From the NCBI GenBank assembly GCA_964518215.1, contig CAZFFP010000002.1, positions 24,317-88,316 on the forward strand: a stretch of DNA of 64,000 bases, given 5' to 3'. Origin of the DNA: an uncultured Chitinophagaceae bacterium (GTDB lineage: Bacteria; Bacteroidota; Bacteroidia; Chitinophagales; CAIOSU01). Below are positions 1-64,000 of this stretch, piece by piece (position 1 is the first letter of the stretch; each line of letters opens with the position of its first letter). The position numbers and the translations under genes were made by a program. Under the pieces are notes generated by a model, which was given only the letters and a program-made list of their open reading frames with translations, was not told where the DNA came from and did no database searches.

Positions 1-1
1 G

Positions 2-70
2 AAAGAAGAAGCAGATGTGTTTTTAAAAGCATTTGCCGATGCGATGAAAGAAATGATGACAAATAATTGA
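2..70 (+). CDS. 3' end of an upstream gene cut by the window edge (possibly the arg-cluster aminotransferase)
   Basis: Frame 2 is open from the window edge to TGA 68-70 and reads KEEADVFLKAFADAMKEMMTNN*. The product guess rests only on its position upstream of argF'-argB. Confidence 0.3.
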   Translation, partial: KEEADVFLKAFADAMKEMMTNN

Positions 71-85
71 AGTTGTTTTTAATTA

Positions 86-105
86 CCGTCTACATTAGCT
101 GACGG
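86..105 (+). repeat. 20-nt quasi-palindrome CCGTCTacattaGCTGACGG (copy 1 of 2)
   Basis: The CCGTC/GACGG arms can pair. It is 17/20 identical to the reverse complement of 2643-2662. Confidence 0.5.
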
Positions 106-125
106 AAAAAATATCAGATTTAAAA

Positions 126-1076
126 ATGAAAAAATTTACCTCTGTTCATGATGCCGGCAATATTCAAATGCTGATACAAGAGGCATTGGATTTGAAAAAA
201 AATCCTTTGGCATATAATGAATTGGGCAAAGGAAAAACGATTGGCTTGCTGTTTCTCAACCCCAGTTTGCGCACACGCATGAGCACACAAAAAGCCGCAT
301 ACCATCTCGGCATGAATACCATGATGCTCAACCTTAATCAGGAAAGCTGGCAGTTGGAATTTGAGGATGGCGTTATTATGAGTGGCAACAAAAGCGAGCA
401 CATTAAAGAAGCGGCAGGTGTCATTTCACAGTATTGCGATGTGGTGGGTTTGCGCAGTTTTCCGGGCTTGGTTGACAGGACTAAAGATTACAACGAAGAA
501 GTGCTGAATAGTTTTTTGAAACACCTCAGCATACCGCTCATCAGTCTGGAAAGCGCTACGCGCCATCCGCTGCAAAGCTTTGCGGATATGCTCACGATTG
601 CCGAAAATTTTTCCGCAGAAAAAAAACCGAAAGTGGTGTTGATGTGGGCGCCTCACATCAAACCTTTACCGCAGGCTGTGCCGAATTCGTTGGCAGAATG
701 GGCATTGGCTTATGGCGCTGAATTAATTGTTGCGCAACCGGAAGGCTACGAATTGAATACCGCTTTCACTGCCGGAGCAACGACAACAAATAGTCAGGAT
801 GCAGCGCTGAAAGATGCCGATTTTGTGTATGTAAAAAACTGGTCGTCTTATGAAGATTATGGCGCTATGCCTGTGGTAAAAGATGATTGGTTACTGAATG
901 CCGAAAAAATGAAACTGACCAAGAACGCGAAAATTATGCACTGTCTTCCGGTGAGAAGAAATGTGGAACTGACAGATGAATTGTTGGACAGTCCAATATC
1001 ATTAGTGCAACAGCAGGCAGGCAATCGGGTGGTGGCGGCACAAACGGTTTTGAAAAAAATCCTTGAAACACTTTAA
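126..1076 (+). CDS. argF: N-succinyl/N-acetyl-L-ornithine carbamoyltransferase (ArgF'-type, Bacteroidota arginine pathway)
   Basis: 316 aa. It starts MKKFTSVHD and carries SLRTR (res 47-51) instead of STRTR, then HPLQSFAD and HCLPVRRN. By eye it is colinear with the Bacteroides fragilis ArgF' I remember. argB follows 2 nt after the stop. Confidence 0.9.
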   Translation: MKKFTSVHDAGNIQMLIQEALDLKKNPLAYNELGKGKTIGLLFLNPSLRTRMSTQKAAYHLGMNTMMLNLNQESWQLEFEDGVIMSGNKSEHIKEAAGVISQYCDVVGLRSFPGLVDRTKDYNEEVLNSFLKHLSIPLISLESATRHPLQSFADMLTIAENFSAEKKPKVVLMWAPHIKPLPQAVPNSLAEWALAYGAELIVAQPEGYELNTAFTAGATTTNSQDAALKDADFVYVKNWSSYEDYGAMPVVKDDWLLNAEKMKLTKNAKIMHCLPVRRNVELTDELLDSPISLVQQQAGNRVVAAQTVLKKILETL

Positions 1077-1077
1077 T

Positions 1078-1878
1078 ATGACAAAGCCTGCATTATTAGT
1101 ATTGAAAATCGGAGGCAACATCATTGATGATGAACAGGCTTTGAATAATTTTTTAGATGCGTTTTCAAAAATAGAAGGCAACAAAATGTTGGTGCATGGC
1201 GGAGGAAAATTGGCAACGCAACTGTGTGAAAAATTAGGCATCGAAACCAAAATGACAGCCGGCAGACGCATCACCGATGATGACACACTGCAAGTGGTAA
1301 CTATGACTTATGCCGGATGGGTAAACAAAAAGATTGTTGCCACATTACAATCAAAAAACTGCCTTGCCATCGGACTGAGTGGCGCGGATGCCACATTAAT
1401 TCCTGCTGTTAAAAGACCTGTAAAAGAGATTGATTACGGTTGGGTGGGTGATATACTTCCGGAAAAAATCAACACTGATTTTTTGCAAAATTTATTTCAG
1501 CAAAACATCACACCCATCATTGCGCCCATCACTTGTAATGCTGAAGGTCAGTTGCTGAATGTGAATGCAGATACTATTGCTACTTATGTGGCAGTGGCAA
1601 TGAGCCATTCATATAATGTTACGCTTGCATTATGTTTTGAAAAGAAAGGTGTGTTGCTCGATGTTGAAGATGAGCATTCATTCATTGAAAAAATTACTTA
1701 CAACGATTATGAAATACTGAAAGAAAAAGGCATTATTTCAAATGGCATGTTGCCGAAAATGGAGAACGCCTTTTATGCAGCCAACGAAGGTGTGCAGCAC
1801 GTGGTGATTGGTCATGCCGGAGATATAAAACGATTAGTTAAAAATAAAGATGGTTTCGGCACGAGGGTGATTGCATGA
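1078..1878 (+). CDS. argB: acetylglutamate kinase
   Basis: Amino-acid-kinase motifs LVLKIGG, VHGGG, NVNADT and GMLPKM. I prefer the ATG at 1078 (MTKPALLVLKIGG), just after the argF' stop, over the track start at 1063, which overlaps argF'. Confidence 0.9.
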   Translation: MTKPALLVLKIGGNIIDDEQALNNFLDAFSKIEGNKMLVHGGGKLATQLCEKLGIETKMTAGRRITDDDTLQVVTMTYAGWVNKKIVATLQSKNCLAIGLSGADATLIPAVKRPVKEIDYGWVGDILPEKINTDFLQNLFQQNITPIIAPITCNAEGQLLNVNADTIATYVAVAMSHSYNVTLALCFEKKGVLLDVEDEHSFIEKITYNDYEILKEKGIISNGMLPKMENAFYAANEGVQHVVIGHAGDIKRLVKNKDGFGTRVIA

Positions 1879-1940
1879 ATTAATTTCAAATTGCACCTGC
1901 AATTTCAAGCTATGAAAACACAAGACAAAATCTCAGTTGT

Positions 1941-2318
1941 TTACACTTCAAATAAGACACAATACAATTCAGGGATACCGAGAAAAGACTTGTCAGAGGT
2001 TAGTAAAGGCAAATTGTATTCAATCGCAGTGGCGGCAATGATAGCATCGGGCACTTTGATTTTTAGTTTTTGCTTAAGCTCAATGGTCTTTCTTTTTAGA
2101 TTATTTGAAAACTCTATGACTTCAAAACTATCCATCATTTTTTCCAAATCTCTTATTTTATTCTTAGACAAAGCCGGAGTTCCCAGCAATTGAATTTCAG
2201 AAATAAAGGAAAGAAATAAGTTCCGGTCAACAAGCGCTTTTGCAGCATTTTCCGAACCGCCATCCAGATATATCAGGATATTGGTATCCACCAAAAGTTT
2301 TCTATCTGTCCCACTCAT
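1941..2318 (-). CDS. vapC: type II toxin, PIN-domain VapC family
   Basis: 125 aa. The PIN acidic residues are in the usual order (LLVDTN, SEIQLL, PDAIIAATA, LLTSD). It overlaps the upstream small gene by 17 nt. Confidence 0.85.
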   Translation of the reverse strand: MSGTDRKLLVDTNILIYLDGGSENAAKALVDRNLFLSFISEIQLLGTPALSKNKIRDLEKMMDSFEVIEFSNNLKRKTIELKQKLKIKVPDAIIAATAIEYNLPLLTSDKSFLGIPELYCVLFEV

Positions 2319-2493
2319 CTCTCACTTTTTTCTGAAATTCCAATCCATCAACACCCTTAAAAATGCCTTTACCAAGAAATTGATAAGGGTCAAAAGTTTT
2401 TTTAGGTTTTGTTTTGCGTGCAGCACGGCTCGCCTTATCAATTTTCCGGTTCATCTCTTTGAGCGTGTCGTTCTTTTTAATTACTACTTTCAT
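2302..2493 (-). CDS. small antitoxin partner of VapC
   Basis: 63 aa with a basic middle (RKIDKASRAARKTKPKK) and a C-terminal GLEFQKKVRDEW tail, as in small antitoxins preceding PIN toxins in Bacteroidota. It sits directly upstream of vapC and overlaps it. Confidence 0.7.
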   Translation of the reverse strand: MKVVIKKNDTLKEMNRKIDKASRAARKTKPKKTFDPYQFLGKGIFKGVDGLEFQKKVRDEWDR

Positions 2494-2642
2494 GTTAATC
2501 CAGTTTTATAAAAAATAAATAATCAAAATCAATTCCGTTTAGGATATTGCAAATTACATGCTCTGAATAACCAATAAATAATGTCCCCGCTCTCAGAGTG
2601 AAGCAATGAATTTCAGTTGGCAATAGGCGTTGCCTTCATATC

Positions 2643-2662
2643 CCGTCAGCCAAAGCAGACGG
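2643..2662 (-). repeat. 20-nt quasi-palindrome (copy 2 of 2, inverted relative to 86-105)
   Basis: The minus strand reads CCGTCTgctttgGCTGACGG, matching 86-105 at 17/20 positions. Confidence 0.5.
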
Positions 2663-2851
2663 CAATTTGATTTCGCTTTGATGGAAGGGTTTTCTCTTGC
2701 CCTCGCTCGCATCTTTCGAGCGTGTGTTGTTGTTGCCTCCGGCATAATAAACTTAACGAAAGCATTTAAGGATTCGGGATTGCAAATGGAGAATAGCAAG
2801 GTAATCATAGCTTAGACAACTACCCACTAAACGCCAATCATTGCCCTGTTA

Positions 2852-2940
2852 TTCTGAGTGCAACGAAGAAACTAAGTCATAAATGAAGGGCGCACAAAAA
2901 TCAACACTTAGATTCTTCACTCCGTAAACTACGTTCAGAA
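2852..2940. repeat. imperfect inverted-repeat (hairpin) element in an orphan non-coding stretch
   Basis: The left arm is TTCTGAgtgcaacGAAGAAACTAAGT (2852-2877). The right arm is ACTTAGATTCTTCac...acgTTCAGAA (2906-2940). The outer 6 bp and inner ~12 bp can pair. The arms resemble the GTCATTCTGAGCG...GAAGAATC hairpin repeats I recall from Bacteroidota intergenic DNA. Confidence 0.5.
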
Positions 2941-3243
2941 AGACAGAGCGTAGTGAGTTGTTATAAAGGCAGAGCAAGCATCACGCAATCATTTTATCAC
3001 AGTTCAGACAGGCGCACCGATGCCCAGCATTTCGAAATCCCGAACCAGAGCGCACTATAGTTTTATTAAATTCATTTGCTTCAACCTTTGAAAGCAACAT
3101 GCTTAAATATCACGCAACAGGTTGGGTTTTTCATCTGCTTTTCTTTCCGCTGAAACAAACATCTGTGCTATTCTACTGAAAAAATCATACATTCGGTAAC
3201 ACCGACAAGCGATGCTGCCTTTTGAAAAAACAGAAATACCCAC

Positions 3244-6200
3244 ATGAAATTGATACCCGCAGCACATGAACTGATATCTGATATGAGAGATTTTTTTAAA
3301 ACAAAAAAATTAAATCAAAGTTACCTGAGCGAGGAACTGTTGAGCGAGGAGTTATACAGCTCCGAGCAGATGGAGCGGTTTGGAAAAGCGCTGGCAAAAT
3401 CGCATCAACTGAGCACCAAACCCGCAGAAGACCATTTACTCAAGCGGCTTGCCGAAAACGAAAATATATTGCAGGAAGTCAGAGAACTGCTCACCGATTC
3501 CATAAAAAAGAAATATCAAATATCTCCGGCAGGCGAATGGCTGATTGATAATTTTTATCTGATTGAAGAGCACATCCAAAGCGCTAAACTCAATTTCCCG
3601 AAAGATTACAGCGAAGACCTGCCTCAACTCTCAGGGGTTTCTTCCGGGAGCGAAACGCGCATCTATGACATTATTCAACAAGTAATTGCTCACAGTGATG
3701 GCAGAATAGATATGGAAAGCCTGAGTAGTTTTGTGAGCGCATACCAAACAGTTACCCATCTGAAATTAGGGGAACTATGGGCAATTCCCATCATGCTGCG
3801 ATTGGCGTTAATTGAAAATCTCAGACGTGTAGCAGCCCGTGTGGCGATTGACAGGGTGAACGGCAATCTTGCGAATTACTGGGCGCGGGAAATGATTGAA
3901 ACCTCTGAAAAAGACTCTAAAAACCTGATACTTGTTATCGCGGACATGGCGCGCTCCAAACCTCCGATGGTGGATGCCTTTGTGGCTGAGTTGGTCCGTC
4001 AACTGCGGGGGAAAGGTCCTGAACTGGCATTGTCGCTGAACTGGATTGAGCAGCAATTGGCTGAAAAAGGATTGACCTGCGAAGAAATGGTGAATGCTGA
4101 AGTTCAGAAGCAAGCTGCCAATCAGGTTTCGATGAGCAACAGCATTGGCAGTCTGCGTTTGTTAAATGCCATGAACTGGCGCGATTTTGTAGAGGCGCAC
4201 AGCATAGTGGAACAGACACTCCGCGAAGACATCAACGGTATCTATGGCTCTATGGATTTCGCTACACGCGACCGATACCGGCATGTGGTGGAGCATATTG
4301 CTAAAAAAAGCAAAATTGCAGAGCATGAAGTTGCCCGAATCGCCATTCAACTTGCACATGAAAGTGCTCTCGACAAGAATAAAGATGAACGCACTTCACA
4401 CGTTGGATACTTCCTCATTGGACCGGGAATAAGTCAAACTAAAAATGCAGCGAAAACACCAGTGTCGCTATTCCAAAAATTCCGTCACCTTTTGTCAAAA
4501 CACAGGTTCCGGTTATATCTGACTTTTATTTTGATAGTTACATTTGCCATCAGCGCCTGTATTTTAGCTTTGGCACATACCGATATCACCAACAATTGGC
4601 TGCTTTTCCTCATTGCCTTTGTTTCCCTGCTCTCTGTCAGTCAGCTTGCCGTTTCGATGGTTAATTTTTTTTCCACTTTATTGGTTAAGCCGCATTTACT
4701 GCCACGCATGGATTTTTCACAGAATATCCCTGCGGAATCGAGCACATTGGTTGTTATCCCCGCCATGCTCTCCAATATGAATGAAATAGAATCACTGACA
4801 GAGTCGTTGGAGATTCGTTTTTTGGCGAACCGGAATAATAATTTGCATTTTGGGTTACTGACCGATTTTACCGATGCGCAACAGGAAACACTTCCGCAAG
4901 ACCATGCACTTGTGGAATCAGTAAAACAGAAAATTGAAGCGCTGAACAAAAAATACAATCGGGAAAATAATGACTTGTTTTTCCTTTTTCATCGTCCGCG
5001 ACTGTGCAATGAAAAGGAAAATGCGTGGATGGGCTATGAAAGAAAACGCGGAAAACTCACGGACTTAAATTCCCTGTTGCGCGGTGGTTCAAAAGATTGT
5101 TTTACGCATATCATTGGCGACCAATCTATTTTCCCTCAAATAAAATATGTCATCACACTCGATGAGGATACACAACTGCCGATGGGTGCTGCCTGGAAAT
5201 TAATCGGAACGATGGCGCATCCGCTGAATCATGCGTGGTATGATGAAGAGAAAAAACGCATCACTAAAGGTTATGGTATTTTGCAGCCGCGCGTTACGAA
5301 CAGTATGCCGGATGCTACCGGTTCGTTATACATGCGCATGCACGGCAATGAGCCGGGCATTGACCCTTACACCCGCGCCTCTTCCGATGTGTATCAGGAT
5401 TTATTTGAGGAAGGCTCTTTTATCGGCAAAGGAATTTATGAGGTGGATGTTTTTCGAAAAGTGCTGGACGGAAAGTTTGCGGAAAACAGCATCCTGAGTC
5501 ATGACCTGATTGAAGGTTGCTACATACGCTCAGGGTTGGTGAGCGATGTGCAGTTTTTCGAGAAATATCCCATGCGCTATGATGCCGATATGAAAAGGCG
5601 CGCGCGTTGGGTGCGCGGTGACTGGCAAATATTCTCTTGGTTACTGCCCTTCATTCGCGAAGCGGACGGCAGTTGGCATATAAACCCGATTTCAGCATTA
5701 TCGCGCTGGAAAATATTCGACAATATCAGACGAAGCCTGGTTCCTTTCGCGCTTACTGCAATGCTGCTTTTAGGATGGTTGGTATTGCCGTCTGCTTTTT
5801 TGTGGACCATTTTAGTTACGGGGATTATTGTTGTTCCCGTCATTTTCACTTCAGCATGGAACACTATTCGGAAACCCAAAGATGTTATCATCATTCACCA
5901 CCTGAGAAATTCTATTAACAGCCTTGCCGACAATTCCACCAAAATGCTGTTTGCGCTCATTTGTCTGCCTTATGAAGCCTATGTCAATACGGTAGCCATC
6001 CTCCGCACTATTTGGAGAAAACTAATCACTAAGAAACATCTGCTCGAATGGAATCCTTCGAGAAACGAATGGAGGAAAAACAGTAACACTCTCATAGAAT
6101 CGTATGCGGTGATGTGGATTGAAATTGCGCTTCCGCTCGCGGTATTGATTTATCTGGCAAGCACTGCTCCTTTTAAATTAATCACAGCCGGACCTATCGC

Positions 6201-9200
6201 TTTGCTTTGGTTGGTTGCTCCGTTCATTACCTGGTGGTCAAGCAAGCCTTTAACAAGGAAAACAGCGGCACTTACAAACCGGCAAAATATTTTTCTCAGA
6301 AAAATGGCGAGAAAGACCTGGAGTTTTTTCGAACATTTTGTTGGCTCGGAAGACAACTGGCTGCCGCCCGATAATTTTCAGGAACTGCCTGTGGAAGCAA
6401 TTGCACATCGCACGTCTCCCACCAACATCGGACTTGCATTGTTAGCCAACATAAGCGCCCGCGACTTTGGCTACATCACCACCGGGCAAATGATTGAACG
6501 AACCGCCAATACCATCAGCGCCATGAAAAAGATGGAGCGTTACAGAGGTCATTTTTACAATTGGTATGACACCCAAACGTTAGAGCCTTTGTATCCAAAA
6601 TATATTTCAACGGTGGACAGTGGCAACCTTGCCGGACACATGCTCGTTTTGCGGCAAGGTTTATTGGCTGTTCCGCATCAAAAAATAATCGGGTCGAAAA
6701 TATTTGACGGACTGTTAGATACGCTCCGTGTGCTGTTCGACACGTTGGAAGAGAAAGACGAAGAACTCTTGCTTGCATTCAAAGAAGATTTAAAAACTGC
6801 CGGCAAGCAGGATTTGAATAAACCGCTGGAAATAAAATCAAGTGTCGCGCAATTGACAAAAACCTTTCAGGCTGTTTTTGAAAAACTGAACAGCGACACT
6901 GAAAGTGAAACATATTGGTGGAAACAAAAACTAAAAACACAATTAGAGCAACTGAATGACGCGCTTCAAATTTTCACCCCCTGGGAATTGTTAGCGACTG
7001 CTCCGGCTCAGTTCAAAGATTTGGTTTCATTCCATCAAAATCCAACGCTGAACACATTATTAAAGACCGCGCGGAAAATGCGAGAGGAATTAAATTTTCA
7101 GCGCGATGCGAATAGTGAAAACGAATGGCTTGAATTATTTCAAACGGCATTAACACATACGATTGAACAGGCGGAAGAACAAATCACCAACTCTGAAATG
7201 CTTGCGCACCAATGCAACGACCTGGCAGAAATGTATTGGGATTTTCTGTTAGACAAAAGCTCTAATCTTTTTATTATCGGTTATAACGTGCAGGAGCGTC
7301 ATGCGGATTTGAGCTATTATGACCTGCTGGCATCCGAAGTCAGGTTGGGCGTTTTCGTAGGCATCGCGCAGGGGAAATTGCCTGAAGAAAGTTGGTTTGC
7401 GTTAGGACGCTTGCTCACGAATGTAGATGGTTCGCCCATTCTGCTTTCGTGGAGCGGTTCCATGTTTGAATACTTGATGCCGCAATTGGTGATGCCCTCT
7501 TACGAAAACACCCTGCTCGACCAAACTGCAAAAGCAGCGGTGGAAAGTCAAATCAATTATGGAAAAAAAACAGGGCATCCCTGGGGCATTTCGGAGTCCG
7601 GGTATAATATGTTGAGCGCGGAGTCGCATTATCAATACAGCGCATTCGGCATTCCCGGCTTGGGACTGAAACGCGGACTGGAAGATGATTTCGTCATCAC
7701 TCCGTATGCCTCTGCGCTGGCACTGATGGTAACTCCCGAAAGGGCTTGCAGAAATTTAGAGCTGCTCCATGAAAAAGGATTTCAGGGAAGACATGGATTT
7801 TATGAAGCCGTTGATTATACACCCTCGCGTTTGCCGCGCGGACAAAGCGAGGCGATTGTTTATTCATTCATGGCGCATCATCAGGGAATGAGTTTGCTCT
7901 CTTTGGCGCATCTGCTGCTTGACCAACCCATGCAAAAATTATTTGAAGCGGAACCGCAGTTTAAGGCAGCGCTTTTGTTATTGCAGGAACGCATTCCAAA
8001 AACAACCACCTACTTTGCGCATACCACCGATGTGTCGGATATTAGTTATGTATCGAGCGCCATCGAAACACGCATATTAAATACGCCCCATACGCCCATC
8101 CCGGAAGTGCAGTTGTTGTCCAATGGAAAATATCATGTCATGGTAACCAATGCCGGAGCGGGATACAGCCGTTGGAAAGATTTCGCGGTTACGCGCTGGC
8201 GCGAGGATGCAGCACGTGATAATTGGGGGACGTTTTGTTATATCCGAGATTTGGACAGCAAAGATTTTTGGTCGAACACACATCAGCCCACACTTCAAAA
8301 AGGAGAAAAATATGAAGCGGTCTTCGCGCATGGCCATGTGGATTTTCGCACAACCAACAACGAAATAGAAACACATACTGAAATTGTTGTTTCACCGGAA
8401 GATGATATAGAAATGCGCAGGCTTCGCGTTTCGAATCGGTCTTCCGCTAACAGAACGATTGAGCTTACCAGCTACGGGGAAGTAGTGCTCGCGCCTGCCG
8501 CTTCCGATTTGATGCAGCCGATTTTCAGCAATCTTTTTGTGCAAACGGAAATCATCCCGGAGCAACGTGCCATTATCTGCACGCGCAGACCGCGCTCTGC
8601 CGAAGAGCATCCTCCGTGGATGTGCCATTTGATGACCATGCATGGAAAAATTCCCGAAGAAATTTCATACGAAACCGACAGGATGCAATTTATCGGTCGT
8701 GGAAATTCCATCGTGCATCCGCAGGCGATGAACACTTCTGGACCGCTGTCGGGAAAACAGGGCGCGGTGTTAGACCCCATTGTGGCAATCCGGTATAAAA
8801 TAAAATTGGAGCCGGATGAAACCGTTACACTCGACATGGTTACAGGCATTGCCGAGACAAAAGAAACTTGTAAATACCTGATTGAAAAATATCAGGACAA
8901 ACATCATAAAGACCGTGTATTTGAATTAGCGTGGACACACAGCCAAGTGGTGCTTCGTCAAATCAACGCTTCGGAAGGCGATGCGCAATTGTATGGACGG
9001 CTTGCCAACTCCATCCTGTTTACCAACCCGGCATTTCGTGCAGACCCTGCCATTCTTATCAACAATCACCGGCAGCAGTCAGGTTTGTGGGGCTATTCCA
9101 TTTCGGGCGACTTGCCCATCGTGCTGTTGAAAATTGAGAACCAGGCGAATGTGAAATTGGTGCGGCAAATGGTGCAGGCTCATGCATACTGGCGCTTGAA

Positions 9201-11925
9201 AGGGCTGGTGGTTGACCTCGTGATTTGGAACGAAGACCATGGCGGTTACCGGCAGATTTTTCAAAATGATATCCTTGCATTAATTCCGGTGGAATTGAGA
9301 GACCGTCCGGGAGGTGTTTTTGTGAGAGCGGCAGACCAGATTTCCAACGAAGACCGCATCTTGTTTCAAACTGTTGCGAGGATTAATATTTCAGATAATG
9401 GCGGAACATTAGCCGAACAAATCAAACGCAAAGCGCCTGCAAAATTGGTAATTCCGCATTTGACACCGACAGAAAAATATCGTCCTGCTTTCAGCGCCAT
9501 TCCAATGCCGAAAGACCTGCGCTTTTTTAACGGCAGAGGTGGTTTCTCGCCTGACGGACGCGAGTATGTTATTGTCATTGACCGCAAGCAAAAAACCCCC
9601 GCGCCCTGGGTAAATGTCATTGCCAATCCCGGTTTCGGAACCGTGGTTACGGAAAGCGGAGGCGCCTATACGTGGACAGAGAATGCGCATGAATTAAGAT
9701 TGACGCCCTGGAATAATGACCCCGTAAGCGATGGTGCCGGAGAAGCATTTTATCTGCGCGATGAAGAGAACGGGCATTTCTGGTCAACATCACTGCTGCC
9801 TGCGGGAGGCGCATCGTCCTACATCGCGCGTCATGGATTTGGCTACAGCGCCTTTGAACATATTGAAGATGGCATCTATTCTGAAATGTTGGTGTATGTG
9901 GATTTGGAAGCGGCTGTCAAATTCACGGTAATAAAAATTCGCAACCAATCGGGCAGACCGCGCAAACTTTCCGCGACCGGATATACCGAATGGGTGCTGG
10001 GCGATAACAGAACCAAAACAGCCATGCACATCCGCACCGAAGCGGATGTGGACAGCGGAACCATATTTGCAAAAAATCCATACAGCACGGAATTTTCCAA
10101 CCGCATTGCATTTTTTGATGTGAACGCAAAAAAGAAAACATTCACGGCTGACCGCACTGAATTTATCGGTCGCAACGGAACCCTGCAATATCCCGATTCG
10201 CTCTATCGCCAAAAACTTTCGGGAAAGGTCGGGCTGGCGTTAGACCCGTGTGCCGCCATACAGACACCTTTTGATTTGGCGGATGGCGAAGAACGGGAAA
10301 TCATTTTCACCCTTGGCGTTGGAAATAATAATCATCGCACCAGAGAGCTTGCGCAACAATTCAGGGGAAAAGAAGCAGCGCTAGAAGCCTTTGAAAAAGT
10401 AAAAAATTATTGGACACACACGCTGGGCGCATTGCAGGTGGAAACGCCCGATGCCGCCATCAATGTGATTACAAATGGCTGGCTGACTTATCAAACACTT
10501 TCATCGCGACTTTGGGGGCGCAGCGGATTTTATCAGTCGGGAGGCGCTTTCGGTTTCAGAGACCAGTTGCAGGATGTGCTCTCGCTTCTGCCGGTTGCTC
10601 CACAATTGGCGCGCGAGCAAATATTGCTCAGCGCATCGCGACAGTTCAAAGAAGGAGATGTGCAGCATTGGTGGCATCCTCCGGTAGGGCGGGGTGTTCG
10701 CACGCGCTGCTCCGATGATTTTCTTTGGCTACCTTTTGTAACGGCTCACTATATTTCTTTTACAGGTGACACGGCTGTATTGGATGAGCCGGTGCGCTTC
10801 TTGGAAGGGCGGCAATTGAACTGGGGCGAAGAATCGTATTATGACCTGCCCGTAAAATCCCATGACATGCTTCCGCTGTATGAGCATTGCGTAAGGGCAA
10901 TCAAAAATGGATTTAACTATGGTGAAAAGGGATTGCCGTTAATCGGTGCCGGTGATTGGAATGATGGTTTGGACAGAGTGGGCGATAAAGGAAAAGGTGA
11001 AAGTGTGTGGCTGGCATTTTTCTTTTTTGGCATCCTCATCCGGTTCGCAGCAATTGCACGGTTGAAAAATGACGCCCCCTTTGCTGATGAATGTGAAAAG
11101 CAGGCTCGGCAATTGAAAGAAAACATTGCTCAACATGCCTGGGATGGCGCATGGTTTAAACGCGCCTGGTTTGATGACGGCACACCATTGGGTTCATCGC
11201 AAGGGGAAGAATGTAAGATTGATTCGATTGCACAAAGCTGGTCTGTGTTGTCGGGAGCGGGAGATGCCGCCCATTCAAATATAGCGATGGAGTCGGCATA
11301 TAAAAATTTAGTAAAAAAGGATATCGGCATCATTCAGTTGCTGGAGCCGCCATTCGATAAATCAAATGTCTATCCCGGGTATATCAAAGGATATGTGCCG
11401 GGCGTAAGAGAGAATGGCGGACAATACACTCACGCTGCCGTATGGCTGATTATGGCTTTTGCCAAATTGGGCGACAACCAACGGGTATGGGAATTATTGA
11501 ACATGATTAACCCGGTGAACCACGGCAAAACTCCGGAAGAAATTGCCGTCTATAAAGTAGAGCCTTATGTGGTAGCCGCAGATGTGTATGCCAACGAATC
11601 ACATGCCGGACGTGGCGGCTGGACTTGGTATACCGGATCGGCAGCTTGGATGTATCGCATGATTGTGGAATCGTTTCTAGGCTTGAAACAGGAAGTTGAC
11701 AAATTAACGCTCACTCCTTGTATTCCGAAAGAATGGAATTCGCTTAAAATACACTACCGGTATAAAAGTGCGGTTTATCATATTACCGTAACTCAAATAG
11801 ATGGCGAACCGGCAACCAATGTAACTTTAAATGGCGTGGCGCAAGAAGCTAAAACAATAACGCTCACAGACGATGGGGCGGAGCATGATGTTCAGGTGAT
11901 GGTGTTTACGGGTTCGTTGAAATAA
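3244..11925 (+). CDS. cgs: cyclic beta-1,2-glucan synthase-like giant multidomain protein (Cgs/ChvB/NdvB family)
   Basis: A single 2,893-aa ORF. It has a conserved N-terminal region, then TM helices around aa 420-500. A GT-A glycosyltransferase core follows (VVIPAML, ITLDEDTQLP DxD, LSHDLIEG, RRARWVRGDWQ), then more TM helices at about aa 830-1000. Next is a glucan-binding/cyclization-type middle region (WLPPDNFQE...HRTSPTNIGL). The C-terminus is a GH94 phosphorylase-like module (GGFSPDGREYVI, PAPWVNVIANP, FGFRDQLQD, NGGQYTHAAVW). Size and domain order match Brucella/Agrobacterium Cgs/ChvB. Confidence 0.85.
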   Translation: MKLIPAAHELISDMRDFFKTKKLNQSYLSEELLSEELYSSEQMERFGKALAKSHQLSTKPAEDHLLKRLAENENILQEVRELLTDSIKKKYQISPAGEWLIDNFYLIEEHIQSAKLNFPKDYSEDLPQLSGVSSGSETRIYDIIQQVIAHSDGRIDMESLSSFVSAYQTVTHLKLGELWAIPIMLRLALIENLRRVAARVAIDRVNGNLANYWAREMIETSEKDSKNLILVIADMARSKPPMVDAFVAELVRQLRGKGPELALSLNWIEQQLAEKGLTCEEMVNAEVQKQAANQVSMSNSIGSLRLLNAMNWRDFVEAHSIVEQTLREDINGIYGSMDFATRDRYRHVVEHIAKKSKIAEHEVARIAIQLAHESALDKNKDERTSHVGYFLIGPGISQTKNAAKTPVSLFQKFRHLLSKHRFRLYLTFILIVTFAISACILALAHTDITNNWLLFLIAFVSLLSVSQLAVSMVNFFSTLLVKPHLLPRMDFSQNIPAESSTLVVIPAMLSNMNEIESLTESLEIRFLANRNNNLHFGLLTDFTDAQQETLPQDHALVESVKQKIEALNKKYNRENNDLFFLFHRPRLCNEKENAWMGYERKRGKLTDLNSLLRGGSKDCFTHIIGDQSIFPQIKYVITLDEDTQLPMGAAWKLIGTMAHPLNHAWYDEEKKRITKGYGILQPRVTNSMPDATGSLYMRMHGNEPGIDPYTRASSDVYQDLFEEGSFIGKGIYEVDVFRKVLDGKFAENSILSHDLIEGCYIRSGLVSDVQFFEKYPMRYDADMKRRARWVRGDWQIFSWLLPFIREADGSWHINPISALSRWKIFDNIRRSLVPFALTAMLLLGWLVLPSAFLWTILVTGIIVVPVIFTSAWNTIRKPKDVIIIHHLRNSINSLADNSTKMLFALICLPYEAYVNTVAILRTIWRKLITKKHLLEWNPSRNEWRKNSNTLIESYAVMWIEIALPLAVLIYLASTAPFKLITAGPIALLWLVAPFITWWSSKPLTRKTAALTNRQNIFLRKMARKTWSFFEHFVGSEDNWLPPDNFQELPVEAIAHRTSPTNIGLALLANISARDFGYITTGQMIERTANTISAMKKMERYRGHFYNWYDTQTLEPLYPKYISTVDSGNLAGHMLVLRQGLLAVPHQKIIGSKIFDGLLDTLRVLFDTLEEKDEELLLAFKEDLKTAGKQDLNKPLEIKSSVAQLTKTFQAVFEKLNSDTESETYWWKQKLKTQLEQLNDALQIFTPWELLATAPAQFKDLVSFHQNPTLNTLLKTARKMREELNFQRDANSENEWLELFQTALTHTIEQAEEQITNSEMLAHQCNDLAEMYWDFLLDKSSNLFIIGYNVQERHADLSYYDLLASEVRLGVFVGIAQGKLPEESWFALGRLLTNVDGSPILLSWSGSMFEYLMPQLVMPSYENTLLDQTAKAAVESQINYGKKTGHPWGISESGYNMLSAESHYQYSAFGIPGLGLKRGLEDDFVITPYASALALMVTPERACRNLELLHEKGFQGRHGFYEAVDYTPSRLPRGQSEAIVYSFMAHHQGMSLLSLAHLLLDQPMQKLFEAEPQFKAALLLLQERIPKTTTYFAHTTDVSDISYVSSAIETRILNTPHTPIPEVQLLSNGKYHVMVTNAGAGYSRWKDFAVTRWREDAARDNWGTFCYIRDLDSKDFWSNTHQPTLQKGEKYEAVFAHGHVDFRTTNNEIETHTEIVVSPEDDIEMRRLRVSNRSSANRTIELTSYGEVVLAPAASDLMQPIFSNLFVQTEIIPEQRAIICTRRPRSAEEHPPWMCHLMTMHGKIPEEISYETDRMQFIGRGNSIVHPQAMNTSGPLSGKQGAVLDPIVAIRYKIKLEPDETVTLDMVTGIAETKETCKYLIEKYQDKHHKDRVFELAWTHSQVVLRQINASEGDAQLYGRLANSILFTNPAFRADPAILINNHRQQSGLWGYSISGDLPIVLLKIENQANVKLVRQMVQAHAYWRLKGLVVDLVIWNEDHGGYRQIFQNDILALIPVELRDRPGGVFVRAADQISNEDRILFQTVARINISDNGGTLAEQIKRKAPAKLVIPHLTPTEKYRPAFSAIPMPKDLRFFNGRGGFSPDGREYVIVIDRKQKTPAPWVNVIANPGFGTVVTESGGAYTWTENAHELRLTPWNNDPVSDGAGEAFYLRDEENGHFWSTSLLPAGGASSYIARHGFGYSAFEHIEDGIYSEMLVYVDLEAAVKFTVIKIRNQSGRPRKLSATGYTEWVLGDNRTKTAMHIRTEADVDSGTIFAKNPYSTEFSNRIAFFDVNAKKKTFTADRTEFIGRNGTLQYPDSLYRQKLSGKVGLALDPCAAIQTPFDLADGEEREIIFTLGVGNNNHRTRELAQQFRGKEAALEAFEKVKNYWTHTLGALQVETPDAAINVITNGWLTYQTLSSRLWGRSGFYQSGGAFGFRDQLQDVLSLLPVAPQLAREQILLSASRQFKEGDVQHWWHPPVGRGVRTRCSDDFLWLPFVTAHYISFTGDTAVLDEPVRFLEGRQLNWGEESYYDLPVKSHDMLPLYEHCVRAIKNGFNYGEKGLPLIGAGDWNDGLDRVGDKGKGESVWLAFFFFGILIRFAAIARLKNDAPFADECEKQARQLKENIAQHAWDGAWFKRAWFDDGTPLGSSQGEECKIDSIAQSWSVLSGAGDAAHSNIAMESAYKNLVKKDIGIIQLLEPPFDKSNVYPGYIKGYVPGVRENGGQYTHAAVWLIMAFAKLGDNQRVWELLNMINPVNHGKTPEEIAVYKVEPYVVAADVYANESHAGRGGWTWYTGSAAWMYRMIVESFLGLKQEVDKLTLTPCIPKEWNSLKIHYRYKSAVYHITVTQIDGEPATNVTLNGVAQEAKTITLTDDGAEHDVQVMVFTGSLK

Positions 11926-11938
11926 TCTGAAACAATAT

Positions 11939-12139
11939 TCAGGAAAATCTTCTTTTCATGTTTTCATTTAACCTGAACTGCGGTCTTCTTTGAGTAGTTG
12001 CTTTTACTTCAAATTCTTCAGCATCTTCTGCCTGCTCTTTTGATTTTTCCCGAGAGAAAACCTGACTAATTTGTGCTGCTTGTTTTTTTGACTTGCCATC
12101 AGATTGCTGATTGCGGAGGTCAGTTTGATTTTTGCCCAT
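11939..12139 (-). CDS. small hydrophilic hypothetical protein (66 aa)
   Basis: The ORF is convergent with cgs and Lys/Gln/Glu-rich, with no recognisable domain. Coding status is uncertain. Confidence 0.3.
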   Translation of the reverse strand: MGKNQTDLRNQQSDGKSKKQAAQISQVFSREKSKEQAEDAEEFEVKATTQRRPQFRLNENMKRRFS

Positions 12140-12207
12140 ATTTATTTGTTTAACGGTTGCTCATAAAAGTGAGCATTATGGTAGAGAAAAGCGTTACATA
12201 ATCTTTA

Positions 12208-12500
12208 CAAATAATTACACCATTCACACTTTGTTGAAGTGGGGTAAATGACATTATTTATACTCCTAAATCTAGTAGTCAAGTCTGTAGCGAAACTATG
12301 TGACTTATGCCTATCCAAAATAAAAACCCTTTGCTTCGCTAATCGAATGTAGTTTTGAAAAAATGGATGATACCCATTCGGTCATCAACTAAATAAAAAT
12401 AAATGAAGTTGAAACTTACAGATCAAAAGGAATTATTTCCGGAGGAATGATACCGAAAATTGACAGTGCTTTAATAGCAGCCATAAAAATCATACAGCAG
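12208..12500 (+). pseudogene. decayed relic of a second acetylglutamate kinase (argB) C-terminal region
   Basis: From 12363 the frame reads MDDTHSVIN*IKINEVETYRSKGIISGGMIPKIDSALIAA. This aligns with the resident ArgB segment VEDEHSFIEKITYNDYEILKEKGIISNGMLPKMENAFYAA. Upstream pieces in two other frames read QIITPFTLC*SGVNDIIY and KTLCF. They align with QNITPIIAPITCNAEGQLLNVNADTIATY and TLALCF. At least two frameshifts and two in-frame stops are present. Confidence 0.55.
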
Positions 12501-12502
12501 AA

Positions 12503-13027
12503 TTATTGTTCACTGAAGATTCCATGTCTATCTGAATATTGCTGTTCTTCATAAATATAAGAGGCAAACATTATAAGAGAATCCAAACCTTGAATGCTTT
12601 CAACAATAATTGAACTATCAATTTTGTCTTGAGTAAGATTAATTGTAATGGTAATTTTATTTGCCGGATTACATTGAACAATGAACTCCCAGTCTCCATT
12701 ACCATCAGTATTAATATCAGATTCCAATACATTGCTCCAATATACCAGATCATTAATGGCTTTAATAAATGCTGAAGGCGTTTTAGATTTGTCCAGAAAT
12801 ACATCTGCAATGTCGGGGTTAGCCACAGATTCTTTCGCATTGTTAATTTGAGAATTTGCAGATGAAATAAAACATTCAGAAAACTTCAGTTTTTCAGGGC
12901 TTTCTCCCGAAAAAGTTTCAAAAAAATCCATGTTATTTATAGGCGCTATTTCATTTAGTCGCAATGATTCTAACATAAAAATAGCTGACACTACTAAGCT
13001 GAATGCGAGATATCTAAGTTTACTCAT
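12503..13027 (-). CDS. hypothetical protein with N-terminal signal/anchor
   Basis: 174 aa with a hydrophobic N-terminus (LAFSLVVSAIFML). It overlaps the upstream membrane gene by 8 nt and is very AT-rich. No recognisable domain. Confidence 0.6.
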   Translation of the reverse strand: MSKLRYLAFSLVVSAIFMLESLRLNEIAPINNMDFFETFSGESPEKLKFSECFISSANSQINNAKESVANPDIADVFLDKSKTPSAFIKAINDLVYWSNVLESDINTDGNGDWEFIVQCNPANKITITINLTQDKIDSSIIVESIQGLDSLIMFASYIYEEQQYSDRHGIFSEQ

Positions 13028-14468
13028 ACAAAAAGGTTTTAAGAGTGTTTGCTTTATTTATAGTATCTGCACATAGACTTACTTCGTTTAATCCAAAATA
13101 TTTACCGTAGGCTTTGTTCCAGTGTGCCTCTTGTCTGTTTGGCTTAATAGTTACAGGGTAATAAACGGTGGTTTGTATATCCAACATATTTTTGAAACAA
13201 ATACGCTTCCATTTGCTTTCAGCAGTCAATATCGTATTAATATTGCTTAAACGATTGGAAAATATAGCATTATACTCTTTATAAATGCCCGATTTATATT
13301 CGGCAATAATGGTGGTGTAGTTATTGTTGGAGAATATTAAAGCAACGGCTATCCATAGAATAGATATAAGTTTCAATGATTTAAACGGAAAAGAATTGAT
13401 GTTGACTAAACTTGCAAAATAAATTATACTCCCTAAAGAAACTAATTGAATAAAAGTTACTACAGTAATGAAAATTCTATTAGGTGTTCCGGAATCTCCG
13501 CCCATAGCCAGATAGTAAGGCATTGTGAGCATATAAGATCCAAAAAGCAGGAACAATATAGAGTACACCATATCTTTTTTAGGGAGTGGCATTTTCAATT
13601 TAATGCTCAACCCTGTAAACAGCAGTAAAGCCGTGAAAACACCCCCTTTACCAATAAAAGTATTTCCCAAAAAATACAGGTAATGTTGCGTACTTAACTG
13701 AATTACAGTGAAAATACTTTCTGGATTTTTGGGAGCTTCAACATAAAATGCTCTAACTCTTATTCCCGGAGAACTAACAAAAAATAAAACAGAGGCAAGG
13801 GAAACAATCAGAAGGGGAATAAATTCGACTATAAGATTTTTATGAGACTTGAATATTAAAATTGAAATGAAAAAAATAGTCAATAAGTTTAATGTTAAAA
13901 TCTGCTCATTGGTTCCTGTTGAAGCAATGATACCAAGGGCGGCAACAAAAAACCAAACATTTTTCCAAACGATATTCGTTGCTGTAAAAAATCTTTTAAT
14001 GGCACCCACCCAAACCATCCAAAGGCATATTCCATATAAATACACATAGCTCGCAATAAGATTATATAACTCATTGACAAGAGATGGCGATATGGAGAAG
14101 TGTACTACCGCAAATAACAACGAATACATGAATCCTGGCCTAAGGTTTATATCGGATAAAGACAACAATAAAAACAAAAAACTTCCTGTAAAAAGTAAAA
14201 AGCCGACAATTGGCATCAACTTGTATCCGTCTATCCAACCAAAAGCAAGGGGATTCAATCCGTGCAGTAAATTGGTGAAGTATCTGCCGTCATAATTAAC
14301 CAGGAGATTTTCTATTGCCTGAAAATAGCTTCCCTCCTTTATCTCGCCACACAGTCCTAATGCTTCAGCATTTGGGAAAGTATAATAAGAAGCCATTGCC
14401 AACAATGCAAAACCAAAAGTTATTATTGCTGAAGTTAAAATATTGTTCAGTTTAAGCGCTTGCCACAT
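13020..14468 (-). CDS. polytopic integral membrane protein (GT-C/DUF6056-like architecture, function unknown)
   Basis: 482 aa with about 11-12 hydrophobic spans followed by a soluble tail of about 90 aa. The resemblance to membrane glycosyltransferases is architectural only. GC is about 27% in one 60-nt line I counted. Confidence 0.7.
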   Translation of the reverse strand: MWQALKLNNILTSAIITFGFALLAMASYYTFPNAEALGLCGEIKEGSYFQAIENLLVNYDGRYFTNLLHGLNPLAFGWIDGYKLMPIVGFLLFTGSFLFLLLSLSDINLRPGFMYSLLFAVVHFSISPSLVNELYNLIASYVYLYGICLWMVWVGAIKRFFTATNIVWKNVWFFVAALGIIASTGTNEQILTLNLLTIFFISILIFKSHKNLIVEFIPLLIVSLASVLFFVSSPGIRVRAFYVEAPKNPESIFTVIQLSTQHYLYFLGNTFIGKGGVFTALLLFTGLSIKLKMPLPKKDMVYSILFLLFGSYMLTMPYYLAMGGDSGTPNRIFITVVTFIQLVSLGSIIYFASLVNINSFPFKSLKLISILWIAVALIFSNNNYTTIIAEYKSGIYKEYNAIFSNRLSNINTILTAESKWKRICFKNMLDIQTTVYYPVTIKPNRQEAHWNKAYGKYFGLNEVSLCADTINKANTLKTFLYE

Positions 14469-14724
14469 AAACAGTAATATTATTAAAATACAACATAAAA
14501 TAATGATTTTGTAAGATAAACAAAAAAAAACTGATAGATATAATATCTTAGGTGTTTAATGGTATTTTAATATTCTATTATAGTGCCTGATGCTCTTGTT
14601 GAGGTTGCCGCTAAATCATTCCGCACAATACATAATGCGTAAAACTCTAAATCAAATTCAGGCGTTTTTATCTAATAACTTACCGAAAAGGTGGCATCTT
14701 TGTGCCGAAAATGAATAGAAATTA

Positions 14725-15234
14725 ATGAGCACTGCTACTACAAACATCCCTTCTCAAACTTATTTATCTGTTTTTTCCGAAATGCTCTGGTGGGTATTGA
14801 TTGTGGTGTTCACCGCCATTGTTTTGTATCCGCTGCATTTGGTGCTCGATGCGGGTTTTCTCAGAATCAATATCGGGCTGGTGGTGTTGTTTACGATACT
14901 CTTTCGCTACACTATTTTTTTAGAGCAGGTGAAATATTTAGCTCCGCTTTGGGTGCGGTTTATGTCGGTAATCATCGCGGGCATTTTGTTTTTTCAGGTA
15001 TTCATACAAATGCAGAGTTTTTTCGAGTTGTTCGATACGCACGATATGAACGATTTTCTGACAAAGAACCCCGAAAGCCGTTTTGCGCCCGAAGTAATCC
15101 ATGAAAAATTCGACTACTTTAAAAAAGAATTTGTATTTTTTTCGACCGGAAATTTAATATTGATTGTAGCATTTACTTTTAGAAACATAGGTTCACTTTG
15201 GATTCAATTGAAAAACAAAAAATATCAGTCATGA
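14725..15234 (+). CDS. hypothetical membrane protein
   Basis: 169 aa with 4-5 hydrophobic segments. Its stop overlaps the next start (ATGA at 15231-15234). Confidence 0.7.
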   Translation: MSTATTNIPSQTYLSVFSEMLWWVLIVVFTAIVLYPLHLVLDAGFLRINIGLVVLFTILFRYTIFLEQVKYLAPLWVRFMSVIIAGILFFQVFIQMQSFFELFDTHDMNDFLTKNPESRFAPEVIHEKFDYFKKEFVFFSTGNLILIVAFTFRNIGSLWIQLKNKKYQS

Positions 15235-15722
15235 AAAAATCAGTTTTTGCTTCAGTAATCTTAATGTTTTTAAGCATTGTATTTTTTAATTCCTGCGGAA
15301 AAAAAGACCCCTGCGAAAATGTGGTTTGCGCTCCCAACAAAGTTTGCAGTGAAGGTGCCTGTGTTTGTCCTTTGGGTTTGGAAGGCGACAGTTGCGATGT
15401 TTTCAGCAGAACAAAATTTTTGGGAACCTATATGGTAAGCGAAAACTGCCACAATCAGCCCGGCACTAATTACCAATGCTTCATTGGGCAGGGCAATCAG
15501 ATTTTTGAAGTATTTATCAATGGTATGTTTGGCCAATTTACCGTTCGTGCACTTGTCGATAAAAATTTTATTTCCATTCCTGAACAAAGCATAGGCTCAT
15601 TCAGAATAGTAGGCGAAGGCAGAATCATTACAGTTCAAAACTTTTCACGTCTCGAAATTCAGTATGAATACAACCTTAATGGTATTCCAAAATCATGCAC
15701 TGCCATATTTAACCGCATATAA
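15231..15722 (+). CDS. lipoprotein with EGF-like Cys-rich module
   Basis: I prefer the ATG at 15231 (MKKSVFASVILMFLSIVFFNSC, lipobox-like FNSC). It is followed by CENVVCAPNKVCSEGACVCPLGLEGDSC. Confidence 0.7.
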   Translation: MKKSVFASVILMFLSIVFFNSCGKKDPCENVVCAPNKVCSEGACVCPLGLEGDSCDVFSRTKFLGTYMVSENCHNQPGTNYQCFIGQGNQIFEVFINGMFGQFTVRALVDKNFISIPEQSIGSFRIVGEGRIITVQNFSRLEIQYEYNLNGIPKSCTAIFNRI

Positions 15723-15919
15723 GCCTTTGCAACATTTCTTTAACTTTAATGTATGTTGGAATCGCACCACATACATGATTTGCTGTTTCCTGCGCTCTAC
15801 GCTATCGCAATACTTTTTATCGAGTTATGTTCTGAGACGGTGGGCAATATTAAAACCGATGTTTAGTTTAACTATCGGGCTATATCGTGAATAAAAATGC
15901 TTTTACAGTTTATTATGCC

Positions 15920-15927
15920 TACCTTTG
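15920..15927 (+). promoter_or_regulatory. candidate Bacteroidota -7 promoter box (TACCTTTG) for the DEAD-box helicase gene
   Basis: An exact TAnnTTTG match lies about 190 nt upstream of ATG 16119. No clean -33 TTTG is visible. Confidence 0.3.
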
Positions 15928-16118
15928 CACCGTATTACATGAATTAAACTACTCATTGTTGTTTTCGCCTCCGCGAAATTTTCCGCTCAATGCTTTCGGA
16001 AGTATTCCCTCCAAAAAATTAGAAGTTTAAACAGTAAACAAGACTCTTTCTCATACAGATCGGTGATGGAGAGCCTTTGTATTTTTTTGTCCGGTCTATA
16101 ACCTTAATCATAATAAAA

Positions 16119-17450
16119 ATGTCGTTTGAAAAATTGAATTTAATCGAGCCTATCCTTCAGGCTTTAAAAACAGAAGGATACACTACCCCCACACCTATTC
16201 AGTCGCAAGCCATTCCATTGGTGTTAGAAAGAAAAGATATTTTGGGCTGTGCGCAAACCGGCACCGGAAAAACAGCGGCATTTGCCATTCCTATTATACA
16301 ATTGCTTTGTCAGGATAAAAATTTGGCTCCCGGCAAGCGCGTTATCAGAAGTTTGATTTTAACGCCTACCAGAGAATTAGCCATTCAGATTGGTGAAAGT
16401 TTTGAGAACTATGGCAAAAACACCAACCTGAAATACAAAGTTATTTTTGGCGGAGTCAATCAGTTCAGTCAGGTAGAATCTTTGCGCTCGGGTATTGATG
16501 TTTTGATTGCAACACCCGGTCGTTTGCTCGATTTGATGAATCAGAAACATGTGCATCTGAACCATATTGAGTTCTTTGTTTTAGACGAAGCCGACCGAAT
16601 GCTCGACATGGGTTTTGTGCATGATGTGAAAAAAATCATTGCCAAACTTCCTTCGAAAAGACAATCGCTATTCTTTTCTGCCACCATGCCTCCCGAAATT
16701 GTAACCCTTGCCGATACCATTTTGGTAAACCCTTCTAAAGTAGAAGTAACGCCCGTTTCGAGCACAGTGGATACTATTAATCAGGTAGTGTATTTTGTAG
16801 ATAAAGAAAACAAAAGAAACCTGCTCATGGATGTGTTGAAAAACCAAAATATCGAGCGGGCATTAGTATTTACCCGCACCAAACATGGGGCAGATAAAGT
16901 GGCAAAAGACCTTTCTAAAAACGGTATTCAGGCACAAGCCATTCATGGCAACAAATCGCAAAATGCCCGTCAGCAGGCGCTCAACAATTTCAAATCAAAA
17001 CTCACTCGTGTATTGGTGGCTACCGATATTGCCGCTAGAGGTATTGATATTGATGAGTTGTCGCATGTAATTAATTACGAATTGCCCAATATTCCCGAAT
17101 CGTATGTGCATCGTATCGGGCGCACCGGAAGAGCCGGAGCCAGCGGTATAGCCATTGCTTTCAGCGATGCTGAAGAAAAAGAATACCTGAAAGACATTCA
17201 GAAACTCATTGGCAAACAAATTCTAGTGATGGACGACCATGCTTATCCTTTAATGAATCATACTGTTGTGAAAGCCGCAGCCAGACAGCAACGTCCGCCC
17301 AGAAATTCGGGAAACAGAAATGGATTTGGCAGAAGCGAACAAAAAACCTACGCAACAGCCGGAGATTTTTCAAGGAATAATGAAAAACCCAATACTTTCA
17401 AACCCAAGAAAAAATCGTGGTTTGGCGAAAAGAGAGCCGCCAGAGGATAA
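16119..17450 (+). CDS. rhlE: DEAD-box ATP-dependent RNA helicase (RhlE-like)
   Basis: Q-motif region, [25 protein letters not shown] and [10 protein letters not shown], plus a basic Arg/Gly/Asn-rich C-terminal tail. I prefer the ATG at 16119 (MSFEKLNL) to the track start at 16077. Confidence 0.9.
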
Positions 17451-17487
17451 TTTCTGAAATTATCATCCACCTAAAATAGCGCCCATA

Positions 17488-17526
17488 CCCGCAAGACAAC
17501 TTTAAAAATCTTGCGGGTTTGTTTTT
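17488..17526 (+). terminator. rho-independent terminator after the helicase gene
   Basis: 9-bp stem CCCGCAAGA/TCTTGCGGG, 12-nt loop, then TTTGTTTTT. Confidence 0.75.
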
Positions 17527-17584
17527 GCTGAAAAGTAAGGGGCAACAAACAGTTTCTCTTTCAATCAAAACAATGGCGCACGAG

Positions 17585-17628
17585 CCTCTCCCCTTTTCTA
17601 GGGGGGATTGCCCGAAGGGCGAGGGGGA
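17585..17628. repeat. GC-rich palindromic (REP-like) intergenic element
   Basis: The sequence is CCTCTCCCCttttctaGGGGGGattGCCCgaaGGGCGAGGGGG. It contains nested hairpins CTCCCC/GGGGGG and GCCC/GGGC and is a GC spike in an AT-rich spacer. Confidence 0.45.
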
Positions 17629-17760
17629 TAATGTTATCCTAACCAATGATAGCATGAAAAAACAATAAGACGTAATAAGTTCAGGTTGCAGTATTGGAAA
17701 AAGCATGGCTACACGCTCGTAGCGGATGTTTCAAAAGCGATGATAGTTTTCTGCCTATAC

Positions 17761-18585
17761 CTACGACTTATTAAACAAATGAACATCGCGCTGAGGGAAA
17801 GGAATGCTGATGCCTTTTTCATCGAAGGTAAGTTTCACTTTTTCTTGCAGTTCGTGATACAGGCTCCAATAGTCGGCACTATTGCACCAAGATTTTACAA
17901 TAATATTTACCGAACTGTCACCAAGGTCTTGCACGCCAATTACCGTTGCGGGGTCTTTCAAAATGCGGGCATCATTATCATAAATGCTTTTCAGAATTTC
18001 TTTTGCTGCAGGAATATTATCGCCATAGCTAATGCCAAAAATTAAGTCTAATCGTCTTTCCGCATGAGCGGAAAAATTCTTAATGCTGCCATTTGAAAGG
18101 GCACCGTTGGGAATAATAATTCGCTGACCGTGGGGCGTTTTCAAAATGGTGTAGATAATATCAATTTTTTCTACCGAGCCAAGGAAGCCTTGCGCCTCAA
18201 TAAAATCATCTATTTTAAAAGGACGAAAAACCAATATTAATACGCCTCCTGCAAAATTTGCCAGGCTGCCTTGCAACGATAAGCCAATAGCCAAGCCCGC
18301 GGCACCTAAAACAGCAATGAAAGAAGTAGTTTCAATGCCTACCATAGAGGCAACACTAATCAGCAGCAATACTTTTAAAATGATACCCGAAAGTTTTTGT
18401 AAAAATTGTTTTAAGGATTCGTCTAAATTGCTTTTGTCCATATTGGTTTTCATTACCCGCATCACCATTTTAATCATCCACCAACCAATGGCTAATACAA
18501 ATAAAGCAGCAATAATATTCAGGCCGTATTTAATCCCCAGCTCCATAAATTTTTCTAAAAGATTGCTGAATTCTTTTTCTCCCAT
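17761..18585 (-). CDS. small-conductance mechanosensitive channel (MscS family)
   Basis: 274 aa with three N-terminal TM helices, then the conserved MscS beta-domain (FRPFKIDDFIEAQGFLGSVEKIDIIYTILKTPHGQRIIIPNGALSNG). Confidence 0.85.
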   Translation of the reverse strand: MGEKEFSNLLEKFMELGIKYGLNIIAALFVLAIGWWMIKMVMRVMKTNMDKSNLDESLKQFLQKLSGIILKVLLLISVASMVGIETTSFIAVLGAAGLAIGLSLQGSLANFAGGVLILVFRPFKIDDFIEAQGFLGSVEKIDIIYTILKTPHGQRIIIPNGALSNGSIKNFSAHAERRLDLIFGISYGDNIPAAKEILKSIYDNDARILKDPATVIGVQDLGDSSVNIIVKSWCNSADYWSLYHELQEKVKLTFDEKGISIPFPQRDVHLFNKS

Positions 18586-18688
18586 GACTTTAGATTTTTT
18601 GTGTGGCGTTTAAATTACAAAGATAAATTTAAGTGGTTTTGAATGTTCCTTTCGATTTACATGTGCTATGAAATATTATTGCCCACAA

Positions 18689-18727
18689 AGGCGCGAAGAA
18701 AAGAAGAAGTGGTGGATGAAGTTGAAG
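18689..18727 (+). repeat. 39-nt purine-rich dispersed repeat, copy A
   Basis: The sequence is AGGCGcgAaGAAAAGAAGaAGTGGTGGATGAaGTTGaaG. It matches 20694-20732 at 32/39 positions. Confidence 0.55.
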
Positions 18728-18886
18728 GCTCTGTTGGTTAAGGCGGGCAATTAGTGAGCAAGTTGCCAATTCTGTATGGCATAGCTGCAGACTTTTGCCG
18801 GTATAAGGAATTAAAAAATAAAGCATTTATTTTTTCCAAAGTCGTTCAAATTGCAGACCTTTATTTTTAATCAGATAATCTGCCAC

Positions 18887-19600
18887 ATGCAATTTGTCCC
18901 ACATCAATTAAAACCTGTATTAAAAATCTCTCTTGCCATCAATCTTCTCATGGTTGTTGGCATCTTGTATATAGCAGTCAATGGAAAATATCATGTCAAG
19001 CAATTCTTTTTTAAAAATGTAATAGAAGTTCGCCATCAGCAAAAACTTTCAATGTTTCGGGCTTGCCCGGAAACGAAAGGAGCCATTATATTTCTCGGCA
19101 ACAGCATTATCGAGGGAGGTAACTGGAATGAGTTATTTCCCGAAAAATCTATTCTAAATAGAGGTATTGGTGGTGATGTTACTGCAGGTGTTTTAGCTCG
19201 ATTAGATGAAATTGTGAGGCATGAGCCATCGAAACTTTTCATCTGCATAGGCACCAACGATATTGCAAAAGGCCTGGATATACCCACTATCATCGCCAAC
19301 TACAAGTCAATTATTGAAACAGTAAGACAACAATCGCCCGTAACAGAAATTTATGTGCAGTCGGTTTTACCGGTGGGCAAAAAAGTATTCACCGGGCATG
19401 ATAACGAAAAAAATCTGCTCCTCAACGAGGCATTGCAGAAACTATGTACCAAACAAAACATCATCTATATAGACATTCATGCCGAAATGATAGATACCAA
19501 TGGTTACCTCAACCGAGCATACACCAACGATAATTTACATCTGATGGGAGAGGCTTATCTTTTATGGAAAAATAAAATTGAAAACCATCTGAACGAATGA
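18887..19600 (+). CDS. SGNH/GDSL-family hydrolase with N-terminal membrane anchor
   Basis: Block I FLGNSIIEGG, block III GTND and block V DNLHL. I prefer the ATG at 18887 to the TTG at 18851. Confidence 0.8.
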   Translation: MQFVPHQLKPVLKISLAINLLMVVGILYIAVNGKYHVKQFFFKNVIEVRHQQKLSMFRACPETKGAIIFLGNSIIEGGNWNELFPEKSILNRGIGGDVTAGVLARLDEIVRHEPSKLFICIGTNDIAKGLDIPTIIANYKSIIETVRQQSPVTEIYVQSVLPVGKKVFTGHDNEKNLLLNEALQKLCTKQNIIYIDIHAEMIDTNGYLNRAYTNDNLHLMGEAYLLWKNKIENHLNE

Positions 19601-20595
19601 AAAAACTATTTTCGCTACTCACAGCACTCTTGTTGTTTATTCTGAAAATTAATGCTCAACAAACAGGCGATTTTATCATTGCTTTTGCCAGCAATGACAC
19701 TCTGCTAGGTAATGATTCAGTGCGCATACATTTTCATGTTCCGGCTTCCTATCAGCCGGGCGCTGCGGCAAAACTTATAGTGGGGCTTCATGGCATTGGT
19801 AACCCACAAACCCCGGAACAGATACGTAATTATCTTTCTGAAACAGGCGATAGTATTGATGCTATTATTGCCTGCCCCGCACCTTATTTGGGAAATCTGC
19901 TTAAAACAAGCGTGGTGATTAATCTTACGATTGATTCGGTAAAGGCATGGTATAATATGGATACCAACTCGATTTACATTGCCGGATACTCAGCCGGAAG
20001 TGATATGGCAGCACAATATCTTTTGAATGAGCCGGCTCATAGGGTGAAAGGTTTGATTTGGTTTGCACCCGGCTTCTTTTATGAGCCTAACCTCTCGGAA
20101 CAACTTAGTTTTCCACCAACCTGTTTGTGCTTTGGCAGCGAAGATCCTGTATCGAATCTTTTAGGGCAAGTTACTTCAATAATTGACAGCTTTGATAATA
20201 GTCCGTTCCAATTGTTTTTCAATGAAATAGAAGGCGTGGACCACACAATGGAATTTGCGGGGTTTACCAAAGAAATGTTGGAGTGTGTGCGGTTTATAAA
20301 CGACCCCGACAATTTTGTTCCCGATGAACCCATAGCAAGTGTTAATGCACTTAATGAAAATAAAATGTTTAAAGTTTATCCCAACCCAACCAACAGCAAA
20401 TTGATTATAGACTGGGAATCAGTAGAAGAAACAGCAATGTTTAAATTATTTGATTTAACAGGCAATTTATTGATACATGGAACAATAACCCCGAAACAAA
20501 CAATTGATTTAAGCAATCAGCAACAGGGAATTTATTTTATTCATCTCACCACAGCAAAACACAGTGCAACGACAAAGATATTTATAGCGCATTAG
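19597..20595 (+). CDS. secreted alpha/beta-hydrolase (esterase) with T9SS C-terminal sorting domain
   Basis: Signal peptide MKKLFSLLTALLLFILKINAQ, nucleophile elbow GYSAGS, and a C-terminal KVYPNPTNSKLIIDW...GIYFIHLTT domain. The ATGA overlaps the previous gene. Confidence 0.8.
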   Translation: MKKLFSLLTALLLFILKINAQQTGDFIIAFASNDTLLGNDSVRIHFHVPASYQPGAAAKLIVGLHGIGNPQTPEQIRNYLSETGDSIDAIIACPAPYLGNLLKTSVVINLTIDSVKAWYNMDTNSIYIAGYSAGSDMAAQYLLNEPAHRVKGLIWFAPGFFYEPNLSEQLSFPPTCLCFGSEDPVSNLLGQVTSIIDSFDNSPFQLFFNEIEGVDHTMEFAGFTKEMLECVRFINDPDNFVPDEPIASVNALNENKMFKVYPNPTNSKLIIDWESVEETAMFKLFDLTGNLLIHGTITPKQTIDLSNQQQGIYFIHLTTAKHSATTKIFIAH

Positions 20596-20693
20596 TTGGG
20601 TTCTCTATTTGATGCTGCCTTTTAACTGCTTACCTCGAAATCTTGGAATTTGTTTATCTCTGATGCTGATAACCGGGCAGCGAGGCATGGGTT

Positions 20694-20732
20694 AGGCGTA
20701 AGGAAAAGAAGGAGTGGTGGATGAGGTTGGTG
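20694..20732 (+). repeat. 39-nt purine-rich dispersed repeat, copy B
   Basis: Identical to 18689-18727 at 32/39 positions. It lies about 55 nt upstream of ATG 20788. Confidence 0.55.
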
Positions 20733-20787
20733 TTTATGACTATTAGGGCTGTAGCTTTAAAGCTATTAATTAAATACCTTTACAACT

Positions 20788-21984
20788 ATGGAAAACACAT
20801 TGCCCGAAGGCGATTTCAGGCTTATTGCCAAAACTATTTTCGGTTTGGAAGAAGTGCTTGCCAATGAGCTGAAAAAAATGGGCGCAAGAGAAGTAGAAGG
20901 ACTCAACCGTGCCGTAAGTTTTGTTGGCGACTTAGGCATGATATACAAAAGCAATCTTTGCCTCAGAACCGCTCTGAGAATTTTGGTTCCCATCAATCAA
21001 TTTGAGGTGAGCAATGAAGACAGTTTGTATGAAGGTGTAAAAGCCATTAACTGGGAAGATTATATGGATGTAAACGACACCTTAGCCATAGATTGCACTC
21101 TGAATACCCACCTGTTTAATCACTCGCAATACATATCGCAAAAAGCGAAAGATGCCATTGCCGACCAGTTTAAAGAAAAACACAACAAACGCCCTAGTGT
21201 AGATTTAGACAAGCCTACCCTTCGTATTCAAATTCACATTTACAATACCACTTGCAGCGTGGCATTAGACAGCTCGGGCGAAAGTTTGCACAAGCGTGGT
21301 TACAGAGACAAAACCAACCTTGCACCCATTAACGAAGTGTTGGCAGCAGGATTGATATTGCTTTCCGGCTGGACCCAACGCAACACTTTTATTGACCCCA
21401 TGTGTGGCTCGGGCACTATACTTATCGAGGCAGCATTATTAGCTGCTAATATTCCCCCCGGATACTATAAAGAAGATTTTGGCTTTATGCGTTGGCAACG
21501 TTTTTTGGCTTTCAGTGAAGATTTGTGGAACACTATTTATGATGCCGCTGTAAGCAAAATTTCTTCTGAAACACCAAAAATATTGGGTGGTGAAATTTCG
21601 CACAACGTAGCCCGTAAAGGCAAACAAAACGTGAAGTTAGCCAAGGTGGAAGATATGGTGCATATTCGCGAATGCGATATTAAAGATTTTGAAGCCCCCG
21701 AAGGCGGTGGCGTAGTCATTATTAACCCTCCTTATGGCGAGCGCATGGATAAAGACGATATAAACGCCTTATATAAAAGCATTGGCGACACATTTAAGCA
21801 ACGTTTTTCAGGTTATGATTGCTGGGTAATAAGTTCCAACATGGAAGCACTGAAACATATAGGACTCCGCCCCTCGAGAAAAATTCAGATATACAACGGA
21901 CCATTGGAGTGCCGCTTTATGAAATACGAAATGTATAGAGGCACTAAGAAACTTCATAAGCTGGTAGATAAAGGAGAAGAGTAG
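20788..21984 (+). CDS. THUMP-domain class I SAM-dependent RNA methyltransferase (RlmL/COG0116-like)
   Basis: N-terminal THUMP-like region, SAM motif DPMCGSGTILIEAAL, and catalytic NPPYGERM. Confidence 0.85.
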   Translation: MENTLPEGDFRLIAKTIFGLEEVLANELKKMGAREVEGLNRAVSFVGDLGMIYKSNLCLRTALRILVPINQFEVSNEDSLYEGVKAINWEDYMDVNDTLAIDCTLNTHLFNHSQYISQKAKDAIADQFKEKHNKRPSVDLDKPTLRIQIHIYNTTCSVALDSSGESLHKRGYRDKTNLAPINEVLAAGLILLSGWTQRNTFIDPMCGSGTILIEAALLAANIPPGYYKEDFGFMRWQRFLAFSEDLWNTIYDAAVSKISSETPKILGGEISHNVARKGKQNVKLAKVEDMVHIRECDIKDFEAPEGGGVVIINPPYGERMDKDDINALYKSIGDTFKQRFSGYDCWVISSNMEALKHIGLRPSRKIQIYNGPLECRFMKYEMYRGTKKLHKLVDKGEE

Positions 21985-22203
21985 TTGTTTGTGAAATTTT
22001 ACAGGAAAATTGTTGCGCGCACGCTACAAAATATTACAAATTCTGATCAGCTCCATTTATGGAAAAACGCACATAAACGAAATGTTTCAGCAACCTCAAT
22101 TACATCATCTCACAGAACAGAATCATAACCATTTGAAAATGAAGGATTAATAACGCAACACTAATGGTTTTGAATATTTTCTTTCAGAAAAAATTGATGT
22201 TTG

Positions 22204-23514
22204 CTAATTCCTGCCTTTCAAAGCTCTTTGATACACCTCCATTGTTCTGTGACGGGTAATGCTGCGATCAATCATGGGTGGCGGATAATCAAGCGTGTCC
22301 AATTCAGGAACCCATTGACGAATGTATTTTATTTCGGAGTCGAATTTTTTGGCTTGTTCATTCGGATTGAAAATTCTGAAATAAGGCGCGGCATCTACCC
22401 CCGTGCCTGCCGCCCATTGCCAACCTCCATTGTTGGAGGCAAGCTCGAAGTCTAAAAGTTTTTGCGCGAAATAGGCTTCGCCCCAGCGCCAGTCAATCAA
22501 TAAATCTTTGGTGAGAAAACTTGCCACAACCATGCGCACCCGATTATGCATGTAGCCCGTAGCGTTCAGTTCTCTCATGCCTGCATCCACTAAAGGGAAA
22601 CCGGTTTTTCCTGCGCACCATTTCTGAAAATGTTCTTCGTTGTTGAGCCATTCAATATTATCGTATTCTTTTCTGAAAGCTTGTTTTGTTACCTGCGGAA
22701 AATGCCACAACACCGATTGATAAAATTCGCGCCAAATGAGCTCGTCAAAAAATTTTTCGCTGTGCTGTTTAGCCTGTCGCATGAGTTGGCGAATACTTAC
22801 TGTTCCGAAACGCAAATGCACACTGATGCGCGAAGTACCCTGAAGTGCGGGAAAATCCCTCTGCTCTTTATATTTCTTCATTAATTCTTCCGAAACATTT
22901 TCGGCAGGAAAAGAAATAGAAGTAGGGTGAAAACCCATTTGCTCTAAAGCCATTATTTCGGGTGCATTCCATTTAAAAAAATGATGGAAATAATTTTCGC
23001 AGGCATAACTGCTCAAATAAAAATCGTTGCATTTCGCTTTCCATTTTTTGCTGTAAGGAGTAAACACCGTGTAGGGTGTGCCATCATCTTTCAGCACTTC
23101 ATTTTTTTCAAAAATCACATGGTCTTTGAGCGTGTGTAACGTTGCGCCATGTGAAGCAAGTAAGTCGGCAATATTTTTATCTCGCTGTAAGGAGTAAGGC
23201 TCGTAATCGTGCGAAGCAAAAACTTCAGAAACATCATATTCTTCCAAAATAGTTTTCCAAATTTCCTCCGGAAAACCGTAATACACTTTTATGCCGCTAC
23301 CCATTTGTTGCAGTTGGCTTTGCATATCCGTAACGGCTCGATGAATAAAATGCACCCGAGCATCCTTGCGGTCTTCTAATTGGTCTAAAATATTTCTGTC
23401 GAAAATAAAAACAGGCAATACCGGACCATTGCTTTTGAGCGCCTGGTAAAGGGCGGCATTATCGAACAACCGGAAGTCGCGCCTGAACCAGCAAATATTA
23501 ACTTGTTGTTTCAT
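22204..23514 (-). CDS. deoxyribodipyrimidine photolyase / cryptochrome family protein
   Basis: The N-terminus reads ICWFRRDFRLFDNAAL. The FAD-binding C-terminus reads WRWGEAYFAQKLLDFELASNNGGWQWAAGTGVDAAPYFRIFNP. I prefer the ATG at 23514 (MKQQVNICWF). Confidence 0.85.
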   Translation of the reverse strand: MKQQVNICWFRRDFRLFDNAALYQALKSNGPVLPVFIFDRNILDQLEDRKDARVHFIHRAVTDMQSQLQQMGSGIKVYYGFPEEIWKTILEEYDVSEVFASHDYEPYSLQRDKNIADLLASHGATLHTLKDHVIFEKNEVLKDDGTPYTVFTPYSKKWKAKCNDFYLSSYACENYFHHFFKWNAPEIMALEQMGFHPTSISFPAENVSEELMKKYKEQRDFPALQGTSRISVHLRFGTVSIRQLMRQAKQHSEKFFDELIWREFYQSVLWHFPQVTKQAFRKEYDNIEWLNNEEHFQKWCAGKTGFPLVDAGMRELNATGYMHNRVRMVVASFLTKDLLIDWRWGEAYFAQKLLDFELASNNGGWQWAAGTGVDAAPYFRIFNPNEQAKKFDSEIKYIRQWVPELDTLDYPPPMIDRSITRHRTMEVYQRALKGRN

Positions 23515-23571
23515 AGAGTTGTTACAACAAGCCAAAGCAAAAAAAGTTATGGAACTGAAAAATTAAAACGC

Positions 23572-24849
23572 TTAATGGTTTTGCAGCCAAAGCTCAACCG
23601 TTGCATACACTTCGTTGAGTTGTTCTTCGGAAATGCAATAAGGAGGCATGATGTAAATAGTGTTTCCCAATGGGCGCAACAATATTCCCTTTTCAATAAA
23701 AAAATTATAAATGGCATCTCTTTCCTGATGAAAATAAGAACGCTCATCAGCTGACTGATAGTCGAAAGCCAATATGGTTCCCCGGTGCCTGATGTTATGA
23801 GCGTTGGAATATTTTTCGAGCCGTTTTACAAATGTAATGTGCGCCTGTTGAATCAAAGCCACTCCGTTGCAGGTTTCATCTTTTTCAAATAAATCGAGAC
23901 TCGCCAACGCAGCTGCACAAGCCACCGGATTGGCGGTGTAGGAGTGTCCGTGAAAAAAAGTTTTCATGCGGTCATCGCTCCAAAAGGCAAGGTAAATTTC
24001 TTTGGTGCAGGAAGTTACGCTCAGCGGCATGGTGCCTCCGGTAATTCCTTTAGACAAACAAACTATATCGGGCGATGTTTGGAGATAATCTGTAGCAAAC
24101 ATTTTTCCGGTGCGGGCAAAGCCGGTCATTACTTCATCGGCAATACACAACACGTTGTATGTTTTGCAAAGTTTCAGCAAGGTTTCCAGAGCTTCAGGCT
24201 CGTGCATGACCATGCCTACTGCACCCTGCACTAATGGCTCAAAAATAAATGCGGCTGTTTGGTTTTCTTTCAGAATATTTTCAAGCTGTTCGGCAGCAGA
24301 TGCTTCACTTCCCGCAACAGGCGCATCAATAAAACGAACATCGAACAATTGTTGAGCGAAAGGCTGCGTGTAAACGGAGCGTCCGCTCACCGACATAGCA
24401 CCAAACGTGTCGCCATGATAAGCGTTATTAAACGCCACTATATTTTGCTTTTCAAAGCCACGGTTGAACCAATACTGAAATGCCATTTTTACCGCCACTT
24501 CCACGGCAGTAGAGCCGTTGTCGGAATAAAATATTTTCGACTGATTTTCGGGCAGCAGTTTCAGCAATCGTTCTGCCAATTGCACTGCAGGCTCATGCGT
24601 AAACCCCGCGAATATTACATGCTCTAAGGTTTGCAGTTGCTCGAAAACTCTATGTGCAATATACGGGTGTGCATGTCCGTGAATATTCACCCACCACGAT
24701 GAAATAGCATCTATGTATTTCTTCCCCGACTCATCGAACAGATATACTCCCTCACCTTTTACAATCGGAATGGAATGGGCATACAATTTCATTTGTGTGA
24801 AAGGATGCCAAACCGATTGGAGGTCGCGTTGCTGAAGGGTGGGTTTCAT
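23572..24849 (-). CDS. bioA: adenosylmethionine-8-amino-7-oxononanoate aminotransferase
   Basis: 425 aa. It reads VWHPFTQMK...PIVKGEGVYLFD...ISSWWVNIHGH, with the PLP lysine context CLSKGITGG and the overall class-III aminotransferase layout. Confidence 0.85.
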   Translation of the reverse strand: MKPTLQQRDLQSVWHPFTQMKLYAHSIPIVKGEGVYLFDESGKKYIDAISSWWVNIHGHAHPYIAHRVFEQLQTLEHVIFAGFTHEPAVQLAERLLKLLPENQSKIFYSDNGSTAVEVAVKMAFQYWFNRGFEKQNIVAFNNAYHGDTFGAMSVSGRSVYTQPFAQQLFDVRFIDAPVAGSEASAAEQLENILKENQTAAFIFEPLVQGAVGMVMHEPEALETLLKLCKTYNVLCIADEVMTGFARTGKMFATDYLQTSPDIVCLSKGITGGTMPLSVTSCTKEIYLAFWSDDRMKTFFHGHSYTANPVACAAALASLDLFEKDETCNGVALIQQAHITFVKRLEKYSNAHNIRHRGTILAFDYQSADERSYFHQERDAIYNFFIEKGILLRPLGNTIYIMPPYCISEEQLNEVYATVELWLQNH

Positions 24850-25036
24850 GCGTTGATCATCGGAAAATTTAAAAGAGCCGAATCGGGGACAAACATAATA
24901 ATTAAGCTATTACAGCAAAATAAAACCAAATATTTTTCAAAATAGATTGTCATCTGATAGTAGCTGACACTACGAGGAGGTTTCTGGCTCCTTTATTATT
25001 AAATATAATGAGGAGATAAAGGTGGTCGAAACCAAA

Positions 25037-25076
25037 ATGTGTGAATGATGTAAGAATAATTTGAAATTATATAACG
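25037..25076 (+). promoter_or_regulatory. bipartite conserved motif, copy M1 (upstream of desaturase)
   Basis: ATGTGTGAATGATGTAA (25037-25053), an 11-nt spacer, then AATTATATAACG (25065-25076). A -7-like TATCATTA lies at 25097-25104. Confidence 0.6.
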
Positions 25077-25119
25077 GATGCTTACAGAAAAACCCGTATC
25101 ATTAACCAAAAAGCATCCG
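25075..25119 (+). promoter_or_regulatory. 5' leader hairpin ending 4 nt before the desaturase ATG
   Basis: A perfect 9-bp stem, CGGATGCTT (25075-25083) with AAGCATCCG (25111-25119), and a 27-nt loop. Confidence 0.4.
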
Positions 25120-25123
25120 CGTT

Positions 25124-25849
25124 ATGATTATTCTCATTTTTTTTATTGCCCTTTGGTATCTGTCCCTTTTTTCACAAACCTTTTTTTTGCACCGGTATGC
25201 TTCGCACCGGGCGTTTACTATGAGCCGATTTTGGGAACGGGTATTTTATTTGTTCTCTTATTTCACTCAGGGAGCATCATATTTAAGTCCTCGCGCTTAC
25301 GCTGTGATGCACCGTATGCATCATGCCTATACTGATACCGATAAAGACCCGCACTCGCCCAAATATTCTTCCAATGTATTTTCTATGATGCTGAGCACGC
25401 GCAATATTTATTCGGGGATTTATCGCGGAAGGATTCAGCCCGAAAAGCAGTTTCTGAAAAATATTCCGCAATGGGATGCCTTAGATAAAATTGGTGAATC
25501 TATATACTCGCGCGGCTTATGGACTGTATTCTATATTTTGTTCTTTGTGCTTTTTGCCCAATCGGCATGGCTCTATCTGCTGCTTCCTGTGGTTATTCTG
25601 ATGGGTCCGGTGCATGGAGTTATTATCAACTGGTTTGCACACAAATACGGCACTGTAAATTTCAAACTCAATAATACATCGCGCAATTTGTTGCCGGTAG
25701 ATTTTTTAATGTTGGGCGAGAGCTATCACAACGACCATCATCATGCCCCTTCAAATCCAAACTTCGGCTCGCGTTGGTATGAAATAGACCCGGTGTATCT
25801 GATTATTCTTGTTTTCAACAAACTAAAAATTTTGAGATTGTCGAGGTGA
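25124..25849 (+). CDS. acyl-CoA/acyl-lipid (delta-9-type) fatty acid desaturase
   Basis: Three histidine boxes (HRYASHR, HRMHHAYTD, HNDHHHAP) between hydrophobic segments. Confidence 0.85.
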   Translation: MIILIFFIALWYLSLFSQTFFLHRYASHRAFTMSRFWERVFYLFSYFTQGASYLSPRAYAVMHRMHHAYTDTDKDPHSPKYSSNVFSMMLSTRNIYSGIYRGRIQPEKQFLKNIPQWDALDKIGESIYSRGLWTVFYILFFVLFAQSAWLYLLLPVVILMGPVHGVIINWFAHKYGTVNFKLNNTSRNLLPVDFLMLGESYHNDHHHAPSNPNFGSRWYEIDPVYLIILVFNKLKILRLSR

Positions 25850-25912
25850 TACAAAACTCTCATCTTACTAAAGTAGTGTTGCAGTAAAACACTCTTTCAT
25901 CATTAATATTCA

Positions 25913-25955
25913 GCGGTCGGCAGACATAATTTTCTTGCCGACCGCTTTATTTATT
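25913..25955 (+). terminator. rho-independent terminator after desaturase
   Basis: 10-bp stem GCGGTCGGCA/TGCCGACCGC, followed by TTTATTTATT. Confidence 0.7.
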
Positions 25956-26087
25956 GCCTGTTGTTTTTTCTTTAAAAAATCTGTGAATCATGCAACAGAA
26001 TTTCAGAATTGTGTAAGTATTAATGCTTGATAGCTCATCAATTTTGTGTTCCGGAATATTCCATTTATTTTATTAAAACGAACCTCT

Positions 26088-28052
26088 ATGAACACAAAAT
26101 TATTTACAGAAAAAACTTTTTCTGTCATCAGCTTTTTATTATTTATTTTGACCTGCAACACAGCTTTTGCCACAATGCTGGGGCAGGCTTATGTATCAAA
26201 TGTAGTTGCACAAAACAGGCACTGCCTTCAATCAACCACTAACAATGGAGGCATTCAGTTTTGGGACATTACTCCGGGCGGCACTTACACTATTACCTTG
26301 AGTAATGTAATTGATGGTGCCAATGGTGGAACCGATGCAACCATCCATGTAATTGTTAAGAGCAGCCAAACGGGTAATACCTGTGTAGTGGCAACCCAAC
26401 AAGGCACGGGTGTTTACACGTTCGATTTCACTTTATCAGCAGATGCTTGTGCTACTCTGCCTATTTTGTATTGCACCAATGATTGCAATACTAATTCAGG
26501 AATGTTTGCCCGGCACAATAATCTGAGCGTGCCGAATCGTTTAGCGCATCTGCGTGCGGCAAGTTTTGATGGAAATTGCAACAAGACCAATACTGCTGTT
26601 ACATGCAATATTGGTTGTCCGGATTTTTCGGTAGCTGTATCGGTTTCAAGCGGAACCGCTACTTTTTGTGAAGGTGATTCTGTAACGCTTTGTGCTTCAG
26701 GCGCACTAAGTTACTTATGGAGCAACGAAGAATCAACTCCTTGTATTACTGTTTATGCCACTCAAACATTATCAGTAAAAGGTTTCATGGAGCATCATTG
26801 TGAAAGTTCCAATACTCCTTCGGTAAATGTATTGGCGAACCCAATTCCTACCGGTTTAATTGTTGAGGTTTCTCTCTTACCCGTTTGTGGTGTGTCCGGC
26901 AACATGCTTTGTGCTGATGCTACTGATGCTGATACCTATTTATGGACCGTAAGTTCAAGCGATAACTCATGGATAATTACCGGAGGACAAGGAACCCATT
27001 GCATTACTTATACAGCAGGCAGCTATGGCACTTCAGGAACATTTGCTTTATCAGTTGCTAATAGCGTAACCGGCTGTGCAGGCAATACTTCAAGTGTTGT
27101 TACTTTCGGGTCTTTGTGTTTTCAAAATTGCAGCAGAACTCAAGGTTTTTATGGCAACACAGGCGGTAAAGATTGTCATCAAACCACCACCGCTCAAAAA
27201 ATTGCTTCGCTGCTTGCAACCCCTTTGGCTACCGGATTCGGCAACAGAACCGTTACCATTCTTGCCGGAGAAACCAACTGCCTGATGAGTAAGTTACCGG
27301 CAAATGCTGCTCCGGCTGTTTTGCCTGTTGGTAACGTTACTTGCGCAACTGCTACCGGAAAAAATTATCTCAGAAATGATAAGTTTTCAAACGTATTGAT
27401 TGGACAAACCATTACCCTCGGATTAAACCTGCGTATGGATGCTTCGCTCGGAGCTTTTGTAATTTCCGGAACAAAACTCATTACTTATGCTTCAACCAAT
27501 TGTGTTAATGGAACTGCTATTCCCGGAACTGAACTGACATTTGATTTTCCTCAATCGGTTTTAAATTGTTTGGGAAGCAACAATACTGTTCAGGACTTGC
27601 TTAATCTGGCAAATCGCGCATTAGGTAGTGCTTTGCCTGCCGGTTGCACTGCTTCGCTTAGCGATATTAACGCGGCTGTTGACGCAGTAAACAGAGGATT
27701 TGATGCTTGCCGTATCAGCGGAGGTTTCATGGATCAATCAACAAGACTGGGTTCATTTGAAGAGGAGGAAACGTTGGTTTTCGATAACAAATTAAATGTG
27801 ACAGCTTATCCCAATCCTTTCAATTCACACACTACTATTGAATTTCAAAGAACAGGAACAGATGCACATACTACCATAGAAGTTTATTCTTATGTAGGCA
27901 ATAAAGTAGGTGTGATATTCGATGGAGCAACTCAGGCAGGTGTTACATACAAAGCAACCTTAAGCGCTGCGGAGCTTTCTAATGGAATCTATTTATATTC
28001 TGTTATCAGCGAAAATAATATTCAAAGAGGTAAATTGTTGTTGATGAAATAA
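26088..28052 (+). CDS. Cys-rich secreted protein with T9SS C-terminal sorting domain (function unknown)
   Basis: I prefer the ATG at 26088 (MNTKLFTEKTFSVISFLLFILTCNTAFA). There are Ig-like Cys-containing modules (TATFCEGDSVTLCASGALSYLWSN) and a C-terminal AYPNPFNSHTTIEF...GIYLYSVIS domain. A candidate -7 box CAATTTTG lies at 26039-26046. Confidence 0.75.
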   Translation: MNTKLFTEKTFSVISFLLFILTCNTAFATMLGQAYVSNVVAQNRHCLQSTTNNGGIQFWDITPGGTYTITLSNVIDGANGGTDATIHVIVKSSQTGNTCVVATQQGTGVYTFDFTLSADACATLPILYCTNDCNTNSGMFARHNNLSVPNRLAHLRAASFDGNCNKTNTAVTCNIGCPDFSVAVSVSSGTATFCEGDSVTLCASGALSYLWSNEESTPCITVYATQTLSVKGFMEHHCESSNTPSVNVLANPIPTGLIVEVSLLPVCGVSGNMLCADATDADTYLWTVSSSDNSWIITGGQGTHCITYTAGSYGTSGTFALSVANSVTGCAGNTSSVVTFGSLCFQNCSRTQGFYGNTGGKDCHQTTTAQKIASLLATPLATGFGNRTVTILAGETNCLMSKLPANAAPAVLPVGNVTCATATGKNYLRNDKFSNVLIGQTITLGLNLRMDASLGAFVISGTKLITYASTNCVNGTAIPGTELTFDFPQSVLNCLGSNNTVQDLLNLANRALGSALPAGCTASLSDINAAVDAVNRGFDACRISGGFMDQSTRLGSFEEEETLVFDNKLNVTAYPNPFNSHTTIEFQRTGTDAHTTIEVYSYVGNKVGVIFDGATQAGVTYKATLSAAELSNGIYLYSVISENNIQRGKLLLMK

Positions 28053-28085
28053 TAATTCTTCGATTACATAACAATATCGATTATG

Positions 28086-28120
28086 CTGCCCTGCGGAAAA
28101 TTCTGCAGGGCAGTTTTATT
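28086..28120 (+). terminator. rho-independent terminator
   Basis: Stem CTGCCCTGC/GCAGGGCAG, followed by TTTTATT. Confidence 0.7.
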
Positions 28121-28173
28121 CTGGAACTTAAATTTTGCAGGTATCTCACTAATTGTTTCGATTAAGATGCCTC

Positions 28174-30081
28174 TCAATAATATAACTTACTTGGGTTTCC
28201 GTATTGAACAATGTCTGGTTTCTTTCCGATGAAATTAGGGAAAGGAAAAATAGGATTCAGCGAAACGCCTATGCCGAAAAAAGGAGTTCCCTCAGGCGGT
28301 GAGGGATAAATTGTAACCCTTATATCTATGGTGCCGATAACAAAATGCTGATTATTGAGTCGTATGCCGCTGCTGATGCCCCAATAAGGACGACCTGAAA
28401 ATACGAAGGCATCGCGCTTGCTGAAATAGGTAAGGTCGGTAGATGAGAATAACACCAAGCGAAATCCAAGCAAATGCCAGGGAGTAAATATTGAAAGTGT
28501 AGCTCCGCCCGTCAACACCGCATTACCAAAAAGCCGCTCTGTTCTGAGCCTGCGCAGCCCGTCTAAATCATTCAAATCAACCCGGTCGTTTTCGTTGGTG
28601 CGGTTCAGTCCTCTGATGTATTGCCCGCGCAACTGAATACGTCCTTTGAAAATTTTCTCGGCACCTATCAACTTTGAAATATATAAACTGGTAATACGCA
28701 GCGCTCCGTCAGAGAATTTTTTGTTGTGAAAAAAAAAGCCCAATTCTACGGAGTTGAAAAAATATCCTTGTTTTACAAAAACGCTACTCGAAACACGAAT
28801 GCCCGCATAAGGACGGCTTACAAACTCGCCCAACGAATATCCCAGCGTAACATCAGCCAACAAACCGATGGGAACATCTTCGGTTACTCCGAAACCTTCA
28901 ATCAAAATATCTTTTGCGAATGCCGCACGCGAAAAACCAAAGCTGCCCAACATCAACGTATTTGTCTGGAATGCAAGATTGGTGTCGGCATCGGCAAATG
29001 GACGCTCTGTAACTATGGTTGAAGAAACCCTTCCGGACAATACAAAATTCAGATGACCAAGCAGCAAAGAGTCGCGGGTGGGAATAGGAAATCTGCGCCC
29101 ATACCATCCGTCAAAATTATTGTCGGCCACACGGGTGCGGGCGCGGCTTTCATCATAGCGCGAATAATAGCGAAACACCCGATAGTGGTAGCTCAATCCA
29201 CCCGCGTTTCTGATTTCATGCGTAATAAATTGTCGCTCGTTGCTGATGCGGGCAAGCAAGCTGTCATCGGTAAAAGCAAGATTCAAATCGCCCTGCATGA
29301 AAGTGCCATAAAGATTATACACTGTGTATTGCGCCTCATATCCCATCTTTCTTCCGGCATTGATAATAATATTGTTATAAAAATTTTGTCCCAATCCAAA
29401 CATGTTGTTTTCTTCCAAAGTCAAATTCCATTCATCATATTGAGTGGGCTTTATTTTAATAGAAGCAGAGAACACATCTTTCGTTATCACATATACATCT
29501 ATCGTGTCGGGTGATAATTTTCTTGCAACGCCATATACCCGCGCATCAAGAATAAAGGGCAATGCTCTCAGTAATCGTTCACTTTCCACTAATGCGTGGC
29601 GTGTAAGTTTGTCGCCTTCTTTTAAAAGCATATTGTTCAGCACTACTTTGTCTTTAGTGGTAATGTGAAGTTTGTTTCCCGTTTCTTTCACCCAATTTAT
29701 TAATCGCTTGGAACTGTCCGCAGCAAAAGTTTCGAAAGGGTTTAATTTAGTGATGGTGATGTTGCCCACTATTTTCCCCTTGTGAGAATGCGAGTTTCCG
29801 CTTTTACTCAAGGGCTGTATTGCATGGGTATCAATAAACATTCTGTTGTAATAAAATTTTACCAATTTTCTTTTCTTCACTTTCACAATAGACGAATCGA
29901 AAGGAATAGTAACGTCTTTTTTTACAACGAAAGAAGAGTCGCTGTAAATCACCTTATCATATTTTTTCAGTTGAATATTCTTTTGCCCCTTGCTTGGCAG
30001 AGATAATAGCAGGAAAACCACGAGAAGAAAATGCAGATGCCTTTTCGGACAAGTAACAACAAAATAAAGCGGCACACACAA
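28174..30081 (-). CDS. Omp85-family (BamA/TamA-like) outer-membrane protein
   Basis: 635 aa with a POTRA-like N-terminal part (KEGDKLTRHALVESERLLRALPFILDARVY...DTIDVYVITKD). A long run of alternating beta-strand-like sequence follows, ending in an aromatic residue (SKLYY). The start is uncertain: the track uses TTG 30081, and there is no in-frame ATG in the first 80 codons. Confidence 0.7.
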   Translation of the reverse strand: MCVPLYFVVTCPKRHLHFLLVVFLLLSLPSKGQKNIQLKKYDKVIYSDSSFVVKKDVTIPFDSSIVKVKKRKLVKFYYNRMFIDTHAIQPLSKSGNSHSHKGKIVGNITITKLNPFETFAADSSKRLINWVKETGNKLHITTKDKVVLNNMLLKEGDKLTRHALVESERLLRALPFILDARVYGVARKLSPDTIDVYVITKDVFSASIKIKPTQYDEWNLTLEENNMFGLGQNFYNNIIINAGRKMGYEAQYTVYNLYGTFMQGDLNLAFTDDSLLARISNERQFITHEIRNAGGLSYHYRVFRYYSRYDESRARTRVADNNFDGWYGRRFPIPTRDSLLLGHLNFVLSGRVSSTIVTERPFADADTNLAFQTNTLMLGSFGFSRAAFAKDILIEGFGVTEDVPIGLLADVTLGYSLGEFVSRPYAGIRVSSSVFVKQGYFFNSVELGFFFHNKKFSDGALRITSLYISKLIGAEKIFKGRIQLRGQYIRGLNRTNENDRVDLNDLDGLRRLRTERLFGNAVLTGGATLSIFTPWHLLGFRLVLFSSTDLTYFSKRDAFVFSGRPYWGISSGIRLNNQHFVIGTIDIRVTIYPSPPEGTPFFGIGVSLNPIFPFPNFIGKKPDIVQYGNPSKLYY

Positions 30082-30106
30082 ATATGCCGCCTATTCATTT
30101 GAATAG

Positions 30107-30146
30107 CGTTATATAATTCATTCTAAGAGTTACATCATTCACACAT
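30107..30146 (-). promoter_or_regulatory. bipartite conserved motif, copy M2 (pointing at the Omp85-like gene)
   Basis: The minus strand reads ATGTGTGAATGATGTAA, an 11-nt spacer, then AATTATATAACG. A -7-like CATATTTG follows 21 nt later (30086-30079). Confidence 0.6.
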
Positions 30147-30171
30147 GCGTTTCATTCTGGATTATCTCTAT

Positions 30172-30210
30172 ACATGTGAATTGTATAATACTTCCATTTA
30201 ATTGTGTAAC
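30172..30210 (+). promoter_or_regulatory. bipartite conserved motif, degenerate copy M4 (pointing at the DUF748-mla operon)
   Basis: ACATGTGAATTGTATAA (12/17 to box 1), an 11-nt spacer, then AATTGTGTAAC. A -7-like CATCTTTA lies at 30232-30239. Confidence 0.5.
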
Positions 30211-30248
30211 TCTTTCGGAGGCATTGTAACGCATCTTTACAATGCTTC

Positions 30249-32588
30249 ATGACACGATTTAAAAAAGCCCTGCTGATTGCTGCCGCTTCGATAGTAATTA
30301 TCGGGGTGTTGTTTGTGGCATTCCTTTCGCCCATTGCTAAATATCTGGTTGAAAAATATGATGAGCAATTTTTAGGCAGACAAATCACGCTGGGTATGGC
30401 TTATGTAAACCCGTTTACGGGCTATGTTTATCTCACCAATCTTAAAGTGTATGAATTGAAAAGCGATAGTGTTTTTCTTTCGGCAAAAAGTGTGAGTGCT
30501 AATTTCAAAATGCTTCATCTATTTAAGAAAGCGTATGTATTTAATCACATAACATTAAACGAGCCCAGGGGCATCATTAGTCATCATAACGAAGAGGGCA
30601 TTAATTTTAATGATATTATCGAATTGTTTACGCCCAAACATCCGCGCGATTCTACAAAACAAAAAGTTCGTTTCAGCATACTGGCTTTAAATATTAATGA
30701 CGGAGAATTTCATTATCGCGATGAACAGATTCCGGTAAACTATTTTATCAAAAATGTAAATATAGAAAGCACCGGCATACGGTGGAACGCAGACACCACT
30801 ACAGCCCAATTTTCTTTTTCATCTGGAATCGGAAGCGGTGAAATAAAAGGCAATTACACGTTTAATATTAATAATCTGGATTATCGTTTTGACGCAGTAG
30901 TTGAAAAATACGATTTGAATATTATTGAACAATACCTGAAAGATTTAATGAATTATGGAACCTTCACTGCAAATGTTGATGCCGATGTGAAAGCAAGTGG
31001 CAATTTTAAAAGCCAAGAAAACCTGACTGCATCCGGCACACTATCAGTGAATAAATTTCATTTCGGAAAAAGTGAAGGAGATGATTTTCTTGCTTTCGAA
31101 AAATTAAAATTAGATGTTACGGAGCTAAGTCCCGAGCATCATAAATATGTGATTGATTCTATATTGCTCAGCAGTCTGTTTTTTAAATATGAACGTTACG
31201 ATTTTTTAGATAATCTGCAAACGATGTTTGGTAAAGATGGAGCTAACATTAAATCTGTTAGCGGTGATGCTTCTCAATTTAACCTTGTTATAGAAATAGC
31301 CCGATATGTAGAAGTGATAGCAAAAAACTTTTTGCGTAGCGATTATAAGATTAACCGTTTGGCAATTACCAATGGCAATGTTCAATTCAATGACTATTCA
31401 ATAAGCGAAAAATTTACTGTTGCATTAAGCCCATTAAACATTGAAGCGGATTCTATTAACAAAGAATATAATAGGGTTAAACTATCATTAGAGTCGGGCA
31501 TTAAACCCTTCGGTGAGGCTTCTGTTACCCTGAGCGTTAATCCAAAAGACAGCAGCTATTTTGATATGCAGTATCACCTTCAAAAAATTCCGGTTACTCT
31601 TTTCAATCCCTATATCATTTCTTTTACATCCTTTCCTTTAGACCGTGGAACCATTGATATACATGGCACCTGGAATGTCAGAGACGGAGACATTCAAAGC
31701 GATAATCATCTGGTGATTGTTGACCCTCGTATAGCTCCGCGCATAAAAAATAAAGACACGAAGTGGGTTCCGGTGCCGCTCATTATGGCATTTGCGCGCG
31801 AGCGCGGCAATGTGATTGATTATGAAATTCCGATAACGGGCAATTTGAAAAATCCGAAGTTTAATGTATGGGATGTAGTGTTTGATGTAGTTGGAAATAT
31901 TTTTGTTAAACCCGCCACTACTGTATATAGAAATCAGGTAAAAAACCTGGAAAAAGAAATTGAAAAATCGCTGGCGTTAAAATGGAACGCCCAAAGCAGC
32001 GAACTCACTGCATCGCAGGAAAAATTTATAGAAAGAATAGCGGATTTTCTGGCAAATAACCCCGATGCTGTAATTACGGTTCATCCGAAGCAGTATGCAC
32101 TTAAAGAAAAAGAATTCATTTTATTTTTTGAAGCGAAGAAAAAATATTTCTTGCTCGCTAATAATATTAATGAAGCAGCATTCAGCGAAAAAGATTCTAT
32201 AGCCGTTAACAAAATGTCGGTGAAAGATGAGTCGTTTGTCGCCTATCTCGATAAGCAACTCAACGATTCGATGCTTTTTACCATACAAGATAAATGTGCC
32301 GGTATTATTAAAGCATCGCTTGTGAATGCACGATTCAGCGAATTAAATCAGGCGAGAGAAAATGAATTCCTGTTCTATTTCAGCGAAAAAGATGTTGACA
32401 AGCAAGTGAAGTTTTCTGCCGAAGAAAACACTATTCCCTACAACGGATTTTCTTTTTACAAAATAGCATACGAAGATGAATTTCCTGAGTCGTTAACCAA
32501 TGCATATTTGAAAATGAATGAACTGAATGATGAAGCCCCAAGGAAAAAATATAAGCGAGAAAGGAAACAGAATGCCCTTTCACTTTAA
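30249..32588 (+). CDS. DUF748 / AsmA-like family protein (single N-terminal TM anchor, long beta-rich periplasmic body)
   Basis: 779 aa. It starts MTRFKKALLIAAASIVIIGVLFVAFLSPIAKYLVEKY, as DUF748/AsmA-type proteins do. There are no enzymatic motifs. mlaE follows after 19 nt. Confidence 0.65.
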   Translation: MTRFKKALLIAAASIVIIGVLFVAFLSPIAKYLVEKYDEQFLGRQITLGMAYVNPFTGYVYLTNLKVYELKSDSVFLSAKSVSANFKMLHLFKKAYVFNHITLNEPRGIISHHNEEGINFNDIIELFTPKHPRDSTKQKVRFSILALNINDGEFHYRDEQIPVNYFIKNVNIESTGIRWNADTTTAQFSFSSGIGSGEIKGNYTFNINNLDYRFDAVVEKYDLNIIEQYLKDLMNYGTFTANVDADVKASGNFKSQENLTASGTLSVNKFHFGKSEGDDFLAFEKLKLDVTELSPEHHKYVIDSILLSSLFFKYERYDFLDNLQTMFGKDGANIKSVSGDASQFNLVIEIARYVEVIAKNFLRSDYKINRLAITNGNVQFNDYSISEKFTVALSPLNIEADSINKEYNRVKLSLESGIKPFGEASVTLSVNPKDSSYFDMQYHLQKIPVTLFNPYIISFTSFPLDRGTIDIHGTWNVRDGDIQSDNHLVIVDPRIAPRIKNKDTKWVPVPLIMAFARERGNVIDYEIPITGNLKNPKFNVWDVVFDVVGNIFVKPATTVYRNQVKNLEKEIEKSLALKWNAQSSELTASQEKFIERIADFLANNPDAVITVHPKQYALKEKEFILFFEAKKKYFLLANNINEAAFSEKDSIAVNKMSVKDESFVAYLDKQLNDSMLFTIQDKCAGIIKASLVNARFSELNQARENEFLFYFSEKDVDKQVKFSAEENTIPYNGFSFYKIAYEDEFPESLTNAYLKMNELNDEAPRKKYKRERKQNALSL

Positions 32589-32607
32589 CAAAATAAATGT
32601 GTATTAA

Positions 32608-33453
32608 ATGAAAAAATTTAATCCCATCATTAAAGTAATCCCCAAGCTCAAGGATGCAAGGGAATTAACTATTAAGCTCAGCGAAAAAACCCTTGCCACC
32701 ACCGAAGTGGCGAGCAACTTTTTAACCGATTTGGCTGATGCGTTTCTGTTTGTGATACGCATAGTAAAAGAAACATTTTCGCGCAAGTTTGAATTTAGAG
32801 AGTTCTTGTATCAATGTTTTCAAATCGGCTATAAATCATTACCTCTCATTTCCATCACCGGGGCTATTATGGGCATTGTGCTCACTATTCAATCGCGCCC
32901 GGTATTGGTAGACTTTGGCGCGGTAGCGATGTTGCCGGGAATGGTTGCTGTTTCGCTCATTAGAGAAATGGGACCGGTGATTACCGGATTGATTTGTGCC
33001 GGAAAAATAGGCTCGGGCATGGGAGCCGAATTAGGCTCTATGAAAGTAACCGAACAGATTGATGCTATGGAAGTGTCTTCTACTAATCCCATGCGGTTTT
33101 TAGTAGTTACAAGAGTGTTGGCTGCAACGTTTATGATACCGCTGTTGGTTTTATATGCTGATGCCTGGGGTTTATTAGGAAGTTGGGGAGCCGCCAATAT
33201 TAAAGGTGATGTAACCTTTACTCTATTTTTCGCTCAAGCATTTAAGCCGGTTGACTTTATGGATTTTTTACCAGCAGTTGTCAAAACATTTTTCTTCGGG
33301 GCAGTCATTGGAATTGTAGGTTGTTATAAAGGATACAATGCCGGGCGCGGAACGGAGAGCGTAGGTATCGCGGCAAATTCTGCAGTTGTATTAGCATCGC
33401 TGCTGGTAATTATTATAGACATGATTGCCGTTCAAATCACCGATATGTTTTAA
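32608..33453 (+). CDS. mlaE: MlaE-family lipid ABC transporter permease
   Basis: 281 aa. The conserved MlaE core reads AMLPGMVAVSLIREMGPVITGLICAGKIGSGMGAELGSMKVTEQIDAMEV. Confidence 0.85.
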   Translation: MKKFNPIIKVIPKLKDARELTIKLSEKTLATTEVASNFLTDLADAFLFVIRIVKETFSRKFEFREFLYQCFQIGYKSLPLISITGAIMGIVLTIQSRPVLVDFGAVAMLPGMVAVSLIREMGPVITGLICAGKIGSGMGAELGSMKVTEQIDAMEVSSTNPMRFLVVTRVLAATFMIPLLVLYADAWGLLGSWGAANIKGDVTFTLFFAQAFKPVDFMDFLPAVVKTFFFGAVIGIVGCYKGYNAGRGTESVGIAANSAVVLASLLVIIIDMIAVQITDMF

Positions 33454-34238
33454 TGATGGAAACAAACGAAACAAAAACTTTAGTGAATACTTCTGCGAAA
33501 GCAACAAGCGATAAGCCGGTTATTGAAATCAATAACCTCAAAAAATCATTTGGCAAAGAAGCAGTGTTAAAAGATATTTCGCTGAAACTTTTTAATGGCG
33601 AAAACTTAGTGGTGTTGGGCAAATCGGGCAGTGGAAAATCGGTATTGATTAAATGTATCGCGGCATTATTAAAATCTGATGGAGGAACGATTAATGTTTT
33701 TGATAAAAACGTGCTCACCATGAAAAGAAAAGAGTTAGGAGAAATGCGGGAAAAAATCGGTTTTTTGTTTCAGAGTGGCGCACTATACGATTCTATGACA
33801 GTGAAACAGAATCTTGAATTTCCGTTGAGCAGAATAAAAAAGAATCTTTCGAAAGAAGAAAGGGCAACAAAAATTAATGAGGCGTTAGAGAATGTCGGGT
33901 TAGCGGATGCGCTCGATAAAATGCCCTCACAGCTTTCGGGCGGCATGAGAAAACGCATCAGTCTGGCTCGCACCATTGTTGTGGACCCGATGATAATGCT
34001 GTATGACGAACCCACTACAGGGCTTGACCCTGTTACTTCCAATGAAATAAGTTTACTGATTATGGATATTCAGAAAAAATACAAAACATCATCTATCATC
34101 ATCACGCACGATATTAAGTGCGCCATTAAAACAGCCAACCGAATCATTATGCTTGAGGACGGAGTGGTTTATAAAGACGGTAAACTTGAAGACTTTGAAA
34201 CTTCTGATGACCCGGTAATAAATTCATTTTTTAAATAA
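33453..34238 (+). CDS. mlaF: MlaF-type ABC transporter ATP-binding protein
   Basis: Walker A GKSGSGKS, signature LSGGMRKR and Walker B MLYDEPTTGLD. A TAATG overlaps the mlaE stop. Confidence 0.85.
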   Translation: MMETNETKTLVNTSAKATSDKPVIEINNLKKSFGKEAVLKDISLKLFNGENLVVLGKSGSGKSVLIKCIAALLKSDGGTINVFDKNVLTMKRKELGEMREKIGFLFQSGALYDSMTVKQNLEFPLSRIKKNLSKEERATKINEALENVGLADALDKMPSQLSGGMRKRISLARTIVVDPMIMLYDEPTTGLDPVTSNEISLLIMDIQKKYKTSSIIITHDIKCAIKTANRIIMLEDGVVYKDGKLEDFETSDDPVINSFFK

Positions 34239-34296
34239 ACAACATTACTCAATTCTCATTACTCACCACTTAATTCTCACTACTTAATACTATATC

Positions 34297-35076
34297 ATGG
34301 ATACAAATTCACAAAAATTTAAAGTTCGCCTGGGGCTATTCATTGCCGTGGGCTTAGCGCTTTTTGTCATAACAATTTTTATCATCGGAAAGCAAAAGAA
34401 TTTATTCAATCCCGTATTCAAGCTCACCACAACATTTCACAATGTCAGCGGATTGCAGGTGGGAAATAATATTCGCTTCTCAGGCATTAATGTAGGCACG
34501 GTTGATAAAATCACCATCATTAACGACTCTATGGTGAGAGTAGATATGTTGGTGAGAAAAGAAATCAAGCAGTTTATAAAATCGGATGGTATTGTAGCTA
34601 TTGGCTCAGAAGGTCTTATTGGCGACCGGCTTTTAATGATTACACAAGGCAATAGCGATTCGCCTGTTGTGGAAGAGGGGCAGGAGCTTCAATCAGCCGA
34701 ACCTGTTGAAACAGACGCTATCATGTTAAGTTTGGCAATAACGGCAGTGAATGCCGAAATTATTTCGGAGCAATTGGCGGAAATAATGATTGGCATCAAC
34801 AGCGGGCAAGGAACCATCGGCAGGCTGCTAAAGGATACAGTGATTGCAGAAAACATGAGCCAAACCATGCTGAATTTGAAAAGAAGCAGTAAAGGTTTAG
34901 ATGAAAACATGGAAGCGCTGCAGCATAATTTTTTACTGAAAGGTTTTTTCAATAAGAAAGAAAAAGCGGCAGCGCAAAAAATTAAAGATGAAGAAAAATT
35001 AAAAGCTGCCGAACAAAAGCAGCAGGAATCTGACGATAAAAAAGCCGCCAAACAAAAGGCAAAAGATGAAAAATAA
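34297..35076 (+). CDS. mlaD: MlaD/MCE-domain protein with Lys/Ala/Glu-rich C-terminal tail
   Basis: An N-terminal TM helix, an MCE domain (FHNVSGLQVGNNIRFSGINVGTVDKI), and a low-complexity KKEKAAAQKIKDEEKLKAAEQKQQ tail. Confidence 0.8.
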   Translation: MDTNSQKFKVRLGLFIAVGLALFVITIFIIGKQKNLFNPVFKLTTTFHNVSGLQVGNNIRFSGINVGTVDKITIINDSMVRVDMLVRKEIKQFIKSDGIVAIGSEGLIGDRLLMITQGNSDSPVVEEGQELQSAEPVETDAIMLSLAITAVNAEIISEQLAEIMIGINSGQGTIGRLLKDTVIAENMSQTMLNLKRSSKGLDENMEALQHNFLLKGFFNKKEKAAAQKIKDEEKLKAAEQKQQESDDKKAAKQKAKDEK

Positions 35077-35116
35077 ATGTGTGAATGATGTAATTCTATT
35101 TACAAATTCTGTAACA
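35077..35116 (+). promoter_or_regulatory. bipartite conserved motif, copy M3 (upstream of the ytxH triad)
   Basis: ATGTGTGAATGATGTAA starts 1 nt after the mlaD stop. An 11-nt spacer is followed by AATTCTGTAACA. A -7-like GAACTTTG lies at 35136-35143. Confidence 0.6.
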
Positions 35117-35203
35117 TCAAACATAGTTTACAGGCGAACTTTGATAGTGAAATTATTTCATCACTTATCGCGCATATAAGCGGGTATCAAAAAAACAACA
35201 ATT

Positions 35204-35488
35204 ATGGATTCAGAAAAAGTATTATTAGGATTTCTTGCCGGTGTAGCAGTTGGAGCTACATTAGGAATTTTATTTGCACCTGACAAAGGTTCAAACACAA
35301 GAAAAAAAATCGCCAGAAGAAGCAATGAGTATGCAGAAGGCATCAAAGAAAAATTCAACGAGATTTTAGAAAATGTAAACACCAAATTAGAAGAACTTTC
35401 TGAAGAAGAAACCACCGGTGCAAACGCCAACAATGGTTTATCCAGAGCAGAAGCCACACAAAAAGAAGTGAGTGCATCTTCTTATTAA
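35204..35488 (+). CDS. YtxH domain-containing stress protein
   Basis: 94 aa. LLGFLAGVAVGATLGILFAPDKGSNTRKKI is the characteristic YtxH N-terminus. Confidence 0.85.
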   Translation: MDSEKVLLGFLAGVAVGATLGILFAPDKGSNTRKKIARRSNEYAEGIKEKFNEILENVNTKLEELSEEETTGANANNGLSRAEATQKEVSASSY

Positions 35489-35507
35489 AACACCACAAAG
35501 CAGCAAC

Positions 35508-35849
35508 ATGGAAACTAAAAAAAATGTCATTGGGTCATTGTTTGAACAAGTAGAAGATTACAGCAAAACCACTTACAAACTTTCAAAACTCAAATCCATT
35601 GAAACCGGCACAATAGTGATTACCGAACTGGTATCGCGCTTGAGTGTCATCATTTTAGTTTCCCTGTTTGCGCTGGTGTTTAATATTGGTATTGCCTTGT
35701 TGCTGGGAGAATTACTCGGAAAAAATTATTACGGCTTTTTCATAGTAGCGGGCTTCTATCTTCTTGCCGGAATCATCGTTCATTTTTTTCTGCATAAATG
35801 GATTAAAAAACCGTTGAGCGAATTAATTATTATTCATGCCCTTCAATAA
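35508..35849 (+). CDS. small two-TM membrane protein (holin-family-like partner of YtxH)
   Basis: I prefer the ATG at 35508 (METKKNVIGSLFEQVEDY). It has two hydrophobic helices and is the typical middle gene of the YtxH triad in Bacteroidota. Confidence 0.7.
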   Translation: METKKNVIGSLFEQVEDYSKTTYKLSKLKSIETGTIVITELVSRLSVIILVSLFALVFNIGIALLLGELLGKNYYGFFIVAGFYLLAGIIVHFFLHKWIKKPLSELIIIHALQ

Positions 35850-35857
35850 ACCATGCG

Positions 35858-36253
35858 ATGCAAAAAATAACCTCATCATCAGAACTCAGAGCCGCTATTC
35901 TGGAATTAGAAAGCAAGCATAGAGAAGAAGGAAGAGTATTGAAAAAAGATATAAACGCTACTGTTGAAAGCATGAAGCCTGTCAATATCATCAAAAGCAT
36001 TTTGAAAAAAGTTTCAGCATCAGATGAAGTGAAAGAGAGCCTTTTGAACACCACTATTGTGCTGGCTGCGGGCTATGCGTCTAAAGTGTTGTTTGAAGAA
36101 TTGTCGGGCAAGCCGTTAAAGAAAACGCTTGGCACTACATTGCTTTTTGGCATCACTACCATCGCCACAAAAAATCCTGAAGCAGTAATTATGTTCGGCA
36201 AAGGAGTGTTCAAAATTTTCAGTAATGGCATTAAAAAGAATGAAGCACTTTAA
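35858..36253 (+). CDS. hypothetical protein (third gene of the YtxH triad)
   Basis: 131 aa with an amphipathic N-terminus and a hydrophobic C-terminal half. It is tightly spaced after the previous gene. Confidence 0.65.
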   Translation: MQKITSSSELRAAILELESKHREEGRVLKKDINATVESMKPVNIIKSILKKVSASDEVKESLLNTTIVLAAGYASKVLFEELSGKPLKKTLGTTLLFGITTIATKNPEAVIMFGKGVFKIFSNGIKKNEAL

Positions 36254-36310
36254 AAAAATTCATTCAACACAGCCTGCACAATACCAAAGAATCAGATTAT
36301 AGCAATTAAA

Positions 36311-37411
36311 ATGAACAAACAGTTTACGTTGCCTTTCTATGCAAAGGTGTCGCTCATCCTGATAGGGATGTTTTTCTTTATTAGCATGTTATACATTGCT
36401 CAGGATATTATTCTTCCTTTAATCTATGCAGCAGTTATTGCCATCTTAATCAGCCCCGCCATCAATTTATTGGTGAGAATAAAAATAAACCGCACATTGG
36501 CAATATCTATTGTTCTGTTTATCGCAGTGCTTTTCATAGTCGGGCTGATAGTATTAATAATATCCCGAACAAATTTATTGATAGAGGCACTGCCACAAAT
36601 GACCGCAAAGTTTGAAACCTTGCTCCGCGATGCGGTGAAATGGGCTTCAGAATATTTGCATATCACCACCAAAGAAATAGATATATGGCTTGCCAATGAA
36701 AAGGCACAACTCATGGAGTCGAATAATATTGGCGTAAGCGGAACGCTTGTGTCTATGGGTAGCGGGTTGACTATCATGATGCTTACTCCGGTTTATACAT
36801 TTATGCTGCTGTATTATCAGCCGCACTTGGTTTTATTTGTGCATCAATTATTTGGAAACGATAATGATAAAAGTGTAACGGAGATTCTTTCCGAAACAAA
36901 AGTTATTATTCAAAATTATTTAAACGGGCTGTTGGTAGAATTTGTGATAGTAGCTGTCATGAATACCGTTGGGCTGCTTTTACTTGGAATAGAATACGCC
37001 ATTCTGTTGGGCATTATTGGTTCGTTATTAAATGTCATTCCCTATATAGGCGGAATAGTAGGAGTGGCATTGTTTATGGCGGTAGCTTTAGTTACCAAAG
37101 CGCCTATTTATGTGTTCTATGTATTCATGCTTTATATCGTCATACAGTTTATAGACAACAATTATATCGTTCCAAAAATTGTTGGTTCCAAAGTGAAACT
37201 CAACGCGCTCGTGTCTATTATCGGAGTGATTGCGGGTGCAGCTCTGTGGGGCATATCAGGCATGTTTCTTTCCATACCCATACTCGCCATCATCAAGCTG
37301 ATTTCCGACCGCATTAACCCGCTCAAGCCCTGGGGCTTTCTGTTGGGCGACACCATGCCTCCGATAGTGGAGTTGAAGTTAAAATTTATTAGACTGACTA
37401 AGAGAATTTGA
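36311..37411 (+). CDS. AI-2E family transporter (PerM/UPF0118)
   Basis: 366 aa, polytopic. The conserved C-terminal part reads IPYIGGIVG...DNNYIVPKIVGSKVKLNAL...GAALWGISGMFLSIP. Confidence 0.85.
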   Translation: MNKQFTLPFYAKVSLILIGMFFFISMLYIAQDIILPLIYAAVIAILISPAINLLVRIKINRTLAISIVLFIAVLFIVGLIVLIISRTNLLIEALPQMTAKFETLLRDAVKWASEYLHITTKEIDIWLANEKAQLMESNNIGVSGTLVSMGSGLTIMMLTPVYTFMLLYYQPHLVLFVHQLFGNDNDKSVTEILSETKVIIQNYLNGLLVEFVIVAVMNTVGLLLLGIEYAILLGIIGSLLNVIPYIGGIVGVALFMAVALVTKAPIYVFYVFMLYIVIQFIDNNYIVPKIVGSKVKLNALVSIIGVIAGAALWGISGMFLSIPILAIIKLISDRINPLKPWGFLLGDTMPPIVELKLKFIRLTKRI

Positions 37412-37668
37412 GGGGGGCAGAACTATTCTGTACTATGTTGCAGGTAGCATCAGTTAGTGGAGTAGTATATAATGATCCAAAAGATGGTTTGGTGAAATAG
37501 TTAATTTTTATTGCCGCCAAACAATATTCCCATAAGTAGTATGCTCGTTTCGGCAATTTTATCAAAATATGATTGTGCTTCACTTTATTTTATACAGAAT
37601 ATTCTTACATTGGAACTGTTATAAAACTTTGGGAGGAAGAAGATTATCTGAATCTTTATATTCGCATC

Positions 37669-38424
37669 ATGACACCCATTGCACTCATTACAGGAGCCAC
37701 TTCAGGAATAGGCAAGGCTACGGCAATCAAATTCGCTCTACAGGGCTACCGCATAATTATTTGTGGAAGAAGAAAAGAAAGATTGGATGCCTTACAAAAA
37801 CAACTTTCAGAAATAACGAAAACACACTCTTTGTGCTTCGATGTGAGCGTTAGAAGCGATGTGAAATCGGCAATTGAATCCTTGCCGCAGGAATGGCAAT
37901 CGATCGAAATTCTTATTAATAATGCAGGAAATGCTCACGGGCTTGCCCCTATTGATAAAGGTAATGTTGACGATTGGGATAACATGATTGACATTAATGT
38001 AAAAGGCTTGCTTTATGTTACTAAAATGGTTGTTCCTCAAATGGTCAAACGCCAGTCGGGACACATCATCAATATTGGTTCCATAGCGGGTAAGGAAGTG
38101 TATCCGAACGGAAATGTTTACAATGCTTCAAAATTTGCGATAGATGCTCTGGGCAAAGGCATGTTGATGGACCTGAATCCTTACGGAATAAAGGTTACCA
38201 ATATTAATCCCGGATTGGTGGAGACAGAATTTTCGTTAGTGCGTTTTAAAGGCGATAAATTGCGGGCAGCTAATGTTTATATGGGTTTGCAGCCACTTAC
38301 AGCCGAAGATGTAGCCGAAGCTATTTTTTGGTCGGCATCGCGCCCGGCTCATGTAAACATCAGCGATATGACACTGATGCCCACCGCACAGGCAAGCGCA
38401 CAAGTGGTGAACAGAAAAGCATAG
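37669..38424 (+). CDS. short-chain dehydrogenase/reductase (YdfG/serine 3-dehydrogenase-like)
   Basis: I prefer the ATG at 37669 (MTPIALITGATSGIGKA, which is the TGxxxGIG motif). NNAG and catalytic YNASK are present. Confidence 0.85.
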   Translation: MTPIALITGATSGIGKATAIKFALQGYRIIICGRRKERLDALQKQLSEITKTHSLCFDVSVRSDVKSAIESLPQEWQSIEILINNAGNAHGLAPIDKGNVDDWDNMIDINVKGLLYVTKMVVPQMVKRQSGHIINIGSIAGKEVYPNGNVYNASKFAIDALGKGMLMDLNPYGIKVTNINPGLVETEFSLVRFKGDKLRAANVYMGLQPLTAEDVAEAIFWSASRPAHVNISDMTLMPTAQASAQVVNRKA

Positions 38425-38619
38425 CAACACCATAAAATAAATTAAGGGCAAATCATCAATGCTTCCTTCGTTTTGTATGAATAAAAAATACACTTCAGAT
38501 TTCCCACATTTATATTATTAACTCTACAACCAAATGTGTTTTGCTTTTAGCTATTTTTGAACATTCAGGAAAATGCTATTTTCTTAACCCGGCTTTTTTG
38601 TTCAATCACTTAAATTCTC

Positions 38620-39456
38620 ATGCGCAGCCTCTTAGATTTTATTGCACGCTTTCACGCATTCTTTTTGTTTTTGTTGCTGCAATTGCTTTCTATGGCGCTA
38701 ATTATTCGCCATCATCAATATCATAATGCTACTTTTTTCAATACTGCTAATTACTTTACCGGCAATGCCTATACTTTTGTTTCAGACATGAAAGGATATT
38801 TACAACTGAAAAATTCTAACGAAATGCTGGCATCTGAAAACGCTTTGCTCAGAGCTGCTTTACCGGAAAACATTGAAGCTCCCCCTTTATTCAGCGACAC
38901 TTCCTGCAAAGAAGAATTGCCGTTCTATGTGCAATACATTGCTGCCAAAGTCATCAACAATTCGGTGACGAAAGCCAACAATTATATCACACTGAATAAG
39001 GGCAAAAAAGATGGTGTGTATTTGGAAGCAGGCGTTATAGGAAGCGATGGAATAGTAGGCATAGTTACCGATGTGTCGGAAAATTTTTCGATTGCCATGT
39101 CGCTGCTGCATAAGAAAAGCAATGTGAGTGTTCGACTGAAAAAATCGCGTTACATAGGCAACCTCAACTGGGCGGGCGGCAGTCCTGAATTTGTGTTAGT
39201 TTCGGGCGTGCCGGTGAATGCCATGATAGATAAAAACGACACCATAGTTACCAGTGGTTTCTCCTCTATATTTCCCGAAAATATTCCGGTAGGAAGAATT
39301 ATTGAATTGAATAACAAAACCGGCAGCAATTTTTATGATATTAAAGTAGAGTTGTTTACTAATTTCCGTACGCTCGACTATGTATATGTGGTGAATAATT
39401 ATTTAAAAGCCGAACAAGATTCGCTCGAAAACAGACATGAACCTGATTCTAAATAA
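38620..39456 (+). CDS. mreC: rod shape-determining protein MreC
   Basis: An N-terminal TM helix, a coiled-coil (LKNSNEMLASENALLRAAL) and beta-rich domains. It sits directly upstream of mreD-mrdA-rodA. Confidence 0.8.
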   Translation: MRSLLDFIARFHAFFLFLLLQLLSMALIIRHHQYHNATFFNTANYFTGNAYTFVSDMKGYLQLKNSNEMLASENALLRAALPENIEAPPLFSDTSCKEELPFYVQYIAAKVINNSVTKANNYITLNKGKKDGVYLEAGVIGSDGIVGIVTDVSENFSIAMSLLHKKSNVSVRLKKSRYIGNLNWAGGSPEFVLVSGVPVNAMIDKNDTIVTSGFSSIFPENIPVGRIIELNNKTGSNFYDIKVELFTNFRTLDYVYVVNNYLKAEQDSLENRHEPDSK

Positions 39457-39958
39457 CATATTGAAATTTATCGGGCTGGCATTGCTTCAAGTGTTGATAG
39501 TAAGCAATTTTGAATTGAGCTACTATATCAATCCATATATACATCTTTTGTTTTTGCTCACGCTTCCATTTCAAACTTCAACAGCCTTGCTTTTGATACT
39601 GGGCTTTTTTAGCGGATTTGTGTTGGATATGTTTTTAAATACATTAGGGCTGCATACAGCCGCATCGGTTTGGTTAGCGTTTGTGCGCCCGGGTATTTTA
39701 GCGCTCATTTCTCCCAAAGGCGGTTTTGAAGGCAGCCCTCAACCTGGCATTTCGACCAATGGCGCGGCTTGGTTTTTTCTCTATTTAACGCTCGGCAGCT
39801 TTGCATACATGATGGTTTACTTTTTTCTTGAAGTATTCACGTTTACAGAATTTTTTCAAACAACAGGAAAAATATTTCTAAGTATTATTTTCTCGGTAGT
39901 TCTGATGTTTATGCTTACCTATCTTTTTTCTCCTGATAAAAAAAGAAAAGCATACTAA
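39437..39958 (+). CDS. mreD: rod shape-determining protein MreD
   Basis: 173 aa, polytopic. It overlaps mreC by 20 nt, and the call rests on its operon position. Confidence 0.7.
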   Translation: MNLILNNILKFIGLALLQVLIVSNFELSYYINPYIHLLFLLTLPFQTSTALLLILGFFSGFVLDMFLNTLGLHTAASVWLAFVRPGILALISPKGGFEGSPQPGISTNGAAWFFLYLTLGSFAYMMVYFFLEVFTFTEFFQTTGKIFLSIIFSVVLMFMLTYLFSPDKKRKAY

Positions 39959-39961
39959 ATC

Positions 39962-41803
39962 ATGGACCTCTATAAACATCGCAGATTAGTATTGCAGATA
40001 ATTCTGGCGGTGGTGCTTTTCATTTTTATTGCAAAGTTGTTTCACTTGCAAATGATAGACAAAACCTACACGCAAATGGCAAGTCAGAATGCCATCAGGC
40101 GTGTGCCCAATTATCCCAATCGCGGTTTGATTTTAGACCGTAACGATAAGTTAGTTGTGTTCAACGATGCGGTGTATGATTTATATGTAATTCCTGCTCA
40201 GGTAAAAGAAATGGATACGGTGAAGTTTTGCCATTTGCTGAAAATTGATATTCAGTTTTTTCGCGACCAGTTGCAAAAAGCCAGAAGTTATTCACGCTAT
40301 CGTCCATCGGTATTTGTAAAGCAAATTTCTGCTAAAGATTTTGCTTTGTTTCAGGAACACCTGTTTCAGTTTCCCGGATTTTATGAAGAGTTGCGCACCA
40401 TCAGGCGCTATCCTTATGCAAGTGCGGGGCATACGCTTGGTTACATTGGCGAAGTAAGTCCATCGCAAATCGAAAAAGATAAGAGCTACCAAATGGGCGA
40501 TTATATCGGCATCAGCGGAGTGGAACAGACTTACGAAGAATTTTTAAGAGGCAAACGCGGTGTGCGCTATATCATGGTAGATGTGTTGAACCGTGAAAAA
40601 GGTTCGTTTATGGATGGTGCGCTCGATACTCCTGCTGTTGCAGGAAAAAACATGAGGCTTTCCATTGATATTGATTTGCAGAATTATGGCGAATGGCTCA
40701 TGCAAAATAAAAAAGGAAGTATCGTTTGTATTGAACCCTCTACCGGTGAAATATTAGCCATGATTAGCAGCCCGGCTTATGACCCGAATCTACTTACGGG
40801 AAGGGAACGCGGTAAGAATTTTATAGCGCTGCGCGATAACCCGCGCCAACCTTTATACAATCGTCCTATCATGGGATTCTATCCTCCGGGTTCAACTTTC
40901 AAAACCGTGATTGGTCTGATAGGTTTGCAGGAAAAAGTTATTAATGTCAATTCGGGCTACAATTGTCGTATGGGTTATAGTATCGGTTCTATTTTTGTTA
41001 AATGCCGTTCACATCCACCCGCATCAAATATTACTATTGCATTGCAACACTCCTGCAATGCATATTTCTGCAACACTTTTAAACTTACTATAGACAATAA
41101 TAAATATAAAGACGAAGATGCTACTCTTGCAAAATGGAATGAATATCTATACAGTTTTGGTGTTGGAAAAAAAACAGGAATAGATGTTCCGAACGAGCAG
41201 CAAGGTTTAGTGCCTACACCCGAATATTACAAGAAAGTCTATAAAGGCTGGCGATGGAAATCTTCAACCATCATTTCGCTCGGTATAGGTCAGGGAGAAG
41301 TGGCAACTACACCATTACAGTTAGCCAACTTGACCGCTTGTATTGCCAATCGCGGCTACTATTACATTCCGCATTTAGCAAAGGCGATAGATGACCCTAA
41401 GTTTTATGAAAACAATAAATATTTGGCAAAACAGCATACTATGGTGGACTCCACCTACTTCGAAGCTGTGGTAGAAGCCCTATATCTCACGGTGGAGGCG
41501 GGTACTGCGCGCGCTTCACGCATTCCGGGTATTACTATGTGTGGCAAAACAGGCACGGTACAAAATCCTCAAGGTGAAGACCACTCTATGTTTATTGCTT
41601 TTGCTCCCAAAGACAATCCTCGAATTGTAGTGTGTGCCGTAGTTGAAAATGCCGGTGGCGGTTCTAAATTTGCCGCTCCCATTTCAAGTTTGATGATTGA
41701 AAAATATCTCAACGACACCATCATGGAAAGTCGTAAGCATATTGAGAAAAGAATTTTAGAAACCGACCTTTTTAATATTCAGCCTAAAAAGCCTACACCA
41801 TGA
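39962..41803 (+). CDS. mrdA: penicillin-binding protein 2 (elongasome transpeptidase)
   Basis: Motifs SxxK (GSTFK), SxN (HSCN) and KTGT (GKTGTVQN), plus an N-terminal TM anchor. Confidence 0.9.
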   Translation: MDLYKHRRLVLQIILAVVLFIFIAKLFHLQMIDKTYTQMASQNAIRRVPNYPNRGLILDRNDKLVVFNDAVYDLYVIPAQVKEMDTVKFCHLLKIDIQFFRDQLQKARSYSRYRPSVFVKQISAKDFALFQEHLFQFPGFYEELRTIRRYPYASAGHTLGYIGEVSPSQIEKDKSYQMGDYIGISGVEQTYEEFLRGKRGVRYIMVDVLNREKGSFMDGALDTPAVAGKNMRLSIDIDLQNYGEWLMQNKKGSIVCIEPSTGEILAMISSPAYDPNLLTGRERGKNFIALRDNPRQPLYNRPIMGFYPPGSTFKTVIGLIGLQEKVINVNSGYNCRMGYSIGSIFVKCRSHPPASNITIALQHSCNAYFCNTFKLTIDNNKYKDEDATLAKWNEYLYSFGVGKKTGIDVPNEQQGLVPTPEYYKKVYKGWRWKSSTIISLGIGQGEVATTPLQLANLTACIANRGYYYIPHLAKAIDDPKFYENNKYLAKQHTMVDSTYFEAVVEALYLTVEAGTARASRIPGITMCGKTGTVQNPQGEDHSMFIAFAPKDNPRIVVCAVVENAGGGSKFAAPISSLMIEKYLNDTIMESRKHIEKRILETDLFNIQPKKPTP

Positions 41804-43059
41804 GAAGAAAAGGTTTGTTTGCAAATATTGATTGGCTCACGGTAATGCTCTATATCACAATGGTATTCATCGGGTGGATTTCGATTTATGCCGCTACTTA
41901 TGATGAAGAACATGCTGCCATTATTGATATGAAATCGAATCATGGCAAACAATTGATGTGGATAGGAATTTCGATATTGACAGGCTTCGTGTTGCTCGTG
42001 ATTGACAGTAAATTTTACACTACCTTTTCTTACCCGATTTATGGTTTACTCATGCTGCTGCTGGTGGGCGTATTGATATTCGGTTCTACCATCAAAGGCT
42101 CTAAATCATGGATTACTTTCGGAAGTTTTTCTTTACAACCCTCCGAGCTTGCCAAGTTTGCAACAGCTTTGGCGTTGGCAAAATTTCTCAGTGCACAAAA
42201 CATTTCGCTCAAACCGCTTTCGGCTAAACTGATATGCGGAGTAATTATCGGTATTCCTGCATTATTAATATTAGCTCAGGGCGATACCGGTTCGATGTTG
42301 GTTTTTGCAGCTTTTATTCTGGTTTTGTTTCGCGAAGGGTTGCCTTCATTTTTTCTCATTATCATTTTTGTTACGGCAGTTTTGTCGGTGGTGGCATTGG
42401 TCATAGATAAACTATTCATCATTATAGGCTTAACGGTGCTCATGCTGTTGATTTTATATTTTCTGCGGAAAGCAAAAAATGCTTTGCCGGTACTCGGTAT
42501 TATTTTGATGGTGTGTAGCGCTTATGTTTTTTCAGTAGATTATATGTTTAACAATGTGCTGAAATCGCATCAGCGCGAACGGGTAGAAATTATTCTCGGA
42601 ACAAAAACAGACCTGAAAGGCGCGGGTTATAATCTCAATCAATCGCTCATTGCCATCGGTTCGGGCGGGCTATGGGGCAAAGGCTTTCTGAAAGGCACAC
42701 AAACCAAATTTAATTTTGTGCCGGAGCAAAGCACCGATTTTATTTTTTGCACCATAGGCGAAGAATGGGGCTTTGCCGGAACCTCTGGAGTGTTACTGAT
42801 TTTTTTCGGTTTGTTATATAGAATTATTTTTCTTGCAGAGCGACAGCGTTCGCGATTTTCGCGCGTGTATGCCTATAGTGTGGCATCTGTTTTATTCTTT
42901 CACGTTGCTGTTAATGTTGGTATGACGATTGGTTTGGTTCCTATAATCGGCATACCATTTCCGTTTGTAAGCTATGGCGGTTCGTCCATACTTGCTTTTA
43001 GCATACTGCTTTTTATTCTGTTGCGCTTAGACAGTGATAGATTGGCAGTGTTGAGATAG
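41800..43059 (+). CDS. rodA: rod shape-determining protein RodA (SEDS family)
   Basis: 419 aa, polytopic SEDS protein with FVPEQSTDFIFCTIGEEWGF and PIIGIPFPFVSYGGSS. It overlaps mrdA by 4 nt. Confidence 0.9.
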   Translation: MRRKGLFANIDWLTVMLYITMVFIGWISIYAATYDEEHAAIIDMKSNHGKQLMWIGISILTGFVLLVIDSKFYTTFSYPIYGLLMLLLVGVLIFGSTIKGSKSWITFGSFSLQPSELAKFATALALAKFLSAQNISLKPLSAKLICGVIIGIPALLILAQGDTGSMLVFAAFILVLFREGLPSFFLIIIFVTAVLSVVALVIDKLFIIIGLTVLMLLILYFLRKAKNALPVLGIILMVCSAYVFSVDYMFNNVLKSHQRERVEIILGTKTDLKGAGYNLNQSLIAIGSGGLWGKGFLKGTQTKFNFVPEQSTDFIFCTIGEEWGFAGTSGVLLIFFGLLYRIIFLAERQRSRFSRVYAYSVASVLFFHVAVNVGMTIGLVPIIGIPFPFVSYGGSSILAFSILLFILLRLDSDRLAVLR

Positions 43060-43375
43060 GTGTTTGGTTTCAGATAGTAATTTAGATTTCTTAAAATTTT
43101 AAATTTTGTTAAACTTGGATTTTGAGCTAAGGATAAGCATCCGTTGAGATACCTCGAAATAACAACAAACAAATAACCTATATGGCACTATTTAAGTAAA
43201 TAGCTTTATGACCTGAAAAAATTAACGGACTATTGTTAATATGCACTTTTTAAAATTGTTGCCCGATTTGTTAGGTCTGTCAATTAGTTAATGTTATATT
43301 GAGGAACCAATAGCAGCATACATTGTTATCAATCACAATCCCCAAACCTTACTTCAATAAAATTTTAATGACACT

Positions 43376-44662
43376 ATGAAATATTTTTTTCTGCTGATTG
43401 CCCTTGTACTCTCGCTGAACACTTTTGCCGAAATTGAAAAATACTTAGTAAGCCACACCTTGGTGAAGTCTTACACTTCCAAAGAGCTTAAAGAATTATG
43501 GAAGAAAAAGAAGGTTCCGAAAATAATGATGCCCGTAAAATACGGTGTAGATGTTTATGAAATTATTTACAAAGTGCAATGGATAGACGGAACCTGGAGA
43601 AATGCATCGGGCATTTACTTCGCGCCCAAAACCAATAAGCCCGTGCCTTTTATGATGTATGGGCATGGCACACAAATAGAAAAACATCGCGAAATTTCTG
43701 ATAAAGATTCGCAACAAAATATCTGTTTAATGTTTGCTACCGATGGCTATGCCGCCATGTTTCCCGATTATTATGGTATAGGAAAAGGTGATGGCAGGCA
43801 CTTGTATCAACACGCATGGTCAGAAGCACACTCGTTTATTTATATGCTGTATGCCTTAGATGAGTTGAATCAATCTATCAACATCAAACACAACGGACAA
43901 TTATTTTTAACCGGCTATTCGCAAGGCGGACATGCTTCTATGGCTGCACATAAATATATTCAGGAACTCAACGACCCGCACTTTCAGGTAACGGCATCTT
44001 CGCCTATGAGTGGCGCTTATGATATGACCGGTGAACAGGAGAAATATATGTTTGAAGAATATCCCCGTCCATTCTATTTGCCTTATCTTTTAATTTCTTA
44101 TCAGGAAGCGTATAAAATTTTTGAAGATGCTTCTGTATATACTGCGTTCAAACCGCCATTCGATACCATCTTTCCAAAATATTTTGAAAACAACGAAAGC
44201 AAATCTTTCAATGAGTTGAATAAAATAATGCCTAAAATTCCGAAGGATATAATGTTAGATAGTTTGGTGGATGTTTACATAAACGACCCTGATTTTGTTT
44301 TTAAAGAGCGGCTTCGCGAAAATAATTTAACCCAATGGAAGCCGGAAGCGCCCATGCAATTGTGCTATTGCAAAGGCGACAGAGAAGTAAATTATATGAA
44401 CTCATTGGTAGCGCATAAAGAAATGAAAACTCTGGGCGCAACAGATATAAAGCTCAATAATCTCAGCGACCAACTCGACCATAATACCTGTGCAGCATTT
44501 GCTGTGCTCTCGACCAAATACTTTTTCAACAGGTATAAGAAGAAAGGAAAAAATCCTAAGATGAAAGACCTGCCCAAATTCAAAAAATTTCTGGTGGGTA
44601 TTGTTAAGAAGAAAGAAGAAAAAAAATATCTCAGCGAAGGGCGCGATAAAGCCTATCTGTAA
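43376..44662 (+). CDS. secreted alpha/beta-hydrolase (lipase-like)
   Basis: Signal peptide MKYFFLLIALVLSLNTFA, nucleophile elbow GYSQGGH, and a Lys-rich C-terminal tail. Confidence 0.7.
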   Translation: MKYFFLLIALVLSLNTFAEIEKYLVSHTLVKSYTSKELKELWKKKKVPKIMMPVKYGVDVYEIIYKVQWIDGTWRNASGIYFAPKTNKPVPFMMYGHGTQIEKHREISDKDSQQNICLMFATDGYAAMFPDYYGIGKGDGRHLYQHAWSEAHSFIYMLYALDELNQSINIKHNGQLFLTGYSQGGHASMAAHKYIQELNDPHFQVTASSPMSGAYDMTGEQEKYMFEEYPRPFYLPYLLISYQEAYKIFEDASVYTAFKPPFDTIFPKYFENNESKSFNELNKIMPKIPKDIMLDSLVDVYINDPDFVFKERLRENNLTQWKPEAPMQLCYCKGDREVNYMNSLVAHKEMKTLGATDIKLNNLSDQLDHNTCAAFAVLSTKYFFNRYKKKGKNPKMKDLPKFKKFLVGIVKKKEEKKYLSEGRDKAYL

Positions 44663-44693
44663 TTTTTTCCTAACTACTTAAGTCACCTTGCAA

Positions 44694-46727
44694 ATGAGCC
44701 AATCGAAATTTTTCAGAATAGCAATATCATTCATTTTTATTATAACGCTCTCCAGTTTTACTCAACAGGCGTTTTCTAACAATGCAGATTATGAAGCGCG
44801 CAGAGAAGCCTTTATTGATTCTTCGCTGACAAGCGCTACCGGCAACAAATTAATTCTTCAGGCATACAGAGGACTTCCTTTAGACACTGCAGCACTCAAC
44901 AATCTTTTAACACAAATTCCTACGAGAAGCACCAGCGATTTTATCATTATTGAATTAATCAGAATTTTATTTCTTACCAACGGACCTTATGATGCGCAAA
45001 TTTTACCTGTGATAAACGCTGTTCCATACTGGATGAATTATGGCGATACACTCAGAGGCTACTGGTCGGAAAATCACATGATTATGTGGATGAGTTCTGA
45101 TTGGTTGCTTCACGAGAAACACAACAAACCTATTGATAGTGATTTGCGAAATAGATTAGTGCATTATATGGAAATGAAAATTCAGTATGGATTCTACGAA
45201 TTTTTTTCATCCACCTATGCGCCTTATGCTTTCAGCGGCTTGGTGAACCTTGCCGATTTTTCGCAAGATGCGCAGATAAAAAATCTTGCTACACAAGCCG
45301 CACAAAAATTATTATCAGACATCTTATTACTCACCAACGATAAAGGTGTTTTCTTTCCCGTTGCCGGAAGAAACTATCCGTCAAAATATATTAATCCATA
45401 CGGAGAAAATCACAATAGCCTGACTTATCTGCTCACGGGATTTGGAGTAGCTCCACAAGGCTCATCTGCCTCCGGTGCATTTCTCGCTACTTCCGATTTA
45501 CCTGTTGATGTGGTTATTGATTCTTGGACTGCCGAATTAGATACTTCTTTTTACATCGGACATACATTGGATAGTGGTTTTGTGCTCAACAGCGGTATGT
45601 CACATATTGACAGGGTAGTTTTTCAATGGAGTTCGGGTGCTTATTTTCATCCTGACGTAGTGTTGGAAACCACACAGTTGTTGGTTGATTCTAACTTGTG
45701 GCAACATGTTGATTTCAGACTGTTGAGACCCTTGTCATTTCTTCCACCTGCCGATTTTCCTGCCATTGCCGAAAATCTGAGTGTAATTTCTAAAAGCACC
45801 CTTATTTGCGGGCAACAGATTTCCATCTTTAAAAACAATTCTGTTACACTTTCATCGGTGCACGATTTCTGGAAAGGCAATGTGGGCTTTCAGCAATACC
45901 CCAATATGGCTAACGTAGGCACTACTGCTGTTTATACCGGTTCTGGATTTGTAAGACCCGATTGGCAAAATAGAAATTCGAACAACCAGAATATTCATTT
46001 CCCTTATGTTGACCAGAAAAAAAATGTATCGCTCATCATGTATCGTCCCGAACCTACTCCCGATGTTTTGGGAAGCAATTTTACTCATAAAGATGTGGCG
46101 CTCCACTGGCAAGATGCAAAATTCGATGAAGTAGTAGAAGATAGTTTGTGGCTCATTGGAAGACAAGAATCGGGTTATGTGGCAGTGCGCAGAAGTTGTA
46201 TCGGTGAAATCAATTCTGTGAGAGCTTGCCCAACGCCCGTTAATGGTGGACAAACTTGGGTAATTGTAGTGGGCGACTCGCTGATGTATGGCAACTTTGC
46301 GAATTTTCAAAACGCCATACACCAGTCAACTTTTGAAGAAACATGGTCGTATGATACGTTGAATAATCTTTCGGTGTATTATGCACGAATTGATTTAGAT
46401 ACTATCGGCATTGAGTATGCATGGGAAGTAGATAGCGCCTTGAGCACGGGCATCGAAAATTTATCGCACAATAAAACACCGTTCAAAGTTTATCCTAATC
46501 CTGCCGATAATGTTTTGAATATAGATGTAACTGCTTTCGGTAATGAAACCATTAATATCAAAATATATAATACCGTAGGCGAAGTTGTTTATGCTGAACA
46601 ATCAACCATCAACAACAGCAATGCAATAAAAACCATTTCAGCCTCCGGATGGTCACAGGGCATTTATATGGTGGTGCTCGAAAACGATGCAAAACGTTTT
46701 ACGCAAAAAATAATTAAGGCGGAATAG
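44694..46727 (+). CDS. secreted protein with T9SS C-terminal sorting domain (possible alpha-toroid polysaccharide-lyase-like body)
   Basis: I prefer the ATG at 44694 (MSQSKFFRIAISFIFIITLSSF). The C-terminal domain reads KVYPNPADNVLNIDV...GIYMVVLEN. The enzymatic guess rests only on WSENHMIMW-type helical repeats and is weak. Confidence 0.7.
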   Translation: MSQSKFFRIAISFIFIITLSSFTQQAFSNNADYEARREAFIDSSLTSATGNKLILQAYRGLPLDTAALNNLLTQIPTRSTSDFIIIELIRILFLTNGPYDAQILPVINAVPYWMNYGDTLRGYWSENHMIMWMSSDWLLHEKHNKPIDSDLRNRLVHYMEMKIQYGFYEFFSSTYAPYAFSGLVNLADFSQDAQIKNLATQAAQKLLSDILLLTNDKGVFFPVAGRNYPSKYINPYGENHNSLTYLLTGFGVAPQGSSASGAFLATSDLPVDVVIDSWTAELDTSFYIGHTLDSGFVLNSGMSHIDRVVFQWSSGAYFHPDVVLETTQLLVDSNLWQHVDFRLLRPLSFLPPADFPAIAENLSVISKSTLICGQQISIFKNNSVTLSSVHDFWKGNVGFQQYPNMANVGTTAVYTGSGFVRPDWQNRNSNNQNIHFPYVDQKKNVSLIMYRPEPTPDVLGSNFTHKDVALHWQDAKFDEVVEDSLWLIGRQESGYVAVRRSCIGEINSVRACPTPVNGGQTWVIVVGDSLMYGNFANFQNAIHQSTFEETWSYDTLNNLSVYYARIDLDTIGIEYAWEVDSALSTGIENLSHNKTPFKVYPNPADNVLNIDVTAFGNETINIKIYNTVGEVVYAEQSTINNSNAIKTISASGWSQGIYMVVLENDAKRFTQKIIKAE

Positions 46728-46781
46728 TTCTTTTTGTTGCTCTTCTATATTCAAATATTTGGTATCAATTGCCTTATTTGT

Positions 46782-48131
46782 TTAGAGACTTAATTCATGA
46801 ATCATTTCATCCATACTCAAAGTTTTCTGCTCGCCTGTGCGCATGTTTTTGAGCTTCACGGTTTCGGTTTTAATTTCTTCTTCGCCCACAAATGCCACGA
46901 AAGGAATTTTTTTAACGTTGGCATATTTCAATTGCTTATCGAGTTTGGCAGCGGAAGGATAAATTTCGGCAGAGATATTTTTTTGACGTAAACGGTTGGC
47001 ATAATTAAAAGCTGCCATTTCATTTTCACCTCCGAAATTGACAAACAAAACTTTAGTGGTCGAAACTTCCAAATCGAGATGTTGAAACAAATTCAATTCT
47101 TCCATGACATCGTAAATACGCTCGATACCGAATGAAATACCTACGCCCGAAACGCCTTGCAATCCAAATACACCCGTAAGATTATCGTATCTGCCTCCGC
47201 CACCAATACTGCCCATTTGCACATTATTGGCTTTCACTTCGAAAATGGTTCCGGTGTAGTAATCGAGTCCGCGAGCGAGAGTGATATTGAGTTGCGGAAC
47301 CGAAGAAAGATTCAGCAGATATTCTAACTCTTCAATTCCTTTCTTACCGGTTTCGCCTGCCGATAAAAATGTTTTTAGAAATTGAATTTGTTCTTCGTTG
47401 GTTTTTCCTGAAGCGAATTCAAGAATTTCATTGGCTTGTGAAGGAAAATTATTTTGCGAAAATTCTTCCGCAATTTTTTCTTTTCCGACCTTATCAATCT
47501 TGTCTAAAATAACTGTGAAAGCGGTGAGTTGCTCTGATATGTTCAACACTTCAGCAAAGCCCGCCAGAATTTTCCGGTTATTGATTTTAATTTCCACATC
47601 AATCCCCAACCTCTCAAAAGCTTCGGCATAAATCAAAACCAACTCTGCTTCATTCAATAAACTATCGCTCCCCACTACATCGGCATCGCACTGATAAAAT
47701 TCGCGGTAGCGACCTTTCTGCGGACGGTCTGCCCGCCACACTGGTTGTATCTGATAGCGTTTAAAAGGAAAAGTAATTTCATTCTGGTGCATCACCACAA
47801 AACGAGCAAAGGGAATGGTTAAATCATAACGAAGCCCCTTTTCAGAAATTCTATTAATAAGCTCTTTATTATTTTGAATTTCATTTTTTGAATTTTGAAT
47901 TTCGCTTAAATTATCTCCCGAATTCAAAATTCTGAATAACAACTTATCGCCTTCTTCGCCATATTTTCCTTCGAGTGTAGAAAGGTTTTCCATCACCGGA
48001 GTTTCGATGGGTTGGAAACCGAATTTTTCAAACACGTTTTTAATCGTGTCGAAAATATATTGTCGTTTGCGTAGTTCAACGGGACCAAAATCGCGGGTGC
48101 CTTTAGGCAATGTGGGTTTTACTTTACTCAT
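46782..48131 (-). CDS. hisS: histidine--tRNA ligase
   Basis: Class II aaRS motifs (LPKGTRDF, FRILNSGD, RYREFYQCDADVVG, GGGRYDNL) and a C-terminal anticodon-binding domain. Confidence 0.92.
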   Translation of the reverse strand: MSKVKPTLPKGTRDFGPVELRKRQYIFDTIKNVFEKFGFQPIETPVMENLSTLEGKYGEEGDKLLFRILNSGDNLSEIQNSKNEIQNNKELINRISEKGLRYDLTIPFARFVVMHQNEITFPFKRYQIQPVWRADRPQKGRYREFYQCDADVVGSDSLLNEAELVLIYAEAFERLGIDVEIKINNRKILAGFAEVLNISEQLTAFTVILDKIDKVGKEKIAEEFSQNNFPSQANEILEFASGKTNEEQIQFLKTFLSAGETGKKGIEELEYLLNLSSVPQLNITLARGLDYYTGTIFEVKANNVQMGSIGGGGRYDNLTGVFGLQGVSGVGISFGIERIYDVMEELNLFQHLDLEVSTTKVLFVNFGGENEMAAFNYANRLRQKNISAEIYPSAAKLDKQLKYANVKKIPFVAFVGEEEIKTETVKLKNMRTGEQKTLSMDEMIHELSL

Positions 48132-48592
48132 GATTTTACTTCGGCATATTTTTCAATAATGGCATCGCAGGCGGCATCGAGCATTTTAAATACTTCATCA
48201 AAACCATTGGTGTCGTAATAAGGGTCGGGCACCGAGCGGTTCGATTTGTCTTTCAGTTCGTTCAAAATCATTTTCACTTTTTCCTTTTCAGTATGGTTGT
48301 TGGCGTGCTTCACAATGTCGCGGTAATTAGAGGCATCCATCGCATAAATAATATCGAAACGCTCTATGTCATAAGGCGAAAACTGACGGGCACGCTGTTC
48401 AGTAATATCAATACCATACTTGCGAGCAATATCAACAGAGCGCGAATCTGGCAATTCGCCTGCATGCCACGAAGAAGTGCCGGCAGAATCCACCTGCCAG
48501 TCGAGATTGTGTTGTTCAATCTTATGTTTCAGAATTCCTTCTGCCAAAGGCGAACGGCAGATATTACCCAAACAAACCATCAGAATTTTCAT
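48128..48592 (-). CDS. low-molecular-weight protein-tyrosine phosphatase
   Basis: I prefer the ATG at 48592 (MKILMVCLGNICRSP, which is the CX5R(S) P-loop). A DPYY motif lies near the C-terminus. It overlaps the hisS start by 4 nt. Confidence 0.85.
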   Translation of the reverse strand: MKILMVCLGNICRSPLAEGILKHKIEQHNLDWQVDSAGTSSWHAGELPDSRSVDIARKYGIDITEQRARQFSPYDIERFDIIYAMDASNYRDIVKHANNHTEKEKVKMILNELKDKSNRSVPDPYYDTNGFDEVFKMLDAACDAIIEKYAEVKS

Positions 48593-48872
48593 GGGGCAAA
48601 GGTAGGCGATTTGAATTTTTATTTTGTTGCTACTTGAGGCTTTGTAGAAAGCGATTGTCATGTTTTGCGCGCTATTGACTATTTTTTCTTTAGAGTTATA
48701 AATACATATTTCATTCTAACACCAATGGAAATAAAAAATTATAAAAAATTATTTGCTACTTTCAAAAACATTACTATATTCGATTCAACTTTCTTTTGGG
48801 GGGCTATTAAAGAAAGGGGGCTTAGTTCTTTATTTATCGGCTTTTTTTATTCACTATAAAACCAAAACCCTC

Positions 48873-51800
48873 ATGAAAAAGCTCTTTATTTTTGGTAATG
48901 TTTGCAAGGCTCATATTACCACACCCCCTCATCAGTTAAAGTATTTATTAACTGTTATTTGTTTTAGTATGTGGCTAAGCCACGCATCTTCTCAAACTGT
49001 TCCAAATAAATTGTGGGCAACAGAAATTGATAATCCGGTTTATCAAGGAGGCGGTAGAGACTGGTCAATGAATATTATAGTTGACGATGATAATAATTTA
49101 GTTGGTGCCGGTTATACTTCGGAACTAGGAATTGATTATCTTCAAGTGGTTCCTGCTGTATATAAGGTTGGCCAAAATGGAAATAAGATTTGGACGACAC
49201 CGATTACAATGTCAACATGCACCACAAAAAATAATTATGGACAAGTAAATGGTATAATTCAAAAGAAAAATCAAAATGGAACTTTTGGAAACTATGTGCT
49301 TATTACAAAGGAAAAAGCCTGTGGTGGCGGTGGAACAGATAGAACTGCTGTTTATGAAATTGATAAAAACACAGGGGCTGTAGTAAATTCAAATTTAAAT
49401 GTTTTTGCTTCACAATCGTGGTTTACAAATGCAGGAGTAGATATTTTACAAAAACCCGATTTATCCGGTTATGTAATTGTAGGTTATTTTCAAACTACTT
49501 CTTCCACTACCACTACCGACATATATTTCTCTCATATTGACAATAATTTCAACTTGGTTTCTACAGCAACCTATGGATATACAGATGGTTTAGACAGACC
49601 ATCTAAGTTGGAATATGTGTATAGTTTGGGAAGGTTTGACAAAGAAATTAAAAGCGGAGGAGTAGTTTGGGGAAATGGTGGAAGATACAACGGTGACCAT
49701 GACGGATACATCTTTGTTGGTTGGTCTATGAATAATACAAGTGGAACCTATGATGTATTTGTAGGTAGGGCAGGCAATACTTTTTATCAAACCCGAATTC
49801 ATTCCGGAGATTTAACCGGCTCTCCGCATTTTTATTCAAAAGTTTACAATACCACATCTTCTTGCTTGCCTACCCCGACTACAACAGGGCACGACATTGC
49901 TGATGATATTATATTGCTTTCTGATAATGACGTTTGTTTTAATGGCGTAGATTACAATAATACCGTGTCTTTTGCTATTGCGTGTGTATTCAACGAATAC
50001 AGGTCTAATTGTTCGGGAGAATACAGAGATGGCGATGCAGCTATTATTATATTAACAGATGTTATTGATCATCGGTTTGGTGGATGCGGGACTTCTTATA
50101 ACATTCAATCTGTAAAAAACGTAGCTCATTTGAGCGGGAATGATTTTGCTTTTAATGTAAGAAGAAGAGCAAATAAATTAGTCGGGTTTGCTTCGAGTAA
50201 GGATAATGGCATCATTCCGCCAAGTAACAGCACTACGCATTTCTATATGTTTGAAAACAACATGCATAGCTCTGCACAAAACTGGAGCAAAGTGTTTCAC
50301 GGGAATAGTGGTATTGGCGGATGCGGTTTTGCTTTCGATTTAACCAAAGAAAACAGTTTTGTTATAACAGGAAATGATGGAAACAATCATCACGATGCAG
50401 TATTTGCCAGATTAAGCAGCACATGTGAATCAGGAACCATATATACTCACAGCATAACAACACCAACCACATGGAGCGCACAAACCTTGTATATAGACGG
50501 AATTATTCATGTTGACATATTTGGGGAGCTTACTGTAGATAATTCTTCTGAATTAGTTTTTGCAAATGAATGTTCTGGCATTGAATTAAACTCAAATCTA
50601 ACACTTGATAATGCTACTTTAACCAAGGCTAATGAAGAGGACTATATTTGGAAAGGTATCAAATCCGAAGGGGGGGGATATATTACTGTATTTTCATCAA
50701 CTGTTGAACACAGCAATATAGCTATTGACTGTCATGCAAAACTATCCGGACTAAATATTTATTCTCCTTCACTTTATTTTTTTAATGCGACTTTTAGAAA
50801 TAACAAGACTGCTGTTAAAAAAAATGGAGCCAACTGGGATCCGCATCATGACCAAATTTGGAGTTCGAAATTTATTATTAACAATGATAAAACTTCAAAA
50901 ATTACCAATCCTGCAAGATTCGTTGATTATACTAATTCTGATAAACTTTCATTTTTATCTTTTTTTAGCATAAAAAATGAATTCTCCAATGTTACATCAA
51001 TTGATGTTCACGCCATTAATAAGCAAGGTGGATCACAATTGAGCGTAAATAATTGCCTGTTTAATGGCATAGACAAAGGCATTTACATACAAGGCTCCAA
51101 TGCCTCCGACCGTATTATGAATAATACTTTTACCAATATACCCGGGGTTCAGTTATTTGTTCCGGGGTATGATATACTTGCCAATTATGGTATTCGATTG
51201 GTAGGTTCAGGCAAGGTGCGCATCGAGGGTAACAGCATTACCGGAACCTCACGCGCCACCACTGCCAAAATTAGAGGCATCATGACCGACAACTCCGGCA
51301 GCAATGGCGCACTGATGTTTAAAAACAACATTACCATTACCACCACCGGATTTCAAAGCCAAAATAACAACAGCAATTTTGCAGTAAGCTGCAATAATTT
51401 TATTGACTATGCCTACTATGTAGGAACCGGTCCCGCTTGGCATACCGCAAGCGGCTCCATGCTTCCACAGGGTTTTTTTGATTGTGCTCCTTCAAATTCA
51501 CACACAAAGAAAGCGGGTAACGAATGGACTTCCCTTTGCACAGGTAGTAATGTAATAGATATTAGTGTGGTAAGCAGTGCTTATTTTAATTATTATGGGC
51601 ATTTTTTGGATATTCAAAGCGCTGCTAAAACAAGACCGGAGTGTAGCACTACAGCTTGGGAAAGTTCTTACCTTCATTATTGTAGCCCTCAGGATCCTGG
51701 TTATCAAAAGCAATCCACATCATGCAACAGTCCTTTTGAAATTTGTTCGGGTTGCCGCTTGGGGCTTAACGATTTAGATATTGAGCCGCAACTCATTTAT

Positions 51801-52649
51801 GCCAAGAATTATTATCGCGACCATGCCGATAACTACAGGAATCAGTTTGCCCAAAACAGCAAAGACAAAGCAAGTAAAGAACTCTTGGCAAGTTATCAGG
51901 GCTATGAGCAATTGGTGAGCAATGAAATTATCGGAATATTGTTAGAAAGAAACGTTGACACAGCTATTATTTATTTAGAAAGCAGCGATTTGTTAGAAGA
52001 TAAAAAGCTGCTGGCAGAATTATATCTGTTTACCGGCAATTTGCCGCTTTGCAGAAAAACGCTTGCCGATATTTCGCAGCCGCATAGCGCATTGAAATTG
52101 CCTGTGCATTTGCATGAAAAAGATGAAGCCGATTACCCCGATGAAAATGGCGATTTTATAACGCTGATGCAGCTTGTAGCGTCTATTTACGAAAGCGGCA
52201 GAGATATGAGCAGTGCAAGCGATGCCGAAATAGCCGAATTAGAAAGATTATCTTCTTCAGGATTAGCTGTTGCCGCTAAAGCCTGCGCCTACCTGAAACA
52301 AGCAACAGGCAAAGAGTGCCAATTTGAAGTGTTGGAATATATACCCGATGCCGAAGAAATACAGAAACGCATGTCTTTACCGGGTTTTGAAAGTGAAGGC
52401 ATAGAACTGCTGGCTTATCCCAACCCTGCAAACAGCAATTTGAAAATTTCTGTATTTATTCCCGAAGGTTTTGAAAATCCGGAATTGAGCCTGTATGATT
52501 TAACCGGAAGAAGATACGAGCAAATCGGCTTGAATCATTTGTTGAACAAAATAGAACTGAATACCGGCACTTATCCCGATGGTGTATATCTCTTACAGGT
52601 AAAAACTCAAAATAGCGTAAGAACAGTAAGAGTTTCTATTTTAAGATAG
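48873..52649 (+). CDS. large T9SS cargo protein (propeller-like N-terminus, parallel beta-helix-like middle, helical region, CTD)
   Basis: I prefer the ATG at 48873 (MKKLFIFGN...). Beta-helix-like repeats are present (NNTFTNIPG, IEGNSITG, FKNNITITTTG). The C-terminal domain reads LLAYPNPANSNLKISV...GVYLLQVKT. Confidence 0.75.
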   Translation: MKKLFIFGNVCKAHITTPPHQLKYLLTVICFSMWLSHASSQTVPNKLWATEIDNPVYQGGGRDWSMNIIVDDDNNLVGAGYTSELGIDYLQVVPAVYKVGQNGNKIWTTPITMSTCTTKNNYGQVNGIIQKKNQNGTFGNYVLITKEKACGGGGTDRTAVYEIDKNTGAVVNSNLNVFASQSWFTNAGVDILQKPDLSGYVIVGYFQTTSSTTTTDIYFSHIDNNFNLVSTATYGYTDGLDRPSKLEYVYSLGRFDKEIKSGGVVWGNGGRYNGDHDGYIFVGWSMNNTSGTYDVFVGRAGNTFYQTRIHSGDLTGSPHFYSKVYNTTSSCLPTPTTTGHDIADDIILLSDNDVCFNGVDYNNTVSFAIACVFNEYRSNCSGEYRDGDAAIIILTDVIDHRFGGCGTSYNIQSVKNVAHLSGNDFAFNVRRRANKLVGFASSKDNGIIPPSNSTTHFYMFENNMHSSAQNWSKVFHGNSGIGGCGFAFDLTKENSFVITGNDGNNHHDAVFARLSSTCESGTIYTHSITTPTTWSAQTLYIDGIIHVDIFGELTVDNSSELVFANECSGIELNSNLTLDNATLTKANEEDYIWKGIKSEGGGYITVFSSTVEHSNIAIDCHAKLSGLNIYSPSLYFFNATFRNNKTAVKKNGANWDPHHDQIWSSKFIINNDKTSKITNPARFVDYTNSDKLSFLSFFSIKNEFSNVTSIDVHAINKQGGSQLSVNNCLFNGIDKGIYIQGSNASDRIMNNTFTNIPGVQLFVPGYDILANYGIRLVGSGKVRIEGNSITGTSRATTAKIRGIMTDNSGSNGALMFKNNITITTTGFQSQNNNSNFAVSCNNFIDYAYYVGTGPAWHTASGSMLPQGFFDCAPSNSHTKKAGNEWTSLCTGSNVIDISVVSSAYFNYYGHFLDIQSAAKTRPECSTTAWESSYLHYCSPQDPGYQKQSTSCNSPFEICSGCRLGLNDLDIEPQLIYAKNYYRDHADNYRNQFAQNSKDKASKELLASYQGYEQLVSNEIIGILLERNVDTAIIYLESSDLLEDKKLLAELYLFTGNLPLCRKTLADISQPHSALKLPVHLHEKDEADYPDENGDFITLMQLVASIYESGRDMSSASDAEIAELERLSSSGLAVAAKACAYLKQATGKECQFEVLEYIPDAEEIQKRMSLPGFESEGIELLAYPNPANSNLKISVFIPEGFENPELSLYDLTGRRYEQIGLNHLLNKIELNTGTYPDGVYLLQVKTQNSVRTVRVSILR
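50670..50677 (+). repeat. poly-G(8) tract inside a T9SS cargo gene
   Basis: gaaGGGGGGGGatat encodes E-G-G-G. The tract lies in a block where a sampled 60-nt line was about 35% GC. Confidence 0.9.
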
Positions 52650-52661
52650 TTTATACTTTTC

Positions 52662-52698
52662 AAAAAGACAATGCGGGCATTGCCCGCATTGTCTTTTT
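52662..52698. terminator. strong palindromic (bidirectional-type) terminator
   Basis: AAAAAGACAATGCGGGC att GCCCGCATTGTCTTTTT, a perfect 17-bp stem including A/T runs on both sides. Confidence 0.8.
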
Positions 52699-52711
52699 AA
52701 ATTTCACACTC

Positions 52712-54418
52712 ATGGCAAAAATCCTCCTACTCCTCTCAATAGCATTAACACATTTCAGTGTGTTTGGGCAGCTATACTATAATAGGATTTATGATTCCCA
52801 AAACATGAATAATAGTTATTCTTCAATGATATTATCAGGTAATAAAATTTTCGGTTGCGGCATAAGTTTTGATCCTGACCTTTATACTTATTTAATACTT
52901 ACTGATTCTTTGGGAAATAAAATTTGGGACAGGAATGTGCTGAAAAATACAAATGGTATATCCATAGGTAGTGGGACATTAGAAATGAAAGATTATTTTA
53001 TCATAACGGGTTCCACCTTCGACTCAACAGAAATGGCACAAGACATTTATCTGTATGCGATTACTAAACAAGGAGATTCTTTGTGGTATCAGAATTTAGA
53101 TGCCGGGTTTAACGATAGAGGTATGCGTGTAATGTTAGATAGTGATTCAGGTTTTTTAGTATTGGGATATTATTATCTGGGAGATTTTGATTCTTCAAGA
53201 ATTACTATAATTAAAACAGATTCGCTTGGAAATAAAATATGGCAGAAAGATTATGGGCAACCCAACAGTTACAATTTTGCTTATACTTTTTTCAGAACTG
53301 CCGATGGCGGTTTAATTCTTTCGGGCGAAAGAAATGATAACAATAATACTAACCCTAATTTATGTTTACTGAAATTAGACAGTTTATATAATGTTGAGTG
53401 GTATCATAGCTATGATTTTGGTTTTGAAGAGTATCAGGGATACACAGGTTCACTATTAATAAGAAATAATGAATATATTTTGGTCGGTCATCAATCATAT
53501 TCTTTAAATCCATTCAAATACAGAGGAATATTGATGACCGCAGACACTAATGGAAATAAAACATGGGACACTTTAATTGGAGATGTAAATAAAAATATTA
53601 TACTTTTAAATATAGTTGATAATACAAGTGATGACATTATTATTTTGGGAGGAATCAGAGATAACCCTCCGGCAACCAATGGCAAGGCATTACTTATAAA
53701 AATGGATAATGACAAGCAAATTATGTGGCAAAGAGAAATTGCACATTATGATGATAATCGTTTCCAAGATTGTTATGCAAAAACTTTGCTAAAAACAGAT
53801 GAAGGAGATTTTGTTTTTAGTGGTTACATAGTTCATCAATCATCAACCCGAAACGATGCATGGCTCGTAAAAACCGACAGTTGCGGCTACACTGAAGGAG
53901 ATGTGAGTATAGCACAAATACAATTGGTGAGCATACAAGACAGCACGGTAACGCTGCACAACAGCAGTCCGCAATATTGTAAATGGCAATGGTATTTCGG
54001 CAATGGAGATAGCAGCAGCATCAGGCATCCCCAATACACTTACAGCGATACCGGCACTTACACCATCATGCTCATTACACAGGCAGGCAACGAAAAAGAT
54101 ACGGCTTACCTTACCATTTATATTGGCGATACAGTAGTGAGCAGTCCGCAAATAACAGCTATCACACCGCAACTAAAACTATATCCCAACCCTGCCACAC
54201 AGTATATCATACTGTCGGGTTTTATCCCTCAGGAATCTGGCAAAGCAGTTTTAGAGTTTTACGATATGCAGGGTAAACTCGTAAAACAAGAACCGTTGGA
54301 GCAAGGAGCCATCAACCGCAGCATCGGCATCAGAGAATTTTCACAAGGCGTGTATGCTTATAAGGTTTTCAGCAGTGATAAAATTATTATAACGGGAAGG
54401 ATATTTGTTGAGCCTTAA
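52712..54418 (+). CDS. T9SS cargo protein: 7-blade propeller-like repeats + PKD-like domain + CTD
   Basis: A signal peptide, then repeated blades (LILTDSLGNKIW, IIKTDSLGNKIW, LLKLDSLYNVEW, LMTADTNGNKTW, LIKMDNDKQIMW, WLVKTDSCGY). The PKD-like part reads WYFGNGDSS...YTYSDTGTYTIMLI. The CTD reads LKLYPNPATQYIIL...GVYAYKV. Confidence 0.8.
   Translation: MAKILLLLSIALTHFSVFGQLYYNRIYDSQNMNNSYSSMILSGNKIFGCGISFDPDLYTYLILTDSLGNKIWDRNVLKNTNGISIGSGTLEMKDYFIITGSTFDSTEMAQDIYLYAITKQGDSLWYQNLDAGFNDRGMRVMLDSDSGFLVLGYYYLGDFDSSRITIIKTDSLGNKIWQKDYGQPNSYNFAYTFFRTADGGLILSGERNDNNNTNPNLCLLKLDSLYNVEWYHSYDFGFEEYQGYTGSLLIRNNEYILVGHQSYSLNPFKYRGILMTADTNGNKTWDTLIGDVNKNIILLNIVDNTSDDIIILGGIRDNPPATNGKALLIKMDNDKQIMWQREIAHYDDNRFQDCYAKTLLKTDEGDFVFSGYIVHQSSTRNDAWLVKTDSCGYTEGDVSIAQIQLVSIQDSTVTLHNSSPQYCKWQWYFGNGDSSSIRHPQYTYSDTGTYTIMLITQAGNEKDTAYLTIYIGDTVVSSPQITAITPQLKLYPNPATQYIILSGFIPQESGKAVLEFYDMQGKLVKQEPLEQGAINRSIGIREFSQGVYAYKVFSSDKIIITGRIFVEP
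53850..54418 (+). repeat. ~570-bp direct repeat, copy 1 (3' end of paralogue 1)
   Basis: Aligns without indels to 55844-56412 at a constant offset of 1,994 nt. About nine-tenths of the positions are identical by eye. Confidence 0.8.
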
Positions 54419-54526
54419 AATTGCAAAGTGTTTTAAATTTAATACAGAAAATGAACAGAGCAAATGAACAACTTAATAAGTTTACCGCAAGCAATGGCAA
54501 GTCAGAGACCTGCCTTTTCATTAAGC

Positions 54527-54612
54527 GTTCCGAGTCGCCCACAGCAACCCGCAATGCTTGGCGTGGAAGACTCGGAACAACGGGCGGCAGTTTGCCGCCC
54601 CCAAATTTTTTT
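54527..54612 (+). other. GC-rich structured element (long hairpin + terminator-like hairpin); possible small RNA or structured 3' UTR
   Basis: GTTCCGAGTC (54527-54536) pairs with GACTCGGAAC (54569-54578), with inner CCAC/GTGG and AGCA/TGCT pairs. It is followed by GGGCGGC-agttt-GCCGCCC (54582-54600) and a T7 run (54606-54612). Confidence 0.3.
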
Positions 54613-55285
54613 ATATGCTATTTAACACAAAACAAAATATAATTTTAGTAGTGTTTATTATGTTAAACATTAATTGCTTAATAGCTCAAACGTTTAACAG
54701 AAACATCAATGTTTGGGACAAGTATGATGATAATTTAATCGGAATCACTCAATTGCTCAACGGAAATTATATTGGTTATGGGAGTATTGCTCCTTCATTA
54801 TTAATTCCAAATGCAAATATTGGTAGGGAATATACTCAGATATACATGTTAAATAATGAAGGTGATACCTTATATACTAAACAATATGATTTTAATGGGA
54901 CAACTTTTGGTGCTTGTCAGGCATATTATTCTATCCAAGATATATATGGCAATATGTATTTCGTAGGTGAGTTTGTTGATAGTGTTGAACAATGCACAGA
55001 TGGGTATGTTTTTAAAACCGATTCGTTTGGCAACATAATTTGGTTTGTGAATATTGATGCAGGAAGGTGTGATAAACCGGTAAACATTATGCTCGACTCT
55101 GATAGTAACCTATTAATATTAGGTTACTATTATACAGATACGGTTTGGGAGAGTAATGCAACCTACATTATAAAATTAGATACTTCGGGTAATTTTTTAT
55201 GGCAAAAAGATTATTATGGACTTGGGCAAGGTATCGGCTATTTTTATTGTTATGCATGGGAAAAATTGTTTGATGGAAGCTATTT

Positions 55286-55305
55286 GCTTTCAGGTGCTTT
55301 CAGGT
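55286..55305 (+). repeat. 10-bp perfect tandem duplication (GCTTTCAGGT x2) causing the frameshift
   Basis: The sequence reads tatttGCTTTCAGGTGCTTTCAGGTgaaatg. A +10 nt insertion shifts the frame by +1, exactly the offset between the two track ORFs. Confidence 0.9.
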
Positions 55306-55635
55306 GAAATGAGCATAAACGGAATAGATAATATGCAACTATGCCTGATGAAATTAGACAGTAATTTTAATTTTCTTTGGCGTGAAAATTTCGGCACTCC
55401 GTTCACAGACAGGTCAGGAGTAGCAAGGAACTTAATTATTACACCGAATCAGGAATATATTATGTGCGGCAGAACCTTTGTTCCATGCACATCTAATTGT
55501 TGGTTTAATCGTGGTGAAGGTTATATAATTAAAACCGATTCTTCAGGCAATCTGATTTGGCAAAAACATTATAGCAGCCCCGACACTAATTTTTATTTCT
55601 ACGGAATACAATCTGCCGAAAACGCTTATGTTGTT

Positions 55636-55643
55636 GGGGGGGG
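55636..55643 (+). repeat. poly-G(8) tract inside the frameshifted T9SS cargo gene
   Basis: gttgttGGGGGGGGaact encodes V-V-G-G-G-T. Confidence 0.9.
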
Positions 55644-55843
55644 AACTTCACTTGATACTTTTACTCATACAATGCCTCGTGGGTATTTAATGAAAGTAGA
55701 TACTTCCGGAAATAAAATCTGGAGTCGGAGTTATACTTATCATGATGCCTACGAAGAGGGTAATTATGCATGGGATTTAATTAAAACCAGTGATGGCGGC
55801 TATTTACTTTCGGGGTATTTAATTTATAATCTTTCAGACAACA

Positions 55844-56412
55844 GAAACGATGCATGGCTCGTAAAAACCGACAGTTGCGGCTACACCGAAGGCGATGTAA
55901 GCATTGCTCAAATACAATTAATAAGCATACAAGACAGCACGGTGCGGCTCAATAACAGAAGCCCGCAATTTTGCAGTTTTAAATGGTATTTCGGCAATGG
56001 AGATAGCTCTACAACAAAAAATCCAACATACACATATAGTGATACGGGCACTTACACCATCATGCTCATTACACAGGCGGGCAACGAAAAAGATACGGCA
56101 TATCTTACCATTCATATTGGCGATACCGTTGTAGGCAGTCCGCAAATAACAGCTATCAGTCCGCAACTAAAATTATATCCCAACCCTGCCACACAGTATA
56201 TCATACTGTCGGGTTTTATTCCACAGGAAACAGGCAAAGCAGTTTTAGAATTTTACGATATGCAAGGAAAACTCGTAAAACAAGAACCGTTGGAGCAAGG
56301 AGCCATCAACCGCAGCATCGGCATCAGAGAATTTTCACAAGGCGTGTATGCTTATAAGGTTTTCAGCAGTGATAGAGTAATCACTACAGGAAGAATTTTT
56401 ATCGAACCCTGA
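55844..56412 (+). repeat. ~570-bp direct repeat, copy 2 (3' end of paralogue 2)
   Basis: See 53850-54418. Confidence 0.8.
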
Positions 56413-56512
56413 TTTTATAAACCATTCTGTTTATCAATCAACATTCTTCCGTTTATATCAATATGGCTCGAAGTTTCACATTCAAACATGCTACGGGTAA
56501 CTTCACCCGCGC

Positions 56513-57982
56513 ATGAATCCTGTTTTCTTTTTAGTGATTATTGCGGCATACTTCGGTTTGCTGATGGTGATTTCATTTTTCACTTCGAGAAATGCCGATG
56601 CCAATTCGTTCTATATCGGCAATCGTCAGTCTGAATGGTATTTGGTGGCATTCGGTATGATTGGGGCATCGCTTTCGGGAGTTACATTTATTTCTATTCC
56701 GGGCTGGGTAGGCAGCAGCAACTTTGCTTATATGCAAACCGTGATGGGATATATGGCGGGTTACTTAGTGATTGCCACCGTGCTGATGCCTTTGTATTAC
56801 CGGCTGAATCTCACTTCGATTTATACATATTTGGAACAACGCTTCGGGTTCTGGTCTTACAAAACGGGTGCATTCTTTTTTTTAGTGTCGCGCACTATTG
56901 GCGCTTCTTTCAGAATGTTTTTGGTAGCAAGTGTCATGCAGTTTGTGATATTCGACAGTATGGGTTTGCCTTTTTGGTTTACGGTGATTGCCACCATATT
57001 GCTCATCTGGCTTTATACATTTAAAGGGGGCATTAAAACCATTGTGTGGACCGATGCCATGCAGACTTTTTTTATGCTCACTGCTGTGTTGCTCACCATT
57101 TTTATTATTGGCAAACAAATGCAAATGAATGCAGGCGAAGTGATTGAAACTATTAAACAAAGCAGCTATTCAAAAATATTTCATTTCGACCGGTGGCAAA
57201 CGCCCGATTATTTCTGGAAACATTTTTTGGGAGGCATGTTTATCGCCATCAGCATGACGGGTTTAGACCAGGATATGATGCAGAAAAATCTGAGTTGTAA
57301 AAACATTGGCGAAGCGCAGAAAAATATGTTTTGGTTCAGTTTGGTGCTGTTAGTGGTTAATCTGGTTTTTCTTTCGTTGGGAGCATTGTTGTATTTGTAT
57401 TGCGAAGGCAACCAAATTGCTTTACCCGATAAAAGTGACCAGTTGTATCCCATGCTTGCCATGCAGGGATATTTGGGAAATTCTGTTGCTATTTTGTTTG
57501 TGTTGGGTTTGATTGCTGCCGCTTATTCGAGCGCAGACTCTGCGCTTACCGCCCTCACTACTTCCTTTTGTATTGATATACTCGACATCAGAAGAAAGTA
57601 TGACGATAAACGTCAGGACATCATCCGCAAGTCGGTGCATATCGGCATGTCTGTTTTGATGTTTGTGTGTATTTTGATTTTTAACGCTTTCAATGATGAT
57701 AGTGTCATCAAAGAATTGTTTACCATTGCCACTTACACCTACGGACCATTACTGGGCATGTATGCTTTCGGTTTGTTTACAAAAATCAATATCAGAGATA
57801 AATGGGTTCCATTAGTGTGTTTGCTTTCGCCAATAATTTGCTATTGGCTGAGCAAAAATTCTGAAGAGTTTTTTAACGGCTATAAGTTTGGCTTCGAATT
57901 GTTGCTTTTGAATGGCGGACTTACTTTTTTAGGCTTGTTGATTTTAAAAAATAATTCACAGCAATCAAGCGCATCAAGTTAA
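56513..57982 (+). CDS. sodium:solute symporter (SSS) family transporter
   Basis: 489 aa with about 13 TM segments and a typical SSS N-terminus (FYIGNRQSEWYLVAFGMIGASLSGVTFISIPG). Confidence 0.8.
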   Translation: MNPVFFLVIIAAYFGLLMVISFFTSRNADANSFYIGNRQSEWYLVAFGMIGASLSGVTFISIPGWVGSSNFAYMQTVMGYMAGYLVIATVLMPLYYRLNLTSIYTYLEQRFGFWSYKTGAFFFLVSRTIGASFRMFLVASVMQFVIFDSMGLPFWFTVIATILLIWLYTFKGGIKTIVWTDAMQTFFMLTAVLLTIFIIGKQMQMNAGEVIETIKQSSYSKIFHFDRWQTPDYFWKHFLGGMFIAISMTGLDQDMMQKNLSCKNIGEAQKNMFWFSLVLLVVNLVFLSLGALLYLYCEGNQIALPDKSDQLYPMLAMQGYLGNSVAILFVLGLIAAAYSSADSALTALTTSFCIDILDIRRKYDDKRQDIIRKSVHIGMSVLMFVCILIFNAFNDDSVIKELFTIATYTYGPLLGMYAFGLFTKINIRDKWVPLVCLLSPIICYWLSKNSEEFFNGYKFGFELLLLNGGLTFLGLLILKNNSQQSSASS

Positions 57983-60048
57983 TCCAATACAACAATTTTC
58001 TTCGAAACACTCGAATGTTCCTGCAGGGCTTTCAGAAAATATAATCCTTTGGCGACCTTCATGTGGAATACAGTTCTATTTCCTGACAATTCAAATTCAT
58101 TCACCACTTCGCCCAACTGATTAATGAGCAGAAATTTTCCTTGCATGGAAGATTCAATAAAGATGCTTCCATAAGAAGGATTAGGATATACTCTGAAATC
58201 AATTTGTTGCATCAAATTTTCAACATCTACTACAACAACACTTTCGCAATCAGAACGCACAGTGCAATTGTTGGTAGTTATATCCACAGCATAATTTCCT
58301 GAAGCAGTTGCAGTAAAGGTTTGTTCATCTTCATCCTGAATTGGTAAGCCGCTATCGCAGTCAATCCATTGATAAGTATCGGCAGTTTGCAAAACAGAAA
58401 TAATATTGTTGTTGACAGAAAGTTGTGCATTGGGCAAAAGATTTACCGATAAGTTAAACACCACAATACTATCGCAGCCTGAAACACTTGCAAATGAAAC
58501 CGGGTAGTTGCCTGCGTCAACAAGTTTTAATGTAGATGCATAAAGCGTGTCTCCTTCGCAAATGGCAACATTTTCATTAGTGCTGCTGCAAGGTGCATAC
58601 TTAGCAGCAAACATGGTATTTAAGCTATTGCCTGTAAGCACAAAGCCAGTACCCGATGGGTGAAAGTCAGTGTTGTTTCGGTAAGCCCCGGTTACCAAAG
58701 CATTACCCGAAGCATCGGAAGCAATATCTAATCCCCAGGAAACAGTGCTGGCTCCAAAAACAATTACCCAAACAAAATTTCCGGATTCATCATATTTAGC
58801 AGCATAGATGGCCCTGTTGTTAGTGGGCGCATATTGTGCGCTTGCAGGAGAAGGGTCAAAATCGGTAGCTCCTTCAATGTAACCCGTAATGTAGAGATAG
58901 CCTTTTTTGTCGGCATGGAGTGCTCGGCTGCTGTTGTCGCCCGAACTTGCCTCCAATGCATTTACCCATTCCAGATTTCCTGTGGAAGAATATTTTGCTA
59001 TAAAAATTTCTGCGCTGCTTAGAGTGCCATAAGAAAGATTAGTTGCTGAAAAATCAAAATCAACCGTACCTGAATAATCGCCCGTAATGTAAACATTGTT
59101 AGAGGCATCTGTGGCGATGCCTCTGCTAAAACTCGCACTGCCTTCTGCCAATCCTGCCCAAACAAGATTGCCATTATTGTTATACTTAGCAATGAAAATA
59201 TTTCTTGTTACGCCATTTAAAATCAATGAATCGGGTGAAGGGTCGAAATCGCGACCACCAGATATTTCGCCTGTGATGTAAAAATTTCCTTCGTTATCTG
59301 TTGCCAAATTTGTAAGTCGGTTCGATTGCGAACTTGTTTTTCCTTCAAGTATATTTAACCATTGATAGTTGCCGGAAGCATCATATTTTGCCATAAAAAA
59401 AGTTACTCCTGATGCAGCAGTAGATGCCTCTCCGCCAGAAGATGATAAATCGAAATCAAACATCACACTGCTGCCACTAATAAACCCACCAATGAAAATA
59501 TTTCCGTTGGCATCTACATCTACGCCTCTCAATCCGGCAGTGAAGTTTTTATCAGCCGGAATAGCATTTGCCCAAAGCAAACTGCCTGCAGGCGTGTATT
59601 TAGCAACAAACAACATACCGTTACTAGTAGAATAAATAAGCGAATCGGCTGATGGGTCGAAATCAATTTTTCCGGCAGCAAGACATCCGGCTATAATAAT
59701 ATTTCCGTCTGTGTCGAAACACATACCACTGTGAAGATTGATACCCGATGATGCACTTGTGCCTAAAGAAAATGCCCAAAGGTAATTTCCATCAGCATCG
59801 TGTTTGGCCAATACTATTCCTGCATTGGTAAATGGCACGGTGCCACTTGCAGAAGGGTCTGCATCGAATGTTCCGCTGCCGGCATTACCATTCAAGTAAA
59901 CATTTCCCGATGCGTCTGTAAGAATATTATGACCTTCAGCATTAGCACCACCCGCATAACCGTTAGCCCAATCTAATTGTAAACTTTGGCCGAAAAGATT
60001 TGTACAGATATAAAGCACTAAGGCTGAAACAAAAAGTAGTTTTTTCAT
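57979..60048 (-). CDS. SBBP-type beta-propeller repeat protein with T9SS C-terminal sorting domain
   Basis: A signal peptide, then about 8 repeats of the form GN.Y.TG...G..DFDPS....... . A Cys-containing Ig-like module follows (TADTYQWIDCDSGLPI). The CTD reads RVYPNPSYGSIFIES...GLYFLKAL. Confidence 0.8.
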   Translation of the reverse strand: MKKLLFVSALVLYICTNLFGQSLQLDWANGYAGGANAEGHNILTDASGNVYLNGNAGSGTFDADPSASGTVPFTNAGIVLAKHDADGNYLWAFSLGTSASSGINLHSGMCFDTDGNIIIAGCLAAGKIDFDPSADSLIYSTSNGMLFVAKYTPAGSLLWANAIPADKNFTAGLRGVDVDANGNIFIGGFISGSSVMFDFDLSSSGGEASTAASGVTFFMAKYDASGNYQWLNILEGKTSSQSNRLTNLATDNEGNFYITGEISGGRDFDPSPDSLILNGVTRNIFIAKYNNNGNLVWAGLAEGSASFSRGIATDASNNVYITGDYSGTVDFDFSATNLSYGTLSSAEIFIAKYSSTGNLEWVNALEASSGDNSSRALHADKKGYLYITGYIEGATDFDPSPASAQYAPTNNRAIYAAKYDESGNFVWVIVFGASTVSWGLDIASDASGNALVTGAYRNNTDFHPSGTGFVLTGNSLNTMFAAKYAPCSSTNENVAICEGDTLYASTLKLVDAGNYPVSFASVSGCDSIVVFNLSVNLLPNAQLSVNNNIISVLQTADTYQWIDCDSGLPIQDEDEQTFTATASGNYAVDITTNNCTVRSDCESVVVVDVENLMQQIDFRVYPNPSYGSIFIESSMQGKFLLINQLGEVVNEFELSGNRTVFHMKVAKGLYFLKALQEHSSVSKKIVVLD
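58259..58479 (-). repeat. ~220-bp repeat shared by the two SBBP genes, copy 1
   Basis: By eye mostly identical to 60703-60922 (roughly four-fifths or more of positions). It encodes SVNLLPNAQLSVNNNII...TFTATASGNYAVDITTNNCTVRS. Confidence 0.7.
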
Positions 60049-60139
60049 AGGTAATAGTTTGAAAACCTAAAAGTATTGATTAAAACAATAAAATCCTCTT
60101 ATAAAATTAATTGGATAGCTTGTAAATATGCAATAAAAA

Positions 60140-60220
60140 TTACTTAATCACCAGAGTTTTCAATGCCTCAATTTCTTTCTTCAACTGCTCAATCATTTGC
60201 TGCTGCTCCTGAATAGCTTT
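60140..60220 (-). pseudogene. orphan relic of the C-terminal coiled-coil of an S74/tail-fibre-like gene
   Basis: The minus strand reads KAIQEQQQMIEQLKKEIEALKTLVIK*. Positions 60166-60220 are 55/55 identical to 62685-62739, the 3' end of the gene at 62656-64000. There is no start codon or upstream homology. Confidence 0.65.
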
Positions 60221-60424
60221 AATTGCTACTATAGAAAACCCTGCCGAGTTTATGAATATGGTAAAAAAACATTACGGGTAAAAATTAAAGTGCCTAATGC
60301 CTTCCAAAAAGTTGCCAACAAAACTAAACGTGCAGATACTATAAAGCACTAAAAACTTATTTGCTGTAGCCATAGTAATTAATAGAATTGCTAGCATTCA
60401 ACTTACAAATTGCTACACGTAAAA

Positions 60425-62542
60425 TCACTCAATAACTACAGCCCTCAGTGTCTTATTGGTTTTAGCAGAATAAATAAAATAAATACCTGCATTTAACTGA
60501 ATAGTTTTTGAAAAGTTGCTATCGGTGTTTAAGTGAAAAGAAGCTATATCTCTTCCGAAAATATCATATACAACTATGTAGTCTTTTATATTGCTCTTCA
60601 AGACAAGTACTCCATTAGAAGGGTTAGGATATATCGTAATCGCATTTGCGTTTGTTTCACTGTTGATACCCACTACTGTAATATTCTCGCAACCGGAACG
60701 CACAGTACAATTGTTGATAGTTATATCAACAGCATAATTTCCTGAAGCAGTTGCGGTGAAGGTTTGGCTTTCTTCATTTTGAATGGGTAATTCCGTGTCG
60801 CAGTCTATCCATTGATAAGTATCGGCAGTTTGCGAAACAGTAATAATATTGTTGTTGACAGAAAGTTGTGCATCGGGTAAATCATTTACAGAAAGATTTA
60901 TGGTTATAATACTATCACAGCCATTAATAGCTGTGTATGTTGCCGAAAAAACAACAGATGTGTCGGCATAAGAACTATCAGGAAGCATATAGTTCTCTCC
61001 TTCACATATTTGTGGGTTTAATATCGTGAACATAGGGCTGCAAACATCATAACGTGCAAAGAACATATTGGGTGCATTGTTAATCGAATTATAAACTACA
61101 TTAAAATTAGTGTCGGGATGAAAATCGCAGGCACCTCTAAAATAACCTCCTAATAAAATTCCACCGGCAGTATCTTTAATTACAGTGGAAGAGTAGTCAT
61201 CACTACTACCACCTATTGAAAACCCGTTGAGAAGATTAAAATTATTGTCGTAAGAAGCATAAAAAAAATCTCCCCCGCCATTATGAGTAACATAGTTAAC
61301 AATCGTTGTATCAGGATTTAAATCTATACTTTGTCTAAACCAACCAACTATATGTGTTACATCATCGGCATCAATATACAAGTCAGTAACATTATTGAAT
61401 GCAGTTGAGTTTGAATTTTCAGTACTTTCTAAAACAGCACCCTTTACATGATTACCATCAGTATCATATTCTGCTGCGTAAAGAATTAATTTACCGGCAG
61501 TAGAATTTTGATATATAACTTCATTATGAACAGCACTTACACTTACCTGATTAGCGGCTTTACCGGCAACCACAACATTACCATTTGATTTCATGGCTAA
61601 TGCCGACATGTTTTCGAGTGCGCTTGAACCAAGTCTGTTCACCCACGAAAGCACACCACTGCTACTCATTTTCATCACATATCCATCGGGTGCGTTGGTG
61701 GTAACCACACTTACTAATGTAGTATCTGGTCCCGGGTCAAAATCTACAGTGCCCCTGAAAGTTCCGGTAAGAAATATAGAGTTGGAATTATCTAAGCCTA
61801 TACCTTCTATTCCTACACCACCATTTAAGGAGTTTAATTTTAAAATTTTCACCCATTGATAAATACCATTTTGGTTGAGCTTCAACACATATGCATCGTT
61901 TTGATTACTGGAAGAAGAAGTAATTAATGCTGAAGTATTGGGGTCAGGATTGAAGTCAACGGTTTTTTGAAAACTCCCGGTTAAGTAAATATTATTGCTT
62001 GGGTCAATTGCCATTGATTTAGTATAATTATCTCCGGTAGTGCCAACGAGTGTTTTTGCCCAAAGAGTTGTTCCCATTGGAGAAAATTTAGCTATAAATG
62101 CATCTACGCGGGTCGATGATTTTGAAAGCTGAATTGGTGTAGGAGTTGTTTCAAAGACAATACTGGTCTTATAATAACCCCACATATAAATATTGCCCTG
62201 ATTATCTGTTTTTAAATCGGTAATCGTTTTATCGGCAGTTCCGGTAAGCTGTTTGCTCCAAACCATACTTCCGTCTAAAGCATATTCGCCTATAAAAATA
62301 TCTCGCGAACCGGAATCTGTAACATAGAACATATTCTGTTGCAAACCACTAAAATCGGTATTAAGCGAATCATAAAAATATCCTGCTACTGCAATATTTC
62401 CATTGTTGAGATTCAAGAGTTTGATTACATAAGAAGTAGATTCGCTTGAATTAGTATTTACCCATTGAGGAACCTGAGCGTTTGCGATATTAAAAAAAAT
62501 AAAACAGAAGATGCTGAAAACAGATATGATGATGTTTTTCAT
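60425..62542 (-). CDS. SBBP-type beta-propeller repeat protein with T9SS C-terminal sorting domain (paralogue)
   Basis: I prefer the ATG at 62542 (MKNIIISVFSIFCFIFFNIANAQ). It has repeats of the form GNIY.TG......DFNPD, the same Ig-like module as the paralogue, and the CTD TIYPNPSNGVLVLKS...GIYFIYSAK. Confidence 0.8.
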   Translation of the reverse strand: MKNIIISVFSIFCFIFFNIANAQVPQWVNTNSSESTSYVIKLLNLNNGNIAVAGYFYDSLNTDFSGLQQNMFYVTDSGSRDIFIGEYALDGSMVWSKQLTGTADKTITDLKTDNQGNIYMWGYYKTSIVFETTPTPIQLSKSSTRVDAFIAKFSPMGTTLWAKTLVGTTGDNYTKSMAIDPSNNIYLTGSFQKTVDFNPDPNTSALITSSSSNQNDAYVLKLNQNGIYQWVKILKLNSLNGGVGIEGIGLDNSNSIFLTGTFRGTVDFDPGPDTTLVSVVTTNAPDGYVMKMSSSGVLSWVNRLGSSALENMSALAMKSNGNVVVAGKAANQVSVSAVHNEVIYQNSTAGKLILYAAEYDTDGNHVKGAVLESTENSNSTAFNNVTDLYIDADDVTHIVGWFRQSIDLNPDTTIVNYVTHNGGGDFFYASYDNNFNLLNGFSIGGSSDDYSSTVIKDTAGGILLGGYFRGACDFHPDTNFNVVYNSINNAPNMFFARYDVCSPMFTILNPQICEGENYMLPDSSYADTSVVFSATYTAINGCDSIITINLSVNDLPDAQLSVNNNIITVSQTADTYQWIDCDTELPIQNEESQTFTATASGNYAVDITINNCTVRSGCENITVVGINSETNANAITIYPNPSNGVLVLKSNIKDYIVVYDIFGRDIASFHLNTDSNFSKTIQLNAGIYFIYSAKTNKTLRAVVIE
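60703..60922 (-). repeat. ~220-bp repeat shared by the two SBBP genes, copy 2
   Basis: See 58259-58479. Confidence 0.7.
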
Positions 62543-62655
62543 AAACTTGGTTTTAGAAGGTTTAAGTTTTAGAGAATTCAATATTGAGTTTGCGGGATAA
62601 AAAATTATTCCTAATCACTTTTTTACCAACTCCTCTAAAAATTTTATTCTTTCTT

Positions 62656-64000
62656 TCAATTTTTTTTAAAATCGTCTCTTAATTCCTCAATTTCTTTCTT
62701 CAACTGCTCAATCATTTGCTGCTGCTCCTGAATAGCTTTTACCATAGGCGCTATCAAATCGTTGTATCGCACACTTAGCATACCTTCATCGTCTGTAGTT
62801 ATTATTCCATTGTTTTCTGCCTTAAAATAGATAAGTGATTTTTGCAACTCTTGTGCGATTAATCCAAACTCGAGCTTTTGGGAATCGTCATTGTTTCTTG
62901 TATAAGAAACCGGATTCAAACTATTGATAAAATTTAAACCTAATATAGAAGGAGAAACATTAGTTTTCCATCTACTATCGGAAGTTACCGACCATGCTAC
63001 TTGCACACCAGCATAATTAACGTCTGTATTGCCAATTCTCACTTGATTGCTACCAGTGGCAGATGGTACCCGGGCACCAAAGCCAATTCCAGTATTATTA
63101 AACCCTGTGGTGTTGTTATAAAGTGCATCGGATCCAATGGCAGTATTATTAGACCCTGTGGTGTTTGATCGAAGTGCATCTACTCCATTGGCAGTATTAA
63201 AATTTCCTATGGTATTGTACCAAAGTGCTTCGTATCCATTGGCAGTATTAGCATTTCCTGTGGTGTTGGCAGCAAGTGCATCTACTCCATTGGCAGTATT
63301 AGCATTTCCTGTGGCGTTGTTTTGAAGTGCATATTCTCCATTTGCAGTATTAGAATTTCCTGTGGTGTTTAATCGAAGTGCAGACCTTCCATTTGCAGTA
63401 TTACTAAACCCTGTGGTGTTGAAACGAAGTGCATCGAATCCAATGGCAGTATTAGAACTTCCTGTGGTGCTGTTTTGAAGTGCATTCCTTCCATTTGCAG
63501 TATTCAAACTTCCTGTGGTATTAGAGCCAAGTGCATCTACTCCTGTGGAAGTATTAGAACTTCCTGTAGTGTTTGCATTAAGCGAACCTAAACCAAAACT
63601 AGTATTAGAAGTAGTTAATTTTCCCGCTAACAGACTATTTCTTTTAAAAACCACATCTTGATTATCGGTTGTTCCTATATAGTTATTATTTGGGTTGGTT
63701 CCGCTGTTTCCGCTTAAACCCCAGCCGGCATCGCCACTTTTTTTTGCAAATAAAGCATAAGGCACACTCAATAATTGGCTTGTGCCTGTAATCGTGTATG
63801 AACTTCCTCCATTTAGGTCAATTTCGGTTTTTACGAAATAAGAACCATTTGCCCAGTCAATAGTAGTAAAATTACCACTTACAACTGTTCCGTTTCCTAT
63901 TTCAATACTTGCCAAGCCATTGGCGTTTGTAGTTGGAAATTGCCGTTCAACATATACTGCCGACCCGCTTGCCGACCCCTGCAAAATACTTATTTGCATT
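62656..64000 (-). CDS. tail-fibre-like repeat protein with C-terminal peptidase-S74 intramolecular-chaperone domain (5' end probably beyond the window)
   Basis: About 11 tandem 17-aa NTANGxxALxxNTTGxx repeats. The S74-type module reads VAWSVTSDSRWKTNVSPSILGLNFINSLNPVSYTR...FGLIAQELQ...LSVRYNDLIAPMVKAIQEQ, followed by a terminal coiled coil. The ATG at 63999 is 1 nt from the window edge and the frame is open to the edge. Confidence 0.75.
   Translation of the reverse strand, partial: MQISILQGSASGSAVYVERQFPTTNANGLASIEIGNGTVVSGNFTTIDWANGSYFVKTEIDLNGGSSYTITGTSQLLSVPYALFAKKSGDAGWGLSGNSGTNPNNNYIGTTDNQDVVFKRNSLLAGKLTTSNTSFGLGSLNANTTGSSNTSTGVDALGSNTTGSLNTANGRNALQNSTTGSSNTAIGFDALRFNTTGFSNTANGRSALRLNTTGNSNTANGEYALQNNATGNANTANGVDALAANTTGNANTANGYEALWYNTIGNFNTANGVDALRSNTTGSNNTAIGSDALYNNTTGFNNTGIGFGARVPSATGSNQVRIGNTDVNYAGVQVAWSVTSDSRWKTNVSPSILGLNFINSLNPVSYTRNNDDSQKLEFGLIAQELQKSLIYFKAENNGIITTDDEGMLSVRYNDLIAPMVKAIQEQQQMIEQLKKEIEELRDDFKKN
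63046..63606 (-). repeat. 51-bp-period coding tandem repeat array (~11 units)
   Basis: The motif (c/g)aagtgcat recurs on the plus strand at about 63121, 63171, 63222, 63273, 63325, 63375, 63427, 63477 and 63528. It encodes the 17-aa NTANG..AL..NTTG.. units. Confidence 0.85.

What the first reader, a model, noticed from the sequence alone, without database searches (positions are those of the whole stretch)
28174..35076. Omp85-like barrel, divergent from a DUF748/AsmA-like-mlaE-mlaF-mlaD operon: a possible self-contained IM-to-OM lipid transport locus lacking mlaC
**Seen in the sequence.**
- mlaE-mlaF-mlaD have clear permease, Walker/signature and MCE motifs.
- They are preceded on the same strand, after only 19 nt, by a 779-aa protein with one N-terminal TM anchor and a long beta-rich body of the DUF748/AsmA-like kind.
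- A 635-aa Omp85 (BamA/TamA-like) gene is transcribed divergently 167 nt away.
- The shared spacer carries two opposed copies of the conserved motif.
- No mlaC-, mlaB- or mlaA-like gene is present.

**Established knowledge.**
- MlaFEDB is an inner-membrane ABC/MCE lipid transporter that normally needs the soluble shuttle MlaC.
- AsmA-like proteins (TamB, YhdP and others) are periplasm-spanning lipid conduits.
- TamB works with the Omp85 protein TamA.

**Inference.** The AsmA-like protein may replace MlaC as a bridge between the MlaFED engine and an Omp85 partner. I am not aware of an experimentally described Mla-AsmA-Omp85 combination.

**Caveat.** The Omp85-like ORF has no in-frame ATG in its first 80 codons. 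The track start TTG 30081 lies inside the predicted -7 box. An out-of-frame ATG at 30098-30096 opens MNRRHICVCRFILLLLV..., so the true 5' end, or a sequencing frameshift there, is unresolved.
Basis: partly seen in the sequence, partly recalled or inferred. Interest (0 to 1): 0.62.

Follow-up and report, generated by a model that had tools for sequence, protein, structure and literature searches.

The report
Co-regulated lipid-transport genes with Omp85-like barrel
An uncultured Bacteroidota genome encodes an AsmA-like (DUF748) protein in one operon with an MlaC-less MlaFED lipid pump. Next to it lies a very divergent Omp85-type outer-membrane barrel, and both units carry the same conserved promoter element, so they look like one co-regulated envelope-lipid module whose physical wiring is still unknown.

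Summary
Profile searches confirm DUF748 (255 bits), MlaE, an ABC ATPase and MlaD, with the stated 19-nt and 167-nt gaps.

The 635-aa ORF misses Pfam's Omp85 model. Its family profile nevertheless matches an Omp85 protein at 99.8% (hhalign). Its AlphaFold model (pLDDT 78) matches BamA and TamA (Foldseek E about 1e-12).

The "two opposed motif copies" are real. A 35-nt bipartite element sits a fixed 22 nt upstream of a Bacteroidota -7 box. It occurs six times in the window (0.24 expected). In relatives it heads DUF748, mlaE, Omp85-like and general-stress genes.

Synteny is mixed:
- MlaFED lies within 10 kb of DUF748 in 10 of 15 related loci, in shuffled orders.
- The Omp85-like gene follows mlaD directly in three genomes and is divergent from the DUF748 operon in two.
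- It is unlinked in 79 of 80 metagenome loci and in its four closest relatives.

MlaFED without MlaA/C is already known to be ancestral, and Veillonella has an mlaEFD-tolC-tamB operon. Functional association is therefore supported. The idea that DUF748 physically replaces MlaC is untested.

The 5' end of the Omp85-like gene stays unresolved. A one-base homopolymer error is plausible.

I rate this a new variant of a known kind.

The parts
28174..30081 (-). Omp85-like outer-membrane protein (Omp85L). [quoted passage not shown] The 5' end is unresolved.
   Evidence: ORF. AF2 pLDDT 77.6. Foldseek to BamA/TamA, E about 1e-12. hhalign 99.8% to a PF01103 protein. No direct PF01103 hit. The family has 1,459 representative clusters at E<=1e-30. 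Residues 34-95 are conserved with relatives, so the database's 555-aa call from the internal ATG is truncated.
30109..30143 (-). Composite promoter element (box 1 TGTGAATGATGTAAC, box 2 AATTATATAAC) driving Omp85L. Its in-register -7 box CATATTTG lies at 30086-30079.
30042..30045 (-). A4 homopolymer. One extra A would bring TTG 30062/30059 (16 nt after the -7 box) into frame and give MLLLVRKRHLHFLLVVFLLLSLPSKG|Q, a canonical signal peptide.
   Evidence: Reading. The closest relative, L097, has its -7 box followed after 17 nt by a GTG start. This is inference. Reads gave no coverage here.
30175..30209 (+). Opposed copy of the composite promoter element, driving the DUF748-mlaEFD operon. The variant -7 box CATCTTTA lies at 30232-30239, 9 nt before the ATG, so the mRNA is nearly leaderless.
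30249..32588 (+). DUF748-type AsmA-like protein. It has an N-terminal membrane anchor, a beta-rich periplasmic region (about residues 45-540) and a C-terminal alpha/beta domain (about 585-745) followed by a charged tail.
   Evidence: Pfam PF05359, 255 bits. More than 1,500 homologues, the best 120 at 57-73% identity, some also carrying PF05170 AsmA. AF2 pLDDT 64 and pTM 0.36.
32608..33453 (+). mlaE permease.
   Evidence: PF02405 2.6e-69. TIGR00056 209 bits.
33453..34238 (+). mlaF-type ABC ATPase. Its start overlaps the mlaE stop.
   Evidence: PF00005 6e-32. MlaF model 150 bits, below cut-off.
34297..35076 (+). mlaD: membrane anchor, one MCE domain (residues 43-118) and about 140 further residues ending in a Lys/Glu-rich tail. 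It has no beta-barrel.
   Evidence: PF02470 1e-14. TIGR04430 and TIGR00996 partial matches.
35080..35114 (+). Third nearby copy of the composite promoter. It starts 4 nt after the mlaD stop and heads the ytxH cluster.
35204..37411 (+). YtxH, a 125-aa membrane protein, a 131-aa protein and an AI-2E-family permease. This block travels with DUF748 and mlaEFD in relatives.
   Evidence: Pfam. Synteny in L001, L008-L011 and L099. AI-2E is the immediate upstream neighbour of Omp85L in two Flavobacterium genomes.
25040..25074 (+). Copy of the composite promoter upstream of the fatty-acid desaturase gene (25124-25849).
25982..26016 (+). Copy of the composite promoter upstream of the 668-aa T9SS-cargo gene.

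Best explanation
This locus is one permutation of a loosely conserved, co-regulated envelope-lipid gene set of Bacteroidota.

Organisation (shown):
- A single promoter type drives the operon DUF748-mlaE-mlaF-mlaD. The promoter is a 35-nt bipartite upstream element placed a fixed 22 nt before a TAnnTTTG-type -7 box.
- The same promoter type, in divergent orientation, drives a single-POTRA Omp85-superfamily barrel.
- It also drives the neighbouring ytxH general-stress cluster, a desaturase gene and a T9SS-cargo gene.

Mechanism (inferred):
- MlaFED is the ancestral MlaA/B/C-less ABC/MCE engine in the inner membrane. It moves glycerophospholipid, or another envelope lipid, using its own extended MlaD.
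- The DUF748 protein is an inner-membrane-anchored, bridge-like AsmA-family groove.
- The two are expressed together to balance lipid flow between the membranes. The most likely arrangement is opposing or complementary routes, as shown genetically for MlaEFD and TamB in Veillonella.
- The Omp85-like barrel is the most likely outer-membrane-side partner of this module, by analogy with TamA-TamB. Which inner-membrane component it serves is unresolved.

Shown: gene identities, operon-like spacing, shared promoter, recurrent linkage. Inferred: lipid cargo, direction of flow, and any physical contact.
For: - Domain identities.
- Tight spacing: 19 nt, a 1-nt overlap and 58 nt.
- DUF748-centred loci: mlaEFD lies within 10 kb in 10 of 15. 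It is directly operonic in L099 (DUF748 then mlaEFD, as here) and L009 (mlaEFD then DUF748), and two genes away in L101.
- Omp85L sits directly downstream of mlaD on the same strand, with roughly 60-170-nt gaps, in L004, L094 and L099. It is divergent from PAP2-DUF748 in L005 and L007.
- The linked cases fall in three separate clades of the Omp85L tree.
- Promoter: six exact copies in the window against 0.24 expected. There are 61 instances with at most one mismatch in 1.52 Mb of window plus loci, and 53 of them have TTTG at one fixed offset.
- That promoter precedes mlaE (L005, L006, L101), PAP2-DUF748 or c63-PAP2-DUF748 (L002-L007, L100), Omp85L (L007), and YtxH and CsbD-like genes.
- Literature: MlaEFD-only systems are ancestral, and TamB suppresses mla phenotypes (PMC10665443). 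B. theta has an extended MlaD (PMC10212509). TamA-TamB is an Omp85/AsmA-like lipid and protein translocase (PMC12800296, PMC13119328; abstracts only).
Against: - Omp85L is unlinked to Mla and DUF748 in 79 of 80 Omp85L-centred metagenome loci. It is also unlinked in all four closest relatives (44-62% identity) and in Pontibacter and Formosa.
- The shared promoter also heads unrelated stress and secreted-protein genes. Co-regulation alone could therefore explain the clustering, as a regulon island.
- The DUF748 model is of low confidence and gave no significant PDB match.
- No direct evidence exists for the cargo, the direction of flow or any protein contacts.
- The loci are partly related to each other, so the counts are not independent.
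Confidence: 0.45

Rival explanations
1. MlaFED, the DUF748 protein and the Omp85-like barrel form one continuous trans-envelope machine. The DUF748 groove takes the place of the soluble shuttle MlaC and docks on the barrel.
For: - All five genes lie on one strand in L099.
- Omp85L is adjacent to mlaD in three genomes and to DUF748 operons in three, counting the window.
- The promoter is shared.
- MlaD here has no beta-barrel of its own, and FCB-group MlaD proteins lack one generally (PMC10665443).
- The beta-rich region of about 500 residues looks too short to span the periplasm alone, which would fit a composite bridge (inference).
Against: - No interaction data or co-folding could be obtained.
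- The DUF748 C-terminus is an alpha/beta domain plus a Lys/Arg-rich tail, with no DUF490 or beta-signal-like end.
- In five of 15 DUF748 loci no mlaEFD lies within the available flank.
- Most Omp85L genes are unlinked.
- In the one experimentally studied Mla plus AsmA-like operon, the two act antagonistically (PMC10665443).
- Extended MlaD tunnels are the published idea for Bacteroides (PMC10212509).
Confidence: 0.17
2. The Omp85-like gene is not a partner of DUF748 or Mla. It is a widespread Bacteroidota outer-membrane protein of separate function, such as an insertase or secretion pore. In some lineages it simply sits in the same stress-regulon island.
For: - It is unlinked in 79 of 80 metagenome loci, where the commonest neighbours look, from their N-terminal sequences only, like housekeeping genes (tilS-, proS- and peroxiredoxin-like; not profile-tested).
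- It is unlinked in its closest relatives.
- The same promoter heads many unrelated genes, with 11 copies in the 22 kb of L001.
- The family is large: 1,459 clusters at E<=1e-30.
Against: - Five of 16 DUF748-centred places (the window, L004, L005, L007, L099) have Omp85L within 10 kb. A 20-kb span in a genome of about 4 Mb gives roughly 0.5% by chance.
- There are four different arrangements spread over three Omp85L clades.
- In Flavobacterium its neighbour is the AI-2E permease, which belongs to the same travelling block.
Confidence: 0.3

Closest known systems
Veillonella parvula / Negativicutes mlaEFD-tolC-tamB operon (PMC10665443)
   Same: An MlaA/B/C-less MlaEFD core is encoded in one operon with an AsmA-family protein and an outer-membrane barrel gene. 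This is envelope-lipid homeostasis.
   Different: The AsmA-like protein here is a 779-aa DUF748 type, not a TamB with DUF490. MlaD here is 259 aa with no C-terminal beta-barrel. The barrel gene is a divergent single-POTRA Omp85 relative, not TolC. The phylum is Bacteroidota.
TamA-TamB (TAM) and Bacteroidota TamL-TamB (PMC4494059, PMC12045153)
   Same: An Omp85-superfamily barrel is encoded next to an inner-membrane-anchored AsmA-family protein.
   Different: There is no DUF490/TamB domain. Omp85L has one POTRA rather than three and no lipobox Cys. It misses PF01103. The pairing is divergent, not an operon. A separate canonical Omp85+TamB pair lies beside a DUF748 gene in L100, so DUF748/Omp85L is not the TAM of these organisms.
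E. coli MlaFEDB-MlaC-MlaA pathway
   Same: Same MlaE permease, MlaF ATPase and MlaD MCE core.
   Different: No MlaB, MlaC or MlaA in the locus. MlaD is longer, and the operon starts with an AsmA-like gene.
Bacteroides thetaiotaomicron extended MlaD (review PMC10212509)
   Same: A Bacteroidota Mla system without mlaA or mlaC, with an MlaD extended beyond the MCE domain.
   Different: The review proposes that the MlaD tunnel alone reaches towards the outer membrane. It does not mention DUF748 or an Omp85-like partner.
YdbH-YnbE (PMC11126948)
   Same: A mid-sized AsmA-like protein that needs a separate outer-membrane partner to complete the bridge.
   Different: The partner there is a small lipoprotein, not an Omp85-like barrel. 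There is no ABC/MCE engine in that operon.

Membership tests
AsmA-like clan, DUF748 (PF05359) | Profile match above the curated threshold | tested here: met
   255 bits against a cut-off of 50. Close homologues also carry PF05170 AsmA or PF13116.
AsmA-like clan, DUF748 (PF05359) | Single N-terminal inner-membrane anchor | tested here: met
   Hydrophobic stretch ALLIAAASIVIIGVLFVAFLSPI. AF2 helix 2-41.
AsmA-like clan, DUF748 (PF05359) | Long periplasmic beta-taco with a hydrophobic groove that reaches the outer membrane or a partner | tested here: inconclusive
   AF2 shows beta strands across residues 45-540, but pLDDT is 64 and pTM 0.36. There was no significant PDB match.
Mla ABC/MCE core (MlaFED) | MlaE permease, ABC ATPase with Walker and signature motifs, and a membrane-anchored single-MCE MlaD, encoded together | tested here: met
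   Gaps of -1 and 58 nt.
Proteobacterial six-component Mla pathway | MlaB (STAS), MlaC (periplasmic shuttle) and MlaA (outer-membrane lipoprotein) | tested here: not met
   No such domain in any ORF from 28.1 to 37.4 kb. The whole genome is not available. PMC10212509 reports that Bacteroides thetaiotaomicron lacks mlaA and mlaC.
Omp85 superfamily | Match to the Omp85/Bac_surface_Ag barrel profile PF01103 | tested here: not met
   None of 34 family members hits PF01103 at E<=0.1.
Omp85 superfamily | Homology detectable by profile comparison, and the barrel-plus-POTRA fold | tested here: met
   hhalign 99.8% to the PF01103-bearing P0081. BamA E=0.002 in PDB sequences. Foldseek to BamA/TamA at E about 1e-12, prob 1.0, although TM is only 0.3-0.4. 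A beta-alpha-alpha-beta-beta unit at residues 104-202.
Omp85 superfamily | Loop-6 (V/I)RG(F/Y) motif | tested here: inconclusive
   The family consensus is G-L-x-G-F, with GLRGF/GIRGF in part of the family. This aligns with GLRGY of P0081. The window has GLRRL.
TAM (TamA-TamB) / TamL-TamB | TamB C-terminal DUF490 (PF04357); three POTRA domains; a lipobox Cys for TamL | tested here: not met
   No PF04357 hit. One POTRA. Signal peptides end in AQ-type sites without a conserved Cys.
Veillonella-type trans-envelope MlaD | MlaD with a long helical region and its own C-terminal outer-membrane beta-barrel | tested here: not met
   MlaD is 259 aa and nothing is detected beyond the MCE domain. FCB-group MlaD proteins lack the barrel (PMC10665443).

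The most novel reading that the evidence does not exclude
The Omp85-like barrel is the dedicated outer-membrane receptor of a three-part trans-envelope lipid transporter found only in Bacteroidota. In this model the ATP-driven MlaFED engine, the DUF748 groove and the barrel form one conduit, a "split" counterpart of the Veillonella MlaD-with-barrel. The whole machine would be switched on by a previously undescribed, phylum-conserved stress promoter or activator site.
Probability: 0.17. Interest if true: 0.8.

Novelty: new variant of a known kind. Interest (0 to 1): 0.55.

Why it matters
How MlaFED systems without MlaA and MlaC reach the outer membrane is an open question outside Proteobacteria. 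What the many non-TamB AsmA-like proteins do is also open.

This locus and its relatives offer concrete, testable candidates:
- a DUF748 protein co-transcribed with MlaFED;
- a large, uncharacterised Omp85-superfamily branch that current Pfam models miss and that repeatedly sits next to mlaD;
- a conserved composite promoter that defines the regulon they share.

Relatives of both protein families occur in Flavobacterium and other cultured Bacteroidota, so knock-outs and pull-downs are feasible.

Tried and rejected
- The genome-contig scan used the single DUF748 protein and returned only 12 loci.
- The full 34-sequence Omp85L alignment was too diverse for the metagenome scan. An 11-sequence subset worked.
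- The window's own DUF748 protein is not on record, so the source contig could not be fetched.
- One related DNA run was found (lake water metagenome, 5% of words). Its contigs gave zero depth at 29940-30123, so the frameshift question stays open.
- An exact search for the canonical -7 motif TAnnTTTG found none in the spacer. One-mismatch matches are at background density. The -7 boxes were recognised only through their fixed register behind the 35-nt element.
- Foldseek of the DUF748 model gave no significant match. Local hints to Pal, OmpA-like and PorE C-terminal domains (prob about 0.87, E 0.5-1) got no support from Pfam or from a C-terminal profile against PDB sequences. I treat them as an unconfirmed lead.
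- Rfam found no families in 24-38 kb.
- TAM/TamL membership was considered and rejected (see the membership tests).
- DUF3943, PAP2, DUF6600, the AraC-type regulator, the hybrid kinase and the response regulator seen in relatives have no homologue in the window.
- Literature searches for DUF748 with Mla, and for AsmA-like with MCE and Omp85, found no description of this combination.

Full report
**What is there**

The ORF map matches the finding exactly.
- A 635-aa ORF lies on the minus strand at 28174-30081, with a TTG start.
- After a 167-nt spacer, four plus-strand genes follow at 30249-32588, 32608-33453, 33453-34238 and 34297-35076.
- The gaps between those four are 19 nt, a 1-nt overlap and 58 nt.

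Pfam places the 779-aa protein firmly in DUF748 (PF05359, 255 bits against a cut-off of 50). The next three genes are MlaE, an ABC ATPase and MlaD/MCE. NCBIfam agrees. The downstream plus-strand genes are YtxH, two small proteins and an AI-2E-family permease. T9SS sorting domains in several neighbouring genes place the organism in Bacteroidota. The only sequencing run that shares sequence with the window is a lake-water metagenome.

**Is the minus-strand gene Omp85?**

By direct profile search it is not. Only a sub-threshold POTRA hit appears, and none of 34 family members hits PF01103. Remote homology and fold say it is:
- a partial BamA match in NCBIfam, 3.4e-7;
- the family profile against PDB BamA sequences, E=0.002;
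- hhalign of the family profile against a PF01103-bearing protein at 99.8% probability, E=2e-28, 465 columns, with the loop-6 GLRGY of that protein aligned to GLRRL here;
- an AlphaFold2 model (pLDDT 77.6, pTM 0.76) with a signal-peptide helix, a poorly predicted segment, one beta-alpha-alpha-beta-beta POTRA-like unit and a large barrel;
- best PDB matches that are all BamA or TamA, at E about 1e-12 and probability 1.0, though TM-scores are only 0.3-0.4.

The family is large and unnamed. It has 1,459 representative clusters at E<=1e-30, with typical lengths of about 600-660 aa. Named members come from Pontibacter, Flavobacterium, Hymenobacter, Formosa and Bacteroidales. It is not TamL, because there is no conserved lipobox cysteine. 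It is not TamA, because it has one POTRA rather than three.

**The DUF748 protein**

More than 1,500 homologues were found. The best 120 are 57-73% identical and nearly all 760-800 aa long. This is far more conserved than the Omp85-like protein, whose relatives are mostly 25-30% identical.

The AF2 model is weak (pLDDT 64, pTM 0.36). It shows:
- an N-terminal helix at residues 2-41;
- beta strands through about residue 540;
- a better-predicted alpha/beta domain at about residues 585-745, followed by a charged helix.

Foldseek gave nothing significant. Local hints to Pal/OmpA-like domains were not backed by sequence profiles. DUF748 is documented as related to TamB and AsmA (PMC4494059).

**Synteny around DUF748**

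Fifteen related loci centred on DUF748 were examined.
- mlaEFD lies within 10 kb in ten of them: L001, L004-L006, L008-L010, L012, L099 and L101.
- Order and orientation vary. L099 has DUF748 then mlaEFD, as in the window. L009 has mlaEFD then DUF748. L101 has mlaEFD, two genes, then DUF748. Several Bacteroidales MAGs have a convergent arrangement about 5 kb apart.
- The YtxH triad and the AI-2E permease travel with them (L001, L008-L011, L099).
- In Bacteroidales MAGs the set also includes two PAP2 lipid phosphatases, DUF6600, and a DUF3943 protein encoded directly after mlaD. None of these has a homologue in the window.
- Persistence of proximity despite rearrangement argues for a functional or regulatory link between DUF748 and MlaFED.

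**Synteny around the Omp85-like gene**

The picture here is mixed.

Linked cases:
- It follows mlaD on the same strand, with gaps of roughly 60-170 nt, in L004, L094 and L099.
- L099, a Flavobacteriales MAG, has all five genes of the finding on one strand.
- It is divergent from a PAP2-DUF748 operon in L005 and L007.
- In two Flavobacterium species its upstream neighbour is the AI-2E permease.
- The linked cases fall in three separate clades of a neighbour-joining tree.

Unlinked cases:
- 79 of 80 metagenome loci found with an Omp85-like alignment show no Mla or DUF748 in the available flanks.
- The four closest relatives (44-62% identity) are all unlinked.
- Pontibacter and Formosa are unlinked.

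The association is therefore recurrent and well above a chance rate of about 0.5%. It is far from universal, and the divergent arrangement seen in the window is specific to this lineage.

**The shared promoter**

- A 17-mer, ATGTGTGAATGATGTAA, occurs three times exactly in the window.
- Aligning its contexts shows a bipartite 35-nt element, TGTGAATgaTGTAAc-N10-aAtTTgTGTAAC.
- A pattern with 19 specified bases matches six times in the window against 0.24 expected.
- Two copies are opposed in the divergent spacer, at 30143-30109 for the Omp85-like gene and 30175-30209 for DUF748.
- The other four lie directly after the mlaD stop ahead of ytxH, ahead of the desaturase, ahead of the 668-aa T9SS-cargo gene, and ahead of a 66-aa ORF.

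Across the window plus 103 loci (1.52 Mb) there are 61 instances with at most one mismatch. In 53 of them TTTG sits at one fixed offset (49 at offset 26, four at offset 25), preceded by A three bases earlier in 93%. That is a TAnnTTTG-type Bacteroidota -7 box 22 nt behind the element.

In relatives the composite promoter heads the following:
- mlaE (L005, L006, L101);
- PAP2-DUF748 or c63-PAP2-DUF748 (L002-L007, L100);
- the Omp85-like gene (L007);
- DUF6600, YtxH and CsbD-like genes;
- an AraC-type 188-aa regulator (L008, L010).

L001 has 11 copies in 22 kb. The two TGTAAC repeats 21 nt apart, with the second overlapping the -33 region, resemble a class-II activator site. That reading, and the AraC-type candidate, are speculation. 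The solid conclusion is that DUF748-mlaEFD and the Omp85-like gene belong to one conserved regulon with a general-stress flavour.

**The 5' end of the Omp85-like gene**

- Residues 34-95 are conserved with relatives. The database's 555-aa gene call from the internal ATG is therefore truncated.
- The in-register -7 box is CATATTTG at 30086-30079.
- In the closest relative (L097) the homologous -7 box, CATTTTTG, is followed after 17 nt by a GTG start that gives a normal signal peptide.
- In the window, TTG codons at 30062 and 30059 lie 16 nt after the box but are out of frame. One extra A in the A4 run at 30045-30042 would join them to the ORF and give MLLLVRKRHLHFLLVVFLLLSLPSKG|Q.
- A homopolymer error is therefore plausible, but I could not check it.

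**Comparison with what is known**

- MlaEFD without MlaABC is the ancestral, widespread form. FCB-group MlaD proteins lack the outer-membrane barrel seen in Veillonella. Veillonella and all Negativicutes have an mlaEFD-tolC-tamB operon in which loss of tamB suppresses mla phenotypes (PMC10665443).
- B. thetaiotaomicron lacks mlaA and mlaC and has an extended MlaD predicted to form a tunnel (PMC10212509).
- Omp85 plus AsmA-like pairing has its precedent in TamA-TamB and TamL-TamB (PMC4494059, PMC12045153).
- F. johnsoniae has seven AsmA-like proteins, most of them unstudied (PMC12045153).
- I found no paper that describes DUF748 with Mla, or this Omp85-like family.

**Verdict**

The genes form a co-regulated, recurrently linked envelope-lipid set. 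The specific claim that DUF748 replaces MlaC as a physical bridge to the Omp85-like barrel is untested and faces a well-founded rival, namely separate and possibly opposing routes. I rate this a new variant of a known kind, of moderate interest. Its main value is that it gives concrete candidates for how MlaC-less Mla systems and small AsmA-like proteins connect to the outer membrane in Bacteroidota.

Noticed in passing
window 12194-12228(-), 25040-25074(+), 25982-26016(+), 30109-30143(-), 30175-30209(+), 35080-35114(+); also L001-L008, L010, L012, L070, L094, L100, L101: A conserved 35-nt bipartite element (TGTGAATgaTGTAAc-N10-aAtTTgTGTAAC) sits a fixed 22 nt upstream of a TAnnTTTG-type -7 box. 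It defines a regulon of envelope-lipid, general-stress (YtxH, CsbD-like) and secreted-protein genes across divergent Bacteroidota. L001 has 11 copies in 22 kb. In L008 and L010 it also precedes an AraC-type regulator gene.
   Followed up: partly
window 30042-30045 (A-run) and 30057-30062 (TTG TTG): One extra A in the A4 homopolymer would put two TTG codons, located 16 nt after the -7 box, in frame. That would give the Omp85-like protein a canonical signal peptide and would match the start position in the closest relative, L097. This is a possible assembly frameshift.
   Followed up: partly
window 30067-30092 (-): A GC-rich inverted repeat (GGCGGCA...TGCCGCT) followed by a T-run brackets the -7 box and the nominal TTG start of the Omp85-like gene. 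It is absent from the homologous place in L097. Its meaning is unknown.
   Followed up: no
window 3244-11925 (+): A 2,893-aa ORF with GH94 supersandwich, GH94 catalytic and glucoamylase domains, which looks like a cyclic beta-1,2-glucan synthase. Its G+C is 45-49%, against 33-41% in the flanking DNA, so it may have been acquired horizontally.
   Followed up: partly
L003-L007, L012 (for example L005 15537-17129, minus strand): In Bacteroidales MAGs a roughly 525-aa DUF3943 protein with a signal peptide is encoded directly after mlaD. In L005 the two genes overlap by 4 nt. In L004 the Omp85-like gene sits between mlaD and the DUF3943 gene. This may be another outer-membrane-side partner of MlaFED.
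   Followed up: partly
L002-L007 (for example L005 9016-9936, plus strand): A PAP2 lipid-phosphatase gene lies immediately upstream of DUF748, behind the shared promoter, and a second PAP2 gene lies nearby. This suggests the cargo or context may be a phosphorylated lipid other than bulk phospholipid.
   Followed up: no
window residues 585-745 of the DUF748 protein (about 32001-32483): The C-terminal alpha/beta domain is predicted with better confidence than the rest of the protein. Local Foldseek hits to Pal, OprF-C and PorE-C peptidoglycan-binding domains (prob about 0.87) have no sequence-profile support.
   Followed up: partly
L100 234-7081 (-): A canonical Omp85 (PF01103) plus TamB (PF04357) pair lies directly beside the YtxH...DUF748 block. 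The TAM and DUF748 genes are therefore neighbours in that genome.
   Followed up: no
L099 17757-19388 (-): A 543-aa protein with an N-terminal anchor and a beta-rich body lies 2 kb downstream of the DUF748-mlaEFD-Omp85L cluster. It looks like a second small AsmA-like protein but has no Pfam hit.
   Followed up: partly
L096 10001-11868: The Omp85-like gene of this close relative is split into two ORFs (422 + 189 aa), either by a frameshift or by an assembly error.
   Followed up: no

What the first reader, a model, noticed from the sequence alone, without database searches (positions are those of the whole stretch)
30107..30210. Bipartite ~40-nt motif in four copies with fixed spacing, each aimed at an envelope/lipid gene (divergent pair here)
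**Box 1.** The 17-mer ATGTGTGAATGATGTAA occurs three times without a mismatch: 25037-25053 (+), 35077-35093 (+) and 30130-30146 (minus strand).

**Box 2.** Each copy is followed after exactly 11 non-conserved nt by AATT(A/C)T(A/G)TAAC (25065-25075, 35105-35115, 30118-30108).

**Fourth copy.** A weaker copy lies at 30172-30210 (+). Its box 1 is ACATGTGAATTGTATAA (12/17, core TGTGAAT kept). The spacer is the same 11 nt and box 2 is AATTGTGTAAC.

**Downstream element.** About 20 nt after every TAAC there is a CG followed by an nAnnTTT(G/A)-like octamer:
- TATCATTA at 25097-25104
- CATATTTG at 30086-30079 (minus)
- CATCTTTA at 30232-30239
- GAACTTTG at 35136-35143

These resemble the Bacteroidota -7 promoter box TAnnTTTG. 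Box 2 therefore sits where a -33 element would be, and box 1 sits further upstream of it.

**Orientation.** Every copy points at the gene that follows it:
- acyl-lipid desaturase (25124)
- Omp85-like OMP (30081, minus)
- DUF748/AsmA-like-mlaEFD operon (30249)
- ytxH stress triad (35204)

**Interpretation.** Three perfect 17-mers plus conserved geometry within 64 kb is far beyond chance. I infer a shared promoter class or operator that defines an envelope-lipid or membrane-stress regulon. TAAC...CG is also reminiscent of the AAC/CGT cores of ECF-sigma promoters. However, the spacer is longer than the usual 16-17 nt, and no sigma, anti-sigma or other regulator gene lies in the window. Box 1 also contains two overlapping mini-ORFs (ATG TGT GAA TGA and ATG ATG TAA), which I note but cannot interpret.
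Basis: partly seen in the sequence, partly recalled or inferred. Interest (0 to 1): 0.72.

Follow-up and report, generated by a model that had tools for sequence, protein, structure and literature searches.

The report
Stress-regulon promoter with AraC-type operator
The repeated 40-nt motif is a real, strongly directional promoter-plus-operator that occurs six times in this window and across the phylum Bacteroidota in front of stress and envelope genes, and its most likely binder is a small, so far unnamed AraC-family regulator.

Summary
The window holds six copies, not four. A position matrix scores them 39.5-54; the next best position in the window scores 1.0.

The same element occurs across Bacteroidota. 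Its layout is AATGTGTGAATnATGTAA, then 11 nt, then AATTGTGTAAC(A), then 21 nt, then a Bacteroidota-type -7 box (nAnCTTTG).
- **Spacing:** the box 1-box 2 gap is fixed. With gaps of 5-20 nt allowed, 126 matches had 12 nt, 3 had 11, and none had any other length.
- **Direction:** 72% of 306 scorable sites have an ATG ORF starting 10-80 nt after the -7 box, against 9.5% in the mirrored direction.
- **Downstream genes:** CsbD, YtxH, small cupins, DUF5670, OmpA/beta-barrel proteins, DUF748, MlaE, YceI. This looks like a stress/envelope regulon.

The ECF-sigma idea is not supported. The "CG" is not conserved, the spacer is too long, and the -10 region is of the primary-sigma type.

The best regulator candidate is a roughly 186-aa AraC-family protein with an HMA-like N-terminal domain. 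Its gene often ends inside box 1 (…E-N/D-V-stop = AAT GTG TGA). Of 69 independently chosen homologues, 57 have a site within 2.5 kb. Control loci gave 0 sites in 1.1 Mb.

Binding, transcription start sites and the inducing signal are inferred, not shown. I found no published description.

The parts
30079..30147 (-). Site D, one half of the divergent pair. Box 1 is 30146..30130, box 2 is 30118..30108, and the -7 box CATATTTG is 30086..30079. It drives the Omp85-like gene 30081..28174.
   Evidence: Exact 17-mer. Matrix score 54.1. The downstream protein is homologous over its full length (25% identity, E 2e-46) to an outer-membrane protein that lies in a motif-driven operon in L060.
30171..30239 (+). 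Site E, the other half of the divergent pair. Box 1 is 30172-30188, box 2 is 30200-30210, and the -7 box CATCTTTA is 30232-30239. It drives DUF748 (30249-32588) followed by mlaE, mlaF and mlaD (32608-35076).
   Evidence: 1 mismatch to the bipartite pattern. Score 42.0. Pfam calls for the genes. 3 of 4 DUF748 homologues in other loci also have a site upstream.
25036..25104 (+). Site B. Box 1 is 25037-25053, box 2 is 25065-25075, and the -7 box is the degenerate TATCATTA at 25097-25104. It drives the fatty-acid desaturase gene 25124-25849.
   Evidence: Score 44.1.
25978..26046 (+). Box 1 is 25979-25995, box 2 is 26007-26017, and the -7 box CAATTTTG is 26039-26046. It drives a T9SS-sorted PKD-like protein whose likely start is ATG 26089 (stop at 28052).
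   Evidence: 2 mismatches. Score 39.5. The sequence shows a signal peptide after ATG 26089. Por_Secre_tail domain.
35076..35144 (+). Site F. Box 1 is 35077-35093 and begins directly after the mlaD stop codon. Box 2 is 35105-35115. The -7 box GAACTTTG is 35136-35143, 1 nt closer than the consensus. It drives ytxH (35204-35488) plus two small genes (35472-35849 and 35858-36253).
   Evidence: Score 52.5. 10 of 18 YtxH homologues in other loci have a site within 300 nt upstream, and homologues of the two small genes recur in many of the same loci.
12164..12232 (-). Box 1 is 12231..12215, box 2 is 12203..12193, and the -7 box CACTTTTA is 12171..12164. It drives a 66-aa Lys-rich hydrophilic ORF at 12139..11939.
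   Evidence: 0 mismatches to the bipartite pattern. Score 51.7. ORF listed. Similar tiny hydrophilic ORFs follow sites in L043, L220 and L228.

Best explanation
Each copy is an activator-dependent promoter of the Bacteroidota primary-sigma type.

**Promoter core.** It has a recognisable but sub-optimal -7 box (nAnCTTTG). It lacks the usual -33 TTTG.

**Operator.** The -33 position and the 40 bp upstream are filled by two tandem, same-orientation binding units 21 bp apart.
- Distal unit: AATGTGTGAATnATGTAAc.
- Proximal unit: a T-rich stretch followed by AATTGTGTAAC(A).
- The two units share the core AATnnTGTAAC.

**Proposed mechanism.** Two protomers of a roughly 186-aa AraC-family regulator sit on these units on one face of the helix. 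This regulator has an N-terminal HMA-like beta-alpha-beta-beta-alpha-beta domain, a linker helix and a seven-helix double-HTH domain. The proximal protomer abuts the -33 position and recruits RNA polymerase, as class II AraC/XylS/RhaS-type activators do.

**Regulon.** It switches on a dispersed set of stress and envelope genes. In this window these are a desaturase, an Omp85-like outer-membrane protein, DUF748-MlaEFD, the YtxH triad, a hydrophilin-like peptide and a T9SS cargo protein.

**Shown versus inferred.**
- Shown: motif anatomy, fixed geometry, direction, regulon content, and the genomic coupling between the AraC gene and the motif.
- Inferred: that this AraC protein is the binder, that it activates, where transcription starts, and what signal it senses.
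For: **Geometry and -7 box.**
- In 126 sites from many orders, the positions not fixed by the search pattern are still conserved: -4..-1 AATG, A8, T15-19, A25, A36, and A58/C60/T61/T62/T63/G64.
- 211 sites that do not match the exact pattern give the same logo.
- Box 1-box 2 gap: 126 at 12 nt, 3 at 11 nt, none at other lengths, with 5-20 allowed.

**Direction.**
- 298 of 306 scorable sites have a downstream ATG ORF within 400 nt.
- 72% of those ORFs start 10-80 nt after the -7 box, with a mode of 30-40 nt. In the mirrored direction the figure is 9.5%.

**No -33 TTTG.** Positions 36-41 carry little information.

**Regulon.** Among 150 downstream proteins: CsbD 11, Cupin_2 11, DUF5670 8, OMP_b-brl 7, OmpA 6, DUF748 5, YtxH 5, MlaE 3, AraC 5.

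**Link to the AraC protein.**
- A homologue is present in about 24 of 120 loci chosen by motif. None is present in control loci L126-L200.
- In 13 of 23 of these genes the stop codon lies inside box 1, at exactly the same offset.
- Reciprocal test: of 69 AraC genes chosen by protein similarity alone, on contigs not already fetched, 29 have a site at the stop codon, 16 have a site within 400 nt upstream, and 57 have a site within 2.5 kb.
- Over all 88 AraC genes fetched, nine have a site 20-31 nt before their own start.
- Background: 0 sites in 1.1 Mb of control loci.
- The genes that follow the AraC-adjacent site vary (cupin 10, B12/radical-SAM 7, DUF5670 5, an AraC paralogue 3, others). So the conserved link is between regulator and site, not between regulator and one target.

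**Protein.**
- HTH_18/HTH_AraC by Pfam.
- AlphaFold2 model with pLDDT 87.
- The DNA-binding domain matches MarA, SoxS, AdpA and AraC with target TM-score about 0.8. The N-terminal domain matches Atx1, HAH1 and GolB weakly.
- The family is very large and 75-80% identical between members labelled Bacteroidales, Chitinophagales and Saprospiraceae. This fits the near-invariant DNA motif.
Against: - No binding, expression or transcription-start data exist for any copy.
- The window itself holds no AraC gene, and I could not scan its genome.
- Co-localisation could also arise if the AraC gene were only a frequent regulon member and neighbour, with another factor binding the site.
- The proximal unit lacks the TGTG element of the distal unit, so "two equivalent protomers" is a simplification.
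- The HMA-like assignment of the N-terminal domain is weak (Foldseek E 0.1-0.25, no Pfam hit), and only one cysteine is invariant.
- All loci were fetched through the motif or the candidate proteins. Regulon frequencies are therefore not genome-wide estimates.
Confidence: 0.65

Rival explanations
1. The element is a promoter read by an alternative (ECF-type) sigma factor. Box 2 (TGTAAC) would be its -35 element and the downstream box its -10 element.
For: - TGTAAC resembles ECF -35 elements (my own knowledge of SigX/SigW-type consensus sequences).
- An ECF-type sigma gene (Sigma70_r2/r4_2) lies directly downstream of the motif in L060 and L121-L123, and with a weaker site (score 27.7) in L125.
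- 2 of 150 downstream proteins are sigma factors.
- In L060 that sigma gene is followed by a homologue of the window's Omp85-like gene.
Against: - The conserved -10-region bases are AnCTTTG, the primary-sigma -7 box. They are not CGT, and positions 55-57 are uninformative.
- The AAC-to-box distance is 22-24 nt, too long for the usual 16-17 nt.
- Sigma homologues at 40-50% identity in other lineages have no site within 4 kb.
- A sigma factor does not explain the strictly conserved box 1 at about -75 to -55.
Confidence: 0.08
2. The element is an operator for a different DNA-binding protein, for example a response regulator that binds direct repeats. The AraC gene would then be only a frequent regulon member and neighbour.
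For: - Receiver-only response regulators, an HPt-like protein and PAS/CheB-CheR proteins lie next to or downstream of sites in L060, L098 and L046.
- Tandem direct repeats next to the -35 region also fit OmpR/PhoB- or LytTR-type regulators (my own knowledge).
- Co-localisation alone does not prove binding.
Against: - None of these neighbours recurs at anything like the frequency or exact geometry of the AraC gene.
- The receiver proteins seen have no DNA-binding domain.
- The AraC stop codon sits inside box 1 in dozens of genomes, whatever the downstream gene is.
Confidence: 0.17
3. The element is a dispersed repeat (REP/MITE-like), or a structured RNA such as a leader, an sRNA or a terminator.
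For: It occurs in many copies in intergenic DNA, and three copies in the window share an identical 17-mer.
Against: - Strong orientation bias and a fixed distance to start codons.
- Sequence between and around the boxes is not conserved.
- No Rfam hit.
- Folding z-scores of the six copies are +0.2 to -0.9, apart from one at -2.15, and they share no common fold.
- The motif lies upstream of the predicted transcription start.
Confidence: 0.02

Closest known systems
AraC/XylS-family class II activator sites (AraC I1-I2 at araBAD, XylS at Pm, RhaS, MelR)
   Same: - Double-HTH AraC DNA-binding domain.
- Two same-orientation sites about 21 bp apart, with the promoter-proximal one reaching the -35 (here -33) position.
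- The regulator gene lies next to a target promoter and is often preceded by its own site.
   Different: - The sensor domain is a roughly 65-aa HMA-like ferredoxin fold, not a cupin/jelly-roll sugar-binding domain.
- The promoter is of the Bacteroidota -33/-7 type.
- The regulon is dispersed and stress/envelope-related, not one catabolic operon.
- The family is extremely conserved between members labelled as different orders.
MarA/SoxS/Rob stress regulons
   Same: - The closest structural matches for the DNA-binding domain.
- An asymmetric roughly 20-bp site with two sub-elements about one helical turn apart.
- A dispersed stress regulon.
   Different: - MarA and SoxS act as monomers on one degenerate site in either orientation (my own knowledge).
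- Here there are two units with rigid spacing and a single orientation, and the motif is far more conserved.
Bacteroidota primary-sigma promoter (-33 TTTG / -7 TAnnTTTG; PMC7366714, PMC9723704)
   Same: A -7 box (AnCTTTG) lies at a fixed position, with start codons typically 30-40 nt downstream.
   Different: - The first T of TAnnTTTG is not conserved.
- There is no -33 TTTG. That position holds TAAC(A), the end of box 2.
- The motif does not fit the short descriptions in those two papers of the alternative motifs PM2 (B. thetaiotaomicron) and SM4-SM6 (F. psychrophilum). Their logos were not available to compare.
Bacillus subtilis SigB general stress regulon
   Same: The gene content overlaps: csbD and ytxH-type genes and small hydrophilic or membrane proteins. 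That these are SigB-dependent in B. subtilis is my own knowledge.
   Different: Control here appears to be by an activator at primary-sigma promoters, not by an alternative sigma factor. The promoter sequences are unrelated.
ECF sigma promoters (AAC ... CGT)
   Same: An AAC-containing element sits near -35.
   Different: There is no conserved CGT, the spacer is too long, and there is an extra conserved box further upstream.

Membership tests
Bacteroidota primary-sigma (-33/-7) promoter | -7 box TAnnTTTG at a fixed short distance upstream of the transcript or gene start | tested here: met
   A58 in 111, T61 in 124, T62 in 125, T63 in 108 and G64 in 79 of 126 sites, at positions the search did not select. 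ORF starts peak 30-40 nt downstream. The first T of the box is not conserved.
Bacteroidota primary-sigma (-33/-7) promoter | -33 TTTG element | tested here: not met
   Positions 36-41 carry 0.7 bit or less each. The slot holds TAAC(A) from box 2. This is why I infer dependence on an activator.
Bacteroidota primary-sigma (-33/-7) promoter | Mapped transcription start downstream of the -7 box | not testable with these tools
   No RNA data were available for any genome that carries the motif.
AraC/XylS-family activator operator | A cognate protein with the AraC double-HTH DNA-binding domain | tested here: met
   HTH_18 at 1.6e-15 to 3e-16 and HTH_AraC. Foldseek matches to MarA, SoxS, AdpA and the AraC DNA-binding domain with target TM-score about 0.8.
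AraC/XylS-family activator operator | Tandem direct-repeat half-sites about 21 bp apart, with the proximal one reaching the -35 region | tested here: met
   AATnATGTAAc at positions 4-14 and AATTGTGTAAC at positions 25-35. The gap is fixed (126 of 129). Box 2 ends 21 nt before the -7 box. Placing it at -33 assumes the usual -7-box-to-start distance.
AraC/XylS-family activator operator | Genomic coupling of the regulator gene and its site | tested here: met
   Of 69 independent AraC genes, 57 have a site within 2.5 kb, 29 have one at the stop codon and 16 have one within 400 nt upstream. Control loci gave 0 sites in 1.1 Mb.
AraC/XylS-family activator operator | Direct, sequence-specific binding and activation | not testable with these tools
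   This needs EMSA or DAP-seq, a deletion mutant, and reporter assays.
ECF sigma promoter | Conserved CGT-type -10 element 16-17 nt after the AAC of the -35 element | tested here: not met
   Positions 52-57 are uninformative. The conserved bases start 22 nt after AAC and read AnCTTTG.
ECF sigma promoter | Autoregulated cognate sigma gene carrying the motif across lineages | tested here: not met
   The motif precedes the sigma gene only in L060, L121-L123 and L125. It is absent within 4 kb of the relatives L126-L164.
REP/MITE-like dispersed repeat | No orientation bias relative to genes; palindromic or structured; flanks co-conserved | tested here: not met
   72% against 9.5% orientation bias. 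Flanks and spacers are unconserved. No folding signal.
Known RNA family | Match to an Rfam covariance model | tested here: not met
   0 hits at gathering threshold in the whole window.

The most novel reading that the evidence does not exclude
This motif is the cis-element of a phylum-wide general stress and envelope response in Bacteroidota, a phylum not known to have RpoS or SigB (my own knowledge). The response would be run not by an alternative sigma factor but by a highly conserved one-component regulator, an HMA-like domain fused to an AraC domain. That regulator would sense a redox or metal cue through its single invariant cysteine. Its gene would be physically fused to its own operator, with the stop codon inside box 1.
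Probability: 0.35. Interest if true: 0.78.

Novelty: new member of a known kind. Interest (0 to 1): 0.62.

Why it matters
How Bacteroidota coordinate general stress and envelope-stress genes is poorly understood, and the promoter studies I could read describe no such element.

A roughly 70-bp promoter/operator that is almost invariant across Bacteroidales, Chitinophagales, Cytophagales, Saprospiraceae and Balneolales, together with a concrete candidate regulator, makes the question directly testable:
- one protein to purify or delete;
- one motif to mutate;
- a predicted regulon to check.

It would give names and a shared context to many "hypothetical" small proteins, among them CsbD, YtxH, DUF5670, small cupins and Lys-rich peptides. 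It would link lipid-asymmetry (Mla/DUF748) and desaturase genes to the same response. It could also provide a compact inducible promoter for Bacteroidota genetics.

Tried and rejected
**Hypotheses tested and dropped.**
- **ECF-sigma promoter.** I tested it through conservation of the CG/CGT, through spacing, and by fetching 80 loci around relatives of the one sigma gene found downstream of the motif. It was rejected.
- **Structured RNA.** Rfam found nothing in the whole window. RNA folding of the six copies showed no shared or unusually stable structure.
- **E. coli-type promoter.** The sigma-70 scan of 24.8-36.4 kb found 35 sites against 32.7 expected, so it is uninformative.

**Literature.** Seven full-text searches found no description of the motif or the regulator. 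They covered TAnnTTTG with stress, the motif core, CsbD/YtxH, general stress response, AraC with direct repeats, and HMA with AraC. Going by the short text descriptions I read, the PM2 and SM4-SM6 motifs of the two Bacteroidota transcription-start papers are different; their logos were not available.

**Steps that failed or could not be done.**
- A look-up of the window's desaturase in the contig index, to identify the source genome, found no record.
It was redone with database homologues.
- A phyletic co-occurrence test of motif against regulator over whole genomes was not possible.

Full report
**1.

The 17-mer ATGTGTGAATGATGTAA is present without mismatch at 25037-25053 (+), 35077-35093 (+) and 30146..30130 (-). 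Each copy is followed after 11 nt by AATT(A/C)T(A/G)TAAC.

A relaxed bipartite pattern, TGTGAATNNTGTAA-N12-ATTNTRTAAC, finds six sites with up to 3 mismatches, against 0.00 expected from shuffles.
- 12228 (-), with 0 mismatches;
- 25982 (+), with 2 mismatches.

I built a 74-column position matrix from sites in other genomes. It scores the six window sites 39.5-54.1. The next best position on either strand of the 64 kb scores 1.0.

All six sites point at a gene:

| Site | Position of the first T of TGTGAAT (strand) | Gene driven |
|---|---|---|
| A | 12228 (-) | 66-aa Lys-rich ORF, 12139..11939 |
| B | 25040 (+) | fatty-acid desaturase, 25124 |
| C | 25982 (+) | T9SS-sorted protein, real start probably ATG 26089, with a signal peptide |
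| D | 30143 (-) | Omp85-like outer-membrane protein |
| E | 30175 (+) | DUF748 followed by mlaE, mlaF and mlaD |
| F | 35080 (+) | ytxH plus two small genes |

Pfam supports these gene calls. The exceptions are "Omp85-like", which rests only on a sub-threshold POTRA hit, and the 66-aa ORF of site A, which has no Pfam match.

**2. The element is conserved across a phylum, with rigid geometry**

The hits were spread over Bacteroidales, Chitinophagales, Saprospiraceae, Cytophagales, Sphingobacteriales and a Lutibacter, plus a few bins labelled as other phyla (an Ignavibacteriae and a Syntrophales MAG).

Positions below are numbered from the first T of TGTGAAT, which is 0. Stacking 126 sites shows conservation at positions the pattern did not fix:
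- AATG at -4 to -1;
- A8;
- a T-rich run at 15-19;
- A25 and A36;
- A58 (111 sites), C60 (81), T61 (124), T62 (125), T63 (108) and G64 (79).

The last group is the Bacteroidota -7 box, TAnnTTTG as described in PMC7366714 and PMC9723704, but without its first T. It lies at a fixed distance from box 2.

Other points on geometry:
- Positions 36-41, where a -33 TTTG would lie, are nearly so.
- 211 further sites that are not exact pattern matches give the same logo.
- When 5-20 nt were allowed between the two boxes, 126 matches had 12 nt, 3 had 11 nt and none had any other length.

**3. It behaves as a promoter**

The matrix found 326 unique sites above a score of 35. Of these, 306 had enough downstream sequence to assess.
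- 298 have an ATG ORF of at least 40 aa within 400 nt downstream.
- 72% of the 306 start 10-80 nt after the -7 box, with a mode of 30-40 nt.
- In the mirrored direction the figure is 9.5%.

Flanks and spacers are not conserved. Rfam finds nothing. The six copies show no shared or unusually stable RNA fold. I therefore reject the REP/MITE and RNA-element readings.

**4. What it controls**

Pfam families among 150 randomly chosen downstream proteins:

| Family | Count |
|---|---|
| CsbD | 11 |
| Cupin_2 | 11 |
| DUF5670 | 8 |
| OMP_b-brl | 7 |
| OmpA | 6 |
| Big_5 | 5 |
| DUF748 | 5 |
| YtxH | 5 |
| AraC-type HTH | 5 |
| Ice_binding | 4 |
| B12/radical-SAM | 4 |
| MlaE | 3 |
| YceI | 2 |
| ECF sigma | 2 |

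Homologues of the window's own targets elsewhere also carry the site:
- DUF748: 3 of 4;
- MlaE: directly upstream in L090 and L067;
- YtxH: 10 of 18. Homologues of the two small genes that follow ytxH recur in many of the same loci.

These loci were fetched through the motif or through the regulator. They show recurrence, not unbiased frequency. The overall theme is general and envelope stress.

**5. It is not an ECF promoter**

Three things argue against the ECF reading: the missing CGT, the 22-24 nt distance from AAC to the conserved downstream bases, and the primary-sigma look of that box.

One ECF-type sigma gene lies directly behind the motif in L060, followed by a homologue of the window's Omp85-like gene (25% identity over the full length, E 2e-46). 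I fetched 80 loci around relatives of that sigma. Only its closest relatives (L121-L123 and L125) keep the motif. L124 (95% identity) and the 39-53%-identical relatives L126-L164, mostly Saprospiraceae, Hymenobacter, Echinicola, Chitinophagales and Bacteroidales, have no site scoring above 15 within 4 kb. So this sigma gene is a clade-specific regulon member, not the reader of the motif.

**6. The candidate regulator**

A tblastn search with the regulatory proteins seen downstream of sites showed that one of them recurs. It is a roughly 183-193-aa AraC-family protein, present in about 24 of the 120 motif-selected loci and in none of the sigma-selected control loci L126-L200.

In 13 of 23 of these genes, the first T of TGTGAAT lies exactly 5 nt before the end of the gene. 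The protein ends …E-(N/D)-V-stop, encoded as GAA AAT GTG TGA, so the stop codon is the TGA inside TGTGAAT.

For the reciprocal test I fetched 80 loci chosen only by similarity to this protein. They hold 88 such genes:
- 44 have a site at or just after the stop codon;
- 21 have a site within 400 nt upstream of their start, nine of them 20-31 nt before the start, which is the position of their own promoter;
- 76 have at least one same-strand site within 2.5 kb.

After removing the 19 genes already present in motif-selected loci, the 69 independent genes give 29, 16 and 57 for the same three counts. The control loci give 0 sites above a score of 20 in 1.1 Mb.

The gene that follows the AraC-adjacent site varies: cupin 10, B12/radical-SAM 7, DUF5670 5, another AraC paralogue 3, and others. 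The conserved coupling is therefore between regulator and site.

Properties of the protein:
- It carries HTH_18/HTH_AraC and reaches no specific NCBIfam family cut-off.
- The family is very large.
- Members labelled Bacteroidales, Chitinophagales and Saprospiraceae are 75-80% identical to the query.
- An AlphaFold2 model (pLDDT 87) shows a beta-alpha-beta-beta-alpha-beta domain (residues 1-62), a linker helix, and a seven-helix AraC DNA-binding domain.
- Foldseek matches the DNA-binding domain to MarA, SoxS, AdpA, AraC and the YesN C-terminal domain with target TM-score about 0.8. The N-terminal domain matches HMA metallochaperones (Atx1, HAH1, GolB) only weakly, at E 0.1-0.25.
- The sequence M-V-[C/S]-x-R-C recalls the HMA MxCxxC loop. 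Only the second cysteine is invariant.

**7. Proposed mechanism (inferred)**

The motif reads as two same-orientation units 21 bp apart that share the core AATnnTGTAAC.
- The distal unit (-4 to 14) adds a TGTG element about one helical turn upstream of TGTAA. This is what a double-HTH AraC domain would contact in two adjacent major grooves.
- The proximal unit (17 to 35) ends where the -33 element should be.

With a sub-optimal -7 box and no -33 TTTG, the promoter should be weak on its own. It would be switched on by two protomers bound on one face of the DNA, with the proximal one touching RNA polymerase. This is the arrangement known for AraC (I1-I2), XylS, RhaS and MelR; that comparison rests on my own knowledge.

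The signal is unknown. The HMA-like domain and its invariant cysteine suggest a thiol/redox or metal cue. That is speculation.

**8. Novelty**

In seven full-text searches and two transcription-start papers I found no description of this motif, this regulator subfamily or this regulon. In kind it is ordinary: an AraC-family activator with tandem sites. In scope it is not: near-invariant across much of the phylum, with general-stress-like content, a regulator gene that overlaps its own operator, and an unusual sensor domain.

**9. Limits**

- There are no expression or binding data.
- The window's genome could not be identified or scanned.
- All comparative loci were reached through the motif or the candidate proteins.
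- The matrix was trained on exact-pattern sites, so the logo from non-exact sites leans toward it.

Noticed in passing
window 30067-30092 (-) and 30075/30081: The -7 box of site D (30086..30079) overlaps the only in-frame start candidates of the Omp85-like ORF (TTG 30081, GTG 30075). It also sits in the loop of a GC-rich hairpin that the scan flagged as terminator-like. Either the mRNA is leaderless or the start codon is mis-called.
   Followed up: partly
window 30232-30251: At site E the ATG of the DUF748 gene (30249) lies only 10 nt after the -7 box, so the leader would be about 5 nt. A 3-codon ATG (30242) overlaps it.
   Followed up: no
window 35136-35143, 12164-12171 and 25097-25104: The -7 box of site F, and probably that of site A, is 1 nt closer to box 2 than the phylum consensus. 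The -7 box of site B (TATCATTA) has A at the almost invariant T61, so the desaturase promoter may be the weakest.
   Followed up: partly
L201 2501-3944; L219 2501-3760; L234 2495-4290; L258 2501-3819: There are tandem paralogues of the AraC-family regulator with a motif site between them. The first gene's stop codon lies in box 1 of the promoter that drives, or lies ahead of, the second gene. This suggests a cascade or feedback arrangement, and two subfamilies: one ending …ENV/EDV-stop, the other longer and carrying the site in its own promoter.
   Followed up: partly
L060 36-7017 (also L121-L123): Gene order: an HPt-like protein, a receiver-only response regulator, a motif site, an ECF sigma gene, an Omp85-like outer-membrane protein (homologue of window 28174-30081), a 61-aa membrane protein, then a CheB/CheR/PAS protein. 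This may be a signalling module tied to the regulon in one clade.
   Followed up: partly
window 3244-11925 (+): A 2893-aa GH94 protein (supersandwich plus catalytic domains), which resembles a cyclic beta-1,2-glucan synthase (my own reading of the domain set). It is convergent with the 66-aa Lys-rich ORF driven by site A. It fits an osmotic/envelope theme but has no site of its own.
   Followed up: no
window 11939-12139 (-); L043, L220, L228: Very small, Lys/Ser-rich, highly hydrophilic ORFs of 44-66 aa recur directly downstream of sites in unrelated genomes. They are hydrophilin- or LEA-like candidates and have no Pfam family.
   Followed up: no
window 25915-25947 (+): A GC-rich hairpin followed by a T-run lies after the desaturase gene, just upstream of site C. 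Desaturase and the T9SS-sorted gene are therefore probably separate transcription units.
   Followed up: no
window 19597-20595, 26089-28052 and 44688-62581: Seven proteins carry the T9SS C-terminal sorting domain (Por_Secre_tail), five of them between 44.7 and 62.6 kb. The ORF at 62656-63999 (-) has a Peptidase_S74 (endosialidase chaperone) domain.
   Followed up: no
L281 685-719; L283 2992-3026; L282 793-827: There are rare variants of the motif with an 11-nt rather than a 12-nt gap between TGTAA and ATT. Two of the three are near-identical sequences from two Bacteroidales MAGs.
   Followed up: no
loci: Ice_binding-like (4 of 150) and Big_5 (5 of 150) surface proteins are repeatedly driven by the motif, which hints at a cold or surface-remodelling component of the regulon.
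   Followed up: no
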